From positions 41,742-105,741 of the forward strand of contig CAZSMK010000068.1 in NCBI GenBank assembly GCA_964608095.1: 64,000 bases of DNA. Direction: 5' to 3'. This document shows positions 1 through 64,000 of the stretch, in pieces. Source of the stretch: an uncultured Candidatus Sumerlaeota bacterium (GTDB lineage: Bacteria > Sumerlaeota > Sumerlaeia > MWCT01 > JAGHBZ01). Made by a program: the position numbers and the translations under genes. How positions within the stretch are numbered: position 1 is the first letter of the stretch; each line of letters opens with the position of its first letter. Under the pieces are notes generated by a model, which was given only the letters and a program-made list of their open reading frames with translations, was not told the DNA's origin and searched no databases.

Positions 1-604
1 GTTCACGAAGGGTCGGTCTGCCGATATAATCCTTTGCAACATGTATGGCATCATCTTTATAGATAAGCCCATCTTCTCCTCTTGAAAACAAAGGGACTCC
101 CTCTACTTTATATTGTGCGGGTAAGGATACTATCATGGGCGATACGTTTTTACACTCGTGTGGTGATGCGTATATCCCCTGGATGTAATAAGTTCCCGCG
201 TCCGGTGTTACCGTGGTGAACAGAAATTTTCTTGTGAGGATTTTACCGGGTGCAATCTCTGTGGTAAGCGATAAATCTTCTTTGGGACTGAAGACCGGTT
301 TTTGTTTAACACGATTCATGGTGTCCTCAGTCCACCATAAAAAATCCACAGAGTCAGCGTTGAGATGGCGCGCATTAAGAGAATCGGATGCGACGTTTTT
401 TACCTGGACTTCCACAAGGAGGGCTTCACTCGGACGTAACGGCTGTTCCGGAAGTTCTAAGGTTATCTCAAAGACTTCTTCATACGAGGAAGGCTGCTTG
501 AGAAGACTGCAACTCGAAATGATAAGGCCGCAAAAAACCAATAAGGCTACGGTGAAAATTCCCTGGTTAAAGGACCGATTTGCTAAAGCATTGATTTTAA
601 TCAA
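1..604 (-). CDS. Hypothetical lipoprotein, partial (C-terminus lies beyond the window start). Not in the supplied ORF track because it has no stop inside the window
   Basis: My own reverse-strand translation gives an uninterrupted reading frame from a TTG at 604-602 (AAGGA 8 nt upstream) to position 1. The N-terminus (L)IKINALANRSFNQGIFTVALLVFCGLIISSC has a charged n-region, a hydrophobic core and a lipobox-like IISSC. It lies downstream of and co-oriented with the histidine kinase. Confidence 0.45.
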   Translation of the reverse strand, partial: MIKINALANRSFNQGIFTVALLVFCGLIISSCSLLKQPSSYEEVFEITLELPEQPLRPSEALLVEVQVKNVASDSLNARHLNADSVDFLWWTEDTMNRVKQKPVFSPKEDLSLTTEIAPGKILTRKFLFTTVTPDAGTYYIQGIYASPHECKNVSPMIVSLPAQYKVEGVPLFSRGEDGLIYKDDAIHVAKDYIGRPTLRE

Positions 605-742
605 CGGAACTATCCTTTACGTTTGTTGGTTAACATAAAAATTTAACGCATTCGAATATTTAGTATGGAAACGTATGTTAAGCAGGTATTAGGGAAATGT
701 TAAAAGTTGGTTATTTTTGTGGAGCGAAGAAAGCTGGTTTTT

Positions 743-2476
743 TCAGGAGGGATTCAATGGCAGCTGAATCGTAAATTTTGTTCCGGTGCCGGGTGTGCTC
801 TCCACTGTTATTATGCCGTTATGAAGCAGGACGATATGCTTGACAATCGAGAGGCCAAGGCCGGTGCCCCCGAGTTTTCTCGACCGCGATTTGTCAACCA
901 CATAAAACCGCTCGAACACACGCGACAGATGGTCGCGCGGTATGCCGATACCCGTATCCTTGACGGCGATTTGCACATAACCATCACTCGGAGCGACCGA
1001 TATCGTAATCGTTCCCCGCTCGGTATATTTGACGGCATTATCAATCAAATTGATAAAGACCTGCTCCAGCCGAAAAGGGTCCGCCGTGATAACGGGGAGG
1101 GGCTCCTTGACCTCCAGATTCAGAGACAGTCCCTTTTCCTTGATCTTTGATTCATAAAGCGGGAAAAGGTTTTGAATCAATTCTTGGAGGTCGACCTCTT
1201 GCAACGCAAGACCGCCTGCAGAGTCTTCAAGCTCCGATAATGTCAGGAGATCGTTTACGATATTGACAAGGCGTTCTGTGTTTCGCCTCACCATTTCAAG
1301 GTAACGTCGGCTCTCGTTTTCCACAGTTTCTTCGAGCGTTTCAACAGCGCCCAGAATCGCGGAAAGCGGCGTTCTCAACTCATGAGAGACATTGACGACA
1401 AAATCTTTTTTGATTTTCTGAACCTGTTTCATCTCGGTAATGTCGTGAAGGGCAAGGACAATTTCCTGCGCCGCCGGCATGTACGTCGCCCCGCAGAGAT
1501 AATGGCGATTATTCACTTCTATCTCTTCAGAAAGATAAGGACGTTCTTTTCCGGTGTTCTTGACCAGATCGCCCAGGCGCGGTTCCCTCAACACCTCCCA
1601 GTACATCTTTCCTTCAACCGGTGTGGTGTCGACAATCTTTTCGAAACACCTGTTACTGAGTATTATCTCCCCCTTTTTGTTAAGCACGGCAAGCCCTTCC
1701 TGGATAGAAGCAATGAGGGTGTTCAACGATTCTTTGCGTTCAGAAAGTTCATCTATAAGCGACTTGATTTTCGCGACCATGTGGTTGAAGCTCTGGGCGA
1801 GCTGCCCGAACTCATCGCGGTTCTTAATAAAGATTTTGGTATCGAAATCACCGTCGGCAACCCGTTGAGCCGCATGAGTCAACTCCCTGAGCGGCGAGGT
1901 CAGTGTTCGGGCGAACAAAGCCGACAACACCAGAGCGACAAGAATGACAAAGAGTGCAACATTGGCAATATCGGTTTTTAAATTGTTGAGCAGTTCGTTT
2001 ATCTGGTTCAACGATAGACTGGTTCTCAACACGGCTACGGTCTTGCCATGAGATTCGATAGGAAGCGCAACATAAAGCATTCTTTTCTCAACGGTGGTGC
2101 TGAAACGACGCGATTCGCCGATCTCGCGTTCAAGCGCCTGGATGATCTCTGGCCTGTCGCTATGATTCCTCATTTTCCCCGGGTCTTCCATAGAATCCGC
2201 CCATACCGTCCCATCAGGTGAAATGACGGTGATACGAACTTCAAGGTCTTCTCCGAGCTGTCGGACACGACGTTTCAATTCTTCCAATTCCTTGTCTTCG
2301 ATAAAGGGGAGCAAACCCGCTTCAAGACTGGTGCCGATATTCTTGAGCCGAGTCGATTGACTTGTCTCATAATACGTTCGGATAGTTTTAAACGTGAAGA
2401 GTAATATCAAAAAAGACAGGACAAGAATGACAAGAATATAGCCGAGCACTATTTTTATGAAGAAAAAATGCTTCAT
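743..2476 (-). CDS. Sensor histidine kinase (TM, HAMP, PAS, HisKA, HATPase_c), PhoR-like architecture
   Basis: 577 aa. Two N-terminal hydrophobic segments. H-box VSHELRTPLSAILG. N/G-box motifs (DNAVKYT, DTGIGIP, GGTGLGLSIV). 4-bp ATGA overlap with the upstream response regulator. Confidence 0.85.
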   Translation of the reverse strand: MKHFFFIKIVLGYILVILVLSFLILLFTFKTIRTYYETSQSTRLKNIGTSLEAGLLPFIEDKELEELKRRVRQLGEDLEVRITVISPDGTVWADSMEDPGKMRNHSDRPEIIQALEREIGESRRFSTTVEKRMLYVALPIESHGKTVAVLRTSLSLNQINELLNNLKTDIANVALFVILVALVLSALFARTLTSPLRELTHAAQRVADGDFDTKIFIKNRDEFGQLAQSFNHMVAKIKSLIDELSERKESLNTLIASIQEGLAVLNKKGEIILSNRCFEKIVDTTPVEGKMYWEVLREPRLGDLVKNTGKERPYLSEEIEVNNRHYLCGATYMPAAQEIVLALHDITEMKQVQKIKKDFVVNVSHELRTPLSAILGAVETLEETVENESRRYLEMVRRNTERLVNIVNDLLTLSELEDSAGGLALQEVDLQELIQNLFPLYESKIKEKGLSLNLEVKEPLPVITADPFRLEQVFINLIDNAVKYTERGTITISVAPSDGYVQIAVKDTGIGIPRDHLSRVFERFYVVDKSRSRKLGGTGLGLSIVKHIVLLHNGIITVESTPGTGTKFTIQLPLNPS

Positions 2477-3171
2477 ACATCCAGCTTATAACCAACTCCG
2501 CGAACATTTTGAATGAGTTTTCCCGCTGCGCCGAGTTTTTCTCTCAAATGCTTGATATGCACATCGACGGTTCTATCAACCACCGCTTTCTCATGACCCC
2601 AGAGATTATACAGTATCTGGTCACGCGTAAACACCCATCCTTTTCGTTCGCATAACATTTTAAGTATTCGAAACTCTGTAGAAGTAAGTGCGACTTTCTT
2701 GCCCTTAACGCGTGCCTCGAATTTATGCGGATCAATCGTAAGGATCGATTCGATTTCTATCTTATCCTCATCGGGTCTGCTTTCCTGTCTTCTGAGCACC
2801 GCCTTGACACGCGCGACAAGTTCACGGGGCGAAAACGGTTTGGTGACGTAATCATCCGCGCCAAGCTCGAGCCCGAGGATTTTATCCGCCTCCTCGCCCT
2901 TTGCCGACAGGATAATTATAGGAATAGAGGCAAGATGTTCTTTTTTTTTCATATACTTGCAAATGTCGATGCCGTCGGCATCGGGCAACATCAAATCCAG
3001 TATGACCAGATCAGGTCTGTAGCTCTTAATAAATGTGTACAACCCGTTGGCATCGGCGAATCCTCTTACATCGAAACCGTTTTTCTTCAGATGGAAGGAA
3101 ACCAGTTCAAGGATATCGGGCTCGTCGTCAACGATGGCAATCAACGCACTCATCTTTTTTATACCGTCCAC
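2473..3171 (-). CDS. OmpR/PhoB-family response regulator (REC plus winged-helix)
   Basis: 232 aa. Receiver motifs (IVDDEPDI, LVILDLMLPDADG, KPF). C-terminal trans_reg_C (RVDVHIKHLREKL, VRGVGYKL). Confidence 0.9.
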   Translation of the reverse strand: MDGIKKMSALIAIVDDEPDILELVSFHLKKNGFDVRGFADANGLYTFIKSYRPDLVILDLMLPDADGIDICKYMKKKEHLASIPIIILSAKGEEADKILGLELGADDYVTKPFSPRELVARVKAVLRRQESRPDEDKIEIESILTIDPHKFEARVKGKKVALTSTEFRILKMLCERKGWVFTRDQILYNLWGHEKAVVDRTVDVHIKHLREKLGAAGKLIQNVRGVGYKLDV

Positions 3172-3273
3172 GCAGAATGATCAGATTCAGTCATAACAAA
3201 AGGTTGATTGGAATATCAACTTATTGTTTTTCGATTTAAAAGATTCGTTTCAAGAGTTGACGAGAAAAAGGCA

Positions 3274-4236
3274 TCAAATCTGCAGCGCGAGCGCGGCAAG
3301 CCCGATAGCGCCGGCATCATCGCCAAGAGCGGCAGGCACGATCCGCATCGTGTCAGCGATTCCGGGCATGGCGCGCCGGCGGACTTCACGCCGTGCAGGC
3401 TCTAAAAGCATCTCGCCCGCCTTGCTTACGCCTCCACCGATGACGACGACATCCGGGTTGAATATGTTCCCGAGGTTCGTGATTCCAATCCCGAGAAGAA
3501 CACCCGTCTTTTCCATAATTTCACGGGCAAGCGAATCATTTTGTTGCGCGGCTTCAAAGACCGCTTCAGCCGTAAGCTTTTCGGGCAGGTGCTGCACTGT
3601 ATCCGAAAGAATAGAAGTCTCACCTGCATCGATACGTGAACGAATGCGTTTCACAATTCCTGTTGCCGATATATATGCTTCGAGACACCCTTTGCTCCCG
3701 CACGGACATTTCAATCCATCGTATTTGATTGTCATGTGCCCTAATTCAGCGCCAATGAACTGCGCGCCACTGAATATTTTTCCATCAATAACTATGCCTC
3801 CCCCGACGCCGGTCCCGAGCGTAAGGCAAATCAGGACTTTGCTGCCTTTGCCGGCACCTTTCCAGAACTCGCCGTACGCAGCCGCGTTCGCATCGTTTTC
3901 AATCCGAACGGGAAGAGCAACCTCTCGTGCTACTCGATCTCTAAGTGGAACGTTATGCCATCCAGGGAGATTCGGCGTGGTAAGAACGATTCCCGTCTCC
4001 GGATTCAGTGGACCTGGTGCGCTGATTCCAATACCATGGATTGTTCCTCCATTCTCTTCCACCTTATTAATCAATTCCCTGAGTATGGCGACCATATCAG
4101 CTATTATATCATCCGGTCCCTCTCCCTGGCGCGTCTGTTTTGTCCGCGATGAAATCAGCTCGCCGCTTCGTGTCATTACAATTGCTTTTATATTTGTCCC
4201 GCCAAGATCAAGCCCTATGGCAACTTTTTCTTTCAT
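3274..4236 (-). CDS. ROK-family glucokinase
   Basis: 320 aa. N-terminal IGLDLGGTNIK ATPase motif. ROK zinc motif CPCGSKGCLEAY. ENDANAAAYGE. Confidence 0.85.
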   Translation of the reverse strand: MKEKVAIGLDLGGTNIKAIVMTRSGELISSRTKQTRQGEGPDDIIADMVAILRELINKVEENGGTIHGIGISAPGPLNPETGIVLTTPNLPGWHNVPLRDRVAREVALPVRIENDANAAAYGEFWKGAGKGSKVLICLTLGTGVGGGIVIDGKIFSGAQFIGAELGHMTIKYDGLKCPCGSKGCLEAYISATGIVKRIRSRIDAGETSILSDTVQHLPEKLTAEAVFEAAQQNDSLAREIMEKTGVLLGIGITNLGNIFNPDVVVIGGGVSKAGEMLLEPARREVRRRAMPGIADTMRIVPAALGDDAGAIGLAALALQI

Positions 4237-4614
4237 TCCTTGTTTCCTTTCAGGTTCATATTTTGTAGTAGTTTTGTATATAAATTACCATATATGATTA
4301 AAGTGAACGATTCTCTACGAAAAAGCATATTTGCGTTGACGTCTCCTTTTTCTCCGTCTTAATCTTGCTTCATTCCTTTTTATCGTTAAAGAAGCGCGAA
4401 AAAGGAAAGGAAGTTATGATGTATACTTGCCCTAAGCCAACTTTTTTTCGGTCGCAGAGTCGTATATACTAACGCGTGTATTATGACATGGCGGTGTATT
4501 TTTCAAATAAAATTGACTTTTAACCCTATTATATAATATAAAATATAAAAGAGGATATGTTGATCTCAGGGATTAAATAATTTTCAGGATCATACCGTAA
4601 GGAGGATTTAGTAA

Positions 4615-7086
4615 ATGATAGACAAGACACCACCGACTCCGGGATGGAGAGAAGTTATGAGGCTAAGCAAGCAGGAAGCCGGGCGGTTGGGTCATAACCA
4701 TATTGGTCCCGAGCACTACCTGCTTGGTATTGTTCGAAAGGGAGATGGTCTGGCGGTTCAGGTTCTCAACAATTTGAACATAGACCTCGAGGATCTCAAG
4801 ATGGAGCTCGAGCGAATGCTTGATGTAGGAAAAGGAACGACCGTTGGCTTTTTCCAGCAGAACGCAGATGCCAAACGTGTCATAGAATCTGCTCGCCAGA
4901 TTGCACGGCAGATGAGGCACAACTGGGTCGGCACCGAACATCTCCTTCTTGCGTTGCTCAAAGAAGAAGATACGCTCGCTGCGAAGTGTCTTCGCAATTT
5001 CCGTCTCGATTTCAAAAACGTTCAACGCGAAGTATACGCCCTCACCGACGGAAGTGCGTATAATTTAAAGAATAAAGAGGATTTCGAGAAGTCCAAGACA
5101 CCGGCGCTCGATACCTTTGGCAGAGACCTGACTCAACTTGCACGGGAGAAAAAACTCGATCCCGTTATCGGGCGCGATACAGAAATTGAACGGATTCTCC
5201 AGATATTGTGTCGGCGTACAAAGAACAACCCCATTCTTATCGGCGAACCCGGCGTGGGGAAAACCGCCATAGTAGAAGGTCTTGCACAGAAAATAATTAA
5301 CGGGGACGTCCCGGAACTTTTGCAGAATAAGCGCGTGATATGTCTTGATCTGGCAGCCATTGTAGCGGGAACGAAATACCGTGGTCAGTTTGAAGAACGT
5401 TTGAAAGCAATCATGCAAGAGATTCGTCGGTCAGGAGACGTGGTTATCTTCATCGACGAGCTGCATACCCTGATCGGAGCCGGCGCTGCTGAAGGCGCTA
5501 TCGACGCCTCCAATATGTTAAAACCAGCGCTGAGCAGAGGCGAAATACAGTGCATCGGCGCTACCACTCTCGAAGAGTACAGGAAACACATCGAGAAAGA
5601 CGGTGCACTCGAACGGCGCTTTCAGACTATTATGGTTAACCCGCCTACCCTTGATGAAACCGTAGAAATTCTCAAGGGGCTACGAAGCCGCTACGAGGAG
5701 CATCACGGCGTGATCATCTCAGATGAATGTAACGAAACGGCGGTATATCTGACCGATCGATATGTTGCAGACCGCAATCTTCCCGATAAAGCCATAGACG
5801 TGATTGACGAAGCCGGAAGTCGTGCTCGTTTGCAAGCGGATGTAAAACCCCAGGAGTTGCGCGACCATGAGAAAGAAATCCAGCGCCTGGAAGAAGAAAT
5901 CAGAACGAACAAAAACGCCCAGGAATACGAGAAATGCCAGGAGATAAAAGTAGAGCGCGACGAGTTGATTCGCCGGCGCGATCAACTCTATGCGGAATGG
6001 CGACAGAAAAAAGTCGATCCCTCGTACAAGAAAGTCATCAGCGCAGACGATGTCGCATATATTGTGTCTCGCTGGACTGGCATTCCGGTGTTCAAACTGG
6101 AGGAAGAAGAGTCAGAGAAACTGCTGCGGATGGAAGAGGAGATTTCCAAGCGCGTGGTAAGCCAGGAAGATGCGATAAACACCATTGCAAAAGCAATTCG
6201 GCGCGCACGAGCAGGCTTGAAAGACCCGAACCGTCCGACCGGTTCATTCCTCTTTCTCGGTCCTACCGGCGTAGGAAAGACCGAGCTGGCAAAGGCGCTT
6301 GCCGAATTCCTTTTTGGCAATGAACAAGCGCTTATACGCATTGATATGTCGGAGTATATGGAGAAACATACGGTAAGCCGCCTTCTGGGCGCCCCGCCCG
6401 GATATGTCGGCTACGAGGAAGGCGGTCAGCTGACTGAAAAGGTACGGCGCCGTCCATACTCCGTGGTCCTTCTCGATGAAATCGAGAAAGCTCATCCCGA
6501 GGTGTTCGGAATCCTTCTCCAGGTCTTCGATGAGGGACGACTTACCGACAGCTGGGGGCATGTGGTTGATTTTCGCAACACCGTAGTGATTATGACCTCC
6601 AACCTGGGAACACGCAGGATTAAGAAAGACGGCGGACTGGGTTTCCATGCACGCGGCAATGTCTTCGACTACAAGTCGATGAAAGACAAAGTCATGACTG
6701 ATGTCAAAAAGCTGTTCAATCCTGAGTTTTTAAACCGGCTGGATGAATCCATTGTGTTCAAACCTCTTACTGAAGAAGACATCCTCAAGATTGTCGACAT
6801 CATGATCGGCAGACTGAACCTGCGTCTCAAAAGTAAGGGAATCAGGTTGACGATTAACGATGATGTTCGCGCATTCCTTGTTCAGAAAGGTTACGACCCC
6901 GAATACGGAGCGCGTCCGCTCAGACGCACTATTCAGAAATATATCGAAGATCCGTTGAGTATCGAGATAATCGAGTCATCGATCAGGCAAAACTCCGACG
7001 TTGAGGCACAGATCGAAGCCGGCAAGATCGTGTTCCGTTCAGTTGAAGAAGACCATATGATGGCTAAAACGCCGACTTCAGAATAG
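4615..7086 (+). CDS. clpC: ATP-dependent Clp protease ATP-binding subunit ClpC (two Clp_N repeats, AAA1, short UVR-like linker, AAA2)
   Basis: 823 aa. Walker A GEPGVGKT and GPTGVGKT. Sensor/arginine-finger regions. Short middle linker favours ClpC over ClpB. AGGAGG at 4598-4603 upstream of the ATG. Confidence 0.9.
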
Positions 7087-7145
7087 CTGTTGCAACCTTA
7101 ACGAACCATTGTATACTGAATGCTGTAGAGTAAGAACCAACACAA

Positions 7146-7175
7146 GGGACGTCAGAAACGACGTCCCTTTTTTTC
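7146..7175 (+). terminator. Rho-independent terminator after clpC
   Basis: gggacgtc-agaaac-gacgtccc, a perfect 8-bp GC-rich stem with a 6-nt loop, followed by tttttttc. Confidence 0.7.
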
Positions 7176-7236
7176 TTGAACCTTGTATATAGTAATGATA
7201 AAGATTGATTCAGATTTTTTTGGGGGTAAATAAAGA

Positions 7237-7686
7237 ATGGCGGAAAAAACAATTATAAACATAGTAAACGTACCGCAGCCCATCGGCCCTTACTCTCAGG
7301 GTGTCAAATACGGGAATTTGGTGTTTTTATCGGGGCAGATAGCGCTTGATCCAAAGACGAATAAGATAATAGGCGATGATACAGCTCAGCAGACGCAGCG
7401 CTGTCTTCAAAATATAAAGCACATCCTTGAGTCCACCGGCGGATCGATTTTTAATGTGGTTAAAATCACCGTTTACCTTATTTCATTAGACGATTTTGAG
7501 GCGGTCAATAACGTCTTTAAAGAAGTGTTCACCGTAGATCCACCGGCACGCACCACCGTGCAGGTAGCGGCTCTTCCCAAAAAAGCACGTGTAGAGCTCG
7601 ACGTTATCGCCTGCATATCTGAAAGCAGACCAGAAGGCGGTGGACTTTTAACCGACGACAAAAATCGCGAGGTCGGCTTGTTTTAA
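7237..7686 (+). CDS. RidA/YjgF/L-PSP family protein with a short C-terminal extension
   Basis: 149 aa. Core PIGPYSQGVKYGNLVFLSGQIALDP...ARTTVQVAALP is typical of the RidA fold. Confidence 0.8.
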   Translation: MAEKTIINIVNVPQPIGPYSQGVKYGNLVFLSGQIALDPKTNKIIGDDTAQQTQRCLQNIKHILESTGGSIFNVVKITVYLISLDDFEAVNNVFKEVFTVDPPARTTVQVAALPKKARVELDVIACISESRPEGGGLLTDDKNREVGLF

Positions 7687-8045
7687 CATCCCGCTGTGAT
7701 AGCTCATTTGAAATAAAACAATCCCGTGTATGCCTTGAATATAGACAACCTCGAATAGTGAATTCTCCCTTCGGTTTTATTATCGTGCTCATTGTATCTC
7801 GAGTGCGTTCATTTCAGAAAGGAAATTGAAGGTCTTATGCGGGCGCAGTTCCTATGGAACAACGCCCAACCTTTGTTCTTGTGCACCCCATAGCACAAAA
7901 CCTCTGGTGTCTGCACCTCGTCAGAAGAAATCCGCCCTCGATATTCACATCATGTGTATTCCATACGTCCTATTTGTCCTGACTCATTCCCACTGTTGTG
8001 GGCGGATTTATAATGTGCGTTCTCGGGGTTTTACAATAGATAGGA

Positions 8046-9452
8046 TTACAGCTCGACTGCGTCGCCGTAAGAAGGAATATACACATCGAGGTTGAGTTCT
8101 TCCCTGAGGCGAGATGCAAAAGGCTCGGATTGCTCCGGTTCCCCATGCACGACTAAAACCTTTTTTAGCGGTCGAAGATCGTTCATCTTTTTCACAAACT
8201 TGAAGAGATCATCCGCATCCGCATGGGCGCTGAATTCGTCCATGACCGCAACCTGCGCTCGAAGCTTGTAAGGCTCGCCGAAGATATTAACGGTTTCACA
8301 CCGTTCAACAATCCGCCGCCCGAGTGTATTCCTCGCCTGATACCCCACAATGAGCACCATGTTACGGGGGTCCTCGATGTTGTTTTTAAGATGGTGAAGA
8401 ATCCTGCCGGCTTCGCACATCCCGCTCGCAGAGATAATGATCATCGGTCCCTTCATGTCGTTGAGCTCTTTGGATTTGCTCACCTCGCGAATGTAGGTCA
8501 ATTGATAAAAGCCGAATGGATCATCGGCTTGCATAACGATTTCGCGGGTTTCCGCATCGAAACATTCCGGGTGAAGCCGGAAAATCTCCGTCACATTAAC
8601 GGCAAGCGGGCTATCTACAAAAACCGGCACGTGAGGCAATCGCCCTTCATCCCACAGCTCTTTCAAACAATACACCAGCTCCTGGGTCCGCTCAACGGCA
8701 AACGACGGGATTATTACTTTCCCGCCCTTATCAAGGACAGGATATAGATTGTTGAATAAGGTCTCTTTTGCCTTATCTATAGGATTGTGTTTTCGATTGC
8801 CGTAAGTACTCTCGATAATGAGGTAATCAGCGCCTTCTGACGGAATCTGTGGATCGCGAAGAATAGGGAGGTTTTTACGTCCCAGGTCACCCGAGAACAC
8901 CAGCCGTGTCTCCTTCCCGTTCTCCTCGATGGACAAGTCAACAATGGCTGAGCCGAGGATATGTCCCGCATCCCAGAAACGGCATCGTACTCCCTCCACC
9001 GGCTCGAAGGTTCGCCAATAATGTACGCCGAGAAACAACTCGAGAGCCTTCTCCGCATCGGGGATTGTATATAAAGGCGTTATTTCCGGGAGGTTTTTCC
9101 GGCGCAACTTTTTGTTCATATATTCTGCATCTCTTTCCTGGATGTATGCGCTGTCGAGAAGCATCGCGTTGCACAAATCATCCGTTGCGCTGGTACAGTA
9201 AATATCTTTGTCGAACCCCTGTTTGACGAGGTTGGGAATGTTGCCGCTGTGATCAATGTGCGCATGGCTGAGAATCAAGGCATCGAGGTGGCGAGGATCA
9301 AAAGGAAAATTAAGATTAAGCTCGCGTGCTTCCGCTCTCTTCCCCTGGAATAATCCGCATTCCAACAAAAAAGCCGTATCGCCTCTGTTGGTACTGATAA
9401 AATGACGTGATCCCGTGGTCTGTCTGGTTGCGCCCCAGAATTCTATCCGCAT
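8046..9452 (-). CDS. MBL-fold metallo-hydrolase with beta-CASP and RNA-metabolising domains (CPSF/RNase J-like nuclease family)
   Basis: 468 aa. HAHIDHSG (HxHxDH) motif. Later conserved D/H residues. Length and architecture of beta-CASP proteins. Confidence 0.75.
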   Translation of the reverse strand: MRIEFWGATRQTTGSRHFISTNRGDTAFLLECGLFQGKRAEARELNLNFPFDPRHLDALILSHAHIDHSGNIPNLVKQGFDKDIYCTSATDDLCNAMLLDSAYIQERDAEYMNKKLRRKNLPEITPLYTIPDAEKALELFLGVHYWRTFEPVEGVRCRFWDAGHILGSAIVDLSIEENGKETRLVFSGDLGRKNLPILRDPQIPSEGADYLIIESTYGNRKHNPIDKAKETLFNNLYPVLDKGGKVIIPSFAVERTQELVYCLKELWDEGRLPHVPVFVDSPLAVNVTEIFRLHPECFDAETREIVMQADDPFGFYQLTYIREVSKSKELNDMKGPMIIISASGMCEAGRILHHLKNNIEDPRNMVLIVGYQARNTLGRRIVERCETVNIFGEPYKLRAQVAVMDEFSAHADADDLFKFVKKMNDLRPLKKVLVVHGEPEQSEPFASRLREELNLDVYIPSYGDAVEL

Positions 9453-9470
9453 GGTTCAATTCCTTGTTCG

Positions 9471-10166
9471 TTATTTATGGACGAGGTGCAGGTGGTTGCA
9501 GATCGAGTCGAAGATAAGTTTTCCGTCCGTCGAGCCGAGAATCGACTCGCAGCAACGTTCCGGGTGCGGCATTATACCGAGCACATTTCCGTCCTTATTC
9601 ACAATTCCCGCAATATTATTAATCGCACCGTTCGGATTGCTTTCATCAGTTACATCGCCGTGTTCGGAGCAATAGCGGAACACGACCTGGCGATTCTGCT
9701 CGAGGCTCTCGAGCCCTTCGGGGTCGATAAAATAGTTACCCATCATGTGAGCGATGGGTATACGCAACACATGTTTATCAAGATTCGAGAAGGGCGTTTC
9801 CTTGTTTTCGACCTTCACGTACACATACTTACAAATGAACTGTAGCGAGCGGTTCTGTAACATAGCGCCGGGTAGAAGTCCAGCTTCGAGCAAAATCTGG
9901 AAGCCGTTACATATCCCGATAACGAGTCCGCCGTTGTTAGCAAACTCGACCACGGATTGCATGACGGGAGAGAACCGCGCGATGATTCCGGGTCGGAGAT
10001 AGTCGCCGTAAGAAAATCCGCCGGGCAACACCAGGCAGTCGAACCGTTTGGTGATCTCCCGGCTATGCCAGACATATTCGACGTCAACACCGATAACGTC
10101 GCGCAGCGCAAAATAACAATCCGTATCGCAATTAGAACCCGGAAATACTATTACGCCGAATCTCAT
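9471..10166 (-). CDS. purQ: Phosphoribosylformylglycinamidine synthase glutaminase subunit PurQ
   Basis: 231 aa. Class I glutamine amidotransferase motifs ([15 protein letters not shown]). Directly downstream of purS. Confidence 0.9.
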
Positions 10167-10441
10167 GATTGTTGAACGCTCCCCGGTTTCGATGAATTTG
10201 TTTCTATCGAGAATGAATAATCTTCAATTACGGGATTTGAAAGTACGTCATGGCAGATTTTGGTTATCTGTTCGTTCACCTGTTCTTCGTCGTCAGTGTC
10301 GAAATAGAGAACAAAAAATTTACCAGCGTCCACCCGTGAGACCGACGAGAATCCAAGGGTTTGTAATGCATTCCGAATCGTAATACCTCGCGGATCCATG
10401 ACGTCCGGTTTGAGCGATACATTAACTTTGACTTTTATCAT
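10163..10441 (-). CDS. purS: Phosphoribosylformylglycinamidine synthase subunit PurS
   Basis: 92 aa. [22 protein letters not shown] is the PurS signature. ATGA overlap with purQ. Confidence 0.8.
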
Positions 10442-10476
10442 ATCGACGTTCCTCTTAAAAAAAATGTGCTGTTTGT

Positions 10477-11379
10477 TTAAAATTCGAACCGCACGCGCAA
10501 ATCTTCATCCGTTATCTTTTTATACGCTGTGAGGTAGCGTTCAGTGGTCTGTGCTATCACGTCTTCGGGTAGTTCGGGCGCAGGCGGCGATTTATCCCAC
10601 CCGATTTTCTCTACATAGTCGCGTACGTACTGCTTATCGAGACTGATCGACTTGCCCCCGGGAAAATATCCGTCTGCAGGCCAGAACCGCGAACTGTCCG
10701 GCGTCAAACATTCATCGATCAGGATTATGTCGTCGTTCAGTGTCCCGAATTCGAATTTCGTGTCGGATAACACGAGGTCGCGTTCACGTAGATACTCGTG
10801 CGCAAAGGAATAAATAGCAATGCTGGTGTCGCGTACAAATTCGAGTACATCCGAGCCGATTATGTCCGCCGCCTGTTCCTGAGTAATATTCTCATCGTGC
10901 CCGGACGTGGCTTTGGTTGCAGGTGTAAAAATAGGGGTCGGCAATTTGTCACGTTGACGCAAACCTTCAGGAAGCTCTATCCCGCATACGCTGCCTGTCC
11001 GCTCATAGTCGCGCCACGCGGAACCGTCAAGATAGCCACGGACTACGCATTCCACTGCCAACGGGTTGGCTTTCTTTACCAACATCGATCTGCCTCGCAG
11101 TATTTCCTTGTGCTCCGCAAGGCTCTCCGGATACTCCGTCACGTCAGCCGCAATCACGTGATTCTTCACAATATGCTCCGTCTTCTTGAACCAATACCGG
11201 GACAATTGTGTAAGGACTACGCCTTTCCACGGAATAGGGTTGGGAAAGACTACATCGAACGCGCTCAGCCGGTCGGTTGCAAGAATAAGCAATCGGTCAT
11301 CGAGGTTATATATATCACGGACTTTACCTCGTCCGGCAAGGGGAATGCCCTTCAATTCTGTTTTATATACTGTTTTCAT
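10477..11379 (-). CDS. purC: Phosphoribosylaminoimidazole-succinocarboxamide synthase PurC
   Basis: SAICAR synthetase motifs (GKVRDIY, LILATDRLSAFD, SDTKFEFG). Start set at MKTVYK (ATG 11379) rather than the upstream GTG 11409 that the ORF track used. Confidence 0.9.
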   Translation of the reverse strand: MKTVYKTELKGIPLAGRGKVRDIYNLDDRLLILATDRLSAFDVVFPNPIPWKGVVLTQLSRYWFKKTEHIVKNHVIAADVTEYPESLAEHKEILRGRSMLVKKANPLAVECVVRGYLDGSAWRDYERTGSVCGIELPEGLRQRDKLPTPIFTPATKATSGHDENITQEQAADIIGSDVLEFVRDTSIAIYSFAHEYLRERDLVLSDTKFEFGTLNDDIILIDECLTPDSSRFWPADGYFPGGKSISLDKQYVRDYVEKIGWDKSPPAPELPEDVIAQTTERYLTAYKKITDEDLRVRFEF

Positions 11380-11619
11380 AGGTACACTCTCAAGAAAGTG
11401 GATACACACTTAATAAAATGTTGAGGGCGGAAGTGTCAATATAAGACTGCAAAATTGGAAATAAAGTACAAAATTCTTATTCCGATCGAGGATTGTTTAT
11501 ACTCCAAATTATCCCTTGATGTTCTTCCCAAACGCGCACGACTCACCTTGAGATCATGTTGATTTCTGACACGTCCGAAGATTAAGATGACCATTGAATA
11601 GACTTCAAGGACAGGACAC

Positions 11620-12807
11620 ATGAAATGTTTCGGGCTGAAATTTTGGTTTTTGTACATGGGGATTATTCTCTCGATTTTTCTCTCACCTTCGGTCGGGGGA
11701 GGCGAAATCACAGGCGTGGCAAACGTGGAAAAAATCGCGCGGCTGACCGGAACAAAAGGTTCTGACTCGATAAATCCCACATGGGAAGTCGGCATCGGCG
11801 GCGTTGACCTCGGGCACATGATAAACCATAACGAACGGACATATTTCGTGTTCGGCGATTCGTTCGAGTCGGAGCTACCGCACAGGAATAAGCCCGGTAC
11901 TGGTGTCGGATGGCGCTGGAATACCATGTGCTACACTACGGATACGCAACCGGCGGACGGGATAACGTTCACTCACTGGATAACGGATAGTACGGGAAAG
12001 GCACGCCCCATAATCCAGGACCGGCGACACGATCCAATAACGAACATACCAACGGGTGGCATCAGTGTGGACAACACGCTCATTATCTGGTACATGGCGA
12101 TGAAATTCTGGGGGAATGCGAACGACCCGTGCTGGCAGTCGCATCATGTGGGGCTGGCATACTCCGATGACGATGGCACAACGTTCATCATAAAAAGGCA
12201 GTTTACGCTTCCGGGTACAACAAATTTCGGTATGGTTTCCGCGGCACGTGGAAACGACGACCCACACCTTGGCGATGGATATATCTATATCTGGGGAACG
12301 CCGACGAACCGCTTGGGCGGGGTCAAACTCGCCCGCGTCAAATCCGAACATATCACCAACCTCAACGAGTATCTTTATTTCGGCGGGATGAAGGAGGGCG
12401 CGCCGCTCTGGAGTGATTCCGAAGAATGCTCTCCCTTGATTGTTCCTCCGCCTGTCGGCGAAATGTCCGTCATTTATAACCGCTGGGCAGGGATGTGGAT
12501 CATGATGCATTTCACCTTTGTGGAAGAACCGGTGACCATATACACACAGGGGAAAATTGTGCTGCGACAGGCTCCCGCCCCATGGGGTCCGTGGTCGGAG
12601 CCCATTGACGTCACCACCCACGAGACCTATCCCCTGTTATACGGCTCGTATATGAACCCGCGCTATGTAGAAAACCATGGCGAGTCGGTCTATTTCACCA
12701 TGTCCATGTGGGAACCCTATGATGTGTACTGGATGAAGGTGACCTTCAAGGGCGCACCATCCCGAGGGAGTTTAGGGAAAATGAGGTTTGACCCCAAAAT
12801 TCCCTAA
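11620..12807 (+). CDS. Secreted Asp-box (BNR) beta-propeller glycoside-hydrolase-like protein, possibly DUF4185/sialidase-like
   Basis: 395 aa. N-terminal signal peptide. One canonical Asp-box SDDDGTTF (S-x-D-x-G-x-T-[WF]). Family assignment is uncertain. Confidence 0.5.
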   Translation: MKCFGLKFWFLYMGIILSIFLSPSVGGGEITGVANVEKIARLTGTKGSDSINPTWEVGIGGVDLGHMINHNERTYFVFGDSFESELPHRNKPGTGVGWRWNTMCYTTDTQPADGITFTHWITDSTGKARPIIQDRRHDPITNIPTGGISVDNTLIIWYMAMKFWGNANDPCWQSHHVGLAYSDDDGTTFIIKRQFTLPGTTNFGMVSAARGNDDPHLGDGYIYIWGTPTNRLGGVKLARVKSEHITNLNEYLYFGGMKEGAPLWSDSEECSPLIVPPPVGEMSVIYNRWAGMWIMMHFTFVEEPVTIYTQGKIVLRQAPAPWGPWSEPIDVTTHETYPLLYGSYMNPRYVENHGESVYFTMSMWEPYDVYWMKVTFKGAPSRGSLGKMRFDPKIP

Positions 12808-12813
12808 CTTTTT

Positions 12814-14109
12814 TTAGAGGCGGAGGCGGATGTGGAGCTTGTAGAGAATGTCCGTAATGCCGACCATTGCAAATGCAAAAAGAAGCGAGCGGAAAATTCC
12901 TAACAGCCCTTCGTTCAGATATTGATGGAGAAACGTTATCCCGAGTAAGCCGAGAATAGCGTAAAAAATGTCTGGCAGGATATAGGCGAGAAGCGGGTTG
13001 GCTCCCGCCGGTTTTATAAGTCTCGTCCACCCCACTTCTTTTCTGATGTCGATCAACCAGTAGAAAAACACATAGAGGAAGCAGCATATCCCGGAAGAAT
13101 AAAGACACCACGAGGGAGTCGCCCTGACTTTATTTATTCCATAAAGCGGTCGCAGCAAAAAGCCGGCAACACACAGCGCCACACCGAAGGAAAGAATCCA
13201 GATGATTCGTTGACGCGTATTCCTGACAGGGCTATATTCGAGAAACAGCATGCCCACGATAACGCCCGCAACAGTTATGGACGAATGTCCGCCGATTTGC
13301 CCACCGAGCCACACATAGCGCCGTATGAATCCGAGAAAGGACAATGCGCCGCTTTCGTCGCCGATATAGAGCAGTACCAAAAGTGCCAGAAAACCCATCA
13401 TCGCTTCGATATGTTTTCGAAAAAGGAGATATCCCGCACATGAGGTCAGATACGCCCAACCGATCAAGCCAAGAATCCCCCACCAGCTGGTACGCATCCA
13501 GATGACGTCGTCACCGCTCCCGCCGCGATAGAGAACCGCGGTAGCAATCAAGAGCGCTACCCCGAAAAATCTCAATGTTCTAAAGAGCGGTTTTAGATGT
13601 TCCTTTCCGCGTGGATATTGATTCCATACGAGGATTACACCCACGAACATCATAAAGACCCAGAGGTGTTTGCTCATAATAGCTGCAGACTTGTTATAGG
13701 TATACATATTAACCATAAATACGCCGATAACAAGCAGGGCGAAAGAACGTATTACAATATGTCTCCATATTTTCAGAAGCGAATCACCTTTGTCGCGGCG
13801 TTTTTTTATAGCGAACGGGATCGCCATACCGACAATAAAAAGGAACGCCGGAAACACCACATCTACAAACGTCATGCCGTCCGTCTCGGTGGGCATGTGT
13901 TTCATCCACCACGGGACTCCACGCACGTTACCGAGATCATTGACAAAAATCATTGACAGGATGGTGAGCCCCCGGAAGACGTCGATCGAAACCACGCGCC
14001 CCTCATGCACAACGTGCTGGACTCTTTCTTCTGTTTTGTTCATACTCCTTACACGATGCTTAAAACCAATATGAAAGAGAGATGTACGCATCACTGAATA
14101 TATATTCAA
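12814..14109 (-). CDS. Heparan-alpha-glucosaminide N-acetyltransferase-like (HGSNAT/DUF1624-DUF5009) polytopic membrane acyltransferase
   Basis: 431 aa, about 11 TM segments. N-terminal RVVSIDVFRGLTILSMIFVN matches the HGSNAT TM1 signature (R..S.D.FRG......M.FVN). Start uncertain: TTG 14109, ATG 14091 or ATG 14043. Confidence 0.7.
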   Translation of the reverse strand: MNIYSVMRTSLFHIGFKHRVRSMNKTEERVQHVVHEGRVVSIDVFRGLTILSMIFVNDLGNVRGVPWWMKHMPTETDGMTFVDVVFPAFLFIVGMAIPFAIKKRRDKGDSLLKIWRHIVIRSFALLVIGVFMVNMYTYNKSAAIMSKHLWVFMMFVGVILVWNQYPRGKEHLKPLFRTLRFFGVALLIATAVLYRGGSGDDVIWMRTSWWGILGLIGWAYLTSCAGYLLFRKHIEAMMGFLALLVLLYIGDESGALSFLGFIRRYVWLGGQIGGHSSITVAGVIVGMLFLEYSPVRNTRQRIIWILSFGVALCVAGFLLRPLYGINKVRATPSWCLYSSGICCFLYVFFYWLIDIRKEVGWTRLIKPAGANPLLAYILPDIFYAILGLLGITFLHQYLNEGLLGIFRSLLFAFAMVGITDILYKLHIRLRL

Positions 14110-14218
14110 GAGATTTCTTCAACGCCATCCGTCTCGGACTTAAATGCTCTTTTCTTTGTCGTAGAGATGATAGATTTCTCTTTCTATCTCGTCTATATAC
14201 TTAAAAGGGATTCATGAC

Positions 14219-14782
14219 GTGGGAATCGGCAAACAGAGTTTGAGTGACGCAGAGGTCATTCACCGTGTGTTGAGCGGTGACAGGGAAGCGTTCGGCATAC
14301 TTGTAGAGAGATACAGTTCGATCTTTTATGCCTACGCATACAATCTCTGCAGGGATTACGACTCAGCGGCGGACCTGGTTCAGGAAGGCTTGCTGGCGTC
14401 GTATAAAGCCCTTGATCGGTTATCGGATCCGAACAAGTTCACGGGCTGGGTCGCCATGATTATTAAGAACAAGTATCGGGATTTGGGGAGGAAAAAGTCG
14501 ATTCCCACAATCCCCCTTGAGCATCTCAAGGAAAAGGGTTTTGAACCCCCGAATCCCGATACTGCGCTTCCGTTCGCCGACGAAGAACTAAAACTCATCA
14601 TGGGCTATATCGATGCGTTACCGGAAAAATATCGAGAAGTCACGATGCTCAAGTACATTGAAGACCTATCATATAAGGAGATTGGAGAACTGCTGAATGT
14701 GCCGGAAAGCACGGTTGCGATGCGCCTGGTCTATGCGCGCAAGCGGCTGGTAAAAATGGCAAAGGAAGGCGGCTTGCTATGA
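14219..14782 (+). CDS. ECF (sigma-70 family) RNA polymerase sigma factor
   Basis: 187 aa. Region 2 (FGILVERYSSIFYAYAYNLCRDYDSAADLVQEGLL). Region 4 (SYKEIGELLNVPESTVAMRLVYARKRL). GTG start. ATGA overlap with the anti-sigma gene. Confidence 0.85.
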   Translation: MGIGKQSLSDAEVIHRVLSGDREAFGILVERYSSIFYAYAYNLCRDYDSAADLVQEGLLASYKALDRLSDPNKFTGWVAMIIKNKYRDLGRKKSIPTIPLEHLKEKGFEPPNPDTALPFADEELKLIMGYIDALPEKYREVTMLKYIEDLSYKEIGELLNVPESTVAMRLVYARKRLVKMAKEGGLL

Positions 14783-16674
14783 TGCTGCATCCACACATAC
14801 GGACACTTTCACGCTACCTTGACGGGGTGCTTGACGAGGGCAAGTCGAGAAAAGTCGAATCACATCTAACAAAATGCGCCGTGTGCAGACGTAAGATGGA
14901 ATTGTTGAAAGCGCCCGGCGCAATGCTCCCCCTCCCACATGAAAAAATCGAGAAGATCACGCACGGTGTGATGGCAAACCTGCCAGCGCGAAAGTGGAAC
15001 ACCTCGACAACCGTTATTGGAGAGATTACGTCCGTTATCGGCATGGTTCTAATAAGGAGTTTTGCCGATGACGAGGGTGTCGAGGCATCAGCGGGGATGG
15101 CGCTTCGAAAAGGCGATACCCTTGTGACCCGTGGGGAGAGCAAGGCGCTTGTCCGCTTGAAGGACGGCAGCGAGGTTTTTGTCAACAAGGACACGTCGCT
15201 TGATTTTCAACCGAAGAAATTCGACCTCGGCATTACGCTCGGTGAAATCTTCACCATGATTAAACCGCAACGCAAATCGTTTATCATTACTACTCCCTCC
15301 GCGGTCTTGGGCGTCATAGGCACCGACTTCGACACTAAAGTCACAAAAGAAAAAGAGACCATCCTCAGTGTTATAAAGGGAAGCGTGTATTACAAAAATA
15401 ATTCCGGTAAAACTATTGTCACCAAAAAACACCAGGTGAAGGCAAACCCGGTCACTAAACCTGTACCCGTTAAAATCAGCGACACCCGTTCTATATCCGA
15501 TTGGACGGGGTCGATCACACCGACGAAGAGAAATGGAGGCTGGATCATGAAAAAACTGGGTTTCGCCATAGTGGCGATCGTAGTAATCGGCGTCCTCGGA
15601 ATGGGCGGGTATTGGCTCTACAATACATTTTTCGGCTATGTACCTTACTCGTATACTCCATCGACGACTCCTACACCTGCAGCGATACAAACAACGGTCG
15701 CCGTTGCACCGACACAGGTGTCGGAACAAATTCCCGAACTTTCGGGGGATATACCCACGAGCATCATTCCGGATAACAACACCCTTGTTTCCAGGGTTGA
15801 TTTAGTAATAGGAAGGCGCGTTGTATTTCAGGTTGACCAGGTCACTAAATCAGTAATACAGATTCAGGGACAACCGCGACCAATAGAAACGCGGCAGGTT
15901 GTATCACAGAAACTGGCGGCGACAAATCTCGAGGAACAAGCCGGCGGGATATATGTGGTTGAACTTGAATTTATATCACTCGCCATGGAGCAAGAAAGCC
16001 CTGAAGGTAAGTACTCGGTGAGCTCCGATTCACCACAGCCCCAAGACCAAAACGCAATACTGCTCTGGAGTATGGTCAAAGCAACGAGCGGTTCAAAAAT
16101 CTACTATTACCTCACAAAGGATATGGAGATTATGAGAATCGATGGTGTTGAAGAGATAAGGAAGAAAATAAGGGCGTCGACTCAACCGCAGATAGCGCAG
16201 TTAATGGAAGCAAACCTCAATGAAGATACGATGAAAGATATGTTCAAGATGTACGGAAACGTACTACCGGAGAAACCAGTCAAGGTCGGCAACGACTGGA
16301 GTTACAGCTCGAAAATGGAAGTTCCCATGCTGGGAAAGACCAAAACTGATACGACCTACCGGTTCGTACGATGGGATGAGCACAGAGAGCGAATGTGCGT
16401 GGTGCTCGACATGAGCGGAACTATCACGTCGAAAGGAGAACCATCCACGCCTGGACTGATTCCAAAAATCGCCATCAGAAATGGTAATATAGCGGGAACC
16501 TTATGGTATGATCCACAAAGCGGAGAAACATTGGATTCGGTGCTTAATCAATCGCTTGATATGGAAATTTCTCAGATGATAAGTGACCGCAGGGGAGCAA
16601 GAGAACAGAAAATAAGCGGTCACGTGACGAGTAACGTCATAACACGCCTGATAGAGGTCCAGAACATTTATTGA
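14779..16674 (+). CDS. Anti-sigma factor (zf-HC2 plus FecR domain) fused in frame to a membrane-anchored protein of unknown function (possible second start at 15547)
   Basis: 631 aa. N-terminal HLTKCAVCRRKMELL (zf-HC2 anti-sigma). FecR-like region GDTLVTRGESKALVRLKDGSEVFVNKDTSLDF. In-frame MKKLGFAIVAIVVIGVLG with GGAGG 7 nt upstream, then a Thr/Pro linker and an uncharacterised 350-aa domain. Confidence 0.7.
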   Translation: MMLHPHIRTLSRYLDGVLDEGKSRKVESHLTKCAVCRRKMELLKAPGAMLPLPHEKIEKITHGVMANLPARKWNTSTTVIGEITSVIGMVLIRSFADDEGVEASAGMALRKGDTLVTRGESKALVRLKDGSEVFVNKDTSLDFQPKKFDLGITLGEIFTMIKPQRKSFIITTPSAVLGVIGTDFDTKVTKEKETILSVIKGSVYYKNNSGKTIVTKKHQVKANPVTKPVPVKISDTRSISDWTGSITPTKRNGGWIMKKLGFAIVAIVVIGVLGMGGYWLYNTFFGYVPYSYTPSTTPTPAAIQTTVAVAPTQVSEQIPELSGDIPTSIIPDNNTLVSRVDLVIGRRVVFQVDQVTKSVIQIQGQPRPIETRQVVSQKLAATNLEEQAGGIYVVELEFISLAMEQESPEGKYSVSSDSPQPQDQNAILLWSMVKATSGSKIYYYLTKDMEIMRIDGVEEIRKKIRASTQPQIAQLMEANLNEDTMKDMFKMYGNVLPEKPVKVGNDWSYSSKMEVPMLGKTKTDTTYRFVRWDEHRERMCVVLDMSGTITSKGEPSTPGLIPKIAIRNGNIAGTLWYDPQSGETLDSVLNQSLDMEISQMISDRRGAREQKISGHVTSNVITRLIEVQNIY

Positions 16675-16784
16675 GTATGGTTCTTTGACGAAAGGGATAT
16701 CTCTGTATGGGACAAAAAAGCACATGTCGCAGTGCCTTTCCCCCTCCTGATAGGATCGGATAGTCCCCTGCTTTCATATTGACT

Positions 16785-16850
16785 GGTATTTTCTCCCTCT
16801 GTAGCCTTTATCTTGATTGATGAAAGAAGTGAGAAAATACCGGTTTTTTT
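16785..16850 (+). terminator. Candidate intrinsic terminator after the anti-sigma gene
   Basis: ggtattttctc (16785-16795) pairs with gagaaaatacc (16831-16841), an 11-bp stem with a structured 35-nt loop, followed by gg ttttttt. Confidence 0.4.
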
Positions 16851-16907
16851 ATGGCGTCTTGGAGTTCCGCATCCAAAACACATCTCGAAAGATGAAATCT
16901 TGAAATT

Positions 16908-18986
16908 GTGCTTAAAAGGGATAATAGTTTGAACAACAATGACGGATTTCTCGGCTTATCACAACGAGTCGTAGTAATTACGGGAACAGCTCTCACCTTA
17001 CTTAATCTTGTCCTTTTGGTTGTTCCACTTCTTCCATCTATTTTTGATCCGAACTTTTATCCTTACGGCGACGATGCCGTCATCGAAATATACACGCTCC
17101 ATGCTACCCGTTTCTCTCAACTCCTCGGTCCTTATTCGAGATATGGATGGAACCATCCGGGTCCCTTCATGTTCTACCTATTCGTTCCTTTATACGTTTT
17201 GTCAGGAAAACTCTCCGGTATGCTTTTTTTCGCTGCCTTTGCGATAAATGTTCTGGCGATTTTTGCGATTCTGTTCCTTCTGGCTACACTCATCGAATCA
17301 AGATTCCCCCTCATTGTTTCGTTAGCCATATTGAATCTATTGATAGCCGGACTCGGACGTGAGGTTCTTGTTAATTCATGGAATCCCTACCTGCTCATAA
17401 CTCCTTGCCTCTTATTATTGTTGCTTCTCGCGAGTTTCGCACAAGGAAACGTAACGCTTTTGCCCCTGATCGCTGTCATAGCGACGTTTTTGATGCAAAC
17501 GCATATCGGGATTATACCTGCGGTCGGCGCAATGATTGTCCTGGCAATAATTCTCTTCATCGCTCGGCACAAGTCGTCATCGGAAAGTTCAGATGAAGAA
17601 CCTCATCGCACAATACACAAGGGTTCTATCCTTTCCTTGGTTCTAACGGTATTAATAGTTCTCGTCCTCTGGTTACCTCCCTGTATCGAAGAATTGAACC
17701 ATGATCCCGGAAACCTCATACGACTACTCAACTTTTTTACCAATCAGGGAACAACCGTCTCCGCTAAGGAGTCCATTGCTACCGTTGTCGGGCAGATATT
17801 TTCTCCATTTATGATACTATGCGGCATAACCGAGGAGAGCCGAATCTGGAAGTGGCAGGGTGGATTGTTTTTATTAATTCTGTGCGCATCCTTGATAGCA
17901 GGTTATAAACAACAACGCTACTCCATGGTCTTCATCTGCTGGTTATCGTTAACGGGAATTTCAGTTGCGCTGCTCTCAGCATTGAAAACCCGGGATCAGG
18001 TCATGGGCTATATGTTTTTCTGGACAGGGGCGTTCGGTGCGGCGGTTCTTTTCGCCGCCTCCCATACTATTTTGCTGTGGCTGCTCTCCATATTCCGCCA
18101 AAAGAATCTACGTATCGCGAGGACTGTCTTGATCCTTTTCATCGTGTTCTTTTGTGTGTGGGCGTATGGCTCGAGTTTTTTGCACATCCTGAGAGATTCC
18201 ACAAACCCTTTGAGGGAAGTCTATGATATGGAAAGAATGTACGAGAAATTGAAGACGCGCCTAACTGAAGCGCCGAAACAGGATTTTCACGTCAGGCTTG
18301 TTGATGGAAATTCATGGCCTCTTGCTACAGGAATCATTTTGCAACTTTACAAACACAACATGGAGTTCAGTATCGAGAAGGATTGGCTTTTTATGTTTGG
18401 TCCACAGTTTAAAGAAAGCGAGAATAAACCAGGAAAGGAAATTCAATTCCTTACTCACCCGCTTTCGTTTGTAGAGATGCGAAACAAGGGACTCGAGCTG
18501 GTAACGAGCGGAGAGGGACTCGGCCGCGAACTTTTTATCTATGTGCTCGACCCTCGAAAGATTCGTCCGCTTCTTCTGGATTCGACTGAACTCCGGGTGG
18601 TGGAAACCTTTAAAACCCACGGGAATCCCGCTCTCGTGAGCGATGGAATCATACCGGAGGATGGCGTCGACTTTAATGATGAGCAATGCCTGATCTTGCT
18701 TGATGACGATTCATACGTCACGCTCTCGGTTCCGGTGCAGCGGACTGACTACAAGGGCATTCTTATTTCCGCGGACGGCAACGATACCTATACAGTTTCA
18801 GGTAAATACGGTGACGAGCCGTTTTCCGAGATTGGGATATTGGCGGAACAGAAGGGATACGGAATGAGGACAAGGATGTGTGTTATCGATAATCTATCAA
18901 GTTATAGTGTAATTCGCATTTCACCGCGTTCAGGGGACGGGTATTACTCGATCGGTGAAGTCAGCTTTCTGGTTTCAAAGGAATAA
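16908..18986 (+). CDS. Polytopic membrane protein (about 13 TM, GT-C-like topology) with a C-terminal beta-rich extracytoplasmic domain; function unknown
   Basis: 692 aa. GTG 16908 or TTG 16929 start. Acidic DD/E in the first loop (YPYGDDAVIEIY). Soluble C-terminal domain of about 230 aa. Confidence 0.5.
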   Translation: MLKRDNSLNNNDGFLGLSQRVVVITGTALTLLNLVLLVVPLLPSIFDPNFYPYGDDAVIEIYTLHATRFSQLLGPYSRYGWNHPGPFMFYLFVPLYVLSGKLSGMLFFAAFAINVLAIFAILFLLATLIESRFPLIVSLAILNLLIAGLGREVLVNSWNPYLLITPCLLLLLLLASFAQGNVTLLPLIAVIATFLMQTHIGIIPAVGAMIVLAIILFIARHKSSSESSDEEPHRTIHKGSILSLVLTVLIVLVLWLPPCIEELNHDPGNLIRLLNFFTNQGTTVSAKESIATVVGQIFSPFMILCGITEESRIWKWQGGLFLLILCASLIAGYKQQRYSMVFICWLSLTGISVALLSALKTRDQVMGYMFFWTGAFGAAVLFAASHTILLWLLSIFRQKNLRIARTVLILFIVFFCVWAYGSSFLHILRDSTNPLREVYDMERMYEKLKTRLTEAPKQDFHVRLVDGNSWPLATGIILQLYKHNMEFSIEKDWLFMFGPQFKESENKPGKEIQFLTHPLSFVEMRNKGLELVTSGEGLGRELFIYVLDPRKIRPLLLDSTELRVVETFKTHGNPALVSDGIIPEDGVDFNDEQCLILLDDDSYVTLSVPVQRTDYKGILISADGNDTYTVSGKYGDEPFSEIGILAEQKGYGMRTRMCVIDNLSSYSVIRISPRSGDGYYSIGEVSFLVSKE

Positions 18987-21407
18987 GTGATATTGGGCGA
19001 GGCGGATATCGCGGGACGATGAGCCGATAAGGATTTCGAACTCGCCGGCGCCTTTTACCCAGGCGCCCGCAGCCGAATCGAAAAACATAAACGCTTCGGC
19101 GTTGAGGATAACCTCTACCGTTCCGGTCTCACCGGATTCGAGAAACACCTTATGGAACGCCTTGAGCTCTTTTGGCGGGCGTGGCACACGGCTTTTCCTC
19201 TCACGAACATAGACCTGGGCAATCTCCGCTCCCGCACGTCTACCGCCATTCTTTATCCTGAACCTCACCGTCAGAACGGGTTCTGTATCTTTCTCGCTGT
19301 CCGTTATCTCCATATCGCTGTAGTCAAAAGTGGTATACGAGAGCCCGTGACCAAAACAGAATTGCGGTTCTGTTTTGTTCCTGTCAAACCCGCGGTAGCC
19401 GACAAAAATCCCTTCATCGTAACGGCAGGTTTGACCGTCTTGTGAAATATAGGAGTTATATGCGGGGTTATGCGAGAATTTTTTTTCGAAGGTAGCGGGC
19501 AGTTTGCCTGAAGGATTAACCTCGCCGAAAAGGATTTCGGCGATTGCCGTGCCGCCTTCCTGACCCGGATACCATGCCTGGAGCAGTGCAGGAACCTTAT
19601 CCAGCCAGCCATCCCACGCCACGGCGCCGCCGCTGTTGAGAACAACCACTGTGTTCGGGTTCACCGCAGCCACGGCACGCATAAGTTCGACCTGACCGAC
19701 AGGCAGCGAAAAAGACCGGTCGGCTCCTTCGCGTTCGAGCGAAGCGTTAAAACCCACACACACGACCGCTACGTCGGCCTTACGTGCCATATCTATCGCG
19801 GGCGATTCATTATCGTGCGGCATCATACCCCAGCCGAAACGGGCAATCCCCGTGCCCCCCTGATTCGTATACTCCACCTTGAGCTGATACGTTTTACCAG
19901 CCTCGAGTTCGCGTTCTGCAAACCATACCCTCGACGGATGTCCTCGCCGGTCTATTATAACCAGGTCATCGTCGAGATACGCAATCATACCGTAATCAGC
20001 CTCGGAGACGAAGATATAGCGCCCGGCGGTTTCCGGTCGTATCAGTCCGCTCCAGCGGACAGAAAAATCCCGCTGGTTAATGCCCGGCGGATATTCGGTG
20101 TTCCAATCAAAATTTATCCGTGGAACAGTCTCTTGCCCTGCAGGCTCGTCTTCAAGTCTCAGGTTGTTGAAATATTCGGCGACAAGACCGTTGTGAACAG
20201 CGCCATCCATATCCTCATGCTGGAATTGCGACGCCGCAGCGAGCTCCCGAATATCCGGAACCTTGATACCCGGATGAAAGAGAACGTCGACCTTCTTTGC
20301 CGTGCGGTTTCGAATTCCCTCAACCACGCTCACCCAATGAAACGGTTCGGTAAGCGAGCTGCCGCCGCCTGCAGGGAAGCCCGGATGGGCATTGGCGCCG
20401 ATAACGGCGATCGTGCTCAGCTCGGTCGCATCGAGTGGCAACAGGTGTTCCTCGTTCTTGAGAAGCACGATGCCTTCCCGCGCGATCTCGAGTGCGACGC
20501 GTGCGCTCTCCGGATCGTCCACGGGTATGGATTCATTCGTCTGGTCTCTATCGAGAAATCCCGCCCGCACAATGACACGAAGTATACGCCGAACCTTATC
20601 GTTAATTGTCTCGACATCGAGTTCGCCCGACTCGATAGCGGGAATAAGATTAAGACGGTTCATAAACTCGCCGGAAGGCATTTCAAGGTCGAGCCCGCCG
20701 CGAGCGGCTGACAACGCGTCATGCGTTGCGCCCCAATCCGACATCAGTACGCCGTCGAATCCCCACTCCTTTTTGAGAATTCGGTTGTTGAGGAAATCGT
20801 TCTCCGTACACCATGCACCGTTCACAAGATTATAAGCAGCCATGATGCAGGCTGCTCCCCCTTCCTCAACAGCTGCCCGAAATGCCGGCAGGTAGATTTC
20901 GCGCAGTGTTCGTTCATCCAGTTCGGAACTCACATTTTGTCGTTCGTATTCCTGGTTATTGCACGCAAAGTGTTTTATCGTTGCGAGAACGCCTTGCTGT
21001 TGAACATTGCGGGTTACGGCAACGGCGAAGCGTGCAGCGAGAAAAGGGTCTTCTCCGAGATATTCGAAGTTGCGCCCACAGATGGGAACGCGGTGGATAT
21101 TGACGCCGGGTGCAAGCCAGATATGCACACCACGCGCACGTGCGTCACGCCCTATTGCGGCGCCGAATTGTGCGGCGAGTTTGAGATTCCACGTCGCAGC
21201 AAGGCATATACCGCCCGGATATGCCGTCGAAGGGCCATAATTCCTCACGCCCACAGGTCCGTCCGACATCTTGATTGCCGGAATACCGAGCCGTTCGAGA
21301 GGTCTGATGAAAAACTCGTCGTGTCCGCCGATATAGTCGAGCTTCTCCTCAAGCGTCATCCCGTTCAGCAGGTTCTCCACTCGTTCTTCCACTACGTCCT
21401 CCAGCAA
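18975..21407 (-). CDS. Glycoside hydrolase family 3 (beta-glucosidase-type) with PA14 insertion, cytoplasmic
   Basis: 810 aa. GH3 N-terminal motifs (KHFACNNQE, VLMSDWGA with Asp nucleophile). PA14-like insert (FSVRWSGLIRPETAGRYIF). No signal peptide. 12-bp convergent overlap with the upstream gene end. Confidence 0.85.
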   Translation of the reverse strand: MLEDVVEERVENLLNGMTLEEKLDYIGGHDEFFIRPLERLGIPAIKMSDGPVGVRNYGPSTAYPGGICLAATWNLKLAAQFGAAIGRDARARGVHIWLAPGVNIHRVPICGRNFEYLGEDPFLAARFAVAVTRNVQQQGVLATIKHFACNNQEYERQNVSSELDERTLREIYLPAFRAAVEEGGAACIMAAYNLVNGAWCTENDFLNNRILKKEWGFDGVLMSDWGATHDALSAARGGLDLEMPSGEFMNRLNLIPAIESGELDVETINDKVRRILRVIVRAGFLDRDQTNESIPVDDPESARVALEIAREGIVLLKNEEHLLPLDATELSTIAVIGANAHPGFPAGGGSSLTEPFHWVSVVEGIRNRTAKKVDVLFHPGIKVPDIRELAAASQFQHEDMDGAVHNGLVAEYFNNLRLEDEPAGQETVPRINFDWNTEYPPGINQRDFSVRWSGLIRPETAGRYIFVSEADYGMIAYLDDDLVIIDRRGHPSRVWFAERELEAGKTYQLKVEYTNQGGTGIARFGWGMMPHDNESPAIDMARKADVAVVCVGFNASLEREGADRSFSLPVGQVELMRAVAAVNPNTVVVLNSGGAVAWDGWLDKVPALLQAWYPGQEGGTAIAEILFGEVNPSGKLPATFEKKFSHNPAYNSYISQDGQTCRYDEGIFVGYRGFDRNKTEPQFCFGHGLSYTTFDYSDMEITDSEKDTEPVLTVRFRIKNGGRRAGAEIAQVYVRERKSRVPRPPKELKAFHKVFLESGETGTVEVILNAEAFMFFDSAAGAWVKGAGEFEILIGSSSRDIRLAQYHLFL

Positions 21408-21412
21408 ATCAA

Positions 21413-23437
21413 CTATTGTGACTCCTTTTTCAAGCGGACTTCGCCTTTTGAATCGGTTCCCCCGACCGACGCCAGGTTCGCTCGAATCGTATACACGGCA
21501 TCCGGTTTTCTCGACTCAAGTTCAAGTTTATAGACAATGTTGCGTTTATCGTGTCCACTCCAGCCGGTGTGGGTATCTCGATGAATCTCTTTGCCGTTCT
21601 CGAGTAGCGCCACCCACTCGAGTTGTATAGCAGAGCTCCCTGCGGTGTAAAGGAAGATTGCCTCATAGACACCGGCATCATCGATCATTTTGGAGACGTC
21701 CCACTCGAGCGTGACGCCTTCCTCGCTCATCCGGTCAGGTCTCCAATCGCCTACAAGGGTTGAGCCCTTGATAGACGCGCCCAGTTCGTCTTTACCATAC
21801 TTGACGCCGATAATTTCCAACCGCTTGTAATGCCGGGTCATGCGTTTCTTGAAATCCTTCCAATCGCGTTTGTCCTCAGGCGACCAGGCGACTTCCGAGA
21901 GTGCCGTCAGGCGTGGGTAGACCTGGAAATCGTAGCGGTCGCGAGTCGGCACCCATTCGGTCCACATGTTTCCCTCGAGTCCGATGACATGGTGTGCCTT
22001 ATCCGACGAGAGCTCGTCCGGTATCGGTTCAAACGAGTAGGATTCCTCGAGCGGGGTTGTCGCGTAACTATAATCCAGGTAACAATGAGATGTCGGAGAC
22101 ATAATGACGTCATGTCCTTGCCCCGCAGCTTCGATTCCGCCTTTGATGCCGCGCCACGACTGCACGATTGCGCCCGGGGCAAGACCACCCTCGAGGATTT
22201 CGTCCCACCCGATCAGACGCCTGCCTTTACTCGTGAGATATGCATCTATGCGTTTGATAAAATAGCTCTGGAGTTCATGTTCGTCTTTGAGGTTCTCCGT
22301 TTTGATTCGTGCCTGACATTTCGGGCATTCTTTCCACCGCTCTTTCGGGCATTCGTCGCCTCCGATATGGATATAAGGCGAAGGGAACAACATCATCACC
22401 TCGTCGAGCACATTCTCGAGAAACGTAAAAGTCTCCTCTTTTCCCACGCAATAGACATCTCTGAACACACCCCAGCGGTTGGCGACTTCGTATGGACCGC
22501 CGGAGCAGCCGAGCTCCGGATAGCTCGCCAGCGCCGCGGTGGAATGTCCCGGCAATTCAACCTCGGGAACTACGGTGACATGGCGCGACGCCGCATACGC
22601 CACGATCTCCCGGATATCTTCCTGTGAATAATAGCCGCCGTAGCGCGAGCCGTCCTTCTCGATTCGCCATGCGCCGATTTCGGTCAGTTTGGGATACCGC
22701 ATGATCTCGATTCGCCATCCTTGATCTTCGGTCAGGTGCCAGTGCAGACGATTCATTTTGTGCAATGCCAGCAGGTCGATGGCGCGTTTGACCGTCTCCT
22801 TGTCGAAGAAATGCCGGCAACAGTCGAACAGATGACCGCGCCACTCGAACCGCGGCTTGTCTTTAATAGATACACACGGTATCGACCATTCGATACCATC
22901 GACTTGCGAATCACTGAATATTTCGACTGGCAGGAGCTGGCGTAACGTCTGGCACGCGTAAAATATTCCCGCGGGTTTGGCTGCCGCGGCTTCTATCCTG
23001 TCTTTCTGGACGCGGAGATGATACCCCTCGTCTCCAAGCGCGACAAGGGTCGGATCGAGCTTTAAATAAATGAAATTCGATTCAGTGTTGTTATCATCCT
23101 CCGTAACCTCGAGGGAAAAACCGGTCGCAGGCGCAAGGGCATCAGCTAAATAGCGCGCCTCCGGTTGTGTTCCGAACCCTGCAATTATTTTGGAGTCCGA
23201 TTTCAATATAAATATACCCTCGCCCGGCACTGTTTCCATTGGCTCAGGAATGATTCCTAATGAATCGGGTCGTGGCGAGCCCTTCGGTTCGCTACGGGAA
23301 ATCTGCCTACTCATAACATCCTCCGAAAATACAAAAATCGTGATTAGAATCAATATTATGAGAAACACGCCGGTAGTAAGACGAGGGGCGATTACGTGTC
23401 TTCTCATAAGGTCGCAAATATGTCGCCGAAAAGACAT
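21413..23437 (-). CDS. Glycoside hydrolase family 20 beta-N-acetylhexosaminidase (signal-anchored) with C-terminal accessory domain
   Basis: GH20 catalytic motifs (HIGGDE, RLHWHLTEDQGWR, W..TEW). Start taken at MSFRRH (ATG 23437, AAAGGAG 7 nt upstream). N-terminal hydrophobic anchor. Confidence 0.85.
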   Translation of the reverse strand: MSFRRHICDLMRRHVIAPRLTTGVFLIILILITIFVFSEDVMSRQISRSEPKGSPRPDSLGIIPEPMETVPGEGIFILKSDSKIIAGFGTQPEARYLADALAPATGFSLEVTEDDNNTESNFIYLKLDPTLVALGDEGYHLRVQKDRIEAAAAKPAGIFYACQTLRQLLPVEIFSDSQVDGIEWSIPCVSIKDKPRFEWRGHLFDCCRHFFDKETVKRAIDLLALHKMNRLHWHLTEDQGWRIEIMRYPKLTEIGAWRIEKDGSRYGGYYSQEDIREIVAYAASRHVTVVPEVELPGHSTAALASYPELGCSGGPYEVANRWGVFRDVYCVGKEETFTFLENVLDEVMMLFPSPYIHIGGDECPKERWKECPKCQARIKTENLKDEHELQSYFIKRIDAYLTSKGRRLIGWDEILEGGLAPGAIVQSWRGIKGGIEAAGQGHDVIMSPTSHCYLDYSYATTPLEESYSFEPIPDELSSDKAHHVIGLEGNMWTEWVPTRDRYDFQVYPRLTALSEVAWSPEDKRDWKDFKKRMTRHYKRLEIIGVKYGKDELGASIKGSTLVGDWRPDRMSEEGVTLEWDVSKMIDDAGVYEAIFLYTAGSSAIQLEWVALLENGKEIHRDTHTGWSGHDKRNIVYKLELESRKPDAVYTIRANLASVGGTDSKGEVRLKKESQ

Positions 23438-23693
23438 TTGTCTTCTCCTTTCATTGGAACAAAAGATTAACACGGATTTTCCGCAGACAACCTTACATCC
23501 AATGCATGGGAATTTAAATTAAACAGCCTGAACACCCTCAATTGCAAGGTTTTTCGAAAGCGGTAACATTTGAAGATGCCTGGAATGATTCTTTGTTAGA
23601 CTTCAACAATAAGCCCAATCTTATTGGAAAGCGATTGGTGTAACGTGTAACTGACAAGAGGTGAACAAGGACTTCTCGTTGAAGGGAAGTTAT

Positions 23694-26360
23694 TCACTTG
23701 TTTTCCGAGGAGAGAGCGCTGAAGAAGGCGTTCATTGCATCGTCGAGTTTCTCGGGTTGTTTGCCGCCGGCTTGCGCCATTTCCGCACGACCACCTCCAC
23801 CGCCGCCAAGCGGTTTCGCCACCATGTTTATCAGCTTTTGTGCCGGATACTCGGAAGATATATCGGAAGTCACAGAACAGATCAGCTGCACCTTCTGGTT
23901 GTCCGGCTCAACCGTGGCAAGAAGAACGATGACGCGCTTTTTCAACTTTGATTTGATAACATCCGCAAGATTTCGGAGCTGCTCCTGGCTTAAACCTTCA
24001 AATCTATGGGTTACAACCTTGATATCGTTGACCACCCGTGCATTTGCAATGATTTCGTCCACTTCAGAAAGAACATTCTTTTGTTTGAGCTGTTGTAGTT
24101 CGCGTTTAAGCTCTTTGGTCTCCGCTGCGAGCGTCTGGACACGTTCAAATGCTTCTTCCGGCGAGACGTTGAAGTGGTGGGCGATTTTGCCGAGTTCCTG
24201 GCGTTGGCGGTACAGATGTTCAAACGCAGCCATTCCCGCCTTTGCCTCGATTCGGCGTACACCCGCGGCTATGCTTGATTCGCCCGTGATAATAAACGTG
24301 CCGATTTTGCCGGTGCGGTCAAGGTGCGTTCCCCCGCAGAATTCCATGCTGAAATCGCCTATCTTGAGAACACGTACCACCGCGCCGTACTTCTCACCAA
24401 ATGGTGCAATTGCGCCGAGTGTCTTTGCCTCCTCGAGCGGGAGCACCATCACTTCCGTGGCTATATCCTCGGCGATTTTTTCGTTTACCATCCGCTCGAC
24501 CCGGTATAGCTGCTCGGGCGTCAATGCCTCGATATGGGTGAAATCAAATCTCAAATGTTCCGGATGCACCATCGAGCCGGACTGGGTGATATGTGTGCCA
24601 ACAATGCGTTTCAGGGCGCCCTGGAGAAGATGAGTGACCGTATGGTGCCGCATAATGGCAAGGCGACGTTCCTTATCGATACGTGCGGTAACCGTATCAC
24701 CGACATTGAAACTCCCCTGACGCACTTCCCCGATATGTATAAAGATATCAGCGGGTGTGCGTTCTGTTTCCTTGACGTCGAATATCGCGGTATCGGTCGT
24801 AAGTGTGCCGGTATCCCCGACCTGACCCCCGGCTTCACCGTAAAAGGGCGTTTTATCGAGTACCAGCATCGCTATCATATCGCATTCAACGCGCTCGATA
24901 CGCCGGTTCTCGGAATCGAATATAGCCATAATGCGTGCCTTGTCTTCGAAGCGTTCATAACCGGAAAAGCGAGTCGCCCCATACTGTTTAACCACGTCTT
25001 CAAGCAGTGCATCGAGTTTCTCGAATGCATGACCGCCTTTCCATGCGGCGCGCGCCACGCATTTCTGTTCTTCAAGGCATTTCTCAAAGCCGGTCAGGTC
25101 AACGCCTACCCCTTCTTCCGTGGCAATCTCTTTTGTCAACTCAACGGGAAAACCATAAGTATCGTAAAGCCGGAAAACTTCCTCGCCCGGAATATCCTTT
25201 TCGCCGCACTTTTTGACTTTAGCGACCAGTCCTTCGAGCAGCTCCATCCCTAGAGAGAGAGTTTTGTGAAACCGCTCCTCCTCGAACCGGATTATTTTTT
25301 TGACTTGCTCCGGGTGCGAAGTGATTTCAGGATATGCGTTGCCCATCAAATCAACCACCACATCGACGAGTTTGAACATCGCCGGCTCGTTAAGACCGAG
25401 TTTTTTGTAGTGGCGCACCGCGCGTCGGAGAACACGCCGCAGAACATACCCGCGCCCTTCGTTCGAAGGCGTCACACCCTCGCTGATGACGAACACAAGT
25501 CCCCGAATATGGTCAGTGACCACGTTCAGCGAAAGTGTCGTCCGACGGTCCTGTTTGTAATCCACGCCGATCATGTCTGCGGCTGCAGACACAATCGGGT
25601 AGAGAAGATCCGTCTCGAAAAGGCTGTCTTTATTTTGAACAACACAGGCGAGTCGTTCCAGACCCATACCGGTATCTATTCCGCGGTTTTTCAGAGGTAT
25701 ACGAGTTCCATCCATCTGTTGAAAATATTGGGGAAATACCATGTTCCAGAACTCGAGAAACCGGTCACAGTCGCAGCCGACAGTACAGTTCGGCTTACCA
25801 CAGCTTCGCTCCTCGCCCATATCGACGTAAAGTTCGCTGCAAGGACCGCATGCGCCGGTTTCACCGGCAGGTCCCCAGAAATTGTCCTCGTCGCCAAGCG
25901 AGACAATGCGGTCAGTCGCAAGCCCTATCTCCTTGTGCCAGATCTCAAATGCTTCATCGTCATCCTTGTGTACAGATGCATAAAGGCGGTCGGGTGGAAT
26001 CTTGAGCACTACCGTGCAGAATTCCCATGCCCATTGAATCGCCTCACGTTTGAAATAATCGCCGAAACTGAAGTTGCCGAGCATCTCGAAGAAAGTAAGA
26101 TGCCGCAACGTTTTGCCGACATTCTCGAGGTCGCTCCCTTTGCCTCCCGCACGAAAACATTTCTGCACCGTGGTGGAGCGTGTGTAAGGAAGGGGGTCAA
26201 CCGTGCCCGCCCATAACGGTTTAAACTGCACCATTCCGGCGGTAGTGAAGAGCAATGTCGGATCATCCGGCGGAATGAGCGGCGCACTCGGGATATGCCG
26301 ATGTCCGCGCTCCTTAAAAAACTCTATATATAATTCACGCAATTCTGACGACGTAAACAT
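23694..26360 (-). CDS. alaS: Alanine--tRNA ligase
   Basis: 888 aa. Class II motifs. FFKERGH..PS.PL.P.DDPTLLFTTAGM N-terminus. Editing domain HHTVTHLL. C-terminal DHHA1 with GGGGGRAEMAQAGG. Confidence 0.95.
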   Translation of the reverse strand: MFTSSELRELYIEFFKERGHRHIPSAPLIPPDDPTLLFTTAGMVQFKPLWAGTVDPLPYTRSTTVQKCFRAGGKGSDLENVGKTLRHLTFFEMLGNFSFGDYFKREAIQWAWEFCTVVLKIPPDRLYASVHKDDDEAFEIWHKEIGLATDRIVSLGDEDNFWGPAGETGACGPCSELYVDMGEERSCGKPNCTVGCDCDRFLEFWNMVFPQYFQQMDGTRIPLKNRGIDTGMGLERLACVVQNKDSLFETDLLYPIVSAAADMIGVDYKQDRRTTLSLNVVTDHIRGLVFVISEGVTPSNEGRGYVLRRVLRRAVRHYKKLGLNEPAMFKLVDVVVDLMGNAYPEITSHPEQVKKIIRFEEERFHKTLSLGMELLEGLVAKVKKCGEKDIPGEEVFRLYDTYGFPVELTKEIATEEGVGVDLTGFEKCLEEQKCVARAAWKGGHAFEKLDALLEDVVKQYGATRFSGYERFEDKARIMAIFDSENRRIERVECDMIAMLVLDKTPFYGEAGGQVGDTGTLTTDTAIFDVKETERTPADIFIHIGEVRQGSFNVGDTVTARIDKERRLAIMRHHTVTHLLQGALKRIVGTHITQSGSMVHPEHLRFDFTHIEALTPEQLYRVERMVNEKIAEDIATEVMVLPLEEAKTLGAIAPFGEKYGAVVRVLKIGDFSMEFCGGTHLDRTGKIGTFIITGESSIAAGVRRIEAKAGMAAFEHLYRQRQELGKIAHHFNVSPEEAFERVQTLAAETKELKRELQQLKQKNVLSEVDEIIANARVVNDIKVVTHRFEGLSQEQLRNLADVIKSKLKKRVIVLLATVEPDNQKVQLICSVTSDISSEYPAQKLINMVAKPLGGGGGGRAEMAQAGGKQPEKLDDAMNAFFSALSSENK

Positions 26361-26506
26361 CGCTCGCCTTATACTCCCTCGAATTTAACAAGGATTAAGC
26401 ATCAAGTGTAACGATAGAGCAAACCATGTGTCAAACAGATATACCCGTCTACCCGGCTCGCCTTCCGACCCGCCACTTGGCGGGGAGCCGCTATTGCAAA
26501 TTGCTA

Positions 26507-26536
26507 TTGCCCTTAATCTTGGACCATAGCTATAAT
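26507..26536 (+). promoter_or_regulatory. Candidate sigma-70-type promoter for the glycosyltransferase gene
   Basis: TTGCCC at 26507-26512, 18-nt spacer, perfect TATAAT at 26531-26536, about 30 nt upstream of ATG 26566. Confidence 0.3.
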
Positions 26537-26565
26537 ACTCGACATCAGCCGGGATAACGAACACG

Positions 26566-27795
26566 ATGAAAAAAATCATAACAGCGATAGGACTGCTGGC
26601 AAGGCTCTTTGTAAATTGTCTCGATGCTGTGTTATTCCGCCTACTTGTAAGGAGAGTGCTCTTTCGGTCGCATGAAAAACGTCCCCCCATTATACTGATA
26701 TCGTTTATTGAATGGCAGGGAGCGTTTCAACGACCACAGCACCTTGCGCAGGAGCTTGCCCGCATGGGGTACGAGGTGTTCTATTTCAGCCTGCTTCGAA
26801 TACACCGCGCCGTCGCGCATCCTGAATGGACACCATACACATCGGCACAAAAGGAAGAGAAGGGGCTAACCGTGGTTACGCCTCTGGCATTCCCCCTGGA
26901 CTCCAGATACAATTTTTTCCGCACGTTGAATAATGCCATTCTTTTGCGAAATATCCACCGCCTGTGCAATGCGTTTCAGCCGCCGTTTCTTATAGTTAAC
27001 GCACCCTATTTCAACTCCTGTGTCTTCAATATCTCTTACAATAAACTCCTGTATGACGTTATGGACGAATTGACGGCGGACAAAATGGGCAGCCGATTGA
27101 AAGCGGATGAGCAAATCCTCCTTAACGGAGCAAATATGGTTACCAGCGGAACAACGGGAGTAGCAGAACTTAAAAAAGGCATCCGTCCTGATATTAGATT
27201 TGTTTCCTGCGGTGTTGATTACGACCACTTTGCCCGTGCCGCCCTTGCAGAACCTGAAGTTCCCGAAGATATTTCACATATACCGCATCCTGTAGTTGGT
27301 TATTTTGGGGCTGTGAACGAGCGGATTGATTACGCTCTTGTAAGAACACTTGCCGAAAAGTTGCCCGAGGTTAATTTTTTATACATAGGACCGGTCTCCG
27401 TAAACGTTTCCATGCTCTCTAACCTCGCGAACATCTTTTTTATCGGGTGGCGCTCATACGACTCGCTACCCGAATATCTTCGGACTTTCGACATTGCCTC
27501 GGTTCCCTATCGTCTCGAAGACGGCGTCGAGTATGTGAATCCTGTCAAGATACTCGAGTATCTTGCAGGCGGAAAACCGGTTATTTCAACCGACATACCT
27601 GACGTGAGACGATTTTACGGCGATGTGGTGTACCTGGCGCCTGATGCACAATGTTTTGTCGATCACGTTAAGCATATTCTCGCGAATCCCGAACACAGCC
27701 GTGACAAAATCCGGCATGGGCAGGAACTCGCCCGGCAGCGCTCATGGCACGCTATGGCTCAGGAATTCGCCCGTAATCTAATTTCTGTTTTTTGA
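26566..27795 (+). CDS. Glycosyltransferase, GT-B fold (GT4-like)
   Basis: 409 aa. C-terminal donor-binding region EYLAGGKPVISTDIPDV is typical of GT4/GT1 enzymes. Confidence 0.6.
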   Translation: MKKIITAIGLLARLFVNCLDAVLFRLLVRRVLFRSHEKRPPIILISFIEWQGAFQRPQHLAQELARMGYEVFYFSLLRIHRAVAHPEWTPYTSAQKEEKGLTVVTPLAFPLDSRYNFFRTLNNAILLRNIHRLCNAFQPPFLIVNAPYFNSCVFNISYNKLLYDVMDELTADKMGSRLKADEQILLNGANMVTSGTTGVAELKKGIRPDIRFVSCGVDYDHFARAALAEPEVPEDISHIPHPVVGYFGAVNERIDYALVRTLAEKLPEVNFLYIGPVSVNVSMLSNLANIFFIGWRSYDSLPEYLRTFDIASVPYRLEDGVEYVNPVKILEYLAGGKPVISTDIPDVRRFYGDVVYLAPDAQCFVDHVKHILANPEHSRDKIRHGQELARQRSWHAMAQEFARNLISVF

Positions 27796-27955
27796 AAAGC
27801 CAATAACGAAAATTCCCGCCCATTTTTTATACCCTTCGTCAGTAATACCAGCTAATTGGTTGTCTAATTATCGCTACGGCATAGCTAAAAGATTTGATTG
27901 AATCGCTTCTAAAATAGTAGCCTTAGGTACTATTTGAGTATGGGGGACCATCAAG

Positions 27956-28534
27956 ATGACAAGCGAAAGGGGATTTACACTCATCGAGCTCCTCGTAGTC
28001 GTCGCTATCATAGGGATTCTTGCGGCGATAGCCCTGCCGAACTTTCTCGAGGCGCAGGTCAGGGCAAAAGTGTCACGCGCGGAGAACGATATGCGCACGC
28101 TCGCTATCGTCCTCGAGACGTACCGCGTTGATCACAACGATTACATCCCGGAAAATTACGTAAGCCCCTTGCTGGTGGATGTCTGGGGGAATTTAGCCCT
28201 GCCCAACGCAGTAAAGCTGAAACTTCTTACCACTCCGATTGCTTACATGACCACATTGCCGCGCGACCCGTTCGACCCAGGCGACGACCCGGTCAACCAG
28301 CTCGAGCCACATACTTATCATTACGCCGCCCGTAACGATCCCCTCTATCCCAGCGAAACGTTTTTTGATGGGAAAGGCGCAAACGTCGAAAAACGCTATT
28401 GCCACTGGATTCTTCAAAGCTACGGACCCGATAGGGGCGTTGACAAAATGTTGTCCTCATACTGGCAGTTCCCACGATACGATCCAACAAACGGCACGGT
28501 AAGTATCGGGAACATTTTAAGGATGGGACCATAG
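27956..28534 (+). CDS. Prepilin-type N-terminal cleavage/methylation domain protein (type II secretion/type IV pilus pseudopilin-like)
   Basis: 192 aa. N-terminal GFTLIELLVVVAIIGILAAIALPNFLEAQ (G-F-T-L-I-E class III signal). GGGGG RBS before ATG 27956. Confidence 0.75.
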   Translation: MTSERGFTLIELLVVVAIIGILAAIALPNFLEAQVRAKVSRAENDMRTLAIVLETYRVDHNDYIPENYVSPLLVDVWGNLALPNAVKLKLLTTPIAYMTTLPRDPFDPGDDPVNQLEPHTYHYAARNDPLYPSETFFDGKGANVEKRYCHWILQSYGPDRGVDKMLSSYWQFPRYDPTNGTVSIGNILRMGP

Positions 28535-28756
28535 CGAGCCAGTGCACGACGTTGCGGCTGAGAAAAAGAATCTCACCTTTGTGTGTCCATTATTTCTTAT
28601 ATCTCCTTTTCTGTCTTATTAGCCCTATAGAAAATTTTTCCTCACAGCACTTCAACAACTCCTGGTTTTCTTTTTTATAAAAGACCATTTTTACTTTGAT
28701 TTTCAACAGGGTTCCGGTTAAAACTGAATCGGTAATTTATCTTCAGGGAGTTCATC

Positions 28757-29470
28757 ATGCTTAGCGGCTTGACAAAACAGGAACAACACATACTCCTTAT
28801 CCTCATAATAATTATCACGGCAGGATTGGGATTCCGTCACATTCAAGAATCCAGAGACAAAAACCTTGTATACATTGACACTACCGGACAAGATATACCA
28901 GAATCTTCTCTTTCCGGCGTGGATAAAAGCGCCGATGCGACGGGTTGGAATCTTTCCGGCAGCGCAGGAACAAAAAGCCCGGATACCTCTTCCTTGGTAC
29001 CGCCGAAAAAGGATATTAACACCGCAACCGTTGAAGACTTCGACGCAGTGCCCGGAATTGGAAAGACACGGGCTCAGGCAATTATTCAGTATCGTGACCG
29101 GATGGGTGGATTCAAATCGCTCGAACAGGTGAAGGATATAGCCGGCGTGGGTAAAAAAATGTTCGCTCTCCTGGAGAACAATTTTTTCGTTGAAGAGGAA
29201 ACTCCCGCTCGTGCCGCTGATGGATATCCTGATCAGGCGCCACCGGCTGCGCCGCAACAAACGAGTTCAGCGCACGGTTTTGTCAACATCAATACCGCGT
29301 CGGTTCAGCAGTTATGCACCCTTGAAGGAATCGGGGAGACGTTGGCTCAGAGAATTATCGAGTACCGGGAGAAGTATGGTGGATTCAAATCCATCGAAGA
29401 GTTAAAAGACGTACACGGTATCGGCGATGGCAAATTCTCGTTAAACAAAGACAGGATTACGATTTATTGA
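28757..29470 (+). CDS. ComEA-like DNA-binding protein with two helix-hairpin-helix modules
   Basis: 237 aa. N-terminal TM anchor. Two repeats of INTA(T/S)VE/QQL...GIGKT/ETRAQ/LAQRIIEYR...GGFKS(L/I)E(Q/E)(V/L)KD(I/V).GIG, the ComEA HhH signature. Confidence 0.7.
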   Translation: MLSGLTKQEQHILLILIIIITAGLGFRHIQESRDKNLVYIDTTGQDIPESSLSGVDKSADATGWNLSGSAGTKSPDTSSLVPPKKDINTATVEDFDAVPGIGKTRAQAIIQYRDRMGGFKSLEQVKDIAGVGKKMFALLENNFFVEEETPARAADGYPDQAPPAAPQQTSSAHGFVNINTASVQQLCTLEGIGETLAQRIIEYREKYGGFKSIEELKDVHGIGDGKFSLNKDRITIY

Positions 29471-31125
29471 TTTCAGTCTTCATGAAAAAAAATGTCGTTA
29501 TATGGGTGTGCGTTACCCTTCTGGCGATTCTCAATTTCCCTTATTCCGTTGCCGTCTATAACCATATAGGGGAGGATGCCTTTATTACCTTCAGATATGC
29601 GGAGAATCTCGTTGAGGGAAAGGGATTTGTCTATAATCCGGGCGAACGCATCGAAGGTTACTCCAACTTTTTATGGCTTATTCTCCTCGCCTTCTTCTAC
29701 TGGTTGGGATGCAATATTATAGTGGTCTCCAGGATACTCGGCGCTGCTGCGAATTCCGCATTGATGTTCGTCGTCACCCTCGCCCTCCTGTCCCTTATTA
29801 GAACATGGCGAGGAGAAAAGAACAAACTGCATCCTCTCCTGCTTGTATTTCCTGCAATCCTCGTGTTCTTTAATCCGATGCTCCACTACCACGCTGACCG
29901 CGGTCTGGAGACCTGCTTTTACCTGTTGCTTCTCGCTCTTTCCGGATTTTTCGTAATAGAACGTAACTTCATCGCAGCGGGAGTAGGGTTTGCCGCAGTT
30001 GCTTTTACCCGTCCTGAAGGATTCTTATACGCTGGACTTGCAGGTATATTCATCATGTGGCTTCTCGTTCTCGATGTCCGCTCAACCCATAAACCATTCG
30101 ACCTTCGAGCCTTTCTCAAATTTTCTGTTCCTTTCATCGTCATTTTCGCATCGTTCCTTATATGGCGCCGTCTTTATTTCGGTTACTGGCTTCCCAATAC
30201 GGTGTATGCAAAGGTCAGCAAACTCAATTTTTACTACAGCCCGAGCACAGGACTTCTGTGGCAGTTTTTAAAATCATGGTCCTTTCTTCCCCTTGTAGCG
30301 ACGGCGGGAGCACTATTAATTGTTCTGAATGAGAAGAACTTCTTACTTCGATGGAAAATGCTCTTCCTGCTATCAATGGCGTTCTTTGTGCTTCTCTATA
30401 CAATCGGAATCGGCTATATCCTGGCTGCCCCTTTTCGCCACTATGTTCCATCGATTCCTTACTTCATTGTACTTCTGGGCTTTTGCCTGTTATATGTTCG
30501 AGAAAAGATAAAGCCTGAAACCCGAAACGTCACGATTCCGGTTCTCGTACTTATTATATGGGGTATGAACTTTTACACATATAACAACCTCGATATGCCA
30601 CGCTCGCGGTTGCATGTTCGCACCTTCGACTTCCTCCGGCAATGGGAGTTCGATGAACGGTGGCAATGGTATCGCGAGCCGCCGATATGGCTTGCGGCTG
30701 AAGCAGGCAGATGGGTTCATGAGAACCTTCCCCACAACGCCCTCCTTGCTGCCGACCAGATGGGTCAATTCGGGTATTATTCCCGTCATCACATTATTGA
30801 TACGCTGGGGTTGATGGATACCGAGATTGCCCATAAAGGCTATTCGACCGAGCTGCTGCTGCGGCGCAATCCCGATTACGTGGTCTGGTTTGGCATGAAC
30901 GGCGAGCCCGTGCTTCCCCAGTTTCAACAAACCACCGAGGCGCCGGCGTTCAAAGCACATTATAAACTCGCCTATATTTTACGCGCACGCAATGAAATCG
31001 ACCGGTCGGAATATCTTGTTTACGCCCGACGCGATCTGCTAAACGAGGAGCAGTTGACCGCACCGCCGGAGTATATACTCCTTGGCCTTGATAAGGAATC
31101 ATTCATCCAGCGATGGCGGATATAA
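29467..31125 (+). CDS. Polytopic membrane protein, GT-C-like glycosyltransferase fold (ArnT/PMT-like), function unknown
   Basis: 552 aa, about 12 TM. Acidic first-loop motif HIGEDAFITFRYAENL. The ATG at 29482 is probably the real start (TTG 29467 overlaps the comEA-like stop). Confidence 0.45.
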   Translation: MISVFMKKNVVIWVCVTLLAILNFPYSVAVYNHIGEDAFITFRYAENLVEGKGFVYNPGERIEGYSNFLWLILLAFFYWLGCNIIVVSRILGAAANSALMFVVTLALLSLIRTWRGEKNKLHPLLLVFPAILVFFNPMLHYHADRGLETCFYLLLLALSGFFVIERNFIAAGVGFAAVAFTRPEGFLYAGLAGIFIMWLLVLDVRSTHKPFDLRAFLKFSVPFIVIFASFLIWRRLYFGYWLPNTVYAKVSKLNFYYSPSTGLLWQFLKSWSFLPLVATAGALLIVLNEKNFLLRWKMLFLLSMAFFVLLYTIGIGYILAAPFRHYVPSIPYFIVLLGFCLLYVREKIKPETRNVTIPVLVLIIWGMNFYTYNNLDMPRSRLHVRTFDFLRQWEFDERWQWYREPPIWLAAEAGRWVHENLPHNALLAADQMGQFGYYSRHHIIDTLGLMDTEIAHKGYSTELLLRRNPDYVVWFGMNGEPVLPQFQQTTEAPAFKAHYKLAYILRARNEIDRSEYLVYARRDLLNEEQLTAPPEYILLGLDKESFIQRWRI

Positions 31126-31162
31126 AAAAAAGCGCCTGTCGGGCAGGCGCTCTCAATTTTTA
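31124..31162. terminator. Bidirectional intrinsic terminator between convergent genes
   Basis: A-run 31124-31130. Stem agcgcctg (31131-31138). Loop tcggg. Stem caggcgct (31144-31151). T-run 31157-31161. On the minus strand the hairpin is followed immediately by TTTTTTTT. Confidence 0.7.
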
Positions 31163-31179
31163 ATAAACCTACTCTTCTT

Positions 31180-31797
31180 TTATAGTGTCCCTAGAGGACA
31201 TATTCTTCCGTCGCCGACCTTTGGACAACGAATAATATTACCTCTGCTTACAGTTCCGTTGGTAGCATCGTATGGCAGTGTGAGTTCCAGAAGTTGACCA
31301 AGGTAGGTTTTATAGAGGAATGGCCCCGCACTCTGGTCCGGTCCATTACCCATGAGTTCCCAAGCACCATAAATTTCGTTATATACCGCAGCTCTTGCTA
31401 CAGGGTAGGTATAGGGAAAGTTACGATAACGATACCGCCGATAGTCGTGCACAGTCCAGCCGACACTATCCGGGTCGATCGAGATATCGGTATATTTCTC
31501 CTCGCGAAATGGGTCGATAATCTTTGAGTTTGAGATAAATGCTATCGGTGTGGTAATGCAGTTGGGAAGGTACCAGAAAGGACCATCGCCGGATTTTGAA
31601 CCGTCATAAGGGTATGTGTTGAACTCAACCGCATAAGACTCGAGGGCGGTTGTAATACTTCTCAGGTCCGCCTTACTACGCGAGACTTTTGATCGCACCT
31701 GGGCTTCCAAAAAGTTGGGCACGGCAATTGCCGCCAGAATGGCAATAATGGCAACAACAATCAATAACTCTATGAGGGTAAACCCTTGTTTCTTCAT
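31180..31797 (-). CDS. Prepilin-type N-terminal cleavage/methylation domain protein (second pseudopilin-like paralog)
   Basis: 205 aa. N-terminal GFTLIELLIVVAIIAILAAIAVPNFLEAQVRSKVSRSKADLRSITTALESY, nearly identical in its first 45 aa to the protein at 27956. Confidence 0.75.
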   Translation of the reverse strand: MKKQGFTLIELLIVVAIIAILAAIAVPNFLEAQVRSKVSRSKADLRSITTALESYAVEFNTYPYDGSKSGDGPFWYLPNCITTPIAFISNSKIIDPFREEKYTDISIDPDSVGWTVHDYRRYRYRNFPYTYPVARAAVYNEIYGAWELMGNGPDQSAGPFLYKTYLGQLLELTLPYDATNGTVSRGNIIRCPKVGDGRICPLGTL

Positions 31798-31799
31798 AC

Positions 31800-32669
31800 T
31801 TATCCCTCCTTTCTCTCTTGTTTTCTTATCAAAGACCTAAGCCTCGTTAAATTTTCTTTATCCCGTATTAAGCCGGTTTCTTTGGGCGTCTCAATCACCA
31901 TAGGTAAGTTGCAAAACCGCGTATCGTTCAGGAGGAATCGGAATCCTTCAATCCCGATGCGCCCTTCTCCAATATGCGCATGGCGATCAACCCTTGACCC
32001 GAGAGGAGTTTTTGAATCGTTTAAATGAACCGCAAATAATTTATCAAATGTAAGTATGTGAGAAAATGTTACCATTGTCTCACGATACCTGTCAATAGTT
32101 CTTATATCGTAACCGGCGGTAAAGATGTGACAGGTATCGAGGCAGACGCCGACTCGGGTGGTGTCGTGTACGAGATTCATGATATCGGCCAGTTCTTGAA
32201 AGTCTGAGCCGATACTGGTTCCCTGACCGGCGGTCGTCTCAAGAAGGATTTTGACGTCGGCAGTCCTCCGACAGTTAAAAATCCAGTTCAACGCGCCTGC
32301 AATCCGTCGGATTCCATACTCAAGTCCCGCCCCCTTATGGCTCCCCGGATGCACCACAATATAAGGAAGCCCCAGCTTGATACAGCGCGTATATTCTTCC
32401 AGAAGACATTCGCGTGAGCGCAAGTAGATCGCTTGGTCGGGCGCGGCAAGATTAATTAAATAACAGGCGTGGGCAAAGGCGATTGTAATAGGCGAATTCT
32501 CGAGTATCTCGCGAAATCGGGCGATTTCTGGTGTTAGCAACGGCGGGCTCTTCCACTGGACATTGCTCTTTGTAAAGATCTGAACCGCTTCGCAGCCAAG
32601 TTCCATCGCACGTTCCAGCCCCCTGCTTACACCGCCCGCAATCGACATATGTGCGCCAAGATAAGGCAT
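31800..32669 (-). CDS. nfo: Endonuclease IV (deoxyribonuclease IV)
   Basis: 289 aa. AP endonuclease family 2 motifs (GAHMSIAGG, HA.YLINLA, LETTAGQG, HLNDSK). Confidence 0.85.
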   Translation of the reverse strand: MPYLGAHMSIAGGVSRGLERAMELGCEAVQIFTKSNVQWKSPPLLTPEIARFREILENSPITIAFAHACYLINLAAPDQAIYLRSRECLLEEYTRCIKLGLPYIVVHPGSHKGAGLEYGIRRIAGALNWIFNCRRTADVKILLETTAGQGTSIGSDFQELADIMNLVHDTTRVGVCLDTCHIFTAGYDIRTIDRYRETMVTFSHILTFDKLFAVHLNDSKTPLGSRVDRHAHIGEGRIGIEGFRFLLNDTRFCNLPMVIETPKETGLIRDKENLTRLRSLIRKQERKEG

Positions 32670-32697
32670 TCAGATAAAGAACAAAGGGACGTTACGC

Positions 32698-33855
32698 CTA
32701 TTCCTCGATCAATTCAACATTTGCTCGCGGAAGGGTAAAGGATGTGCCGTCTGGCAGATTGACTGTCAACACGCGCACCTTTGCGCCTGTCTCGATCTGG
32801 TGAAGTTCCGGTGGTAGCTCGGCTATCTCGCATATTTCCCCGAAATGGGGTTCCCGAATAATGCGCACGCGTGAGCCGATCTCCAATATTCCTTTTTCTT
32901 CCTCCTCTTTCTCTTCTACCTTTGTGCTAAGTATATGGTCGAGATCGTGCGCCTTTAGATACTCGAGGTCGGGAACGATAAGTTCCGGACGCATCACACC
33001 AGCCCTGATCTGGGTTGCGCCGTTGATGGAGGCGAATTTACCCTCGCATTTCTGCAGCAACGAGAAGGTACGTTCGGCAATCGGCAACTCGCCGAATCCC
33101 TCCGTCACCACCAGCGTGGTCTTTACATCTTCTTTTCCCGTTATAGCAACGCCGAGCTCGTACCCCAGGAGATTCTTGAGGTCCATATCGTCGATACTAC
33201 CGACCACGACACCGCTTATGCCGAGTTCCTGACAGCGCTGGAAGAAGGCTTGATGTATTTTGCTCCCGGCAACGACTATCTTTCCCCGGAGTTCCTCGCT
33301 GAGGGATGAAATGTCCGCCTCTTTACCATGATCGTCGACCAGTACCTTGATAGTCCCGTAACGTTCACCGCCAATTCCCAGAATTCCCTGAATAAAGGAA
33401 CCCACTGTTATGACTCGAATACCCTCTTCTGGAATAAGTTCTTTCACATAGCCCGTAATATAGGCTTTTATTTCAACGGGGTTGGGCGGTTCGCGTAGCA
33501 TCATCTGTCCCGTAATGCTGGATACACTTTCCACGGTTCCCGTGACAGGGGACTTGACCTCAGATTTGAAAAGACCCAGGAATCCCTTCGAACGCGCCAT
33601 CACCTGTTTCTCTTTAACTTTGTCGCCTTCCTGTACCAACATGTAGCGCGGGACTTCCGCCGCTTCAACACCCAGAAGATGCGCTACGTTCAAGGGTTTG
33701 ATGTTGCCGGGAAGAAGCGTGCGCGCCACCACGTCCTCCGCTTGCACCAGCACACCTTTTTCTACCAGCACATCGCCTTTCAACGGCAGGATGCGCTCTT
33801 TTTCTATCTTTGTCCTCTGCGAAACCTTAAGCCCCGGTGTATAGGCATGTGCCAT
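32698..33855 (-). CDS. NqrA/RnfC-N-like barrel-sandwich-hybrid domain protein (orphan NqrA-like), function unknown
   Basis: 385 aa. Segment MLVQEGDKVKEKQVMARSKGFLGLFKSEVKSPVTGTV closely resembles the NqrA/RnfC_N consensus (MLVQEGD.VKKGQ...F.APASGTV). No nqrB-F or rnf genes nearby. Confidence 0.4.
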   Translation of the reverse strand: MAHAYTPGLKVSQRTKIEKERILPLKGDVLVEKGVLVQAEDVVARTLLPGNIKPLNVAHLLGVEAAEVPRYMLVQEGDKVKEKQVMARSKGFLGLFKSEVKSPVTGTVESVSSITGQMMLREPPNPVEIKAYITGYVKELIPEEGIRVITVGSFIQGILGIGGERYGTIKVLVDDHGKEADISSLSEELRGKIVVAGSKIHQAFFQRCQELGISGVVVGSIDDMDLKNLLGYELGVAITGKEDVKTTLVVTEGFGELPIAERTFSLLQKCEGKFASINGATQIRAGVMRPELIVPDLEYLKAHDLDHILSTKVEEKEEEEKGILEIGSRVRIIREPHFGEICEIAELPPELHQIETGAKVRVLTVNLPDGTSFTLPRANVELIEE

Positions 33856-34083
33856 CTCTTACCTCCCTGAAATGTAAAATGGTATCCTACCTGTTACTTC
33901 AGGTGAAGAAAAGAAAAAAAATTGTGTCATCCCGTCAAACTTAGTACAAACATTTCCGGTTAATGTGAGGGGGCTTGAGCATCAACCGTTACGAGAGGAA
34001 AGTTGACACAATCACGTTTTCCGGGTACGCTCATCTTGTTTCAATCACGTTAATCTCAAAGAATTAAATAGGACCCGATTCCA

Positions 34084-34728
34084 ATGAGCCACACTATATA
34101 CGAACTCATGCTCATGATTCCCGTGTTTCTCCTGTCAATAGTCCTGCACGAAGTGGCGCATGCGTTTTCAGCAAAACTCGGCGGTGATACGACGGCTACA
34201 TCGTTGAACCGCCTCTCACTTAATCCTATCGAGCATATCGACCCTTACGGAACCATTGTCATACCTATCATAGCCTATATCTCTAATCTTCCCCTGATCG
34301 GCTATGCAAAACCGGTACCCGTCGATCCTCGACAATTTCGCAAACCGTATTGGGACGTTATAGTCAGCCTCTCGGGACCCTTCATGAATTTTACCCTCGC
34401 AGTTGTTGCAGCCGCCCTGCTCAAGGTTCAGCGCGTGTTTTTCCCCGGGCACGTCGAACCACTCGAACAACTTTATTTATATTTCACAACCATCAATCTT
34501 ATCCTGGGGTTATTCAACTTGATTCCTATTCCGCCGCTTGACGGCTCTCATGTCCTGCGATACCTCTTGATCAAATATCAACCTTCCGCCATGCGCTATT
34601 TTCTTATCCTCGAGAGTGTCGGTTTTATCGTTTTGACTTTACTTATTTTCCTTCGTCCGACACGATATTTGTTTTCGGTCATCTATCGGGAACTCTTAAA
34701 ACTCATTTTTGCCCTATTCAACCTTTAA
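34084..34728 (+). CDS. Site-2 protease family (M50) zinc metalloprotease, small SpoIVFB-like
   Basis: 214 aa, about 6 TM. HEVAHA (HExxH) in TM1. Second motif LNLIPIPPLDGSHVL. Confidence 0.75.
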   Translation: MSHTIYELMLMIPVFLLSIVLHEVAHAFSAKLGGDTTATSLNRLSLNPIEHIDPYGTIVIPIIAYISNLPLIGYAKPVPVDPRQFRKPYWDVIVSLSGPFMNFTLAVVAAALLKVQRVFFPGHVEPLEQLYLYFTTINLILGLFNLIPIPPLDGSHVLRYLLIKYQPSAMRYFLILESVGFIVLTLLIFLRPTRYLFSVIYRELLKLIFALFNL

Positions 34729-34746
34729 AGAAAGGAACCGTAAGTA

Positions 34747-35748
34747 ATGAAGGACAAAAAACGCCTGCTGAGTGGAAACCGTCCCTCCGGACTCCTGCAC
34801 CTGGGGAATTATATCGGCGCTCTTCAGAACTGGGTAAATCTCCAGGAGAAATACGACTGTTTCTATATGGTTGCGGACTGGCATGCGCTTACGTCGGAAT
34901 ACCAGGATACCCGAGAGATCAGCTATTTTATCGAACAGATGGTAATCGACTGGCTTTCGGTCGGGCTCGATCCGAACAAAAGCACGCTCTTCATTCAATC
35001 CCATATCCTGCAACATGCGGAACTTTCGCTTCTCCTTGGTATGTTTACACCCGTGGCATGGGTTGAACGATGCCCGACCTACAAGGAGCAGCTCCAGCAG
35101 TTAGCTCATAAGGAAATAGCCACGTACGGGTTCCTGGGTTATCCGGTTCTTCAGGCGGCGGACATCGCCATTTATAAAGCGGAAGTAGTGCCCATCGGTG
35201 AAGATCAAATCCCGCACCTTGAAATGGCTCGCGAGATTGTCCGCCGGTTCAACTTCTATCATGCACCCGATACTCCCGTGCTTCCTGAACCGCAGGCGAT
35301 CCTCAGCCAGGTCCCAAGGCTGCTCGGCGTCGATGGAAGAAAGATGAGCAAGAGCTACAACAACTGCATTTATCTTTCCGATAGCGCAGATACGGTAAAA
35401 ACTAAGGTAAGCCAGATGGTCACTGATCCCGCACGAGTGAAGCGCTCTGATAAAGGACACCCGAACGTATGCAGCGTGTTCGATTATCACAAGGTGTTCA
35501 CTCCTTCACGCCGGGAAGAAATCGAGCATGCGTGCCGTGAAGCAGAGATCGGGTGTGTTGCGTGCAAGAACATTCTGGCGGATTCACTTAATAATCTGCT
35601 CGAACCGTTCAGAGAAAAACGACGCGAACTGGAAGCCAACCCGGCGCGCATTAAAGAGGTAATTACGGCCGGGGACGATCAGGCGCGTGAAGCCGCTGAA
35701 AATACTATGAAGGAAGTACGTGCTGCCCTTAAACTTTTTATGTCCTGA
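34747..35748 (+). CDS. trpS: Tryptophan--tRNA ligase
   Basis: 333 aa. Class I HIGH (GLLHLGNYIGA) and KMSKS (KMSKS present) motifs. Confidence 0.9.
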   Translation: MKDKKRLLSGNRPSGLLHLGNYIGALQNWVNLQEKYDCFYMVADWHALTSEYQDTREISYFIEQMVIDWLSVGLDPNKSTLFIQSHILQHAELSLLLGMFTPVAWVERCPTYKEQLQQLAHKEIATYGFLGYPVLQAADIAIYKAEVVPIGEDQIPHLEMAREIVRRFNFYHAPDTPVLPEPQAILSQVPRLLGVDGRKMSKSYNNCIYLSDSADTVKTKVSQMVTDPARVKRSDKGHPNVCSVFDYHKVFTPSRREEIEHACREAEIGCVACKNILADSLNNLLEPFREKRRELEANPARIKEVITAGDDQAREAAENTMKEVRAALKLFMS

Positions 35749-35773
35749 ATCCATATAATACAATCTCCATAAA

Positions 35774-36628
35774 ATGTTTAAACGACTTGTCATAATAGGT
35801 GTCGGCTTGATCGGCGGCTCGGTCGGGCTTGCTGCAAAAAGGACAAAGATTGCGGATACCGTTGTCGGCGTGGGTCGAAACCCGGAACATCTGAACCTCG
35901 CCGTCGACTGCGGCGCCATCGATTCGTTCACCACCGATGTAGCAGAAGGAGTGAAAGACGCCGATTTGATTATTCTTTGCCTTCCGGTCGAAGGAATCGT
36001 TGATTTTCTGCCGAAGGTCGCAGCGCATGCAGCGGCGGACGCTCTTGTAACCGACGTTGGAAGCACGAAAAAGATAATCGTAGAAAAAGCGGAAAGTTGT
36101 TTCGGCGAAGGCAAGGCGACCTTTATCGGCTCCCATCCCCTGACTGGCTCGGAGAAAACGGGCGTCACATTCGCTAAAGCCGACTTGTTTAAGGGTGCGA
36201 CCTGTTTTGTGACGGTCACCGACTCGACACCGCGGGAAAAACTCCAGCCGCTGGTCATGTTCTGGCGAAAACTTGGTGCGCGCCCTTTTATTCTGCGACC
36301 CGAACGGCACGATTATCTCGTAGGCACAAGCAGTCATGCCGTTCACTTAACAGCCGCAAGTCTTGTCAGGGCTGTGGGCTCTATGGGAGAAGATCCGAAC
36401 CTGCTTCGGCTGATTGTGGGAAGCGGATTCAAGGATACCACCCGGCTGGCGCTGGGCAACGTCGAGTTATGGGTTGAAATCTGCCGTCATAATGCCGCCT
36501 ATATTGCTGATGCACTGGATAAAATCCAGGGAGAACTCGGGGCGGTCAAGGACGCGCTCGCGAAGGGCGATTTTGATTTCGTCAAATCGTTTCTGGAACG
36601 CGCCCGCTCCACCCGACTCGACCTTTAA
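35774..36628 (+). CDS. tyrA: Prephenate/arogenate dehydrogenase
   Basis: 284 aa. N-terminal Rossmann motif VIIGVGLIGGSVG. PDH catalytic region (GSHPLTGSEK, H...S.H). Confidence 0.85.
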   Translation: MFKRLVIIGVGLIGGSVGLAAKRTKIADTVVGVGRNPEHLNLAVDCGAIDSFTTDVAEGVKDADLIILCLPVEGIVDFLPKVAAHAAADALVTDVGSTKKIIVEKAESCFGEGKATFIGSHPLTGSEKTGVTFAKADLFKGATCFVTVTDSTPREKLQPLVMFWRKLGARPFILRPERHDYLVGTSSHAVHLTAASLVRAVGSMGEDPNLLRLIVGSGFKDTTRLALGNVELWVEICRHNAAYIADALDKIQGELGAVKDALAKGDFDFVKSFLERARSTRLDL

Positions 36629-36808
36629 AATACCGGGGTCAGACCTTCAGTTTACAGTTTAGGTACAGACGACTTTGTGTAATTTTTTAGATGCGCCTCT
36701 TGGCGATGTAAATTGCGAAAGGATTTTTCTGGTGTATCACGTGTTCTTGTGTAAGATATTTTTATCTTTTTTCGTGGAGGCTAAAACGTGAAAATGAGGT
36801 CTGACCCC
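36629..36808 (+). repeat. Inverted-repeat-flanked ~180-bp intergenic/leader element, copy A
   Basis: Begins 1-2 nt after the tyrA stop with aataccGGGGTCAGACCTtcagtttacagtttaggta. Ends with gctaaaacgtgaaaatgAGGTCTGACCCC, which includes the GTG/ATG start of the next gene. GGGGTCAGACCT and AGGTCTGACCCC are reverse complements. Confidence 0.7.
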
Positions 36809-37819
36809 ATTTTAGCGGTCGCGGTGTTGCTATTTGTTTGCATCGTCGCCGTTGCCGCCGCTGAAGAACCGATACATATTTATGGCATTCATTCGTGGGG
36901 TTTCGGAGCAAACGGGATAATGAGCGGTAAACGCGGCTGGTCTGTCGAGGTTATCAATACCGACCCTTTTGCTTATGATCCGACGCCTTCAGATATTCAA
37001 AACGTCCGCAACGAAAATTTCGAGGTCATTATCCGCATAAACAAAATCTTCGGCGAGACGGTGCCCAAAAACTCATCCGAGTGGGATTCCTTTGCACAAC
37101 AGTGTGCGGACAAGGTAAGCCTTTACAAGGAGCATTGTCATATCTGGATCATCGGCAACGAGATGAACGCCGACTTTGAAGGTGACATACCGGTCGGCGA
37201 CTATATCGAGGTTTACACGCGCTGCCGCAACAAGATCAAACAAGTGCAGCCTCAGGCGTGCGTTCTCGTCGCAGCCCTTGCGCCCTGGAATGCCAGCCAG
37301 AGCGGCGTTGGTCCTTATCCCTCAAACCGCCAATGGCTCAACTATATGTACCAGCTCGTAAATACACTCAATGACGATACGGATGGTTACGCGATACATG
37401 CCTACGGCGGACGGGGTGGGGATTCCGACCCACGCGACGACGATGAAATGGGCTTCGGCGTGTTCAAGAAATGGATGGAAATCATTGACAACAATCCGTA
37501 TGCCGTAAGTAAACCGGTCTATCTCACCGAGATGAACCACGCCGCAGACGGGCAAGGCGCGACTCCCGGCTATCCACTCTACGATTATCCCGCCGGTTAT
37601 ATCCAGAAACTCTTCGAAGCGATTAATGACTGGAACGAGACCCACACACACATGATACAATGCGCATGCTGGTTTTCGTATGCAAACGGCGGTTTCCCCG
37701 GATATAACATTACCCTCAACTCGCAGATGCGTGATGATTTCCTCGAGACCACGAGCACGACAAATTATTACAACCGCTTGTTGAGTGTCCAACCCGCCAC
37801 ATGGCGAAGATATTTTTAA
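36788..37819 (+). CDS. Secreted glycoside hydrolase of clan GH-A (GH5-like TIM barrel)
   Basis: 343 aa. Signal peptide. NE(P/M) acid/base motif HIWIIGNEMN. H.Y (AIHAYGG). Nucleophile motif VYLTEMNH. First codons are supplied by repeat copy A. Confidence 0.6.
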   Translation: MKMRSDPILAVAVLLFVCIVAVAAAEEPIHIYGIHSWGFGANGIMSGKRGWSVEVINTDPFAYDPTPSDIQNVRNENFEVIIRINKIFGETVPKNSSEWDSFAQQCADKVSLYKEHCHIWIIGNEMNADFEGDIPVGDYIEVYTRCRNKIKQVQPQACVLVAALAPWNASQSGVGPYPSNRQWLNYMYQLVNTLNDDTDGYAIHAYGGRGGDSDPRDDDEMGFGVFKKWMEIIDNNPYAVSKPVYLTEMNHAADGQGATPGYPLYDYPAGYIQKLFEAINDWNETHTHMIQCACWFSYANGGFPGYNITLNSQMRDDFLETTSTTNYYNRLLSVQPATWRRYF

Positions 37820-38010
37820 ATACCGGGGTCAGACCTTCAGTTTACAGTTTAGGTATTGACGGTTTTGTTTAAAACCTTATTCCACACACTTCTTTTTCTT
37901 TATGAATCCTGAAAAGCATAAGAGATTTTCTTGGTGTATCGCATGTTCTTGTGTAAGGTAGTTTTTATTTTTATGGTGAATGCTAAAACGTGAAAATGAG
38001 GGTTGACCCC
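37820..38010 (+). repeat. Inverted-repeat-flanked ~190-bp intergenic/leader element, copy B
   Basis: The first 38 nt after the GH stop are identical to copy A (ataccggggtcagaccttcagtttacagtttaggta). The 3' block gctaaaacgtgaaaatgagggttgacccc is identical to copy A apart from two changes in its last 11 nt (tctgacccc vs gttgacccc). Centre is divergent but alignable (tggtgtatc.c.tgttcttgtgtaag). Confidence 0.7.
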
Positions 38011-39522
38011 AAATTAGGGCTGATTGTTGCTGCGGTGCTGTATGCCGTTATTGTTCCGCTTCATTGGTCTGAAGGGTATATCGATTTCGGCGACGGGAAT
38101 TATATGTACATCTCGTGGCGGATGGCTAACGGCGCAACACTCTACCGCGATATCATGGCCCCTCAACCTCCTGTGCATCTGTGTCTCGGTACCGTGATTA
38201 TAAAAACCGCCAACCTCCTCAATCTCCCGGATATTTATTCGTTTCGAGCCTTCAGCCTGTTTCTCCACCTGCTCACCCTCTTTATTATGTATATTGTTGC
38301 GCGACGCATCTTCGGTCGTACGGATATAGCCTCTCTCGCCGCTATCGTCTATCTTATCTTACCCATCGGGTTCTGGTGGTCGCTGGGTTACCAGAGCGAA
38401 CCGACCGAAATTGTGTTTCTGCTCCTGATGGTCTACTTTTTTATGTCCGACAAGGCGGGTCACCTCGTCCTCGCTGCGCTTTTTTCAGCGCTTGCCGTGT
38501 TTACGAACATGACAGCCGCGCCGTACGTGGCGTTCACTGCCTTGTACGCACTTATTCGCCGACCCCGACGTTGTCTTTACTACATTATCCCCGGAATAAT
38601 TATAGGCGTAATCGGCATGTCGCTCGCCGAGGTCATAACCGGAGCGTATTTTAGCAACGTCATCTTCAACCAGGTCGGCACGTTCCCCAAAAAAGAGATT
38701 GCCAACGAGACCGCGTTCCAGTATGCGATACGCAAGATCCTGAGCGAAGGAAAAGACGTGTTTGTCTGGGAAGGCGGCTTCATACTCATGGGTGTGTTCG
38801 GCTTATACGCATTTCTGAGAGAATCCCGCCATCACATGAAAGAGTTCATTGCGTGGTTTGCTTTCTTCTCCTGGTGTTCGATTGTGTTCGTTTCTAAAGG
38901 CGGCACCATGGATTATATATTCACGCTTGGAGAGCCTTTCGTGGCGTTATTCGCCGCCTACTTCATCTGGTGGTTTTTTGCGCGCGCAGGACAATCGCTT
39001 CGACCCCTCGGCGATTTAAAAAAGATTGCGGCGGATACTTCGCTTCTCTTACGCATCATACTCCCATGCCTCATGCTTATCCTGGTGTTCGGCATAGGCG
39101 TGCAATTCATAATCGGAACACTCAAACAACGTACCTTCGAGCTCCCCGCAGATGATGTCAAAAAGGTAGAATACTATATAAACAGGTATACCCAACCCGG
39201 AGATACCATTCTCTCGCCGCCCTTTTACGCCTTTCTCACTAAACGCATCATTATCGAAGACTACTCGGAGAACTACATCTGGACTATAAAGTACTGGAAC
39301 GAGCGAATCATTGAAAAGAAACCGGGCAAAGGGGTCGAGAAAGCCCAAAAAATAGCCGCAGCAATCAGGCAAAAGCAACTTCCCCTTCTCATAGTTGACA
39401 TGAACCAAACCGGCAAACTTCCCGAAATCCGTAATGCTATAGAACAATATTATACACCCCTTCTGGATGAACCGTTCCAGACCCTCAACACTCCGCTTAT
39501 GTTCTATATCCCTGCAGAATGA
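37990..39522 (+). CDS. GT-C fold glycosyltransferase-like membrane protein (PMT/ArnT, GT39/83-like)
   Basis: 510 aa, about 11 TM. First-loop motif YRDIMAPQPPVHL is typical of PMT_2/ArnT-type GT-C enzymes. N-terminal VKMRVDPKL shared with the preceding GH gene (VKMRSDPIL). Confidence 0.5.
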   Translation: MKMRVDPKLGLIVAAVLYAVIVPLHWSEGYIDFGDGNYMYISWRMANGATLYRDIMAPQPPVHLCLGTVIIKTANLLNLPDIYSFRAFSLFLHLLTLFIMYIVARRIFGRTDIASLAAIVYLILPIGFWWSLGYQSEPTEIVFLLLMVYFFMSDKAGHLVLAALFSALAVFTNMTAAPYVAFTALYALIRRPRRCLYYIIPGIIIGVIGMSLAEVITGAYFSNVIFNQVGTFPKKEIANETAFQYAIRKILSEGKDVFVWEGGFILMGVFGLYAFLRESRHHMKEFIAWFAFFSWCSIVFVSKGGTMDYIFTLGEPFVALFAAYFIWWFFARAGQSLRPLGDLKKIAADTSLLLRIILPCLMLILVFGIGVQFIIGTLKQRTFELPADDVKKVEYYINRYTQPGDTILSPPFYAFLTKRIIIEDYSENYIWTIKYWNERIIEKKPGKGVEKAQKIAAAIRQKQLPLLIVDMNQTGKLPEIRNAIEQYYTPLLDEPFQTLNTPLMFYIPAE

Positions 39523-39681
39523 CTCCGGCAGGCGTTCCTCTGTTTTCGCGTCATCCACGAATTACCTCTTACAAAAATGCTTTCTATACCAGACCGTTGA
39601 GATATTATTTGTCTTCGCTCAACAAGAACCATACAATAGGTATTTCCACAATGCCTACAATGAGGAGTAAAAGAGACAAAC

Positions 39682-40710
39682 ATGATCAAGGTTGCCATAA
39701 TAGGAGCGAAAGGATACGCGGGCAGAGAATTAGTGCGGTTGTGTATACAGCACCCGGAAATCGATCTGGTTGCGCTCACCGACCTTGTTGATAAACCTGA
39801 ACCAATTTCGTCGATCTTCCCCGAATTGCGAAAAGTTTCCGATATAATGGTAGAGCCGACCAACGTAGAGAGAATAATACAAGACACGGAAGCAATTTTT
39901 CTTGCCCTTCCGCACAAGGCGTCGCAGGACTATGCGGGCGACCTTATTCGCGCCGGTAAGATTGTATTTGACCTCAGTGCGGACTTCCGCTTCAGCGATA
40001 TCGCCACCTACGAGAGGACTTACAAGATTACGCACAAAGAACCGGACATTGCAAAAGAGGCGGTGTATGGTCTTGCGGAATTCAATCGCGCGCGAATAAA
40101 GAGCGCACAATTGATCGGCGTTGCCGGATGCTATCCTACGGGCGCATTGCTCGGTATTTTGCCTGTCGTTGCGATGGGACTCAACATTCGTTATCCTATC
40201 ATTGTCGATGCGAAATCGGGCGTCAGCGGCGCCGGGCGAACGCCTACCGCCATCACCCATTTCCCCGCGTGTAACGAATCGCTTATGGCATACGGTATCG
40301 GAACACATCGGCATCAGCCGGAAATCTTAGAAAAGGTTCGAGAAACAGCCTGCGCAAAACAAGAAATCATCGAAATAGTATTCACGCCGCATCTGGTCCC
40401 CATGGACCGCGGTATCTTAAGCACCGTGTATATCAATCTCGCCGACGAGGTAGCGGAGAAAACCATATCCGCCGCATTTGCCCAGCACTACGACAATGAG
40501 CAATTTGTCCGCCTGTTGCCGGAAGGAACATTCCCCGCAACGAAGAACGTCATCTTTACCAATTTTTGCGACATAGGCTGGAAAAAAGTTTCCGAACATA
40601 CGCTCATTGTAGTCACCGCAATCGATAACCTTGTAAAAGGCGCCTCAGGGCAAGCGATACAGTGTTTCAACATTCGGTACGGCATTCAAGAAACCATCGG
40701 GTTTTTCTGA
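39682..40710 (+). CDS. argC: N-acetyl-gamma-glutamyl-phosphate reductase
   Basis: 342 aa. KVAIIGAKGYAGRELVRL N-terminus. Active-site GCYPT. Semialdehyde dehydrogenase fold. Confidence 0.9.
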   Translation: MIKVAIIGAKGYAGRELVRLCIQHPEIDLVALTDLVDKPEPISSIFPELRKVSDIMVEPTNVERIIQDTEAIFLALPHKASQDYAGDLIRAGKIVFDLSADFRFSDIATYERTYKITHKEPDIAKEAVYGLAEFNRARIKSAQLIGVAGCYPTGALLGILPVVAMGLNIRYPIIVDAKSGVSGAGRTPTAITHFPACNESLMAYGIGTHRHQPEILEKVRETACAKQEIIEIVFTPHLVPMDRGILSTVYINLADEVAEKTISAAFAQHYDNEQFVRLLPEGTFPATKNVIFTNFCDIGWKKVSEHTLIVVTAIDNLVKGASGQAIQCFNIRYGIQETIGFF

Positions 40711-40737
40711 TTTTGTGCAATTCAAAGGAGCGACACA

Positions 40738-41978
40738 TGGCTGTTGAGGAAATAGTACTCGAGGGTCACATAATCAGCAATCAAACACTCAACCGTGTAC
40801 TCGATACTATCACGGAAATGAACGGCGACTTCAAAATGATGGAATTCCAGATCGGAAAACAGCCCCGGAACACAAGCCGTGCAGTCATAGAAATCACCGC
40901 CCCAAACGATGAGATTTTGAACGATATTCTTCGGATGATAACGCGTCAGGGTGCGCGGCGCCGTGTTACCCGCGAAATCCAGTTTACACCGGTCGAAATT
41001 CCCGGCACTTTCCCCCTCGACTTCTATAGCACCACCAACCTCGACACTGAGATATTTTATCAAGGTGAATGGATCAAGGTCGAGGAGATAGAAATGGATT
41101 GCGGAATAAAACTTATACCTGAGGAGAAACGAGCGCTCTGCATTCCAATCTCGGAAACAAAGACAGGTGATTTGATCGTCTCCGGCAGTGGCGGCATACG
41201 CGTCCACCCGCTCAAACCTTCCGATCAACAACTGATTTTCAGCTTCATGACATCCTCTGTATCGTCGGAGAAACCAAAACATCTCTTGCTCAACCGGATT
41301 GCGCGCCAGATGTACACCATTCGCCACGAACAAAGCCCACCCGGCAAGATTCTGTTTGTCTGCGGTCCTGCACTGGTTCACACCGGAGCCGGCAAACACT
41401 TCTGTCGCCTTATCAATATGGGGTATGTGCAGACGATACTTGCCGGCAACGCGCTCGCAGTTCATGACATCGAGCTCGCTATCTTTGGCACCTCCCTCGG
41501 CATATCTCTCAAGAACGGCGTCCCCATGGAAGGGGGATATCGCAACCATCTGCGCGCAATTAATCTTGTGCGGCGCGCCGGCTCTATCAAACAAGCAATT
41601 GAAGAGAACATCGTGAAAGAGGGCATAATGTTCGAGACGGTTAAGCACAACGTAGATGTAGTTCTTGCAGGCTCCATTCGCGATGACGGTCCCTTACCGG
41701 AAGTTATTACGGATTCGGTCGCCTCGCAACAAGCCATGCGTGTTCGATGCCGCGATGCCGCAATGGTCGTTATGGTCGCCACGGCATTGCACAGTATCGC
41801 CACAGGCAATCTCCTCCCCGCCCGAATACCTACAATTTGCGTGGACATCAATCACGCCGTGGTCACAAAACTTATCGATCGCGGTAGCGCTCAGACGCTC
41901 GGAATTGTCACCGACGTAGAGCCCTTTATCCATGAACTGGTAGATGAACTCGAGAAAATTGAAAACTCTATCTCGTAA
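40738..41978 (+). CDS. LOR/SDH-like (TIGR00300-type) protein, putative archaeal-type ornithine cyclodeaminase-like; assignment tentative
   Basis: About 413 aa from MAVEEIV (the ORF track starts upstream at 40662, overlapping argC). Rossmann-like VCGPALVHTGAGKHFCRLINMGYVQTILAGNALAVHD. Lies next to argC. Family recalled from memory only. Confidence 0.35.
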
Positions 41979-42002
41979 AACTTTTCTATATAGGCGGAAA
42001 CA

Positions 42003-42737
42003 ATGATCCAAGCAATCATAGTCGCCGCAGGACAAGGTAAGCGGTTTTTGAAAGAAACATTCCGGGATACAAGAAAAAAGTCAATTGTCCCCAAACAGTT
42101 TCTCTCCATCGGGCATAAACCGGTTTACATTCATAGTATTGAGCGGCTCTCACTGATTGAACAGATCAACGGCTTTATCATTGTTACACGGACAGAATGG
42201 CTGCAGCGTGTTGAAGATGACGTAGTTCAATTTAACCTGAATAAGGTAGAGAAGGTGATTCCGGGCGGTGACGAACGACAGGATTCGGTTTGGGAAGGTC
42301 TGTGCTCTCTTCCTAGAGAAACAGATTTTGTGCTTATTCATGACGGCGTGCGACCCTTCCCGCCCCTTGATGCGACACAACGCGCTATTGAAATCGCACG
42401 CGAGAAAGGAGCAGTCATTCTTGCTCAGCCCCCTACCGATACCGTAAAAATTACCGATACAGCGATTACGCCTGACCGGAACCATGTCCAGATCAAACAG
42501 ACCGTTGAGCGCAGTCTTGTCTGGCTCGCTCAAACGCCACAGGTTTTTTCTCTTCCCCTGATTCGAAATGCTTATGAATATATACGTGAGCGCCAAATCC
42601 AGGTGACCGACGAAGCACAGGCGCTCGAACTTATAAAAACTCCTGTTTACATCGTTCCCGGTTCACCGGAAAACCTGAAAATAACCCATCCTTCTGATTT
42701 AACATTCGCTGAAAAAATCCTGCAAGAGGGTCTGTGA
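42003..42737 (+). CDS. ispD: 2-C-methyl-D-erythritol 4-phosphate cytidylyltransferase
   Basis: 244 aa. AIIVAAGQGKRF N-terminus. IHDGVRPF. Typical IspD length. Confidence 0.85.
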   Translation: MIQAIIVAAGQGKRFLKETFRDTRKKSIVPKQFLSIGHKPVYIHSIERLSLIEQINGFIIVTRTEWLQRVEDDVVQFNLNKVEKVIPGGDERQDSVWEGLCSLPRETDFVLIHDGVRPFPPLDATQRAIEIAREKGAVILAQPPTDTVKITDTAITPDRNHVQIKQTVERSLVWLAQTPQVFSLPLIRNAYEYIRERQIQVTDEAQALELIKTPVYIVPGSPENLKITHPSDLTFAEKILQEGL

Positions 42738-42825
42738 AGAAGCGTCCTCAGAATGTAGTAAGCGGAAACCTCGAGTGATCGGCGATGGGTAACGGATTTG
42801 GGGTTGATCTCAGAACAAATCAGAC

Positions 42826-42888
42826 TGATCGGTCCGCTCCGACCGATACGACCAATCCGCCCTATCCGACCGATCTGCCCGATACCTG
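42826..42888. repeat. Degenerate short tandem repeat (CCGAT/CCGATC units) upstream of tRNA-Leu
   Basis: gatcggtccgctccgaccgatacgaccaatccgccctatccgaccgatctgcccgatacc. The reverse-strand reading gives the GRIGRIGRIGR low-complexity frame. Confidence 0.5.
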
Positions 42889-43001
42889 AGATTCTCCCCA
42901 CTAATCTCCCTGTTTCCCGCCTCCAACTTAAATGCCCGCCTCACTTCCTTCCCGCTTGACCCTTAGCAACGCTCTGTGTTATAAAATATTACTTCCTTTG
43001 T

Positions 43002-43090
43002 GCCGGAGTGGTGGAATTGGCAGACGCGCCGGACTCAAAATCCGGTGGGGTTCACCCCCCGTGAGGGTTCGATTCCCTCCTCCGGCACCA
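43002..43090 (+). tRNA. tRNA-Leu (anticodon CAA), class II with long variable arm, genomically encoded CCA
   Basis: Acceptor gccggag/ctccggc. D-arm gtgg..aattggcag. Anticodon stem ccgga/tccgg with loop ctCAAaa. Variable arm tggggttcacccccgtg. T-arm agggttcgattccct. Ends ..a-cca. Confidence 0.9.
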
Positions 43091-43513
43091 GATTTGTTTA
43101 TACCTGTCCGAGCAAAGTGTGCCCGAGGCAGAGCATGTAAGCTCAAAGGTACCCCCCTTAATAGAAAAACCTCTTCCGTGACAGGTTCTTATACGTATTT
43201 GATAATGTGTAGGAAACGTTAGGCGCATTATGCCATCGTGTAAGAGCACATTTTCTATTGACGAGAGAAGGTCTGGGGTGATTAAATGGAAATGAAAACC
43301 ATTTTCAATAAGACAATGCGCTCAGTCCTTTGCAGTGCGAAATTGTCTTAGTTGTTTAGATAAACGACTTTATCATAATAGCACGGGTTACTTTTGACAA
43401 AGAGATAGCAAGGCGAGAAAATATAATATAACAAAACGATGCAGGGCTTTAACACCGGAGCTCTTTTACTTTACACATCGTTTAAAGAGAGTAACATATT
43501 TAGGGAGGAGTGA

Positions 43514-44443
43514 GTGATTATGCGAAATCACCACAAAAACGTTTTAGCCGGCACGATGAGGGTATCGGCTATTCATACCGGGTGGATGAAAAGAATGACG
43601 CTGCTTTCCTCGATGTGCCTGCTCGCTATCGCTATTACACTCAGTTCTTTTGCCGAACAGGCGTTTAAAACGCGCTCTTCTACAACCACTGCAACACAAG
43701 GGCTTACCTCATTAACCATTACTATCGTTTATGACAACAACGAGTATGACAGGCGATTAGAGACCGCCTGGGGCTTTTCCTGCCTGGTGGAGGGATTGGA
43801 AAAAACCATCCTGTTCGACACGGGCGGCGAGAGCTCGATGTTGCTTTCCAATATGGATACACTCGGGCTTGACCCGCAGAACGTGGACGTAATCGTCATT
43901 TCACACCGTCATTATGACCACGTCGGTGGCTTGTCCGGCTTCCTGGAAAAAAACCACAACCTTACTGTCTACTTACCCGAGTCCGTTCCTCAAAACGTCA
44001 AGACCAACGTAAGTCAGTCAGGTGCACACCTTATCGAGGTTCATAATCCGACAAAGATATGCGAAAATGTATATTCAACAGGAGAACTGGGAACCGATAT
44101 ACAAGAACAATCACTAATACTCACAACAAGCCATGGCTTGATCGTGATAACCGGCTGTGCCCATCCCGGTGTCGCACACATAGTCAAAGAAGCCAGGAGA
44201 CAGTTACAACGCGATGTCTATTTAGTTCTGGGAGGGTTTCACCTCTCAGGAACGTCCGCCGGGAAAATAAAAGACATCGTTAATAAAATCAAGCAAGAAG
44301 AAGTTGAATTTGTAGCTCCTTGCCACTGTTCCGGTGATCTCGCTCGGAATCTCTTTAAGGAGGCGTATGGTAAAAATTTTATCCAGGCAGGCGTAGGTAA
44401 AAAGATAGAGATAGATTTCAGTAAGGCGATTACAGAAAAATGA
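43514..44443 (+). CDS. Secreted MBL-fold metallo-hydrolase
   Basis: 309 aa. Signal peptide. HRHYDHVGG (HxHxDH). Downstream conserved H/D (GCAHPG, CHCSGD). The ATG at 43520 is the better-spaced start after GGGAGGAG. Confidence 0.65.
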   Translation: MIMRNHHKNVLAGTMRVSAIHTGWMKRMTLLSSMCLLAIAITLSSFAEQAFKTRSSTTTATQGLTSLTITIVYDNNEYDRRLETAWGFSCLVEGLEKTILFDTGGESSMLLSNMDTLGLDPQNVDVIVISHRHYDHVGGLSGFLEKNHNLTVYLPESVPQNVKTNVSQSGAHLIEVHNPTKICENVYSTGELGTDIQEQSLILTTSHGLIVITGCAHPGVAHIVKEARRQLQRDVYLVLGGFHLSGTSAGKIKDIVNKIKQEEVEFVAPCHCSGDLARNLFKEAYGKNFIQAGVGKKIEIDFSKAITEK

Positions 44444-44497
44444 GATGTACCCGTCACCTTCACAAGGAGAAACACTCGTAAGAAAGGAATCTATGCC

Positions 44498-45520
44498 TTG
44501 ATACAAAACTTACTTCAACAAAAAGTACATAGCGCCCGAGATGAAGGTATGCGCCTCGTCGCTCCCCTACTCGGATATCCGGGACTCAATATGACGGGAA
44601 GTACGGTCAAGCTTGCCCAGCAGAACTTCGGCGAACATTTCCGCGTGATCAAGTCTATTGCGGAACGGTTCGAACCGGATTTGATTTTTCCCTTGATGGA
44701 CTTGTCCGTTGAAGCAAATGCATTGGGTCGCTATACCATCTTTCCACAGTTGGAAACACCCGTGGTAGTCAAGGCTACATTTTCGCTCGATGAGCTGAAC
44801 CAAAGGGAGGACATCAATATCTCTTTCGATACACGACTTCTCGGCTATGTCGAGACCATGAAGCTAATGTGCATCGGTCTCCAGGATTCAATCATGAAGG
44901 GAGCATACGTCACCGGCCCCTATTCTCTTGCCGCGCTCATCATGGGCTCCGACGATGCGGCGATTGCGACTGTCATGCGACCCGATGAACTTCATACCGT
45001 CTGTCAATTTACCACAGAGAAAATACAGGAATACGTGAGCCTCCTCATCGCGGCGGGTGCACAAGTCATTTGCATTCTCGAACCGAGCGCTGTCATGCTC
45101 GGGCCACAGCCCTTTTCCGAGTTTTCTGCACGATATGTGCACCACATCATTGAAAGCTGCAAGTACACCGGCGTAGCCACGATTTACCATACCTGTGGAA
45201 ATACGATGCACTTATTGGACAAAATGGTTGAGTCCGGCGTGACCGCCTTAAGCCTTGATTCTGAAGCCATCGGCGTAGACCTTCCTGCCGTTGCAAAGAA
45301 GCTGCCGCCTGATGTCATCATCATGGGCAACGTGAATCCCACGGGTGTCATTCTCAACGGTTCGCCCCGGGATGTAGAAGCAGAAGTGAGCGACCTCCTG
45401 CAACGGATGGCATCCTATCCGAACTTTATCCTCAGCACCGGGTGTGACCTGCCTCAGGATGTTCCATTGGAGAATATCGACGCATTCATGCGCGCGGGCA
45501 GGCACTACCGCATGAATTGA
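44498..45520 (+). CDS. Uroporphyrinogen-decarboxylase-family protein, MtaA/CmuA-like (putative corrinoid-dependent methyltransferase)
   Basis: 340 aa. URO-D fold length and spacing. Lacks the HemE RQAGR motif. N-terminal region resembles the MT2 (methylcobamide:CoM methyltransferase) subfamily. Confidence 0.6.
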   Translation: MIQNLLQQKVHSARDEGMRLVAPLLGYPGLNMTGSTVKLAQQNFGEHFRVIKSIAERFEPDLIFPLMDLSVEANALGRYTIFPQLETPVVVKATFSLDELNQREDINISFDTRLLGYVETMKLMCIGLQDSIMKGAYVTGPYSLAALIMGSDDAAIATVMRPDELHTVCQFTTEKIQEYVSLLIAAGAQVICILEPSAVMLGPQPFSEFSARYVHHIIESCKYTGVATIYHTCGNTMHLLDKMVESGVTALSLDSEAIGVDLPAVAKKLPPDVIIMGNVNPTGVILNGSPRDVEAEVSDLLQRMASYPNFILSTGCDLPQDVPLENIDAFMRAGRHYRMN

Positions 45521-45600
45521 TAATACGGCAGACACAACCGAACCGGCTTAAAAGGTTTCTTATAAGGATGCATTTACCTTGAAGCAAAGGAGGTCAAGAC

Positions 45601-45867
45601 ATGATTGAAGTAAAAAAGAGAACCGACAACGAATTTTTAGTGACCGTAAGTGATGAGGGCACCAGAACTGAGCATATCGTAACGTTAGACGATGCGTATT
45701 ATGAAGATTTAACCGGTGGTAAAATAACCAGAGAAGAACTTATTAAAAGGGCGTTTCAATTTCTATTGGAAAGAGAATCAAACCAATCCATCCTTTCAAA
45801 ATTCAACTTGAAAGTCATAAACACTTATTTCCCGGAATTTGAGCATGAGATACGCTTGAATAAGTAA
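45601..45867 (+). CDS. Hypothetical small protein
   Basis: 88 aa. AAGGAGG 7 nt upstream. No recognisable motif. Confidence 0.35.
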   Translation: MIEVKKRTDNEFLVTVSDEGTRTEHIVTLDDAYYEDLTGGKITREELIKRAFQFLLERESNQSILSKFNLKVINTYFPEFEHEIRLNK

Positions 45868-45975
45868 GGCAAGAATAAAGGGATATGGAAAATAACAGCG
45901 ATCATAAATTGAAATGAATAATTGTTATTGGTTTTATCGAAAGCCTTCAATTGAAAGATTCGAGGAAATCAGCAC

Positions 45976-46674
45976 ATGTGTAGTTACTATCCAAAATCAA
46001 AAGTCCAGATTAAGGGATTTTTCGCACGTCATTATGATGCTCTATTGAATATATTCACCGCCGGCTTATACCCTTCGTTCATAAAAAAAGCGGTTGAAAA
46101 AATGCACATCAACCCTTCCGACAGAATTCTTGATTTAGGTGCAGGCACCGGAAGAAACGCTTGTTTAATGATGAAATATCTCTCCCCGGACGGTGAATTA
46201 ATTGCACTCGATATATCAAAGGAAATGATTTCACAATTCAAAAAGAAATGCGCGCGTTTCCCTAATGCTCGTATCATCAAGGCAAGAATCGACAAATCTT
46301 TAGACTGGAGTGATGCGTTCGATAAAGTTTTTATTTCTTTTGTTCTTCACGGCTTTCCTCAGGAGGTCAGAGAACAGATTATAAAGAACGCCTTTACTGC
46401 TTTAAAACCCGGGGGAGAATTTTTCATTCTCGACTATAACGAGTTCTCGCTCGAGAAAAAGCCCTTTTATATACGGATTCCCTTTAAATCTTTTGAATGC
46501 CCTTACGCCTTTGATTTTATTGAAAAAGATTGGAAGCATCTATTAGGGGAAGAGGGTTTCGGTAAGTTCGAGGAGCATCTGTTTTTCGCAAAATCTGTAC
46601 GGCTGCTCAAGGCACAGAAAATACCCCTTAGACAAGACTATTCCGATGATTTTACCAGAAAGGAAACAATATGA
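45976..46674 (+). CDS. Class I SAM-dependent methyltransferase (UbiE/COQ5-like)
   Basis: 232 aa. Motif I ILDLGAGTGRN. Post-II LKPGGEFFILDY. UbiE-like YD.L.N.F..G N-terminal pattern. Confidence 0.7.
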   Translation: MCSYYPKSKVQIKGFFARHYDALLNIFTAGLYPSFIKKAVEKMHINPSDRILDLGAGTGRNACLMMKYLSPDGELIALDISKEMISQFKKKCARFPNARIIKARIDKSLDWSDAFDKVFISFVLHGFPQEVREQIIKNAFTALKPGGEFFILDYNEFSLEKKPFYIRIPFKSFECPYAFDFIEKDWKHLLGEEGFGKFEEHLFFAKSVRLLKAQKIPLRQDYSDDFTRKETI

Positions 46675-47087
46675 AGAACAGCGAACAAGGGTTTGAATTG
46701 TCAGTAGCTTTTGGCACAGACGACGGCAGGCATCTGAACAAAGATCATGTGGGAATGGCGAAGTATTTTTACGTTTACAAGTTTACTGATTCTAAAGAGG
46801 AATTCATTGAGCACAGAGAGAACAAGAAGTATAAGGGCGACGAATCGATGAAACACGGAGATCCCAAAAAAGCTAAAGCAACCGCCTCCGTGTTAGAAAA
46901 TGTCGATGTCATAGTCGGAAGACGATTTGGCCCCAACATAACAAGGTTACTAAAGAATTTTTCCTGCGTAATTGCGCGGGTAGATAGAATAGACGAGGCA
47001 ATCCCAATTATACACGATAACATCGAATTGATAATAGTGGAATGCAACAAGGTGGAAGATAGAAAACATTTGGTGCTGAGTGTTTGA
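46671..47087 (+). CDS. NifX/NifB-C-terminal-like dinitrogenase FeMo-cofactor-binding domain protein
   Basis: 138 aa. HVGMAKYFYVY ... VDVIVGRRFGPNITRLLKNFSCVIA matches the Nitro_FeMo-Co domain pattern. ATGA overlap with the upstream MTase. Confidence 0.6.
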   Translation: MKNSEQGFELSVAFGTDDGRHLNKDHVGMAKYFYVYKFTDSKEEFIEHRENKKYKGDESMKHGDPKKAKATASVLENVDVIVGRRFGPNITRLLKNFSCVIARVDRIDEAIPIIHDNIELIIVECNKVEDRKHLVLSV

Positions 47088-47155
47088 AAACACATCTTTA
47101 CCGGCTCAAGAAATGAGAAATTTGATAATATCGTCACCAGCGGAAGGAGGAAACG

Positions 47156-48622
47156 ATGAATTACGAAGGCAAGGCGCTGACCATCGCCGGCTCCGATTCA
47201 GGAGGAGGAGCCGGGATTCAAGCGGACTTGAAAACATTCCAGACCTTTAACGTGTTCGGTATGTCTGCCATAACATCTGTAACGTCACAAAATACAACAG
47301 GGGTGCGTTCTATTCATAACGTACACCCCGACATTGTGGGTGATCAGATAGATATGATCATGACTGATATGGGAACTGATGCGGGTAAGACCGGCATGGT
47401 CTCAACAAAAGACATAATAGAAATCGTGGCTGAAAAAATCGAAAAATACCGCATCGAAAAATTGGTCGTGGACCCCGTTATGGTTGCAAAGAGCGGAACG
47501 CGTCTCCTTCAACAGGATGCAGAAAAGGCCCTTATAGAAAAACTATTACCGACCGCTCTCCTCGTAACCCCTAATGTTTTTGAGGCGGAGATACTGAGCG
47601 GTACAACAATCCGCGGAATCGAGGACGCCGAGAAAGCGGCGGGCATCATCCAGGGCAAAGGGGTAAGGTTAGTCCTTTTGAAAGGCGGTCACCTTCCCGG
47701 CGAAAAGGCAATTGATATCCTGTTTGATGGAGAAAAGTATAGTTACTATGAATCTGAAAGAATCGACACACAAAATACCCATGGAACAGGCTGCACGTTT
47801 TCTTCAGCGATAACCGCCGGATTATCGAAAGGGTTGAATGTTCACAACGCAATCAAAGTGGCGAAAGATTTCATTACAAGAGCCATACGAAACGCACCGG
47901 ATAATATAGGTAAAGGGCGGGGTCCTCTATATCATAATATTAAGCCCGCGGAGGTCTCGACTTTTGAAGAATATGCTGAAGATTTTGATAGGTGGTTTGA
48001 CCATAATAAGATCGTTTTTGAATCTGAACTGCTGGCGGAACAACATTTTTTAAGAGACCCTAAAGAGGCGGTGAGTATTGGAGTGGGAAGCGGATTATTT
48101 GCTTCGAGATTGGGCATTACCTATGGGGTAGAACCTTCGAAGGAGATGGCTAAGTTGGCGGAAAAACGCGGGATTAAGGTGAAGATAGGCACTGCTGAAC
48201 GTATCCCTTTTGAAAATGACCGATTCGATACGGTACTACTGAGTACGGTACTCTCCTATGTAGATGATCCACAGAAAGCTATAGAGGAGGCTTTCCGTAT
48301 CTTGAAACCCAATGGACATGTTGTTGTTTCGTTTCTGGCAAGAGAAGGTTCTTATGCCATGATGTATGATCTGGCATATCTGAGAGGAAAGCACGACCCC
48401 CTCACTGCCCCTAAATATCCTTATCCCATCGAATTCATTAAAAATGCTCATTGGCTATCTAAAAGCGAGGTTGAGCATCTTTTGAAGGAAGCCGGGTTTG
48501 TTGATTTAAAATATGTGCAAACATTTACAAAACATCCCAGATATACCAATGACATGATAGAAGAACCAATAGAGGGATACGAAAAAGGCGATTACATCGT
48601 TGTTCAAGGGAGAAAACCATGA
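47156..48622 (+). CDS. thiD: Hydroxymethylpyrimidine/phosphomethylpyrimidine kinase ThiD fused to a C-terminal class I SAM-methyltransferase domain
   Basis: 488 aa. Residues 1-260 are ThiD (GSDSGGGAGIQADLKT, VVDPVMVAKSG, HGTGCTFSSAI). Residues 280-488 are a Methyltransf_11-like domain (SIGVGSGLFASRLG, ILKPNGHVVVSF). Confidence 0.75.
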   Translation: MNYEGKALTIAGSDSGGGAGIQADLKTFQTFNVFGMSAITSVTSQNTTGVRSIHNVHPDIVGDQIDMIMTDMGTDAGKTGMVSTKDIIEIVAEKIEKYRIEKLVVDPVMVAKSGTRLLQQDAEKALIEKLLPTALLVTPNVFEAEILSGTTIRGIEDAEKAAGIIQGKGVRLVLLKGGHLPGEKAIDILFDGEKYSYYESERIDTQNTHGTGCTFSSAITAGLSKGLNVHNAIKVAKDFITRAIRNAPDNIGKGRGPLYHNIKPAEVSTFEEYAEDFDRWFDHNKIVFESELLAEQHFLRDPKEAVSIGVGSGLFASRLGITYGVEPSKEMAKLAEKRGIKVKIGTAERIPFENDRFDTVLLSTVLSYVDDPQKAIEEAFRILKPNGHVVVSFLAREGSYAMMYDLAYLRGKHDPLTAPKYPYPIEFIKNAHWLSKSEVEHLLKEAGFVDLKYVQTFTKHPRYTNDMIEEPIEGYEKGDYIVVQGRKP

Positions 48623-49278
48623 AAATCTCAGAACGGCTACGAAAGGATGCAGACCATATATGGAAGAGAATATTTGAACATCCATTTGTGGTGGAACTCT
48701 ATAGTGGCGCGTTACCAATAGACAAGTTCAAATTCTATATTCTTCAAGACTACAACTATCTCATTTCTGCAATAAAAAACTTCAACATAATTTGTTCCAG
48801 GGCGGAGTCGGTAGATGCAATAAAAGAGCTGGTCGAGATAATACATCTCGAAGCGGTCAGCGAATTCGAGGGCTACGAGACATTTCTTGGAAAACTGGGA
48901 TATACGATAAAAGATGCGGTCAATGTCGAGCCGAGTTTTGTAAACATTTCATACGTGAGCTTTCTTCTATCTACAAGCTCGTTGAAATCTTTCGGGGAAT
49001 CTCTCGCCTCCGTTCTTCCGTGTTTCTGGTCTTATGCCGATATCGCGGAATATCATAAAGACACATTGAAAAAGAACGAAAACGGATTATATGTAGAATG
49101 GGCTTCAGTATATCTGGCAGAATCTTATATCGATTTAGTCAACAAATTTAAAATGCTGGTAGATAACGTCGGCGACGAGACCCCGTATGAAAAATTAAGA
49201 GATACATTCATGACCGCAAGCAGGTACGAATATATGTATTGGGATGCGATGTACAACATGCATTCCTGGCCTGTTTAG
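48619..49278 (+). CDS. tenA: TenA/THI-4 family thiaminase II (aminopyrimidine aminohydrolase)
   Basis: 219 aa. HPFV..L..G.L....F..Y..QDY N-terminal pattern. C-terminal Y..M.W motif. ATGA overlap with the thiD fusion. Confidence 0.75.
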   Translation: MKISERLRKDADHIWKRIFEHPFVVELYSGALPIDKFKFYILQDYNYLISAIKNFNIICSRAESVDAIKELVEIIHLEAVSEFEGYETFLGKLGYTIKDAVNVEPSFVNISYVSFLLSTSSLKSFGESLASVLPCFWSYADIAEYHKDTLKKNENGLYVEWASVYLAESYIDLVNKFKMLVDNVGDETPYEKLRDTFMTASRYEYMYWDAMYNMHSWPV

Positions 49279-49353
49279 AGCCATGGTTAAATCGCCATAA
49301 CAAATGACGATATGCAGGCGCTATTTAATTTTATGATAATGTGAGGTTGAAAC

Positions 49354-50319
49354 ATGACAAACAATCCGAAAATGTTGGCGTTTGGTCCTGTTCCATCAAG
49401 ACGTCTGGGGCATAGCATGGGAATAAATAACATCCCGCCTAAAATCTGTACCTATTCCTGTGTCTACTGTCAGGTAGGAAGAACCATGAATATGCAGGTT
49501 AAGCGGAGGGCATTTTATAAACCGGAAGAAATTGCCCAAGCCGTTGAAGAAAAATTAAAAGAAGCAAAAAAGCGGGAAGAACGTGTAGACTATCTCACTT
49601 TTGTACCGGACGGAGAACCCACCCTGGATGCCAATCTCGGTCGCGCGATCGAACTCTTGAAACCTCTCGGGGTCAAGATTGCGGTTATTACGAATGCATC
49701 CCTTATCTGGCTCGAGGATGTCAGACGCGATTTGCTTAAAGCGAATTGGGTATCTTTGAAGGTGGATTCTATCAATGAAGAGGTCTGGCGAAGGATTAAT
49801 CGTCCTCACCGATCTTTACATCTGGACTCGATTTTGGAGGGAATGCTCGAATTTGCTGAAAGTTTTCACGGGGAGTTGGTAACGGAAACTATGCTCGTCA
49901 AAGATGTTAATGACAGCAATGACACTATCAAGGAGATAGCGGATTTTTTACCCAAACTCAAACCCGCCATAATTTATTTATCTGTGCCTACAAGACCACC
50001 GGCGGAAAAAGGGGTACAACTCCCCGACGAAAAAACCATCAATGAATCCTATCAAATACTCAGTGAAAAAAATGAACACGTTGAATATCTTATAGGGTAC
50101 GAAGGAAACGCTTTTGCGTTCACGGGAAATGTCGAAGAAGACTTGTTGAGCATAACATCGGTGCATCCCATGAGAGAAGACGCCGTAAAAGGGTTCATCT
50201 CGAAGGCGAACGCTGATCTGTCTCTTATTGATAAGCTGATCGGCGAAGATCGCCTCATCGAGACGAAGTATAGAGGGAAAAAATTCTATATAAGGAGGCT
50301 GCCACGATCACGCTTTTAG
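49354..50319 (+). CDS. Radical SAM enzyme, small, family undetermined
   Basis: 321 aa. CTYSCVYCQ (C-x3-C-x2-C) at residues 32-40 after GPVPSRRLGHSMGIN. Only three cysteines in total, so no auxiliary cluster. Confidence 0.75.
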   Translation: MTNNPKMLAFGPVPSRRLGHSMGINNIPPKICTYSCVYCQVGRTMNMQVKRRAFYKPEEIAQAVEEKLKEAKKREERVDYLTFVPDGEPTLDANLGRAIELLKPLGVKIAVITNASLIWLEDVRRDLLKANWVSLKVDSINEEVWRRINRPHRSLHLDSILEGMLEFAESFHGELVTETMLVKDVNDSNDTIKEIADFLPKLKPAIIYLSVPTRPPAEKGVQLPDEKTINESYQILSEKNEHVEYLIGYEGNAFAFTGNVEEDLLSITSVHPMREDAVKGFISKANADLSLIDKLIGEDRLIETKYRGKKFYIRRLPRSRF

Positions 50320-50476
50320 ATCGTCGCGTCTTTCTCTAATAGCGACATCCATATCCATACAATAATCTTCGATTCCCATCTTCTTTGCCCCATATTCTCG
50401 AGCACGCGTCGGCGGTTCATCTCGAACAGTAACGACTCATAGAGGATTTTAAACCTTACTATCAGGGAGAGAAATA

Positions 50477-51109
50477 GTGTCGGAAATTGATCGTCATACC
50501 GAGAAGGTGGCCGGAAAACCCGGCATTTTAAAAATGGTCAAGGAAGATATTCTAAGACTTTTAAGTGAACGCAAAGGAAAGGTCTCGTTGAATAGTGTAA
50601 AAGAAGAAATCAGGGTAATCTATTCTTGTATACCAAAAGCAATTGAGGATCTGGAAAAAGAGAGGCTTATTCAATACGAGCAAGGTTTCCTTGAATTGAC
50701 CGATGAGGGAAGAATAAAAGCAAAAGATGTTTTAAGAAAACACCTCGTCTTTGAAAATTACTTTAAACAGAGCAGATCCGAAAAAGAGGCGCATGAAATA
50801 GCCCATATTCTCGAGCATTATGTTTCCCGGGAAGTCATCGACAAAATAATAAAACTATCTACCTTCAAAAAAGAAGGTATCCCTCTCACAGAAGTTAAAC
50901 AATACCAGAAAGGTCTCGTCACCGATATCATGATTTCAGATGATACTGTTTTTGAAAGACTGGTCAGCATGGGAGTGTTGCCCGGCGAAAATATCATGCT
51001 TCTAAGTGAACTACCCCATACCGCCATCGTTGAAATAAAGAATAAAAAATTTGCTTTAGATAAAGACATCGCGAAGAAGATCAAGGTGTTACTACATGAA
51101 GAATCTTAA
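50477..51109 (+). CDS. DtxR/MntR-family metal-dependent transcriptional regulator with C-terminal FeoA-like SH3 domain
   Basis: 210 aa. GTG start. LTDEGRIKAKDVLRKHLVFENYF and EAHEIAHILEHYVS match the DtxR metal-site/dimerisation region. C-terminal GLVTDIMISDDTVFERLVSMGVLPGENIMLL is a FeoA-type SH3. 14-bp overlap with feoB. Confidence 0.65.
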   Translation: MSEIDRHTEKVAGKPGILKMVKEDILRLLSERKGKVSLNSVKEEIRVIYSCIPKAIEDLEKERLIQYEQGFLELTDEGRIKAKDVLRKHLVFENYFKQSRSEKEAHEIAHILEHYVSREVIDKIIKLSTFKKEGIPLTEVKQYQKGLVTDIMISDDTVFERLVSMGVLPGENIMLLSELPHTAIVEIKNKKFALDKDIAKKIKVLLHEES

Positions 51110-52982
51110 CATCCTCCTGGTCGGTCAACCGAATGTGGGCAAATCATCGTTGCTTAACGCATTGGTCGGTCCAAGGGTAGTGGTATCTAATTATCCGGGA
51201 ACCACCGTTGAAATTACCCAAGCCAAAAAGGTGTTTAATGATACAACCATCAATTTTGTTGATACTCCGGGAATATATTCCATATCCGACCAAAGCGAAG
51301 AAGAAAAAGTTACTGAAAAGGCTTTGTTCGAAGGAGACGTAGATGGAGTAATAGTCATTGCCGATGCCACTTCTCTTGAAAGAAGCCTTTATATGGCTTT
51401 GCAAGTATTGGAATCTCGAATCCCTGTCGTTTTAGCCCTTAACTTCATAGAACAAGCCCAAAAGAGGGGTATCAACATTGAGTATAACAAATTGGAAATG
51501 CTCCTGAACATTCGGGTGGTTCCTGTAAATCCATTAACCCGGAAAGGCATACATGAGCTTTTACATACCGTATCCGGCATCAAAGAGACGATTGAAGACG
51601 GCTTTAAAATTGAATACGATGACCATATAGAAAACGCCATACATAAAATCTCCGCCCACGTACAAGGGGATTTGCCAAAACGATTTATTGCGGTTCGGGC
51701 CCTCGAAGAAGACGAGGATTTCTATAAATATCTCGATAAAAGGGAAATTATCAAAGAGGTTAAAAAGGAATTAACAGATCACCCGAGAGTTGCAGAAGAT
51801 ATATGCATTATGAGGTATGGTACGGCTTCATTCATCGCCGGTAAGGTAACCGACATTATTCCCCTCAAGGATCAAAAGGGATTTGAAGAGAAAATCGACA
51901 GCGTTCTCTTACACAAAATCTTGGGCCCTTTTGCCACCGGTCTTTTTCTGCTCCTTACCTTCGGTATCTTGTTATATCTCGGCAATTCAATTCAAGAGAT
52001 TCTCATGAGCCAGACCGAAAACCTTTTGTTTTCTTTTGGTGAAAGAGAACAATCATTCTTTTCTTTAGTTTTGACCCATGGCTTAACCGGTGTTGCTGCG
52101 GGTGTTTCTATTGCTTTACCTTATGTATTCTTGTTTTATATACTGTTAGGCTTGTTGGAAGATATAGGCATCCTTTCCAGATTTATCGTTAATGCAGAGA
52201 GGCTTTTGAGACTATTAAGGCTTCCGGGAAAATCGTTTATTCCTTTGGCATTGGGCTTAGGATGTACCGTTCCGGCAACAAGAGCTTCCAGAATCCTGGC
52301 AACTAAAGAGGCACGATTTTATACCGCCTCTTTATTTGCGTTTGTTCCTTGCTCCAGCAGGATGGCTATAATTATGGGAATAGGCGGATTTTACGGCGGT
52401 ATTAAACTGGCTTTTTTTATCTTCGCTTCTTTGATTGGCGCCGGGCTTATCTGGATTTTTTCTATGAAAAGAATCTTCCATATAAAAAGTGAACCGCTTC
52501 TCTTGGAACTTCCACCTTATAGAATGCCCATATTGAGCAATCTTCTCGCTAAAAGCTGGATTAGAATGAAGGATTTCGTGTACCTGGTCATACCACTCTT
52601 AATCCTCGGGGGGGTACTCTACGGGGTTTTAAATGGCTTCGGCCTTACCGACATCATAGTGGAGCCGCTCTCACCGATTTCCTCCTGGTTGAGTTTACCG
52701 GCTGTTGCCGTTATCCCGTTGGTATTCGGATTCTTACAAAAAGATTTGACCGGGGCGATGCTTATCTCAGTCCTGGGTATTAATATATCTTCAGCGCTAA
52801 CACCTCTTCAAATTTATACATTTGCAGTAGCAACCACGCTGGGGATTCCATGCATAATTGCGGCAGGAATGCTCATTAAAGAATTTGGATTCAAAAAAGC
52901 GATTCTTTTAACAGTAATATCAATACTCTACGGTATTTTATTTGCCGGCTTAGCCTGGAGAATAATCTCGCTCTTTGTATAA
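51096..52982 (+). CDS. feoB: Ferrous iron transport protein B
   Basis: 628 aa. N-terminal G-domain GQPNVGKSSLLNAL, DTPG. Gate motifs. Polytopic C-terminal permease. Confidence 0.9.
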   Translation: MKNLNILLVGQPNVGKSSLLNALVGPRVVVSNYPGTTVEITQAKKVFNDTTINFVDTPGIYSISDQSEEEKVTEKALFEGDVDGVIVIADATSLERSLYMALQVLESRIPVVLALNFIEQAQKRGINIEYNKLEMLLNIRVVPVNPLTRKGIHELLHTVSGIKETIEDGFKIEYDDHIENAIHKISAHVQGDLPKRFIAVRALEEDEDFYKYLDKREIIKEVKKELTDHPRVAEDICIMRYGTASFIAGKVTDIIPLKDQKGFEEKIDSVLLHKILGPFATGLFLLLTFGILLYLGNSIQEILMSQTENLLFSFGEREQSFFSLVLTHGLTGVAAGVSIALPYVFLFYILLGLLEDIGILSRFIVNAERLLRLLRLPGKSFIPLALGLGCTVPATRASRILATKEARFYTASLFAFVPCSSRMAIIMGIGGFYGGIKLAFFIFASLIGAGLIWIFSMKRIFHIKSEPLLLELPPYRMPILSNLLAKSWIRMKDFVYLVIPLLILGGVLYGVLNGFGLTDIIVEPLSPISSWLSLPAVAVIPLVFGFLQKDLTGAMLISVLGINISSALTPLQIYTFAVATTLGIPCIIAAGMLIKEFGFKKAILLTVISILYGILFAGLAWRIISLFV

Positions 52983-52988
52983 ATTGGG

Positions 52989-54734
52989 TCAGGGCGTGCG
53001 CTTCACATAAATCTCTTCGCAATTCCACAACACTCGATGACGCAACGCCGTCGGTTTCACATTTCCGTAAGTATTTCGTACCGCCACGTAAGCAATAGGA
53101 TTCACGGTATAGATCATGAACTGTTCATCCGCAAGGATACGCTGTACCTCAAAGAAATACTCTTTCTGCTTCTCAAACTCCGGCTCTTTAATCAATTTGT
53201 TCATGAGTTCGTCAATTCGTGCCTCTGCCTCAGTCGCCGGCGTCTCTTGTTCTGGATACCATTCATGAGTTCTACCGGAAGAAAGATAGACGTTAAGACC
53301 GTGAACCGGTTCAACTCCACCTGTCAACCCGAGCAGGCATGCTTCATAATCGTAAGAATCAGCCAGTCTCACCACCAAAGTGTTGAAGTCCACCATCTTC
53401 ATTCGCGCATCCAAACCTATCTCGCGTAAACTATCCGTAATAATGTTTCCTATTTTTTCGCGATACTGGTTTTCGCGGTTCGTAATAATGTTGAACGAAA
53501 TTTTATTCCCTTGCGGGTCTTCCCGGATACCGTCTTTATCGCGGTCTTTATAATTCAGGTTATCGAGAAGGGATTTCGCTTTTCCCGGATCGTATTGAAA
53601 CTTGGAGACATCGGGATTATGCCATCGTTTATCGGCGGGGCTTACAGGACCAAACACCGGAACCGCACGCCCACGGTACACCGCCCTTATAATACCGGGT
53701 CTGTTGACTGCATGCGATACCGCGCGCCGAAAATCTCGCTCCCGAAACCACTTCAACTTTTTGGGGGAAACAAAGGGCTTTCCCGTTTCAGTATTGGTTT
53801 CTGGATTAAGGTTGAACCAGAGATGATTGGTTCCCAACGACGGTCCAACATCGTAAATCGTATAATTACCCTTTTTTTCATCTTGTTTTAATGTCAGGTA
53901 CTGATCTCCGAAAAAATCGTAAAAATCCGTCTCGTTCGCCTGAAATTTTACCAGCATGGAGTTCGTGTCCGGAACATTGAGGAAAATAATATTCTCGAGA
54001 TAGGGGAGTCGCGTACCCGCGCTATCGACTTTCCAATAATAAGGATTAGGCTTAAGTACGGTTTTCTCGCCGGAAACGTAGTTTCCAAGAGTAAACGCTC
54101 CGTTCACCACCATATCCTCAGGTTTTACATCGAGATTGTAGGTCTGAGTGAATGTCCCCTCTTTGAGCGCCCTCTCGAGCTTATGTTTGGGAATGATGGG
54201 CGCGCCGATAACGGCTATAAATGGTCCATAGGTATCCGGCAATACGACCTTCACGGTGAACGCATCAATCTTCTCTACCTTGAAATATTTACCGTCAACC
54301 TGGAGCAGCGATTTCAGCGCTGTGGGAACATTTTCATTATATATAACGTCAAACGTGAACACCACGTCGTCCGCGGTCAACGGTGTACCGTCAGACCACC
54401 TTACTCCACGCCGAAGATGAAATGTCCATATCTTGTAATCCTCCGAATGTTCCCATCTTTTGGCAAGTCCCGACTCATATTGTTGTGTATTATTGTCAAA
54501 TTCAACAAGAGCCGAATACATTCGGTTGAGAATATCGCTCGAAGAGGTCTCGTTTGTTGTAATGACGTTGAATGTCTTGGGATCGCCGAGGGCGGCAGAT
54601 ATTATACTCCCGAACTTTTTACCTTTCTTGATATCGGTCACTACGAACAGGTCCTCCGTGGCTTTTTCCTGTGCACAAATCGATGAAAAAACCATACTGC
54701 CAAGGAGGATTAAAAGAATTGTCTTGCTCCTCAT
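52989..54734 (-). CDS. ABC transporter substrate-binding protein, family 5 (oligopeptide/nickel type)
   Basis: About 581 aa from MRSKTILLILLG (signal peptide; GAGG 9 nt upstream). SBP_bac_5 length and motifs (WSDGTPLTADDVVFTF). Confidence 0.8.
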   Translation of the reverse strand: MRSKTILLILLGSMVFSSICAQEKATEDLFVVTDIKKGKKFGSIISAALGDPKTFNVITTNETSSSDILNRMYSALVEFDNNTQQYESGLAKRWEHSEDYKIWTFHLRRGVRWSDGTPLTADDVVFTFDVIYNENVPTALKSLLQVDGKYFKVEKIDAFTVKVVLPDTYGPFIAVIGAPIIPKHKLERALKEGTFTQTYNLDVKPEDMVVNGAFTLGNYVSGEKTVLKPNPYYWKVDSAGTRLPYLENIIFLNVPDTNSMLVKFQANETDFYDFFGDQYLTLKQDEKKGNYTIYDVGPSLGTNHLWFNLNPETNTETGKPFVSPKKLKWFRERDFRRAVSHAVNRPGIIRAVYRGRAVPVFGPVSPADKRWHNPDVSKFQYDPGKAKSLLDNLNYKDRDKDGIREDPQGNKISFNIITNRENQYREKIGNIITDSLREIGLDARMKMVDFNTLVVRLADSYDYEACLLGLTGGVEPVHGLNVYLSSGRTHEWYPEQETPATEAEARIDELMNKLIKEPEFEKQKEYFFEVQRILADEQFMIYTVNPIAYVAVRNTYGNVKPTALRHRVLWNCEEIYVKRTP

Positions 54735-54836
54735 TTTGTAGTACCTCGCCTTCTTTATGATTAAGAATAGCATTCTTAGCTTTTCAGATCAAACCGAACT
54801 ATTCAACTTATTTTATGGCATAATAACTGTAGATTT

Positions 54837-56108
54837 TCAACGCCCCGGAGGGCGGGTAGGCTTCTTGTCCCGTTCGCGACATGGAAGAATAATCCTGAAC
54901 GTGGTTCCTTGCCCCGGAGAAGAGGATACAGAAATTTCTCCGCCGAGCTCATCAACGATATTTTTACATATGTAGAGCCCGAGACCCGCTGCTTCGGAAC
55001 TGTCGCGGGTACTGAAAAAGGGCGTGAAAAGCTCCGATAAATGTTCCGATTTAATTCCCGGTCCAGTATCCTTGATTTCAATCATAATCTTCCCTTTGCT
55101 GAACGACGTGGAAAGAAACAAGTCGCCTTTGCCGCCCATGGCCTGGTACGCGTTGAGTATTATGTTCGAGAACAGCTGAATTAACTTATAGGGGTTGGCA
55201 TATATCGGCGGTATGCCATCGGCAAAATGTTTGACCACCTCGATATTTTGCCGCTCGTAGCGCACAAGGTTGGCTGAACGGGAGAGCATGTCGTTAATGT
55301 CCACAAACTCTTCCTGCTCGTCTGAAGCTCGAACGAAGCGCTCTATTCCCAATTCGTTCAATATCGAAAAAAAGAGGTGCACTTGTTGCTGCAACCCTTG
55401 AAACGTCTCTTTCAATTCATCCCGTGTCGCCACTTCTTTTCTCTCAAGCATATCGCCGATCTCTTGTTTGATATTCAGCACCGGTTTCTTGATATCGTGA
55501 AAAATATTGGCGGTCAGTTGTCCGGCAAGAGCCAGCCGTTCAAGCCGCAGCAATTCCTGATCTTTCTCTTTTAGCGCAATTGTGGCGGCGGTTATAACCT
55601 CCTGTTGCCGATAGACACGAACAAGAAGCACGGCAAGCGAGACAATAAGAAGCACGGCAAAACTAATAATAGCGAACTTTATCCCGTTTAGAAGCGCCTC
55701 GTTGAGCTTGAGATAGAGGACTCCATAGTCCTCGCCGTTGGAAGAAAGAACCACTCGTCGCCAGCCGCTCTCGATCAATTCCTTTTTCCATTGAGGATTA
55801 ATCGCTGCAAGATAAAAGGGATAAACCGTAATTTCTCTATCCGGCTTGAGCATCTTGGCAACCACAATATCGTTGATATAGATATTCCTGTTTCGTCGCG
55901 CAAGATATTCGATCTGGGAAAACTTTATCCTTACATCCTCCGGGCTTTTGAGCACCTCTTCCTGGCTGAATAATGCAGACGTACTCTGTATAGCGGTTCG
56001 GAGATCCTTGTCGAAACGTGTTTTCAGCCAGATTAGAACCGCCAGACCGAAAAACAAGAATACGATATTGGCTACAAAAATCGGAATATTTCGTCGCTCA
56101 TACGTCAT
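54837..56108 (-). CDS. Sensor histidine kinase (two TM, periplasmic loop, HisKA, HATPase_c), orphan
   Basis: 423 aa. H-box region ANIFHDIKKP. N/G boxes (NAYQAM, DTGPGI, GLGLYICKNIV). No adjacent response regulator. Confidence 0.8.
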   Translation of the reverse strand: MTYERRNIPIFVANIVFLFFGLAVLIWLKTRFDKDLRTAIQSTSALFSQEEVLKSPEDVRIKFSQIEYLARRNRNIYINDIVVAKMLKPDREITVYPFYLAAINPQWKKELIESGWRRVVLSSNGEDYGVLYLKLNEALLNGIKFAIISFAVLLIVSLAVLLVRVYRQQEVITAATIALKEKDQELLRLERLALAGQLTANIFHDIKKPVLNIKQEIGDMLERKEVATRDELKETFQGLQQQVHLFFSILNELGIERFVRASDEQEEFVDINDMLSRSANLVRYERQNIEVVKHFADGIPPIYANPYKLIQLFSNIILNAYQAMGGKGDLFLSTSFSKGKIMIEIKDTGPGIKSEHLSELFTPFFSTRDSSEAAGLGLYICKNIVDELGGEISVSSSPGQGTTFRIILPCRERDKKPTRPPGR

Positions 56109-56278
56109 GGTAGCTATACTCTTTTTACCATTTGAATAATTTTTCCATCAAGGTTTTATTGGGTTTCGAGATAACGCCTCATCAATAGGTCGATGAGTCC
56201 TGTAACGACAGAGCTGTAGAGTTGATCGTCTCACTATGCATGTTAGAATAAAGTTTGGACGCAGGAGGAACGGACAGA

Positions 56279-57472
56279 TCATGCGTGCGTGGTTTCATCG
56301 CTGCTTTTTCGTTCGCTTCGGAGGATAGCGAGCATCTGTTGAGCCGCGCGGTCAGACGCGCCGGGTCCACCCATCTTCTCTTTTATCTTTTTCATCTCGT
56401 GTTTTATTGCGATGAGCATCTCCGGGTCATCGAGCATCTCGAGGACTTTCCTCGATATATTCTGGGCGGTGGCTTCATTCTGGATAAGTTCCGGTACCAA
56501 CATCTCACCCGCAACTATGTTTACCAATCCGATATAGGGTAGGTTAACAAGGCTTTTTGCAATCATGTAGCTGAGAAAAGAACCCTTGTAAATAATAACC
56601 ATAGGGCAGCCGAGAAAGGCGGTCTCGAGCGTCGCCGTTCCCGATGCAACAATTGCGAAATCCATGGCGCTCCGCACATTATAACGATACTGGTCGACTA
56701 CCTTGATCGGCACCTCTGCACGAGCAAGGTCGTACTCCAGAAGTGTCCGCTTTATTGTCGACGCCCGTGGGATAACAAACTGTATATCCTTCCTCTTTTG
56801 ATAGATTAAGTCCGCTGCCTGAACCATTATATCGAGATGACGTTTTACCTCAGATTTTCGACTGCCCGGCAGAATACCTATTAATTTTTTCCCCGGATCG
56901 AAATCAAAATATTTGAATACTTCATCTTTGGTCATGGTAAGATTCATTATGTCAAGAAGTGGATGACCTACATAGGATACATCCACCCCCTCCTGTTCGA
57001 AAAATGAAACTTCAAAGGGAAGAACGACAAAGACTTTATCGACAAATTGTGCGATTTTTTTGACTCGCCCTTTTGCCCACGCCCATACTTGTGGCGCAAT
57101 ATAGTAGAACACTTTGATTCCGAGCTCGTGCGCGATACGCGCAATACGTAAATTGAATCCCGGATAATCAATAAGAATCACGGCATCCGGGCGCTCTTTC
57201 TCGAGGAATTCGGCGGTGGAGTTAAGCACTCGTTTGAGCGCGAAATACTTGGTCACGACTTCCACAAATCCTACGATTGCGAGTTTTTCAACTATATTGC
57301 AAAGCAGTTTCACCCCCGCACGCTCTAGCTGTTCGCCGCCAAGTCCATAAAATTCCGCCTCGGGTGAATGTGACAGGAGTGCCCTGACAAGGTTGCTCCC
57401 ATGCAGGTCACCTGAATTTTCACCCGCAATAATAAAAATTTTAAAGTTCTTCTTCTCTGGTGTGGAGTTCAT
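56279..57472 (-). CDS. lpxB: Lipid-A-disaccharide synthase
   Basis: 397 aa. N-terminal KIFIIAGENSGDLHG. GT19 features. Confidence 0.85.
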   Translation of the reverse strand: MNSTPEKKNFKIFIIAGENSGDLHGSNLVRALLSHSPEAEFYGLGGEQLERAGVKLLCNIVEKLAIVGFVEVVTKYFALKRVLNSTAEFLEKERPDAVILIDYPGFNLRIARIAHELGIKVFYYIAPQVWAWAKGRVKKIAQFVDKVFVVLPFEVSFFEQEGVDVSYVGHPLLDIMNLTMTKDEVFKYFDFDPGKKLIGILPGSRKSEVKRHLDIMVQAADLIYQKRKDIQFVIPRASTIKRTLLEYDLARAEVPIKVVDQYRYNVRSAMDFAIVASGTATLETAFLGCPMVIIYKGSFLSYMIAKSLVNLPYIGLVNIVAGEMLVPELIQNEATAQNISRKVLEMLDDPEMLIAIKHEMKKIKEKMGGPGASDRAAQQMLAILRSERKSSDETTHA

Positions 57473-58421
57473 CCAACCGTTCCTGAATCATATTCGATAT
57501 CTGTATCGCCACTTGCAAGGCGCCCATTGCTTGTTTCCCATCAACAAGGGGACATCCCCCGGAAATCACACACGATACGAAATGTTCAAGTTCAAGCTTT
57601 AACGGCTCGCTTTTGTGAATACGGACCTTGTTGTGGACGATTTTGGCAGCCGGCATGCCGGGTTCCGGTTCCTCCACCGGAAGCTTCTTATAGACGTCCA
57701 TCGATTGCTTCCGATAATCGAGGGAAATATACGTGTCTTTTTGAAAAATACGTATTTTTCGCATATCGCGATGCGCTACCCGGCTGACCGTAATATTCGC
57801 CGTACACCCGCTTTCAAACAGAATTCTGGCATTTGCGATGTCTTCTTTTTCGGTAAGCACGGGAACACCTACTGCATCAATCGACTTAATGTGCGAGTTT
57901 ACGATTCGAAGGATAATATCAATATCATGGATCATGAGATCCATAACCACGCCGATATCTTTTACCCGTGGTTGAAATCCCCCAAGCCGATGCACTTCAA
58001 CGAACATCGGGGTGGTAACCACTTCTTTCAGCCGTTGAACCGCAACATTAAAATGTTCAATGTGGCCGACTTGAAGTACCTTGCTTTTGCGGTTAGCGAT
58101 CTCTACCAGTTCCCCCGCTTCCTCGAGAGTCGTCGTGATTGGTTTTTCCACCAATACGTGTTTATCATGTTCGAGAAAAAATTTGGCAATTTCGTAATGT
58201 GAAATTGTAGGAACCGCGATACTTACCGCATCTACCTTCTCAAGCACCGCCTTATGGTCAAAAAACGGTGTGGTCTTGTATTGATGAGCAATCTGGCGGG
58301 CTCGTTGCTTGTTAATATCTACGACCCCGATCAGGTTGCACCGTTCGTCCTCCGAAAAAATGCGGGCATGATGTTGACCCAGATTCCCCACACCCACCAC
58401 GGCTATGTTCGGCTTTTCCAT
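57441..58421 (-). CDS. Gfo/Idh/MocA-family NAD-dependent oxidoreductase
   Basis: 326 aa. N-terminal Rossmann IAVVGVGNLGQHHA. EKP motif (LVEKP). Overlaps the lpxB start by 32 bp. Confidence 0.8.
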   Translation of the reverse strand: MEKPNIAVVGVGNLGQHHARIFSEDERCNLIGVVDINKQRARQIAHQYKTTPFFDHKAVLEKVDAVSIAVPTISHYEIAKFFLEHDKHVLVEKPITTTLEEAGELVEIANRKSKVLQVGHIEHFNVAVQRLKEVVTTPMFVEVHRLGGFQPRVKDIGVVMDLMIHDIDIILRIVNSHIKSIDAVGVPVLTEKEDIANARILFESGCTANITVSRVAHRDMRKIRIFQKDTYISLDYRKQSMDVYKKLPVEEPEPGMPAAKIVHNKVRIHKSEPLKLELEHFVSCVISGGCPLVDGKQAMGALQVAIQISNMIQERLDELHTREEEL

Positions 58422-58491
58422 CTCTGTATACCTCGCTTCTTAACCAAATCTTGTCGTTCTTCCGCTTTTCCCTACCGGTGTAGCGCCGGCT

Positions 58492-59880
58492 TTAAAACGC
58501 ACCTTTTCCAAAAAGTACCACCGGTATCGTTTTTAACAATATACTGACATCAAGCAGGAGCGACTGGTTTCGGATATAGTAAAAATCGTATTCCAGATTC
58601 AGGTAAAGAGGGAGATTTTTTCTTCCTGCAATTTGCCACAGACCGGTGATACCCGGTTTCACCTCGAGGCGACGCTTCTGCCATGCCTCGTAACGATCGA
58701 CAATAAAGGGCATTTCCGGGCGGGGTCCTACCATACTCATATCGCCTCTAAGGACATTCACGAGCTGCGGAACCTCATCGAGACTGGTTTTCCTGAGAAA
58801 TCGTCCAAACCTCGTAATGCGTGGGTCTTCAGGATTTTCCGGCGCCTCTTCATAGGGATTGACGTTGTTATGCATGGTGCGGAATTTGTACATTATAAAC
58901 GTCTTTCCGTCTTTGCCGATACGTTTCTGTTTAAAGATGACAGGACCCCTCGAATCGATACGAATTATGGCTGCCGCAATAAGAGAGGGTATTAAAAATA
59001 CTACCGACAGCAGGCCCGCGACAAAGAGATCGAGTAGGCGCTTGACAATCGCCTGCCACGGGGAAAGTCCTCCAGCCGGCACCTGTACTATGGGTACTTC
59101 ATCCACTTCATCAATCTTGACCGAACTCGTGAGCACACCGAACATATCGGAGACAACGCGGAAATCTACCCCTGTTGACTCACATTTCATTATTATATTG
59201 ATCAAATCATGTGAGGGGAGAGAAGGAATTGCCAGAAATACCTGCTCTATTTGATTGGACTTGATAATATTCGGCAACTCCTCGATTGTGCCCAGCACTG
59301 ATACGCCGTTAATTGCCGCTCCCCTTTTTTGAGGATCGTCATCCACGAAACCCACTACTTCTATTCCGCTTTCTGGATGAAACACTATCTGGTCTTTGAC
59401 CTTCTTCCCGGCTGCGCCGGCTCCTACGATTACGACCCTCGTCAATCCTATACCTTTACTTAAAAGGCTCCGTTTCAGGTATCGAATATACGACCTGCTA
59501 ATATAGAGATAAATAAACAACCCCACGGGTGAACAGATTATAACTGACCTGCCGAGTTCAAGATGCTTGAAAAGAGTGGCGAGCGCAAGAAGACCGATAA
59601 GACTCACCAGGGTGGTTTTGAAAATGCGCACCAGCTGGTCAAAACCGGACATTCGCTCCCGGAAACGGTACAATCCGTAATACGCCGTCACAATTATCCA
59701 GAGTGAGAGTACCAGTGGTGTTGCGGTGAGATAGGGCTGAATGGGATTAATCATCTTGTTGAAAAAGGTATTCAATTCCCGGCGAAGAACATAGCTGCCA
59801 AGCCAGATACCGAGAAAAAATACCAGGTCAACTATAATCAAGATAAAAGGAAATGATTTCGATTTCCAGAACGCTTTCAT
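58492..59880 (-). CDS. Polyprenyl-phosphate glycosylphosphotransferase (bacterial sugar transferase, WbaP/CpsE-like)
   Basis: 462 aa. N-terminal TM bundle. Central Rossmann-like domain. C-terminal catalytic domain ([21 protein letters not shown]). Confidence 0.85.
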
Positions 59881-60866
59881 TAATACAGCCAGTCTTTTCT
59901 TTCCTCTCTTACCGGCATATCATAGTCGGGGACCTCCTCGAAGAAATATTCTTGAAACAGGGGATCGCCCCGCCTGACTTTTGGACTTTCCGGAAACTTA
60001 TAATACAACTCAGCCAGCCAATGTCGTGCCTTCTCATGCTGTTCATATATGTAATAATACAGCGCATGGCGATAATAGACGTTATCCATAAGTGGGAATT
60101 CAGGGTACTTTTCCATAATCTTCTTCATCGGTTGCAGTACGAAGGACTCCGAGGTGGGATTGTCCGGACGAGCATCGTTCATTCGATAACCTGCGATGCT
60201 ATAAAGACAATAAGGCGCGAACACGCTCCTGGGGTATTTTTCCACTACGTTATTGTAAACAGGCAAATTCTCTTTACTCGCTTCACCTTTGTTGAGCTCT
60301 TGCGCAATATCCTCGTTCTTGAGAAGATCGAACGCCTTCTGGTTCTCTCCCGTACTGTTTATAATCTCAAACTCAATGGGGGGGAAATTAACCATACGCC
60401 CTATTCGATCATTAATACTATAGCGCATTTGCGTAACAAGCCTCATCTTGCCCGGTTCCGCAGTTAAAAATCCGTCCTGTCCCTTCTCGTCATATACCAG
60501 AATGTAACGAATGGTGCATTTCTCACCCACATCCAATTTATAAATGGTCCTGGGATAAAGAGCGATACGGAACGGACCTGTGTACTGAAATGGAAACCGT
60601 TCCGGCCGATACACCATGATCTCGAAGTCCGATGTTGGGCTCAAGACCGAGGCAAATTGGATGAATTCACCGGAGATATTTTTTACCAGTATATCGAGAA
60701 TGACAGGCTCGCCCTGTACATATCTCGTTTTATTGGTCTTTAATCCTAATTCCACGTATTGTTCCACACTTTCTTCTGATGGTTGTGGAACGACGGGTTG
60801 TGCTGATGAAAAAACAACCACGAGCATGCAACTCAATACCATGCACAACGTTCGAACTTTACTCAT
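59880..60866 (-). CDS. Hypothetical exported protein
   Basis: 328 aa. Signal peptide MSKVRTLCMVLSCMLVVVFSSAQP. No recognised motif. 1-bp overlap with the sugar transferase start. Confidence 0.4.
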   Translation of the reverse strand: MSKVRTLCMVLSCMLVVVFSSAQPVVPQPSEESVEQYVELGLKTNKTRYVQGEPVILDILVKNISGEFIQFASVLSPTSDFEIMVYRPERFPFQYTGPFRIALYPRTIYKLDVGEKCTIRYILVYDEKGQDGFLTAEPGKMRLVTQMRYSINDRIGRMVNFPPIEFEIINSTGENQKAFDLLKNEDIAQELNKGEASKENLPVYNNVVEKYPRSVFAPYCLYSIAGYRMNDARPDNPTSESFVLQPMKKIMEKYPEFPLMDNVYYRHALYYYIYEQHEKARHWLAELYYKFPESPKVRRGDPLFQEYFFEEVPDYDMPVREERKDWLY

Positions 60867-60939
60867 ATGCTCACTCCTTTTTTTGATCTTTTTTGCACGA
60901 AGGTAATTACAACTTTATAAGACCTTGATAGTATAAGGT

Positions 60940-62934
60940 TCAAGGGGAATTTTTAAGAAGCGCTTCGAGATTCCGGGCAGCCTGCCGGTTTTGTGGATTG
61001 AATTTTAGCACGGTTCGGAATTCTTCTATCGCGTGATCATGTTGCCCATGACGTAGCCAGTACAATCCGGCTATGTGGTGAGAGTATTCAATATCTGGAA
61101 ATTTTTCCAGCGCCTTATCCAACAGAGCGTGCGCACGCTCAGCCTCGCCCCTTTCGTCATGCGCACGTATTAAATTGAGTATCGGGGGATAGAAGTCATC
61201 CGTTCCCTTCAGGATCAATTCCCACAAGTGAATCGCCTCATTCGTGTACCCCAGCTGATAGTAGACCTCCGCAGAATTGTTAACCAGGGATACGACCGCT
61301 TCAAGCGATTGGTTATATCGGTCAAAGGGTTCTAACAGCTTGTTTTCAATACAATCTCGAATCAATTCCTCCAGATCATTTATCTTGTCTGTATAAAAAC
61401 TTTTCGCTACATGTGTAGCGTCACTTGCGACTTCCCAGATTACGGGGGAAACCGGCTTCAACGAGTAATGTTCGTATAAGCCTGAGTTCAAAACAAATAC
61501 GCTATCCACAAAAATTCTTTTCTGGGGAAGATAGCGAGCGATATAATCGACCAGGGCGCTCCTGAAGGTAGGTATGCCTTCCTCGCCAATCTGTTGCCAG
61601 ATATGCCTCAACTCGCCAAAACCTTTGTGCATCGCCTGGCTGTAGTACGTACCGTAAGGATCCAGAACAAGTACATCTGGTCGAGTTCCTTCACACCATT
61701 GTTCATAAAGGCAGACGTTCACCGAATTGCCGTTTTCAAGAATGAGGATAGAATCCTGCGGTAATGGGTCGAGAATTATGTGAGCTGTTTTAGCCGGAAG
61801 GGACGTCAATCGCGCCCTTGAACGCTGCTCTCCATTTACTCCAAGATACAATATGTTCGCTCCGACAAGGAGATATAAAAGACTACGTCTAACTCTTAAA
61901 TGAAGCGTTCCCACAAGACCTGCAAACCCGAGCATCAAGTAAGAAGGCAGAAAAAAATGAGGAAGCCATTCTGAATAACGCAGCGAAAAGCAAATATTGA
62001 CCAAAACAATCCAGAAAGGAACAATCCAGAACTCCATGAAAGAACGCGCACGACGGGATGCCGCAAACCCCGTGATTCCCATGACAATGAGAATAACCGG
62101 AATCTCGTATCTCGATAGCATAGCAAGTTTGAAAAGACGAAAAGGGAAAAACTCGACTGGTACTGTTAACTTCCCTCCCCGATACTGTTCGCCGGTTATG
62201 TGAGCAAAAAAACGCGGCAGTGTCGCTGGATTTCGCCAAGCAAAGAGCGGTTCACTCCCGGCTCGGACATGAACGTACGCGAGTAGAAGTAATCCTATCA
62301 AAAACGACACCCCACAAAGTAACGCTATCCACGGGATATTTCTCCATTTCTCCCGAATAACGATCACAATTAAAAAACCGGGTATATAAAGGGCAAGGGG
62401 TAGATAGAGGGAACAGGCAACTGCAAGGGAAAGAAACGAGACCGACAGATGTCGCGCGTTGTCTTCGAAAAACCATCGCTCGAACCAGTACACTCCGAAG
62501 AGAAAAAAGAAGAATGCCGTAGTGTATACTTCCGTAACCGACGAATAATGCCAGAATGAGGCGCCTGAACCTATGGCGATAATTCCCAACGTAAGAAGAG
62601 GTCTGTTTTGTTCCGCGTCTCCATTCTGCAAACAGTAATAGCGTATGACTATATAAAGCATAACCAACACCGCTGCTCCCGACAGTGCCGAGATCAACGA
62701 GACACGAAACGCAATCGCTCCAAAAGGAAGGAGGGTAAAAAGCTTTCCTATCAACAAATAGAGGGGACTGCCAGGCGGATGTACAATACCCAGGAAACGT
62801 GCACCAAGGGAAAACTCCCCCGCATCTTTCCAGTACACGCCCGCGGGCATGGTTACAATAAAGACGACCAGTGAACATGCAACAATGAATATAAGGAAGG
62901 TAATATCGGGAGTATCCTTCAACGACTTGCCCAT
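60940..62934 (-). CDS. DUF2723 (TMEM260-like GT-C fold) membrane protein with C-terminal TPR repeats
   Basis: 664 aa. N-terminal YWKDAGEFSLGARFLGIVHPPGSPLYLLIGKLF matches the DUF2723 signature. About 11 TM. C-terminal TPR-like helices (AIHLWELILK..., AIEEFRTVLKFNPQN). Confidence 0.55.
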   Translation of the reverse strand: MGKSLKDTPDITFLIFIVACSLVVFIVTMPAGVYWKDAGEFSLGARFLGIVHPPGSPLYLLIGKLFTLLPFGAIAFRVSLISALSGAAVLVMLYIVIRYYCLQNGDAEQNRPLLTLGIIAIGSGASFWHYSSVTEVYTTAFFFFLFGVYWFERWFFEDNARHLSVSFLSLAVACSLYLPLALYIPGFLIVIVIREKWRNIPWIALLCGVSFLIGLLLLAYVHVRAGSEPLFAWRNPATLPRFFAHITGEQYRGGKLTVPVEFFPFRLFKLAMLSRYEIPVILIVMGITGFAASRRARSFMEFWIVPFWIVLVNICFSLRYSEWLPHFFLPSYLMLGFAGLVGTLHLRVRRSLLYLLVGANILYLGVNGEQRSRARLTSLPAKTAHIILDPLPQDSILILENGNSVNVCLYEQWCEGTRPDVLVLDPYGTYYSQAMHKGFGELRHIWQQIGEEGIPTFRSALVDYIARYLPQKRIFVDSVFVLNSGLYEHYSLKPVSPVIWEVASDATHVAKSFYTDKINDLEELIRDCIENKLLEPFDRYNQSLEAVVSLVNNSAEVYYQLGYTNEAIHLWELILKGTDDFYPPILNLIRAHDERGEAERAHALLDKALEKFPDIEYSHHIAGLYWLRHGQHDHAIEEFRTVLKFNPQNRQAARNLEALLKNSP

Positions 62935-63016
62935 CGGTTATATTTGTAAGGGTTCCTAAATCTCCTCTCGCGGACTTCGAATGAAAATGAGGATGCGGCG
63001 GTACAATAATATGTAC

Positions 63017-64000
63017 TCAGACGATAACCTCTTCAGTTTTTGCGTCAAAGAAATGGGCTTTATCCATGTCGAACGCAAGGGATTTAACTTCGTCGATTTT
63101 TACAGGGACGTGGGCGTCAACTCGAGCGATATAGGGCGTCTTGCCCATAGTCAAATAAACATAAATCTCCGCGCCCATCGGCTCCACGATTTCCACTTTC
63201 GATTCCACCGCGGCGACGTCCATTTCCGGCTCACCATACCCCCGAACATAAATATCTTCCGGGCGGATACCGAATGTGACAGGTTTTCCCTCAAATGGAC
63301 GAAGTTTTTCAAGATATTTGGCGGGAATGGATATGGTGATTTTACCTTCGTTGAAGTACATTCCCCCGTCGCGGCTTTCAATTACTCCATCCATAAAATC
63401 CATAGGCGGACTTCCTATAAAACCTGCCACAAATTTATTTACCGGCTGATTGTACAGCGTAAGAGGATCATCAATTTGGTGAATTATCCCGTCTTTCATA
63501 ACTGCAATACGGCTGCCCATAGTCATGGCTTCAACCTGATCATGCGTCACATAGATGACGGTGGTTTGTAACTGGCTGTGGAGTTTTATCAACTCGGCGC
63601 GCATTTGAACGCGGAGTTTCGCATCAAGGTTACTAAGCGGCTCATCGAAGAGAAAGACCTTGGGTTGTCGCACTATTGCTCTTCCCACGGCGACTCGCTG
63701 ACGTTGCCCGCCGGACAACGCTTTGGGACGCCGGTCAAGAAGTTCTCCTATTCCCAGTATCTCCGCGGCATCACGTACACGCTTATCTATTTCCGTCTTG
63801 CTGAATTTTCGTAACTTCAACCCGAATGCCATGTTCTTATACACGGTCATGTGGGGATACAACGCATAGTTCTGGAAGACCATCGCGATATCCCTATCTT
63901 TCGGGGGTACATCGTTTACTAATCGCTCAGCGATATATATTTCCCCTTCGGTGATTTCTTCAAGACCGGCAACCATCCTCAAGGTGGTGGACTTCCCGCA
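63017..64000 (-). CDS. ABC transporter ATP-binding protein, MalK/UgpC-like sugar importer ATPase, partial (N-terminus beyond window end)
   Basis: Q-loop, signature LSGGQRQRVA, Walker B LFDEPLS, H-loop VTHDQ, then a C-terminal TOBE/MalK regulatory domain. The reading frame stays open to position 64000. Confidence 0.85.
   Translation of the reverse strand, partial: CGKSTTLRMVAGLEEITEGEIYIAERLVNDVPPKDRDIAMVFQNYALYPHMTVYKNMAFGLKLRKFSKTEIDKRVRDAAEILGIGELLDRRPKALSGGQRQRVAVGRAIVRQPKVFLFDEPLSNLDAKLRVQMRAELIKLHSQLQTTVIYVTHDQVEAMTMGSRIAVMKDGIIHQIDDPLTLYNQPVNKFVAGFIGSPPMDFMDGVIESRDGGMYFNEGKITISIPAKYLEKLRPFEGKPVTFGIRPEDIYVRGYGEPEMDVAAVESKVEIVEPMGAEIYVYLTMGKTPYIARVDAHVPVKIDEVKSLAFDMDKAHFFDAKTEEVIV

What the first reader, a model, noticed from the sequence alone, without database searches (positions are those of the whole stretch)
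36629..38010. Duplicated IR-flanked leader that supplies the start codon and first codons of two consecutive exported-protein genes
Two copies of a 180-190 bp element (36629-36808 and 37820-38010) each begin 1-2 nt after a stop codon and end inside the next gene. The 5' end of each copy is an identical 38-mer carrying GGGGTCAGACCT, followed by a tandem 7-mer CAGTTTA CAGTTTA. The 3' end is the 20-mer gctaaaacgtgaaaatgagg followed by the reverse complement AGGTCTGACCCC (copy B: GGGTTGACCCC). As a result, both downstream genes (the secreted GH clan-A hydrolase and the PMT-like GT-C protein) start with nearly the same peptide, VKMRSDPIL and VKMRVDPKL. The centres diverge except for a shared block tggtgtatc.c.tgttcttgtgtaag. 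Two readings are possible. One is a MITE-like mobile module with 12-bp TIRs that carries an outward promoter, RBS and start. The other is a structured 5' leader in which the 5' arm pairs with the 3' arm lying 2 nt after the ATG, closing about 170 nt into a loop and occluding the initiation region, which would give riboswitch-, thermosensor- or protein-titrated translational control of two envelope glycan enzymes.
Basis: seen in the sequence. Interest (0 to 1): 0.7.

Follow-up and report, generated by a model that had tools for sequence, protein, structure and literature searches.

The report
Duplicated inverted-repeat intergenic module supplying gene starts
Two diverged copies of a roughly 190-base, inverted-repeat-bounded DNA module replace the spacers before two neighbouring cell-envelope sugar-enzyme genes in an uncultured Sumerlaeota bacterium and give both genes the same ribosome site, start codon and first few amino acids; it looks like a small mobile-type repeat reused as an expression module, not a conserved riboswitch.

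Summary
Copy A (36624-36817) and copy B (37814-38019) share an identical 38-mer, a 26-nt mid-block and a 20-mer spanning the start codons. Their terminal arms GGGGTCAGACCT/AGGTCTGACCCC extend to about 28 nt of imperfect inverted repeat. A third, solo arm lies at 12777-12798.

Each copy fills exactly the interval from the previous gene's stop codon to about codon 7 of the next gene. The genes are a PslG-like clan GH-A hydrolase and a GT39/PMT-like GT-C enzyme. No homologue of either protein starts with MRxDP. Seven orthologous loci in related Sumerlaeota lack the element.

Divergence between the copies is strongly non-uniform: identical ends, a centre near 50% identity.

Best reading: a lineage-specific, MITE/BIME-like inverted-repeat-bounded repeat used as a portable promoter-like block + SD + start + N-terminal module. 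In read-through RNA the arms would pair and bury the initiation region (in silico only).

Missing for a firm mobile-element call: target-site duplications, further copies (only 78 kb of the genome was reachable) and a partner transposase. The arm's outer 17 nt match the Tn3 terminal repeat 14/17, but the rest does not.

Missing for the RNA-regulator idea: covariation, an Rfam match and conservation. Moderate interest.

The parts
36624..36817 (+).
   Evidence: (D1, D2)
36626..36628 (+). TAA stop of tyrA (prephenate dehydrogenase), 6 nt before the 5' arm. The tyrA C-terminus ends at the same alignment column as in orthologues.
36635..36662 (+). 5' arm of copy A. The core GGGGTCAGACCT (36635-46) contains the 9-nt palindrome GGTCAGACC. 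Tandem heptamers CAGTTTA x2 lie at 36648-61. The outer 17 nt match the Tn3 IR 14/17.
   Evidence: (I7)
36683..36721 (+). Variable AT-rich centre of copy A (39 nt versus 51 nt in B; about 50% identity)
36729..36757 (+). Conserved mid-block of A, promoter-like geometry: CTGGTG, N17 ending in TGTG, TAAGAT (inferred, weak match to consensus)
   Evidence: (not found by the strict scan)
36776..36780 (+). Shine-Dalgarno GGAGG of copy A, 7 nt before GTG 36788 and 13 nt before ATG 36794
36781..36808 (+). 3' arm of copy A. It spans the GTG/ATG starts and codons 2-7 (KMRSDP). The core is AGGTCTGACCCC at 36797-36808. With its flank it forms the 23-nt near-palindrome AAAATGaGGTCtGACCcCATTTT.
36788..37819 (+). 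PslG-like clan GH-A glycoside hydrolase with signal peptide. Its first about 7 codons come from copy A.
37814..38019 (+).
   Evidence: identical in Logan contigs L002/L003
37825..37852 (+). 5' arm of copy B, identical to A's. It starts 5 nt after the GH stop TAA (37817-19).
37931..37959 (+). Conserved mid-block of B: TTGGTG, N17 ending in TGTG, TAAGGT
37983..38010 (+). 3' arm of copy B (core AGGGTTGACCCC, 10/12 complementary to the 5' arm). It spans GTG 37990, ATG 37996 and the codons KMRVDP.
37990..39522 (+). GT39/PMT_2-like GT-C glycosyltransferase. Its first about 7 codons come from copy B.
12777..12798 (+). Solo third copy of the 3' arm (GAAAATGAGGTTTGACCCCAAA). It is read as the non-conserved C-terminal tail (..GKMRFDPKIP*) of the DUF4185 gene 11620-12807.
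   Evidence: (D3)

Best explanation
The locus holds two old, directly oriented paralogous copies of a lineage-specific, non-coding element bounded by inverted repeats. Each is about 175-186 nt between its outer ends, and the alignable unit is about 195-205 nt. A solo arm lies 24 kb away. The element is of the MITE/BIME kind.

Each copy has replaced the native spacer and the first about 7 codons of a gene in the conserved Sumerlaeota cluster trpS-tyrA-GH-GT39-asd. It now acts as a portable expression module.

Shown:
- Each copy supplies the Shine-Dalgarno sequence, the GTG/ATG start and a short positively charged N-terminal peptide, (M)KMRxDP. That peptide is compatible with both a signal peptide (GH) and a membrane anchor (GT39).

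Inferred from sequence:
- The conserved 26-nt mid-block is an internal sigma-70-type promoter with a TGTG extended -10. Transcripts from it would have a leader of about 22-25 nt and lack the 5' arm.

Inferred from folding only:
- In transcripts reading through from the upstream gene, the 5' arm lies 5-6 nt after the stop codon. It pairs with the 3' arm across the start codon, closing about 120 nt into a loop. This raises the cost of opening the SD-start region from about 11 to 18-21 kcal/mol.
- Read-through mRNA would therefore be poorly translated, or would become a double-strand RNase target. Both genes would depend on the module's own promoter.

How the second copy arose cannot be decided. 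It could be transposition in trans, or duplication and recombination within the locus.
For: - Repeat anatomy and significance.
- IR arms of 28 nt at both copies, at the exact boundaries of the repeat unit.
- A solo arm at an unrelated locus shows the arm is dispersed.
- The element is absent from seven orthologous loci of relatives. Six were checked at DNA level (L026-L029 group, L030, L031, L032, L155, L156). For P0002's contig only the gene spacing is known (20-nt gap)..
- MRxDP is absent from all 180 or so homologues, while both N-termini keep ancestral length.
- Upstream genes keep full-length C-termini, so the element begins right at the stop.
- Divergence is non-uniform. The 38-nt identical run is reached in 13 of 100,000 permutations, and the windowed variance in 0 of 20,000. 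This implies constraint or gene conversion on the arms, mid-block and start region.
- The mid-block geometry equals the tRNA-Leu promoter geometry of this genome.
- The closing helix appears in the MFE and centroid of both copies (z -3.2 and -2.2).
- Opening cost is 17.7 / 20.9 kcal/mol with the 5' arm, about 11 without it or with it shuffled, and a mean of 7.6 for 16 other genes.
- Precedents: MITEs with promoters, RNase III-cleaved TIR hairpins and in-frame fusions (PMC10969869, PMC4133298).
Against: - No target-site duplication. Flanks are ATACC/ATTTT for copy A and ATACC/AAATT for copy B.
- Both copies share the left flank TTTwAAATACC including the stop codon, and similarity continues about 9 nt past the 3' arm. 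This fits copying of a block better than two independent insertions.
- Only 2 full copies and 1 arm lie in 78.3 kb.
- No transposase or recombinase lies in the window.
- No related element was found in any public collection beyond the short arm core.
- The promoter-like block scores only 6/12 against the E. coli consensus and was not reported by the scan.
- There are no expression data, and RNA pairing has no covariation support.
Confidence: 0.5

Rival explanations
1. Purely local origin, never mobile. The upstream region and first codons of one gene were copied onto its neighbour. One route is tandem duplication of [element-GH] followed by a deletion that fused the second copy in frame to GT39. 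Both copies were then kept by selection as ordinary regulatory DNA. The arms are simply part of that regulatory region.
For: - The shared left flank includes the stop codon, and similarity runs about 9 nt beyond the 3' arm into the coding sequence.
- No target-site duplication.
- The two copies are adjacent and in direct orientation.
- No other full copy lies in 78.3 kb.
- No relatives anywhere.
Against: - The solo arm at 12777-12798 is 21/22 identical to copy B's arm, at an unrelated locus 24 kb away.
- It does not explain where the first copy came from. Relatives have an 18-129-nt ordinary spacer before GH and different N-termini.
- The IR sits exactly at the unit's boundaries.
Confidence: 0.25
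2. A dedicated cis-regulatory RNA leader (riboswitch, thermosensor or protein-titrated). Its long-range helix gates translation of two envelope-glycan enzymes in response to a signal.
For: - A stable closing helix is predicted in both copies.
- It occludes the SD-start region strongly, by an extra 6.5-10 kcal/mol.
- Perfect conservation of the 38-mer and the 20-mer while the centre decays.
Against: - No Rfam match even at E<=10.
- The putative loop, where a ligand pocket would lie, is the least conserved part.
- Only two paralogues exist. Copy B's two arm changes are uncompensated: one wobble and one mismatch.
- No equivalent leader in seven orthologous loci.
- A likely internal promoter would make transcripts lacking the 5' arm.
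Confidence: 0.08
3. The arms are DNA operators for a dimeric regulator or a site-specific recombinase. Each contains the palindrome GGTC-N-GACC. Two sites about 160 bp apart bracket the promoter and start, allowing loop-mediated repression, or excision or inversion of the GH gene between the direct copies.
For: - The 9-nt palindrome lies in every arm, and copy A's 3' arm is a 23-nt near-palindrome.
- Three 3'-type arms keep 18/18 fixed positions and vary only at two central bases.
- All sites lie next to glycan-related genes.
Against: - No regulator or recombinase gene is adjacent.
- Site C lies at convergent 3' ends, an odd place for an operator.
- The window is generally rich in glycan genes, so the association is not significant.
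- No alternative junction (GH deleted) appears in any assembly.
Confidence: 0.08
4. A Tn3-derived miniature element (TIME). The two direct copies form a TIME-COMP-like composite around the GH gene.
For: - The outer 17 nt of the 5' arm match the verified Tn3 terminal IR 14/17, in register with the element's end. The only such matches in the window are these arms, against 0.11 expected.
- Size, AT-rich interior and possible promoter resemble TIMEs. Direct copies bracketing a gene resemble TIME-COMPs (PMC4133298, PMC13367494).
Against: - The arms are about 29 nt, not 38. The inner transposase-binding part and the terminal TAAG do not align.
- No 5-6-bp direct repeats.
- GH is syntenic in relatives that lack the element, so it was not delivered by a composite.
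- The shared 10-nt core GGGGTCnGAC also occurs in many unrelated REP-like palindromes, so much of the match may be coincidence.
- No Tn3 transposase was seen.
Confidence: 0.07

Closest known systems
Bacterial MITEs that modulate neighbouring genes (Correia/NEMIS of Neisseria, ERIC of enterobacteria, RUP/BOX of pneumococcus)
   Same: - Size of 100-300 bp, with terminal inverted repeats around a non-coding interior.
- Intergenic position inside operons and co-transcription with the upstream gene.
- TIR hairpins that affect mRNA fate; some carry promoters (PMC10969869, PMC3184786).
   Different: - Those families have tens to hundreds of near-identical copies, usually TA or other target duplications.
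- They do not normally provide the start codon of the downstream gene.
- Here only 2 copies and 1 arm are seen in 78 kb, there is no TSD, the centres have diverged to about 50%, and both copies span exactly from stop codon to codon 7.
[quoted passage not shown]
   Same: - GGGGTC.GAC..TCAGT at the outer end (14/17 to the Tn3 IR).
- Element of about 180-260 bp with an AT-rich interior.
- A weak outward promoter is reported for TIME1.
- Two direct copies can bracket a gene (PMC4133298, PMC13367494).
   Different: - Arms are about 29 nt rather than 38-40 nt.
- The inner IR domain is not alignable.
- No 5/6-bp direct repeats and no Tn3 transposase.
- The bracketed gene is ancestral at this position.
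REP sequences / BIMEs (bacterial interspersed mosaic elements)
   Same: - The arm core GGGGTC(A/T)GACC is the core of REP-like palindromes in many genomes.
- BIMEs are mosaics of two inverted REPs separated by a variable linker.
- REPs sit just after stop codons and occur solo as well as in pairs.
   Different: - REPs are 20-40-nt self-complementary hairpins in hundreds of copies, associated with RAYT transposases.
- Here only copy A's 3' arm is self-complementary, the copy number seen is low, the linker is about 120 nt, and it carries an SD and start.
Rickettsia palindromic elements (RPEs) and other in-frame MITE insertions
   Same: A palindromic repeat contributes translated residues to host proteins without destroying them (PMC10969869). 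Site C adds a C-terminal tail, and copies A and B add N-termini.
   Different: RPEs insert inside ORFs and are translated throughout. Here only the last about 20 nt of the element are translated, and it also supplies the initiation signals.
RBS-sequestering 5' leaders (riboswitch expression platforms, RNA thermometers)
   Same: A predicted long-range helix buries the SD and start codon.
   Different: There is no conserved aptamer or loop, no family match and no covariation. The anti-start strand lies 150 nt upstream, next to the previous stop codon, probably upstream of the gene's own promoter.

Membership tests
MITE (generic) | Small (about 30-300 bp) and without coding capacity | tested here: met
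   174 nt (A) and 186 nt (B) between outer ends. There is no ORF of 60 aa or more inside; only the downstream gene's start overlaps.
MITE (generic) | Terminal inverted repeats | tested here: met
   12/12 (A) and 10/12 (B) core, extended to 28 nt at 75%
MITE (generic) | Flanking target-site duplication | tested here: not met
   Flanks are ATACC/ATTTT (A) and ATACC/AAATT (B). No direct repeat of 2-9 nt lies at either boundary.
MITE (generic) | Multiple dispersed copies in the genome | tested here: inconclusive
   2 adjacent full copies and 1 solo arm in 78.3 kb. The rest of the genome is in none of the searchable collections.
MITE (generic) | Cognate autonomous element or transposase with matching TIRs | tested here: inconclusive
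   None in the window plus flanks. Exact arm strings give 0 hits in the genome and viral collections. The whole genome was not available.
TIME (Tn3-derived miniature element) | About 38-bp IRs homologous to Tn3-family IRs (GGGG outer end, conserved inner domain ending TAAG) | tested here: inconclusive
   The outer 17 nt match 14/17 in register (Tn3 IR verified). The inner domain does not align and the arms are about 29 nt.
TIME (Tn3-derived miniature element) | 5- or 6-bp direct repeats at AT-rich targets | tested here: not met
   The targets are AT-rich but not duplicated.
TIME (Tn3-derived miniature element) | Mobilised in trans by a Tn3-family transposase | not testable with these tools
   Needs the complete genome and an experiment
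REP/BIME | 20-40-nt imperfect palindromes able to form a stem-loop on their own | tested here: inconclusive
   Copy A's 3' arm plus flank is a 23-nt near-palindrome. The 5' arms contain only a 9-nt palindrome.
REP/BIME | High copy number in extragenic space, with an associated RAYT | tested here: not met
   5 arms in 78.3 kb, 4 of them at one locus. No IS200/IS605-like gene in the window. The genome-wide count is unknown.
Known cis-regulatory RNA (riboswitch, thermometer, leader) | Match to a curated RNA family | tested here: not met
   Rfam at gathering threshold on the window finds the tRNA only. Permissive mode on 36450-38150 finds nothing in the element.
Known cis-regulatory RNA (riboswitch, thermometer, leader) | Structure conserved with covariation in orthologous leaders | tested here: not met
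   The element is absent from all orthologous loci. The two paralogues show no compensatory change.
Known cis-regulatory RNA (riboswitch, thermometer, leader) | Stable structure sequestering the SD and start | tested here: met
   In silico only:
Integron gene cassette / attC | attC with RYYYAAC...GTTRRRY cores and a nearby integron integrase | tested here: not met
   No such cores by inspection. No tyrosine recombinase in the window. GH and GT39 are syntenic in relatives.

The most novel reading that the evidence does not exclude
The element is a selected 'translation-insulating expression cassette'. Its own promoter makes short, translatable mRNAs. Its 5' arm, placed right after the upstream stop codon, pairs with the start region only in read-through transcripts and silences them, or marks them for cleavage. 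This uncouples two envelope-glycan enzymes from the housekeeping operon in which they are embedded. The module is portable because it also carries a generic, export-compatible N-terminus. The perfect conservation of both pairing partners in two otherwise decayed paralogues would then reflect selection for this pairing.
Probability: 0.15. Interest if true: 0.6.

Novelty: new variant of a known kind. Interest (0 to 1): 0.4.

Why it matters
If the reading is right, a small IR-bounded repeat in a poorly known, uncultured phylum (Sumerlaeota/BRC1) has rewired two consecutive genes of a conserved cluster. It replaced their promoters, ribosome sites, start codons and first residues with one common module. 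That is a compact natural example of repeat-driven regulatory and N-terminal exchange.

It also matters for annotation. Gene callers already disagree on the GH start.

It offers a testable case of operon-internal insulation by long-range RNA pairing.

It is not a new class of element. MITEs with promoters, hairpin-dependent mRNA effects and in-frame contributions are all documented. The present evidence is purely computational and comes from one metagenomic contig.

Tried and rejected
1. Conserved signal-peptide motif. Rejected: none of about 180 GH/GT39 homologues begins with MRxDP.

2. Element conserved in relatives, which would allow covariation. Rejected: seven orthologous loci lack it.

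3. Exact and degenerate scans for the arms.
- The 5' 23-mer gave 0 hits in the genome collection.
- The arms gave 0 hits in viral contigs.
- The 3' arm pattern in metagenomes gave 22 scattered hits, about the chance number. They are mostly intergenic, in unrelated organisms, and none has the rest of the element.
- NN=TC is over-represented among them. This probably reflects the common palindrome core.

4. Pair scan GGGGTCWGACC-N137-167-GGTCWGACCCC in genomes. It gave at least 119 loci. These are lineage-specific REP-like palindromes, often in arrays. The few MITE-like ones have unrelated interiors: best score 13, null 95th percentile 16, A versus B 52.

5. Raw-sequence literature search returned only primers and viral sequences.

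6. Strict sigma-70 and terminator scans found nothing inside the element.

7. Site C as an intrinsic terminator: the fold is not better than shuffles.

8. Integron cassette, CRISPR and tandem-repeat ideas. Rejected: no integrase, no attC cores, no tandem array.

9. Deletion of UbiA-GT4 caused by copy B. Not supported: the closest relative's contig also lacks those genes.

10. Walking further along the contig is not possible, because look-ups are restricted to window proteins. One look-up failed on the start-codon choice. No alternative junction was found.

11. Sequence-only identification of the GH failed: PDB phmmer and NCBIfam were both empty. It was solved by structure prediction.
Full report
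OBSERVATION

The window is part of a 173-kb contig of an uncultured Candidatus Sumerlaeota (BRC1) bacterium: JGI metagenome 3300001533, contig MLSed_10000004, also present in NCBI.

- Copy A and copy B share a 38-nt identical run, AAATACCGGGGTCAGACCTTCAGTTTACAGTTTAGGTA. It starts 1-2 nt after the TAA stops of tyrA (36626-28) and of the GH gene (37817-19).
- They share a 26-nt mid-block found nowhere else in the window.
- They share the 20-mer GCTAAAACGTGAAAATGAGG, also unique to these two sites.
- The terminal inverted repeat is GGGGTCAGACCT / AGGTCTGACCCC. It is perfect in A and 10/12 in B, and extends to 28 nt at 75% complementarity.
- By alignment the repeated unit is 36624-36817 versus 37814-38019.
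- The downstream ORFs begin VKMRSDPIL and VKMRVDPKL.

A third, solo copy of the 3' arm lies at 12777-12798: GAAAATGAGGTTTGACCCCAAA, 21/22 identical to copy B. That makes 3 matches to the arm pattern where shuffles give none.

The locus is not an assembly artefact. Two independent Logan assemblies reproduce copy B exactly, and both break inside the 38-mer, as de Bruijn assemblers do at repeats.

CONTEXT

The genes are M50 peptidase, trpS, tyrA, [copy A], a 343-aa exported protein, [copy B], a GT39/PMT_2-type GT-C glycosyltransferase, asd, LOR/SDH and ispD, all on one strand.

Sequence methods hardly recognise the 343-aa protein: a sub-threshold DUF5722 hit, nothing in PDB or NCBIfam. A confident model (pLDDT 92.9) is a (β/α)8 barrel closest to PslG/GH39, GH128, GH53, GH5 and GH51. 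The invariant N122-E123 and E246 lie where clan GH-A enzymes have their acid/base and nucleophile.

COMPARISON WITH RELATIVES

The cluster trpS-tyrA-GH-(UbiA-GT4)-GT39-asd is syntenic in related Sumerlaeota.

None of seven independent orthologous loci carries the element. Their tyrA-GH spacers are 18-129 nt of ordinary AT-rich DNA, with no similarity to the element and no inverted repeat.

None of about 180 homologues of either protein starts with MRxDP, even at 80% identity.

The termini are otherwise ancestral.
- tyrA and GH end at the same alignment column as their orthologues.
- GH and GT39 start within about 3 residues of theirs.

So each copy replaces the whole interval from stop codon to about codon 7, and does not simply sit in it.

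At site C the arm lies in a non-conserved 17-residue tail after the conserved end of a DUF4185 protein. It is effectively 3'-flanking DNA read through by the ORF.

AGE AND CONSTRAINT

The two copies are not a fresh duplication. Identity per 20 columns runs 19, 20, 14, 9, 11, 9, 18, 14, 17, 16.

- The 38-nt identical run is reached in only 13 of 100,000 permutations of the mismatches.
- The windowed variance is reached in 0 of 20,000.
- The three 3'-type arms are identical at 18 of 18 fixed positions and differ only at the two central bases, which form codon 3.

Either selection or localised gene conversion keeps the arms, the mid-block and the initiation region while the centre decays.

WHAT KIND OF ELEMENT

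MITE features that are met: small size, no coding capacity, about 28-nt imperfect terminal repeats, an AT-rich interior, a dispersed solo end, and lineage-specific presence.

MITE features that are not met:
- There is no target-site duplication. Flanks are ATACC/ATTTT for A and ATACC/AAATT for B.
- Both copies share the same left flank, including the stop codon.
- No further copy lies in the 78.3 kb I could assemble from the window plus two flanking fetches.
- No transposase or recombinase lies in the window.

The rest of the genome is in none of the searchable collections. Copy number therefore remains the main unknown.

The arms start like a Tn3-family terminal repeat. I first recalled the Tn3 IR from memory. 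I then verified it as the 38-mer at the blaTEM-1 end of Tn3/Tn2 in E. coli plasmids.

Its outer 17 nt at up to 3 mismatches hit only the two 5' arms in the window, in register with the element's end, against 0.11 matches per window expected by chance.

The inner, transposase-binding part does not align, the arms are about 29 nt rather than 38, and there are no 5-bp direct repeats (defining features from PMC4133298 and PMC13367494). Membership of the TIME family is therefore not established.

Inspection shows they are lineage-specific REP-like palindromes built on the 13-nt core GGGGTC(A/T)GACCCC. They are often in clusters or arrays, for example in Massilia, Halomonas and Gaiellales.

Their similarity to the window element is confined to the arm core. 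The few truly MITE-like hits have unrelated interiors.

So the 10-nt core shared with Tn3 is a common theme, which weakens the Tn3 inference. The 190-nt element itself is an orphan. Architecturally it also resembles a BIME: two inverted REP-like arms around a variable linker, with solo arms elsewhere.

HOW IT PROBABLY WORKS

Shown: the element contains GGAGG 7 nt before GTG 36788 (13 nt before ATG 36794) and the start codons of both genes.

Shown: the translated part of the arm encodes (M)KMRxDP. This short, positively charged n-region fits a signal peptide in GH and the cytoplasmic tail before TM1 in GT39, as in relatives (MERTNK, MEKGNK).

Inferred: the conserved mid-block spans exactly a -35-like hexamer, a 17-nt spacer ending in TGTG, and TAAG(A/G)T.
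- That is the same geometry as this genome's tRNA-Leu promoter, TTGACC-N17(..TGTG)-TTATAA.
- It matches the E. coli consensus poorly (6/12) and the strict scan missed it. I treat it as a hypothesis.
- Such a promoter would give leaders of about 22-25 nt that lack the 5' arm.

Inferred from folding: in transcripts reading through from tyrA or GH, the 5' arm pairs with the 3' arm.
- The closing helix is in the MFE and centroid of both copies.
- Opening the SD-to-start region costs 17.7 (A) and 20.9 (B) kcal/mol with the arm.
- The cost is about 11 without it or with it shuffled, and 7.6 on average for 16 other genes.

The simplest functional reading is a portable expression module that also insulates its gene from upstream read-through, or creates a double-strand RNase site, as described for Correia and ERIC elements (PMC10969869).

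Nothing supports ligand or temperature sensing.
- No Rfam family matches even at E<=10.
- The would-be loop is the least conserved part.
- Copy B's two arm substitutions give one wobble and one mismatch, with no compensation.

ORIGIN OF THE SECOND COPY

This is undecided. The shared flank, and similarity running about 9 nt past the arm into the ORF, favour block copying within the locus. An example is tandem duplication of element+GH followed by an in-frame deletion.

The solo arm 24 kb away, and the absence of the element from relatives, show that at least the arm, and originally the element, arrived from elsewhere.

The lack of UbiA-GT4 between GH and GT39 is shared with the closest relative's contig. 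It is therefore not evidence for recombination between copies. No assembly shows a GH-deleted junction.

VERDICT

The riboregulator reading has only thermodynamic support.

I file it as a new variant of a known kind: an IR-bounded intergenic repeat co-opted as a promoter-like/SD/start/N-terminus module for two consecutive genes. Interest is moderate (0.4), and confidence in the overall reading is 0.5. The complete genome and 5'-end mapping would settle most open points.

Noticed in passing
Loci L035-L153 (e.g. L038/L063/L064 Massilia; L044/L060/L075/L119 Halomonas-like; L040, L045, L053, L054, L076, L113, L142 Gaiellales/Actinomycetes): The 13-nt palindrome GGGGTC(A/T)GACCCC is the core of lineage-specific REP-like repeats in many unrelated phyla. 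They often form clusters or about 28-nt periodic arrays, each lineage with its own flanks. In 832 of 1031 occurrences the two bases after GGGGTCWGACC are CC, which completes the palindrome.
   Followed up: partly
L051:1198-1361, L116:4331-4494, L125:28-190: A conserved 164-nt AT-rich element (interior GC 25-29%) bounded by an 18-nt perfect inverted repeat GGGGTCTGACCCCATGTT, in Victivallales-like MAGs. It looks like a genuine MITE. Its interior is unrelated to the window element.
   Followed up: partly
L026:6590-6650 and L032:5930-5990: Relatives share a promoter-like motif upstream of GT39 (GTGTTGATAAAAATAA...TTGAAAAT). The window genome has lost it to copy B.
   Followed up: no
Between GH and GT39: L026 4881-6558, L030 2642-3502; absent in window 37820-37989: Presence/absence polymorphism of a UbiA-like prenyltransferase and a GT4 glycosyltransferase within the conserved GH-GT39 cluster of Sumerlaeota. 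The closest relative's contig (that of P0002) also lacks them.
   Followed up: partly
window 36788 versus 36794; 11620 versus about 11656: Gene callers disagree on starts. GH is 343 aa (GTG, JGI) versus 341 aa (ATG, NCBI). DUF4185 is 395 aa versus 383 aa.
   Followed up: no
window 42955-42990: Clear sigma-70-type promoter with a TGTG extended -10 upstream of tRNA-Leu(CAA) (43002-43090): TTGACC-N17-TTATAA. This shows the organism uses E. coli/Bacillus-like promoter geometry.
   Followed up: partly
window 12770-12825: At the convergent 3' ends of the DUF4185 and DUF5009 genes (6 nt apart), the solo arm sits inside a hairpin GTTTAGGGAA...TTCCCTAAC followed by T7. It is terminator-like by eye, but its fold is no better than shuffles (z -0.33).
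   Followed up: yes
window 14472-14563: An imperfect inverted repeat of 34-nt arms (74% complementary, 24 nt apart) lies inside the ECF sigma factor ORF 14219-14782.
   Followed up: no
L004-L025 (metagenome hits): Among 22 chance-level hits to GAAAATGAGGNNTGACCCCA, NN=TC (the exact copy A sequence) is over-represented, at about 6 of 18 distinct sequences. Two contigs (L019, L022) match 23 nt of copy A. Several hits sit in local palindromes (L020, L025).
   Followed up: partly
window 16908-18986 and 29467-31125: Two large ORFs (692 and 552 aa) have no Pfam family at E<=1e-4.
   Followed up: no

What the first reader, a model, noticed from the sequence alone, without database searches (positions are those of the whole stretch)
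43002..52982. Low-GC block 3' of tRNA-Leu(CAA) encoding an unusual enzyme set with thiamine-pyrimidine and iron themes
From the tRNA to feoB the sequence looks compositionally different. My hand counts on a few 60-nt samples gave about 33-43% GC at 46.2, 50.5, 51.4 and 52.1 kb, against about 57% at 20.4 kb. The block begins at a tRNA 3' end, a classical island insertion site, but no integrase or direct repeat of the tRNA 3' end was seen. The tightly packed, co-oriented genes are a secreted MBL hydrolase, an MtaA/UroD-like putative corrinoid methyltransferase (with no corrinoid protein nearby), an 88-aa protein, a UbiE-like methyltransferase, a NifX-like cofactor-binding domain protein, a ThiD-methyltransferase fusion, TenA, a small 3-Cys radical SAM enzyme, a DtxR-FeoA regulator and FeoB. 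Several overlap by ATGA, so they are translationally coupled. Three methyltransferase-type proteins together with the ThiD kinase and TenA do not match the canonical thiamine salvage operon. This suggests either production or modification of a methylated pyrimidine, such as an HMP analogue or antivitamin-like compound, or a cofactor-maturation pathway. Weak analogy with the bacimethrin cluster is my speculation only, since no thymidylate-synthase-like hydroxymethylase is present.
Basis: partly seen in the sequence, partly recalled or inferred. Interest (0 to 1): 0.6.

Follow-up and report, generated by a model that had tools for sequence, protein, structure and literature searches.

The report
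Thiamine-salvage genes joined to iron uptake
A 7.4-kb low-GC gene block in an uncultured sediment bacterium joins vitamin-B1 pyrimidine salvage genes (with an uncharacterised methyltransferase and radical SAM enzyme) to a ferrous-iron uptake system; the same combination recurs in many anaerobes, so it is a real shared module, but it is not a tRNA-anchored island or an antivitamin pathway.

Summary
The tRNA-Leu(CAA), the ten co-oriented genes and their domain assignments are confirmed. The low-GC block is real but smaller and milder than described. It covers eight genes at 45.6-53.0 kb (GC 41.5% against 48.4%; GC3 0.43 against 0.54, p=4e-8) and starts 2.5 kb from the tRNA. There is no integrase and no att repeat. 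The MBL and UroD-like genes are host-like.

The core is an MT-TenA pair found in 41 of 42 clusters. This methyltransferase subfamily is fused to ThiD (as here), fused to Thi4, or free-standing. In four related operons it lies behind a TPP riboswitch, so it is a thiamine-pathway enzyme of unknown reaction.

A COG0731-type radical SAM follows TenA in 11 of 32 clusters. Iron and metal genes (FeoB, Fur, DtxR, ZIP) occur only with those modules (7/10 against 0/19, p=8e-5), in five gene orders, often operonically.

The host is probably Sumerlaeota. The fusion's tree mixes phyla and domains, which indicates horizontal spread. A Sumerlaeota-labelled MAG has NifX-like and rSAM contiguous where the window has ThiD-MT-TenA between them.

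Best reading: an iron-linked thiamine-pyrimidine salvage module. The bacimethrin analogy fails on its defining genes. This is a new variant of a known kind, of moderate interest.

The parts
43002..43090 (+). tRNA-Leu(CAA). It is not the boundary of the block and lies 2.5 kb upstream of it.
   Evidence: ARAGORN; Rfam RF00005 56.3 bits; no repeat of its 3' end downstream.
43514..44443 (+). MBL-fold hydrolase with a signal-peptide-like N-terminus and an HRHYDH motif. Its composition is host-like. Homologues at 31-49% identity recur near the module or near the rSAM in other loci.
   Evidence: Pfam PF00753 49 bits; GC3 0.506; N-terminus and motif; homologues in L004, L014, L015, L021, L024, L033, L040, L071.
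44498..45520 (+). UroD/MtaA-like protein. Its composition is host-like and it is not part of the module.
   Evidence: PF01208 186.5 bits; MtaA/CmuA TIGR01463 112.9 against a 235.4 cutoff; GC3 0.595; no homologue in any related locus.
45601..45867 (+). p88, a conserved 88-aa protein of unknown function with no Cys. It is the first gene of the low-GC3 block.
   Evidence: No Pfam or NCBIfam family; 57-60% identical homologues upstream of the module in L030, L075, L076 (L077 also has one by tblastn).
45976..46674 (+). MT232, a class-I SAM methyltransferase translationally coupled to the NifX-like gene.
   Evidence: Methyltransf_25/31/11 hits; best NCBIfam matches (CpaM, RquA, UbiE, ArsM) are all far below their cutoffs; 64-65% homologues followed by a NifX-like gene in L075 and L076; ATGA overlap.
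46671..47087 (+). NifX-like (Nitro_FeMo-Co domain) protein.
   Evidence: PF02579 37.1 bits (cutoff 26.3); TIGR02663 nifX 26.6 against 112; 67% identical homologue about 40 nt upstream of the rSAM orthologue in the Sumerlaeota-labelled MAG L101; 61% homologue after the rSAM in L037.
47156..48622 (+). ThiD (HMP/HMP-P kinase) fused to a thiamine-linked SAM methyltransferase domain (residues about 276-488).
   Evidence: TIGR00097 342.5 bits (cutoff 205) for residues 7-260; Methyltransf_11 for 307-391; more than 100 full-length homologues at 50-80% identity; MT domain matches PDB 1VLM at E=6e-39; the same MT is fused to Thi4 or free-standing in thiamine gene clusters.
48619..49278 (+). TenA (thiaminase II / aminopyrimidine aminohydrolase, Cys class), translationally coupled to the fusion.
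   Evidence: TIGR04306 134.4 bits (cutoff 130); LPCFWSY Cys motif aligned to PDB 1UDD and 2GM7 at E=1e-58 to 1e-63; directly downstream of the MT in 41 of 42 clusters.
49354..50319 (+). COG0731-type radical SAM enzyme (CX3CX2C, only three Cys) with a C-terminal helical/beta domain. Its reaction is unknown.
   Evidence: PF04055 66.5 bits; viperin, TYW1 and MoaA models all far below cutoffs; more than 8000 homologues, 63-76% identical across phyla; no PDB sequence relative; AF2 pLDDT 80 and only generic rSAM-core fold hits; directly after TenA in 11 of 32 clusters.
50477..51109 (+). DtxR-family metalloregulator with a C-terminal FeoA/SH3-like domain, overlapping feoB by 14 nt.
   Evidence: PF02742 and PF04023; 47-65% homologues paired with FeoB next to the module in L018, L069, L076; a same-architecture DtxR-FeoA protein (Pfam) precedes FeoB in L100.
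51096..52982 (+). FeoB ferrous-iron transporter, the last gene of the block. It converges on the host SBP_bac_5 gene 6 nt away.
   Evidence: TIGR00437 351 bits (cutoff 315.65); 59-75% homologues next to the module in L018, L069, L076; homology to related loci ends at about 52975.

Best explanation
The feature is the eight-gene, 7.4-kb block at 45.6-53.0 kb, not the whole tRNA-to-feoB interval.

Core function: ThiD-MT and TenA (47156-49278) form a thiamine-pyrimidine salvage cassette. TenA hydrolyses aminopyrimidine-type thiamine breakdown products to HMP, and the ThiD domain phosphorylates HMP to HMP-PP. These two steps are inferred from strong family membership. The fused methyltransferase belongs to a tight subfamily dedicated to thiamine gene clusters. 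That genomic link is shown. Its reaction is unknown. My leading guess is that it methylates a damaged or modified pyrimidine or thiamine-derived substrate or leaving group so that TenA can process it.

Iron link: in a subset of lineages, including this one, the cassette is joined to a COG0731-type radical SAM enzyme. In that form only, it is co-located and often co-transcribed with a metal-uptake and regulation unit (here a DtxR-type regulator plus FeoB), with accessory genes p88, MT232 and NifX-like. The most likely logic (inferred) is that the module is expressed with the iron-starvation response. De novo thiamine synthesis depends on iron enzymes (ThiC, ThiH or Thi4; from general knowledge, not tested here), so cells that are taking up Fe(II) also switch on pyrimidine salvage.

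Origin: the block is a horizontally exchanged, rearranging neighbourhood in a probable Sumerlaeota host. ThiD-MT-TenA sits between a NifX-like gene and an rSAM gene that are contiguous in another Sumerlaeota-labelled MAG.
For: Boundaries:
- GC3 of the eight genes is 0.38-0.475 against 0.544 +/- 0.047 elsewhere (p=3.8e-8).
- tblastx homology of L018, L076 and L030 to the window is confined to 45.6-53.0 kb.

Thiamine role:
- ThiD and TenA exceed the NCBIfam equivalog cutoffs, and the TenA catalytic Cys motif is present.
- TenA follows the MT in 41 of 42 dereplicated clusters. The MT is fused to ThiD in 37 of 42 and fused or adjacent to Thi4 in 5.
- TPP riboswitches above the gathering score precede four operons that contain the MT: L007, L042, L053 and L054. 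Between them, the L042 and L054 operons also hold ThiC, ThiM, ThiD-ThiN and TPK.
- The MT subfamily is distinct. It collapses to two 50%-identity representatives at over 300 bits, and the next hits score 192 bits or less.

rSAM and iron:
- The rSAM lies directly after TenA in 11 of 32 clusters.
- Fe/metal genes occur in 7 of 10 rSAM-containing module clusters and 0 of 19 without rSAM (Fisher p=7.7e-5).
- Five different gene orders exist: window/L018; L076/L075/L069; L030; L012 (archaeon, DtxR-ZIP); L100.
- Gaps are operonic. In L018 the FeoA-like ORF overlaps the ThiD-MT start by 17 nt. In L076 the gaps are 13 and 28 nt.
- All eight block genes have counterparts, in nearly the same order, in L076.

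Horizontal spread:
- Host AlaRS is at most 69% identical to its nearest Sumerlaeota-labelled relative and 50% or less to other phyla. The fusion is 78% identical to a Cloacimonadota-labelled protein.
- Thermoplasmatota sequences nest within bacterial ones, and the two Cloacimonadota are not sisters, both 100/100 bootstraps.
- Module GC tracks host GC elsewhere (r=0.88) but is low here.
- L101 has NifX-like and rSAM contiguous, each 72% identical in DNA to the window genes that flank ThiD-MT-TenA.
Against: - No TPP riboswitch, Fur box or DtxR box was identified in the window, and promoter and terminator scans are at chance level. Co-regulation with iron is therefore inferred only from gene order.
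- The rSAM family is far wider than the module. It occurs without thiamine or iron genes in Chloroflexota loci L013 and L014, so its link to thiamine may be indirect.
- A radical SAM enzyme needs an Fe-S cluster, which is awkward for an iron-sparing role.
- Two thirds of MT-TenA modules have neither the rSAM nor iron genes nearby.
- The loci with iron genes are not phylogenetically independent (about five arrangement types), so the Fisher p-value overstates the evidence.
- The compositional signal is modest: codon-usage likelihood does not differ, and another window segment is a stronger outlier.
- No close relative lacking the block was available, so acquisition is not directly shown.
- The methyltransferase substrate is entirely unknown.
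Confidence: 0.55

Rival explanations
1. The thiamine cassette is a passenger in a metal or Fe-S system. The rSAM, NifX-like protein, MT232, p88, DtxR regulator and FeoB form a metal or Fe-S related unit (for example, maturation or handling of a metal centre under a metal-sensing regulator). ThiD-MT-TenA merely inserted into it, without a functional connection.
For: - L101 has ArsR - 105 aa - NifX-like - rSAM with no thiamine genes.
- In L015 the rSAM is flanked by NifU-like and FeS-domain proteins, with MBLs and DUF5320 nearby.
- In L100, FeoB is followed directly by the rSAM, with ThiD-MT further downstream.
- Iron genes correlate with the rSAM rather than with MT-TenA as such.
Against: - The rSAM follows TenA with gaps of about 5-80 nt in 11 clusters spanning bacteria and an archaeon. 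That is hard to explain by repeated accidental insertion.
- The rSAM has only three Cys, so it cannot carry NifB-type auxiliary clusters.
- In several loci the iron transporter genes are operonic with ThiD-MT itself (L018, L030, L076, L012).
Confidence: 0.2
2. The genes are ordinary and unrelated, and are juxtaposed by chance: a thiamine salvage pair, a housekeeping rSAM and a Feo operon. The low GC reflects gene-specific composition rather than a shared history or function.
For: - Each family is common in anaerobes.
- Codon-usage likelihood does not differ from the host (p=0.20), and another window region is a stronger tetranucleotide outlier.
- Most MT-TenA loci lack iron genes.
Against: - The same eight gene families recur together in L076, and subsets recur in five orders.
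- Fisher p=7.7e-5.
- The homology and GC3 boundaries coincide.
- Overlapping or very short intergenic gaps link Feo genes to ThiD-MT in other loci.
Confidence: 0.12
3. One reading: a tRNA-anchored genomic island whose methyltransferases, ThiD and TenA make or modify a methylated pyrimidine such as an HMP analogue or bacimethrin-like antivitamin.
For: - The bacimethrin cluster of C. botulinum also combines a methyltransferase, a ThiD-type kinase and a thiaminase.
- The block looks foreign.
Against: - No thymidylate-synthase-like hydroxymethylase or glycosidase is in the block.
- The thiaminase here is TenA (type II), not type I.
- The MT-TenA pair lies inside TPP-riboswitch-repressible thiamine operons with ThiC, Thi4, ThiM, ThiN and TPK.
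- The block does not abut the tRNA, and there is no integrase or att repeat.
- UroD-like is unrelated to the module.
Confidence: 0.06
4. A new de novo route to HMP that replaces ThiC. The radical SAM enzyme and the methyltransferase build a 2-methyl aminopyrimidine, TenA converts it to HMP, and ThiD phosphorylates it.
For: - The set of activities (radical chemistry, methyl transfer, amine-to-alcohol hydrolysis, kinase) would formally suffice.
- The trio is conserved in bacteria and archaea.
Against: - MT-TenA co-occurs with ThiC in the same operon in L054, and L042 has a ThiC-like match.
- Two thirds of modules lack the rSAM.
- The rSAM is common without thiamine genes.
Confidence: 0.07

Closest known systems
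TenA-ThiD thiamine pyrimidine salvage (bacterial tenA/thiD genes; the yeast THI20 ThiD-TenA fusion, PDB 3RM5; actinobacterial ThiD-TenA fusions, NCBIfam PRK14713)
   Same: A ThiD kinase domain and a Cys-class TenA are encoded together and translationally coupled. Both meet the curated family cutoffs. TPP-riboswitch control is seen in related loci.
   Different: A dedicated SAM methyltransferase domain sits between ThiD and TenA, and no step of the known pathway needs one. A radical SAM gene follows. The window has no TPP riboswitch. No YlmB-type deformylase or ThiXYZ-type transporter was seen. The module is linked to Feo/DtxR genes.
Archaeal ThiD-ThiN (ThiDN) bifunctional enzyme (NCBIfam PRK08573)
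   Same: The N-terminal ThiD domain matches positions 6-258 of the 450-position model at 338 bits. A genuine ThiD-ThiN protein precedes the Thi4-MT fusion in L042.
   Different: Here the C-terminal ThiN thiamine-phosphate synthase domain is replaced by a methyltransferase domain. The score of 338 is below the 528 cutoff.
Bacimethrin biosynthetic cluster of Clostridium botulinum (as described in PMC12345177)
   Same: It combines a methyltransferase, a ThiD-type kinase and a thiaminase in one cluster.
   Different: The window lacks the defining thymidylate-synthase-like hydroxymethylase and the glycosyl transferase/glycosidase. Its thiaminase is type II, not type I. Its relatives sit in thiamine operons under TPP riboswitches.
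FeoAB ferrous iron uptake with a DtxR-family regulator
   Same: FeoB passes the equivalog cutoff (351 against 315.65). The regulator has the DtxR metal-binding/dimerisation domain plus an SH3/FeoA-like domain and overlaps feoB.
   Different: There is no separate FeoA gene in the window. The unit is physically joined to thiamine salvage and radical SAM genes, and this joint arrangement recurs in other lineages.
1VLM-like SAM-dependent methyltransferases (PDB 1VLM, no assigned function)
   Same: This is the closest solved relative of the fused MT domain (E=6e-39 over the full length). The SAM-binding GxGxG motif and the acidic residue are conserved.
   Different: The thiamine-linked subfamily is a separate tight clade, scoring over 300 bits against 192 or less for the rest. 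It is defined by fusion or adjacency to ThiD, Thi4 and TenA.
TYW1, viperin, NifB and PFL-activase radical SAM enzymes
   Different: All curated models score far below their cutoffs (viperin 53.9 against 180; TYW1 32.6 against 318). There are no auxiliary-cluster Cys. The family has its own N-terminal GPVPSRRLG motif and C-terminal domain.

Membership tests
tRNA-anchored genomic island / integrative element | Integrase or recombinase gene at the island edge | tested here: not met
   None of the ten proteins from 43.5 to 53.0 kb hits an integrase or recombinase family. The flanking genes are IspD and SBP_bac_5.
tRNA-anchored genomic island / integrative element | Direct repeat of the tRNA 3' end (attL/attR) bounding the island | tested here: not met
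   The repeat finder on 42800-53400 found no copy of the tRNA 3' end and no flanking direct repeat.
tRNA-anchored genomic island / integrative element | Compositional boundary coincides with the tRNA | tested here: not met
   GC3 drops only from 45601 onward. MBL (0.506) and UroD-like (0.595), which lie between the tRNA and the block, are host-like.
tRNA-anchored genomic island / integrative element | Present or absent at the same site in close relatives | not testable with these tools
   No close relative with the same flanks was retrievable.
TenA/ThiD thiamine pyrimidine salvage | HMP/HMP-P kinase ThiD | tested here: met
   TIGR00097 342.5 bits against a cutoff of 204.95, covering the full domain.
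TenA/ThiD thiamine pyrimidine salvage | Thiaminase II TenA with the active-site Cys | tested here: met
   TIGR04306 134.4 bits against a cutoff of 130. The LPCFWSY motif aligns with PDB 1UDD and 2GM7.
TenA/ThiD thiamine pyrimidine salvage | TPP riboswitch control | tested here: not met
   None in the window at the gathering score or at E<=1. It is present upstream of related operons in L007, L042, L053 and L054.
TenA/ThiD thiamine pyrimidine salvage | Enzymatic conversion of aminopyrimidine to HMP-PP | not testable with these tools
   This needs biochemistry.
Bacimethrin biosynthesis cluster | Thymidylate-synthase-like CMP hydroxymethylase | tested here: not met
   No such domain in any of the ten proteins. 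The cluster definition is from PMC12345177.
Bacimethrin biosynthesis cluster | Glycosyl transferase / N-glycosidase | tested here: not met
   No such domain in the block.
Bacimethrin biosynthesis cluster | Methyltransferase orthologous to the bacimethrin O-methyltransferase | not tested
Only the generic class-I MT fold is shared.
FeoB ferrous iron transporter | Full-length FeoB (G domain plus Gate domains plus C-terminus) above the equivalog cutoff | tested here: met
   TIGR00437 351 bits against a cutoff of 315.65. Pfam FeoB_N, Gate x2, FeoB_Cyto and FeoB_C are all present.
DtxR/MntR metalloregulators | N-terminal HTH, metal-binding/dimerisation domain and SH3-like domain | tested here: inconclusive
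   Fe_dep_repr_C (45 bits) and FeoA/SH3 (48.5 bits) are found. The N-terminal HTH family is not detected, and all NCBIfam equivalogs are far below cutoff (best 51 against 350).
NifB/NifX FeMo-cofactor pathway | NifX equivalog; NifB with auxiliary-cluster ligands | tested here: not met
   nifX TIGR02663 scores 26.6 against 112. The rSAM has only the three CX3CX2C cysteines.
TYW1 / viperin radical SAM enzymes | Score above the curated equivalog cutoff | tested here: not met
   TYW1 32.6 against 317.95; viperin 53.9 against 180. Fold hits cover only the common core.
MtaA/CmuA corrinoid methyltransferases (for the UroD-like gene) | Score above the subfamily cutoff, with a partner corrinoid protein nearby | tested here: not met
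   TIGR01463 112.9 against 235.4. No corrinoid-binding protein is among the neighbours.

The most novel reading that the evidence does not exclude
The methyltransferase subfamily that is invariably coupled to TenA (and fused to ThiD or Thi4), together with the COG0731-type radical SAM enzyme, catalyses one or more unrecognised steps of thiamine metabolism. An example would be salvage of a modified or sulfur- or alkali-damaged pyrimidine or thiamine derivative that is common in anoxic sediments. In one widespread variant, this pathway belongs to the iron-starvation regulon of anaerobic bacteria and archaea.
Probability: 0.35. Interest if true: 0.7.

Novelty: new variant of a known kind. Interest (0 to 1): 0.55.

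Why it matters
Thiamine and its precursors are traded widely among microbes, and many uncultured anaerobes depend on salvage. This analysis flags two enzymes that are genomically tied to thiamine genes but have no place in the textbook pathway:
- a methyltransferase subfamily that is always next to TenA and is fused to ThiD or Thi4;
- a very widespread, highly conserved radical SAM family.

It also shows a repeated physical link between pyrimidine salvage and ferrous-iron uptake. That would connect vitamin B1 economy to iron limitation in sediments. Both points can be tested directly with a few recombinant proteins and an HMP-auxotroph complementation assay. Current annotation calls the fusion simply a 'bifunctional HMP kinase', which hides the extra domain.

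Tried and rejected
- TPP riboswitch in the window: none at the Rfam gathering score or at E<=1.
- att sites, flanking repeats and integrase: none.
- Promoter and terminator scan: at chance level.
- Shared operator in the intergenic regions: only recurring TGATAAT elements, so nothing convincing.
Synteny of the host flanks in relatives therefore could not be tested.
- The listing of cluster members gave no names or organisms for the window proteins.
- Literature searches for a methyltransferase fused to ThiD or THI4, and for TM1293, found nothing relevant.
- Codon-usage likelihood as a marker of foreignness: not significant.
- The NifB-like cofactor-maturation idea for the rSAM was rejected because it has only three Cys.
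- UroD-like as part of the system was rejected: host-like GC3 and no co-occurrence with the module.

Full report
**1. What is in the window**

The window matches a 173-kb contig from JGI metagenome 3300001533 (record name MLSed_10000004). ARAGORN and Rfam both place a tRNA-Leu(CAA) at 43002-43090.
- MBL hydrolase (43514-44443);
- UroD/MtaA-like (44498-45520);
- an 88-aa protein, p88 (45601-45867);
- a class-I methyltransferase, MT232 (45976-46674);
- a NifX-like protein (46671-47087);
- a ThiD+methyltransferase fusion (47156-48622);
- TenA (48619-49278);
- a radical SAM protein (49354-50319);
- a DtxR-type regulator with a FeoA/SH3 domain (50477-51109);
- FeoB (51096-52982).

The smaller claims also hold. 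ATGA overlaps occur at 46671 and 48619. DtxR and FeoB overlap by 14 nt. The rSAM has exactly three cysteines. The MBL has a signal-like N-terminus.

**2. The compositional claim**

Per-gene GC3 puts the boundary at about 45.55 kb, not at the tRNA. MBL (0.506) and UroD-like (0.595) resemble the other 37 genes outside the block. The eight genes from p88 to FeoB have GC3 of 0.38-0.475. Block GC is 41.5%, against 47.4% for 43091-45550 and 48.4% for the rest.

The GC3 difference is significant (Mann-Whitney p=3.8e-8). However, a synonymous-codon likelihood under host usage does not differ (p=0.20). The tetranucleotide correlation dips to about 0.74 in the block, but the GH3/GH20 region at 19.5-22.5 kb dips further, to 0.655.

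There is no integrase, no repeat of the tRNA 3' end and no flanking direct repeat. Promoter-like and terminator-like sites are at chance frequency. Two Rfam scans found no TPP riboswitch.

**3. The conserved core**

The ThiD-MT fusion has more than 100 full-length homologues at 50-80% identity. Their source labels include Cloacimonadota, Aminicenantes, Acidobacteriota, Latescibacteria, Thermoplasmatota and the cultured Firmicute Schnuerera.

I scanned the metagenome collection with an alignment of the MT domain alone and combined the result with earlier context look-ups. This gave 92 loci in 46 clusters at 90% identity. The counts are:
- TenA lies directly downstream of the MT in 41 of 42 clusters that have enough sequence.
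- The MT is fused to ThiD in 37 of 42.

In L042, L053 and L060 the same MT is instead fused to the thiazole synthase Thi4. In L054 and L045 it is free-standing between Thi4 and TenA. In soil contigs it follows Thi4 without TenA. L042 and L054 carry further thiamine genes in the same cluster:
- L042: TPK - ThiD-ThiN - Thi4-MT - TenA - ThiM.
- L054: ThiD - Thi4 - MT - TenA - ThiC.

TPP riboswitches above the Rfam gathering score precede the operons in L007, L042, L053 and L054.

An exhaustive HMMER search shows this MT is a tight subfamily. It collapses to two 50%-identity representatives scoring over 300 bits. It is separated from the general 1VLM-like family of about 210 aa, which scores 192 bits or less. 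The SAM-binding motif is invariant. TenA has the catalytic Cys motif and is closest to the solved TenA structures 1UDD and 2GM7/2GM8.

I conclude that the MT is a thiamine-pathway enzyme whose reaction is unknown. Four literature searches found no description of it.

**4. The radical SAM enzyme**

It belongs to a very large family. JGI names it only by its COG category. It shares an N-terminal GPVPSRRLG...CX3CX2C signature.

It has no sequence relative in the PDB. An AlphaFold model (pLDDT 80, pTM 0.81) matches only generic rSAM cores: PFL-AE, NifB, viperin, TYW1 and RlmN. All curated models score far below their cutoffs.

It lies directly after TenA in 11 of 32 clusters. It also occurs without thiamine genes in Chloroflexota and in a Sumerlaeota-labelled MAG.

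**5. The iron theme**

Among 29 module clusters of at least 8 kb, FeoB, Fur, DtxR or ZIP genes are present in 7 of the 10 that have the rSAM and in none of the 19 without it (Fisher p=7.7e-5). The arrangements differ:
- Window and L018: trio - DtxR - FeoB. In L018 a FeoA-like ORF overlaps the ThiD-MT start.
- L076, L075, L069: Fur - FeoB2 - 300-aa protein - trio - KaiC-like - ArsP_2 - LarA_N-like - DtxR - FeoB.
- L030: FeoB - trio.
- L012 (Thermoplasmatota): DtxR - ZIP - trio.
- L100: DtxR-FeoA - FeoB - rSAM - ArsP-like x2 - ThiD-MT - TenA.

All eight genes of the window block have counterparts in L076 in nearly the same order. Other accessory genes also recur: MBL, YggS-like, KaiC-like, ArsP, DUF5320 and DeoC-like.

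The seven iron-linked loci are not independent, since they represent about five arrangement types. The p-value therefore overstates the evidence. Even so, repeated reshuffling with retention argues for a functional link.

**6. Origin**

The window's AlaRS is 69% identical to its closest relatives, one of them Sumerlaeota-labelled, and 50% or less to other phyla. The host is therefore probably a Sumerlaeota. The fusion, by contrast, is 78% identical to a Cloacimonadota-labelled protein.

In an NJ tree of labelled fusions, the archaeal sequences nest within bacterial ones and the two Cloacimonadota are not sisters. Both results hold in 100 of 100 bootstraps.

Across 28 loci the module's GC follows its flanks (r=0.88, mean difference +0.4 points). 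The module is therefore not intrinsically AT-rich. The window and L023 are exceptions.

Homology between the window and L018, L076 and L030 is confined to 45.6-53.0 kb.

In the Sumerlaeota-labelled MAG L101, a NifX-like gene (67% protein identity) and the rSAM (68%) are about 40 nt apart. In the window the ThiD-MT-TenA cassette lies between them. This shows an insertion or a deletion of the cassette at that point.

**7. Interpretation**

Best supported: the block is a horizontally exchanged neighbourhood. Its core is thiamine-pyrimidine salvage by TenA and ThiD, extended by a dedicated but uncharacterised methyltransferase. In this variant it is also joined to a radical SAM enzyme and to a DtxR/FeoB iron-uptake unit.

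Shown:
- family membership of ThiD, TenA and FeoB;
- the MT-TenA-ThiD/Thi4 linkage;
- riboswitch control in relatives;
- the rSAM-iron co-occurrence;
- the block boundaries and the phylogenetic mixing.

Inferred:
- that the block is co-regulated by iron;
- that the rationale is the iron dependence of de novo thiamine synthesis (from general knowledge, not tested here);
- the MT's and the rSAM's substrates.

**8. Comparison with known systems, and verdict**

The nearest known system is TenA/ThiD salvage, including the yeast THI20 and actinobacterial ThiD-TenA fusions. The differences are the intercalated MT, the rSAM, the missing riboswitch and the Feo linkage. The bacimethrin cluster shares only the MT, kinase and thiaminase theme and fails on its defining genes.

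I rate this a new variant of a known kind, with interest 0.55. The finding is not the island or antivitamin pathway that was proposed. It does expose two conserved enzymes that are genomically tied to thiamine metabolism and unexplained by the known pathway, and a reproducible thiamine-iron gene linkage. Both are directly testable.

Noticed in passing
window 42823-42885: A tandem array of about seven 9-nt units (consensus near GACCGATCC) lies in the IspD-tRNA spacer, just upstream of tRNA-Leu.
   Followed up: no
window 50389-50404 and 50802-50817: An exact 16-nt direct repeat, CCCATATTCTCGAGCA. One copy is in the rSAM-DtxR intergenic region and the other is inside the DtxR gene. About 0.01 such pairs are expected by chance in 10.6 kb (my estimate). 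It may be a regulatory site or a recombination scar.
   Followed up: no
window 43194-43206, 47123-47135, 49333-49345: TGATAAT-containing elements occur upstream of MBL, ThiD-MT and the rSAM, and the MBL and rSAM copies share TGATAATGTG. They could be -10 promoter elements or Fur-like hexamers. A similar ATTGATAAT lies upstream of the DtxR gene in L018.
   Followed up: partly
window 18975-23473: The GH3 and GH20 glycosidase genes form the most GC-rich stretch (about 55%) and the strongest tetranucleotide outlier in the window (correlation 0.655). This is a second compositionally atypical segment.
   Followed up: no
window 16908-18986 and 29467-31125: Two large ORFs (692 and 552 aa) have no Pfam family at E<=1e-5.
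   Followed up: no
L030 2485-2613 and L100 2178-2321: Short fragments encode only the N-terminal ~45 residues of the rSAM (63-65% identity) several kb from the intact gene. They look like remnants of rearrangement in these neighbourhoods.
   Followed up: no
L037 9485-10336 (- strand): A NifX-like protein 61% identical to the window's is fused to a Cys-rich N-terminal region. L076 encodes a free-standing DGC-domain protein next to its MT232/NifX pair.
   Followed up: no
L076 12281-13033; also L047, L051, L069, L092, L096, L030: A KaiC/RecA-like ATPase of about 250 aa recurs next to the module in 7 clusters. It is absent from the window.
   Followed up: no
L004 8681-9733, L009 8904-9956, L034, L099 8996-9916: A DeoC-family aldolase-like gene lies directly upstream of ThiD-MT in three clusters and directly downstream of the rSAM in L099. 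It links the two even where they are not adjacent to each other.
   Followed up: partly
L011 12196-13215: In this locus the gene after TenA is a radical SAM enzyme of a different family (Fer4_12 type, 22% identity), and a second copy lies 7 kb away.
   Followed up: no
L098 7333-7911 and 10000-10326: In a Limnocylindrales-labelled MAG the rSAM orthologue (72% identity) is preceded by a 192-aa class-I methyltransferase, and a Thiamine_BP (PF01910) protein lies 1 kb away on the other strand. This is another thiamine hint for the rSAM.
   Followed up: no
L094 3105-3200 and L081 978-1205: Only partial Thi4 matches lie upstream of the free-standing MT in some soil contigs. These could be decayed Thi4 genes or poorly conserved stretches.
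   Followed up: no
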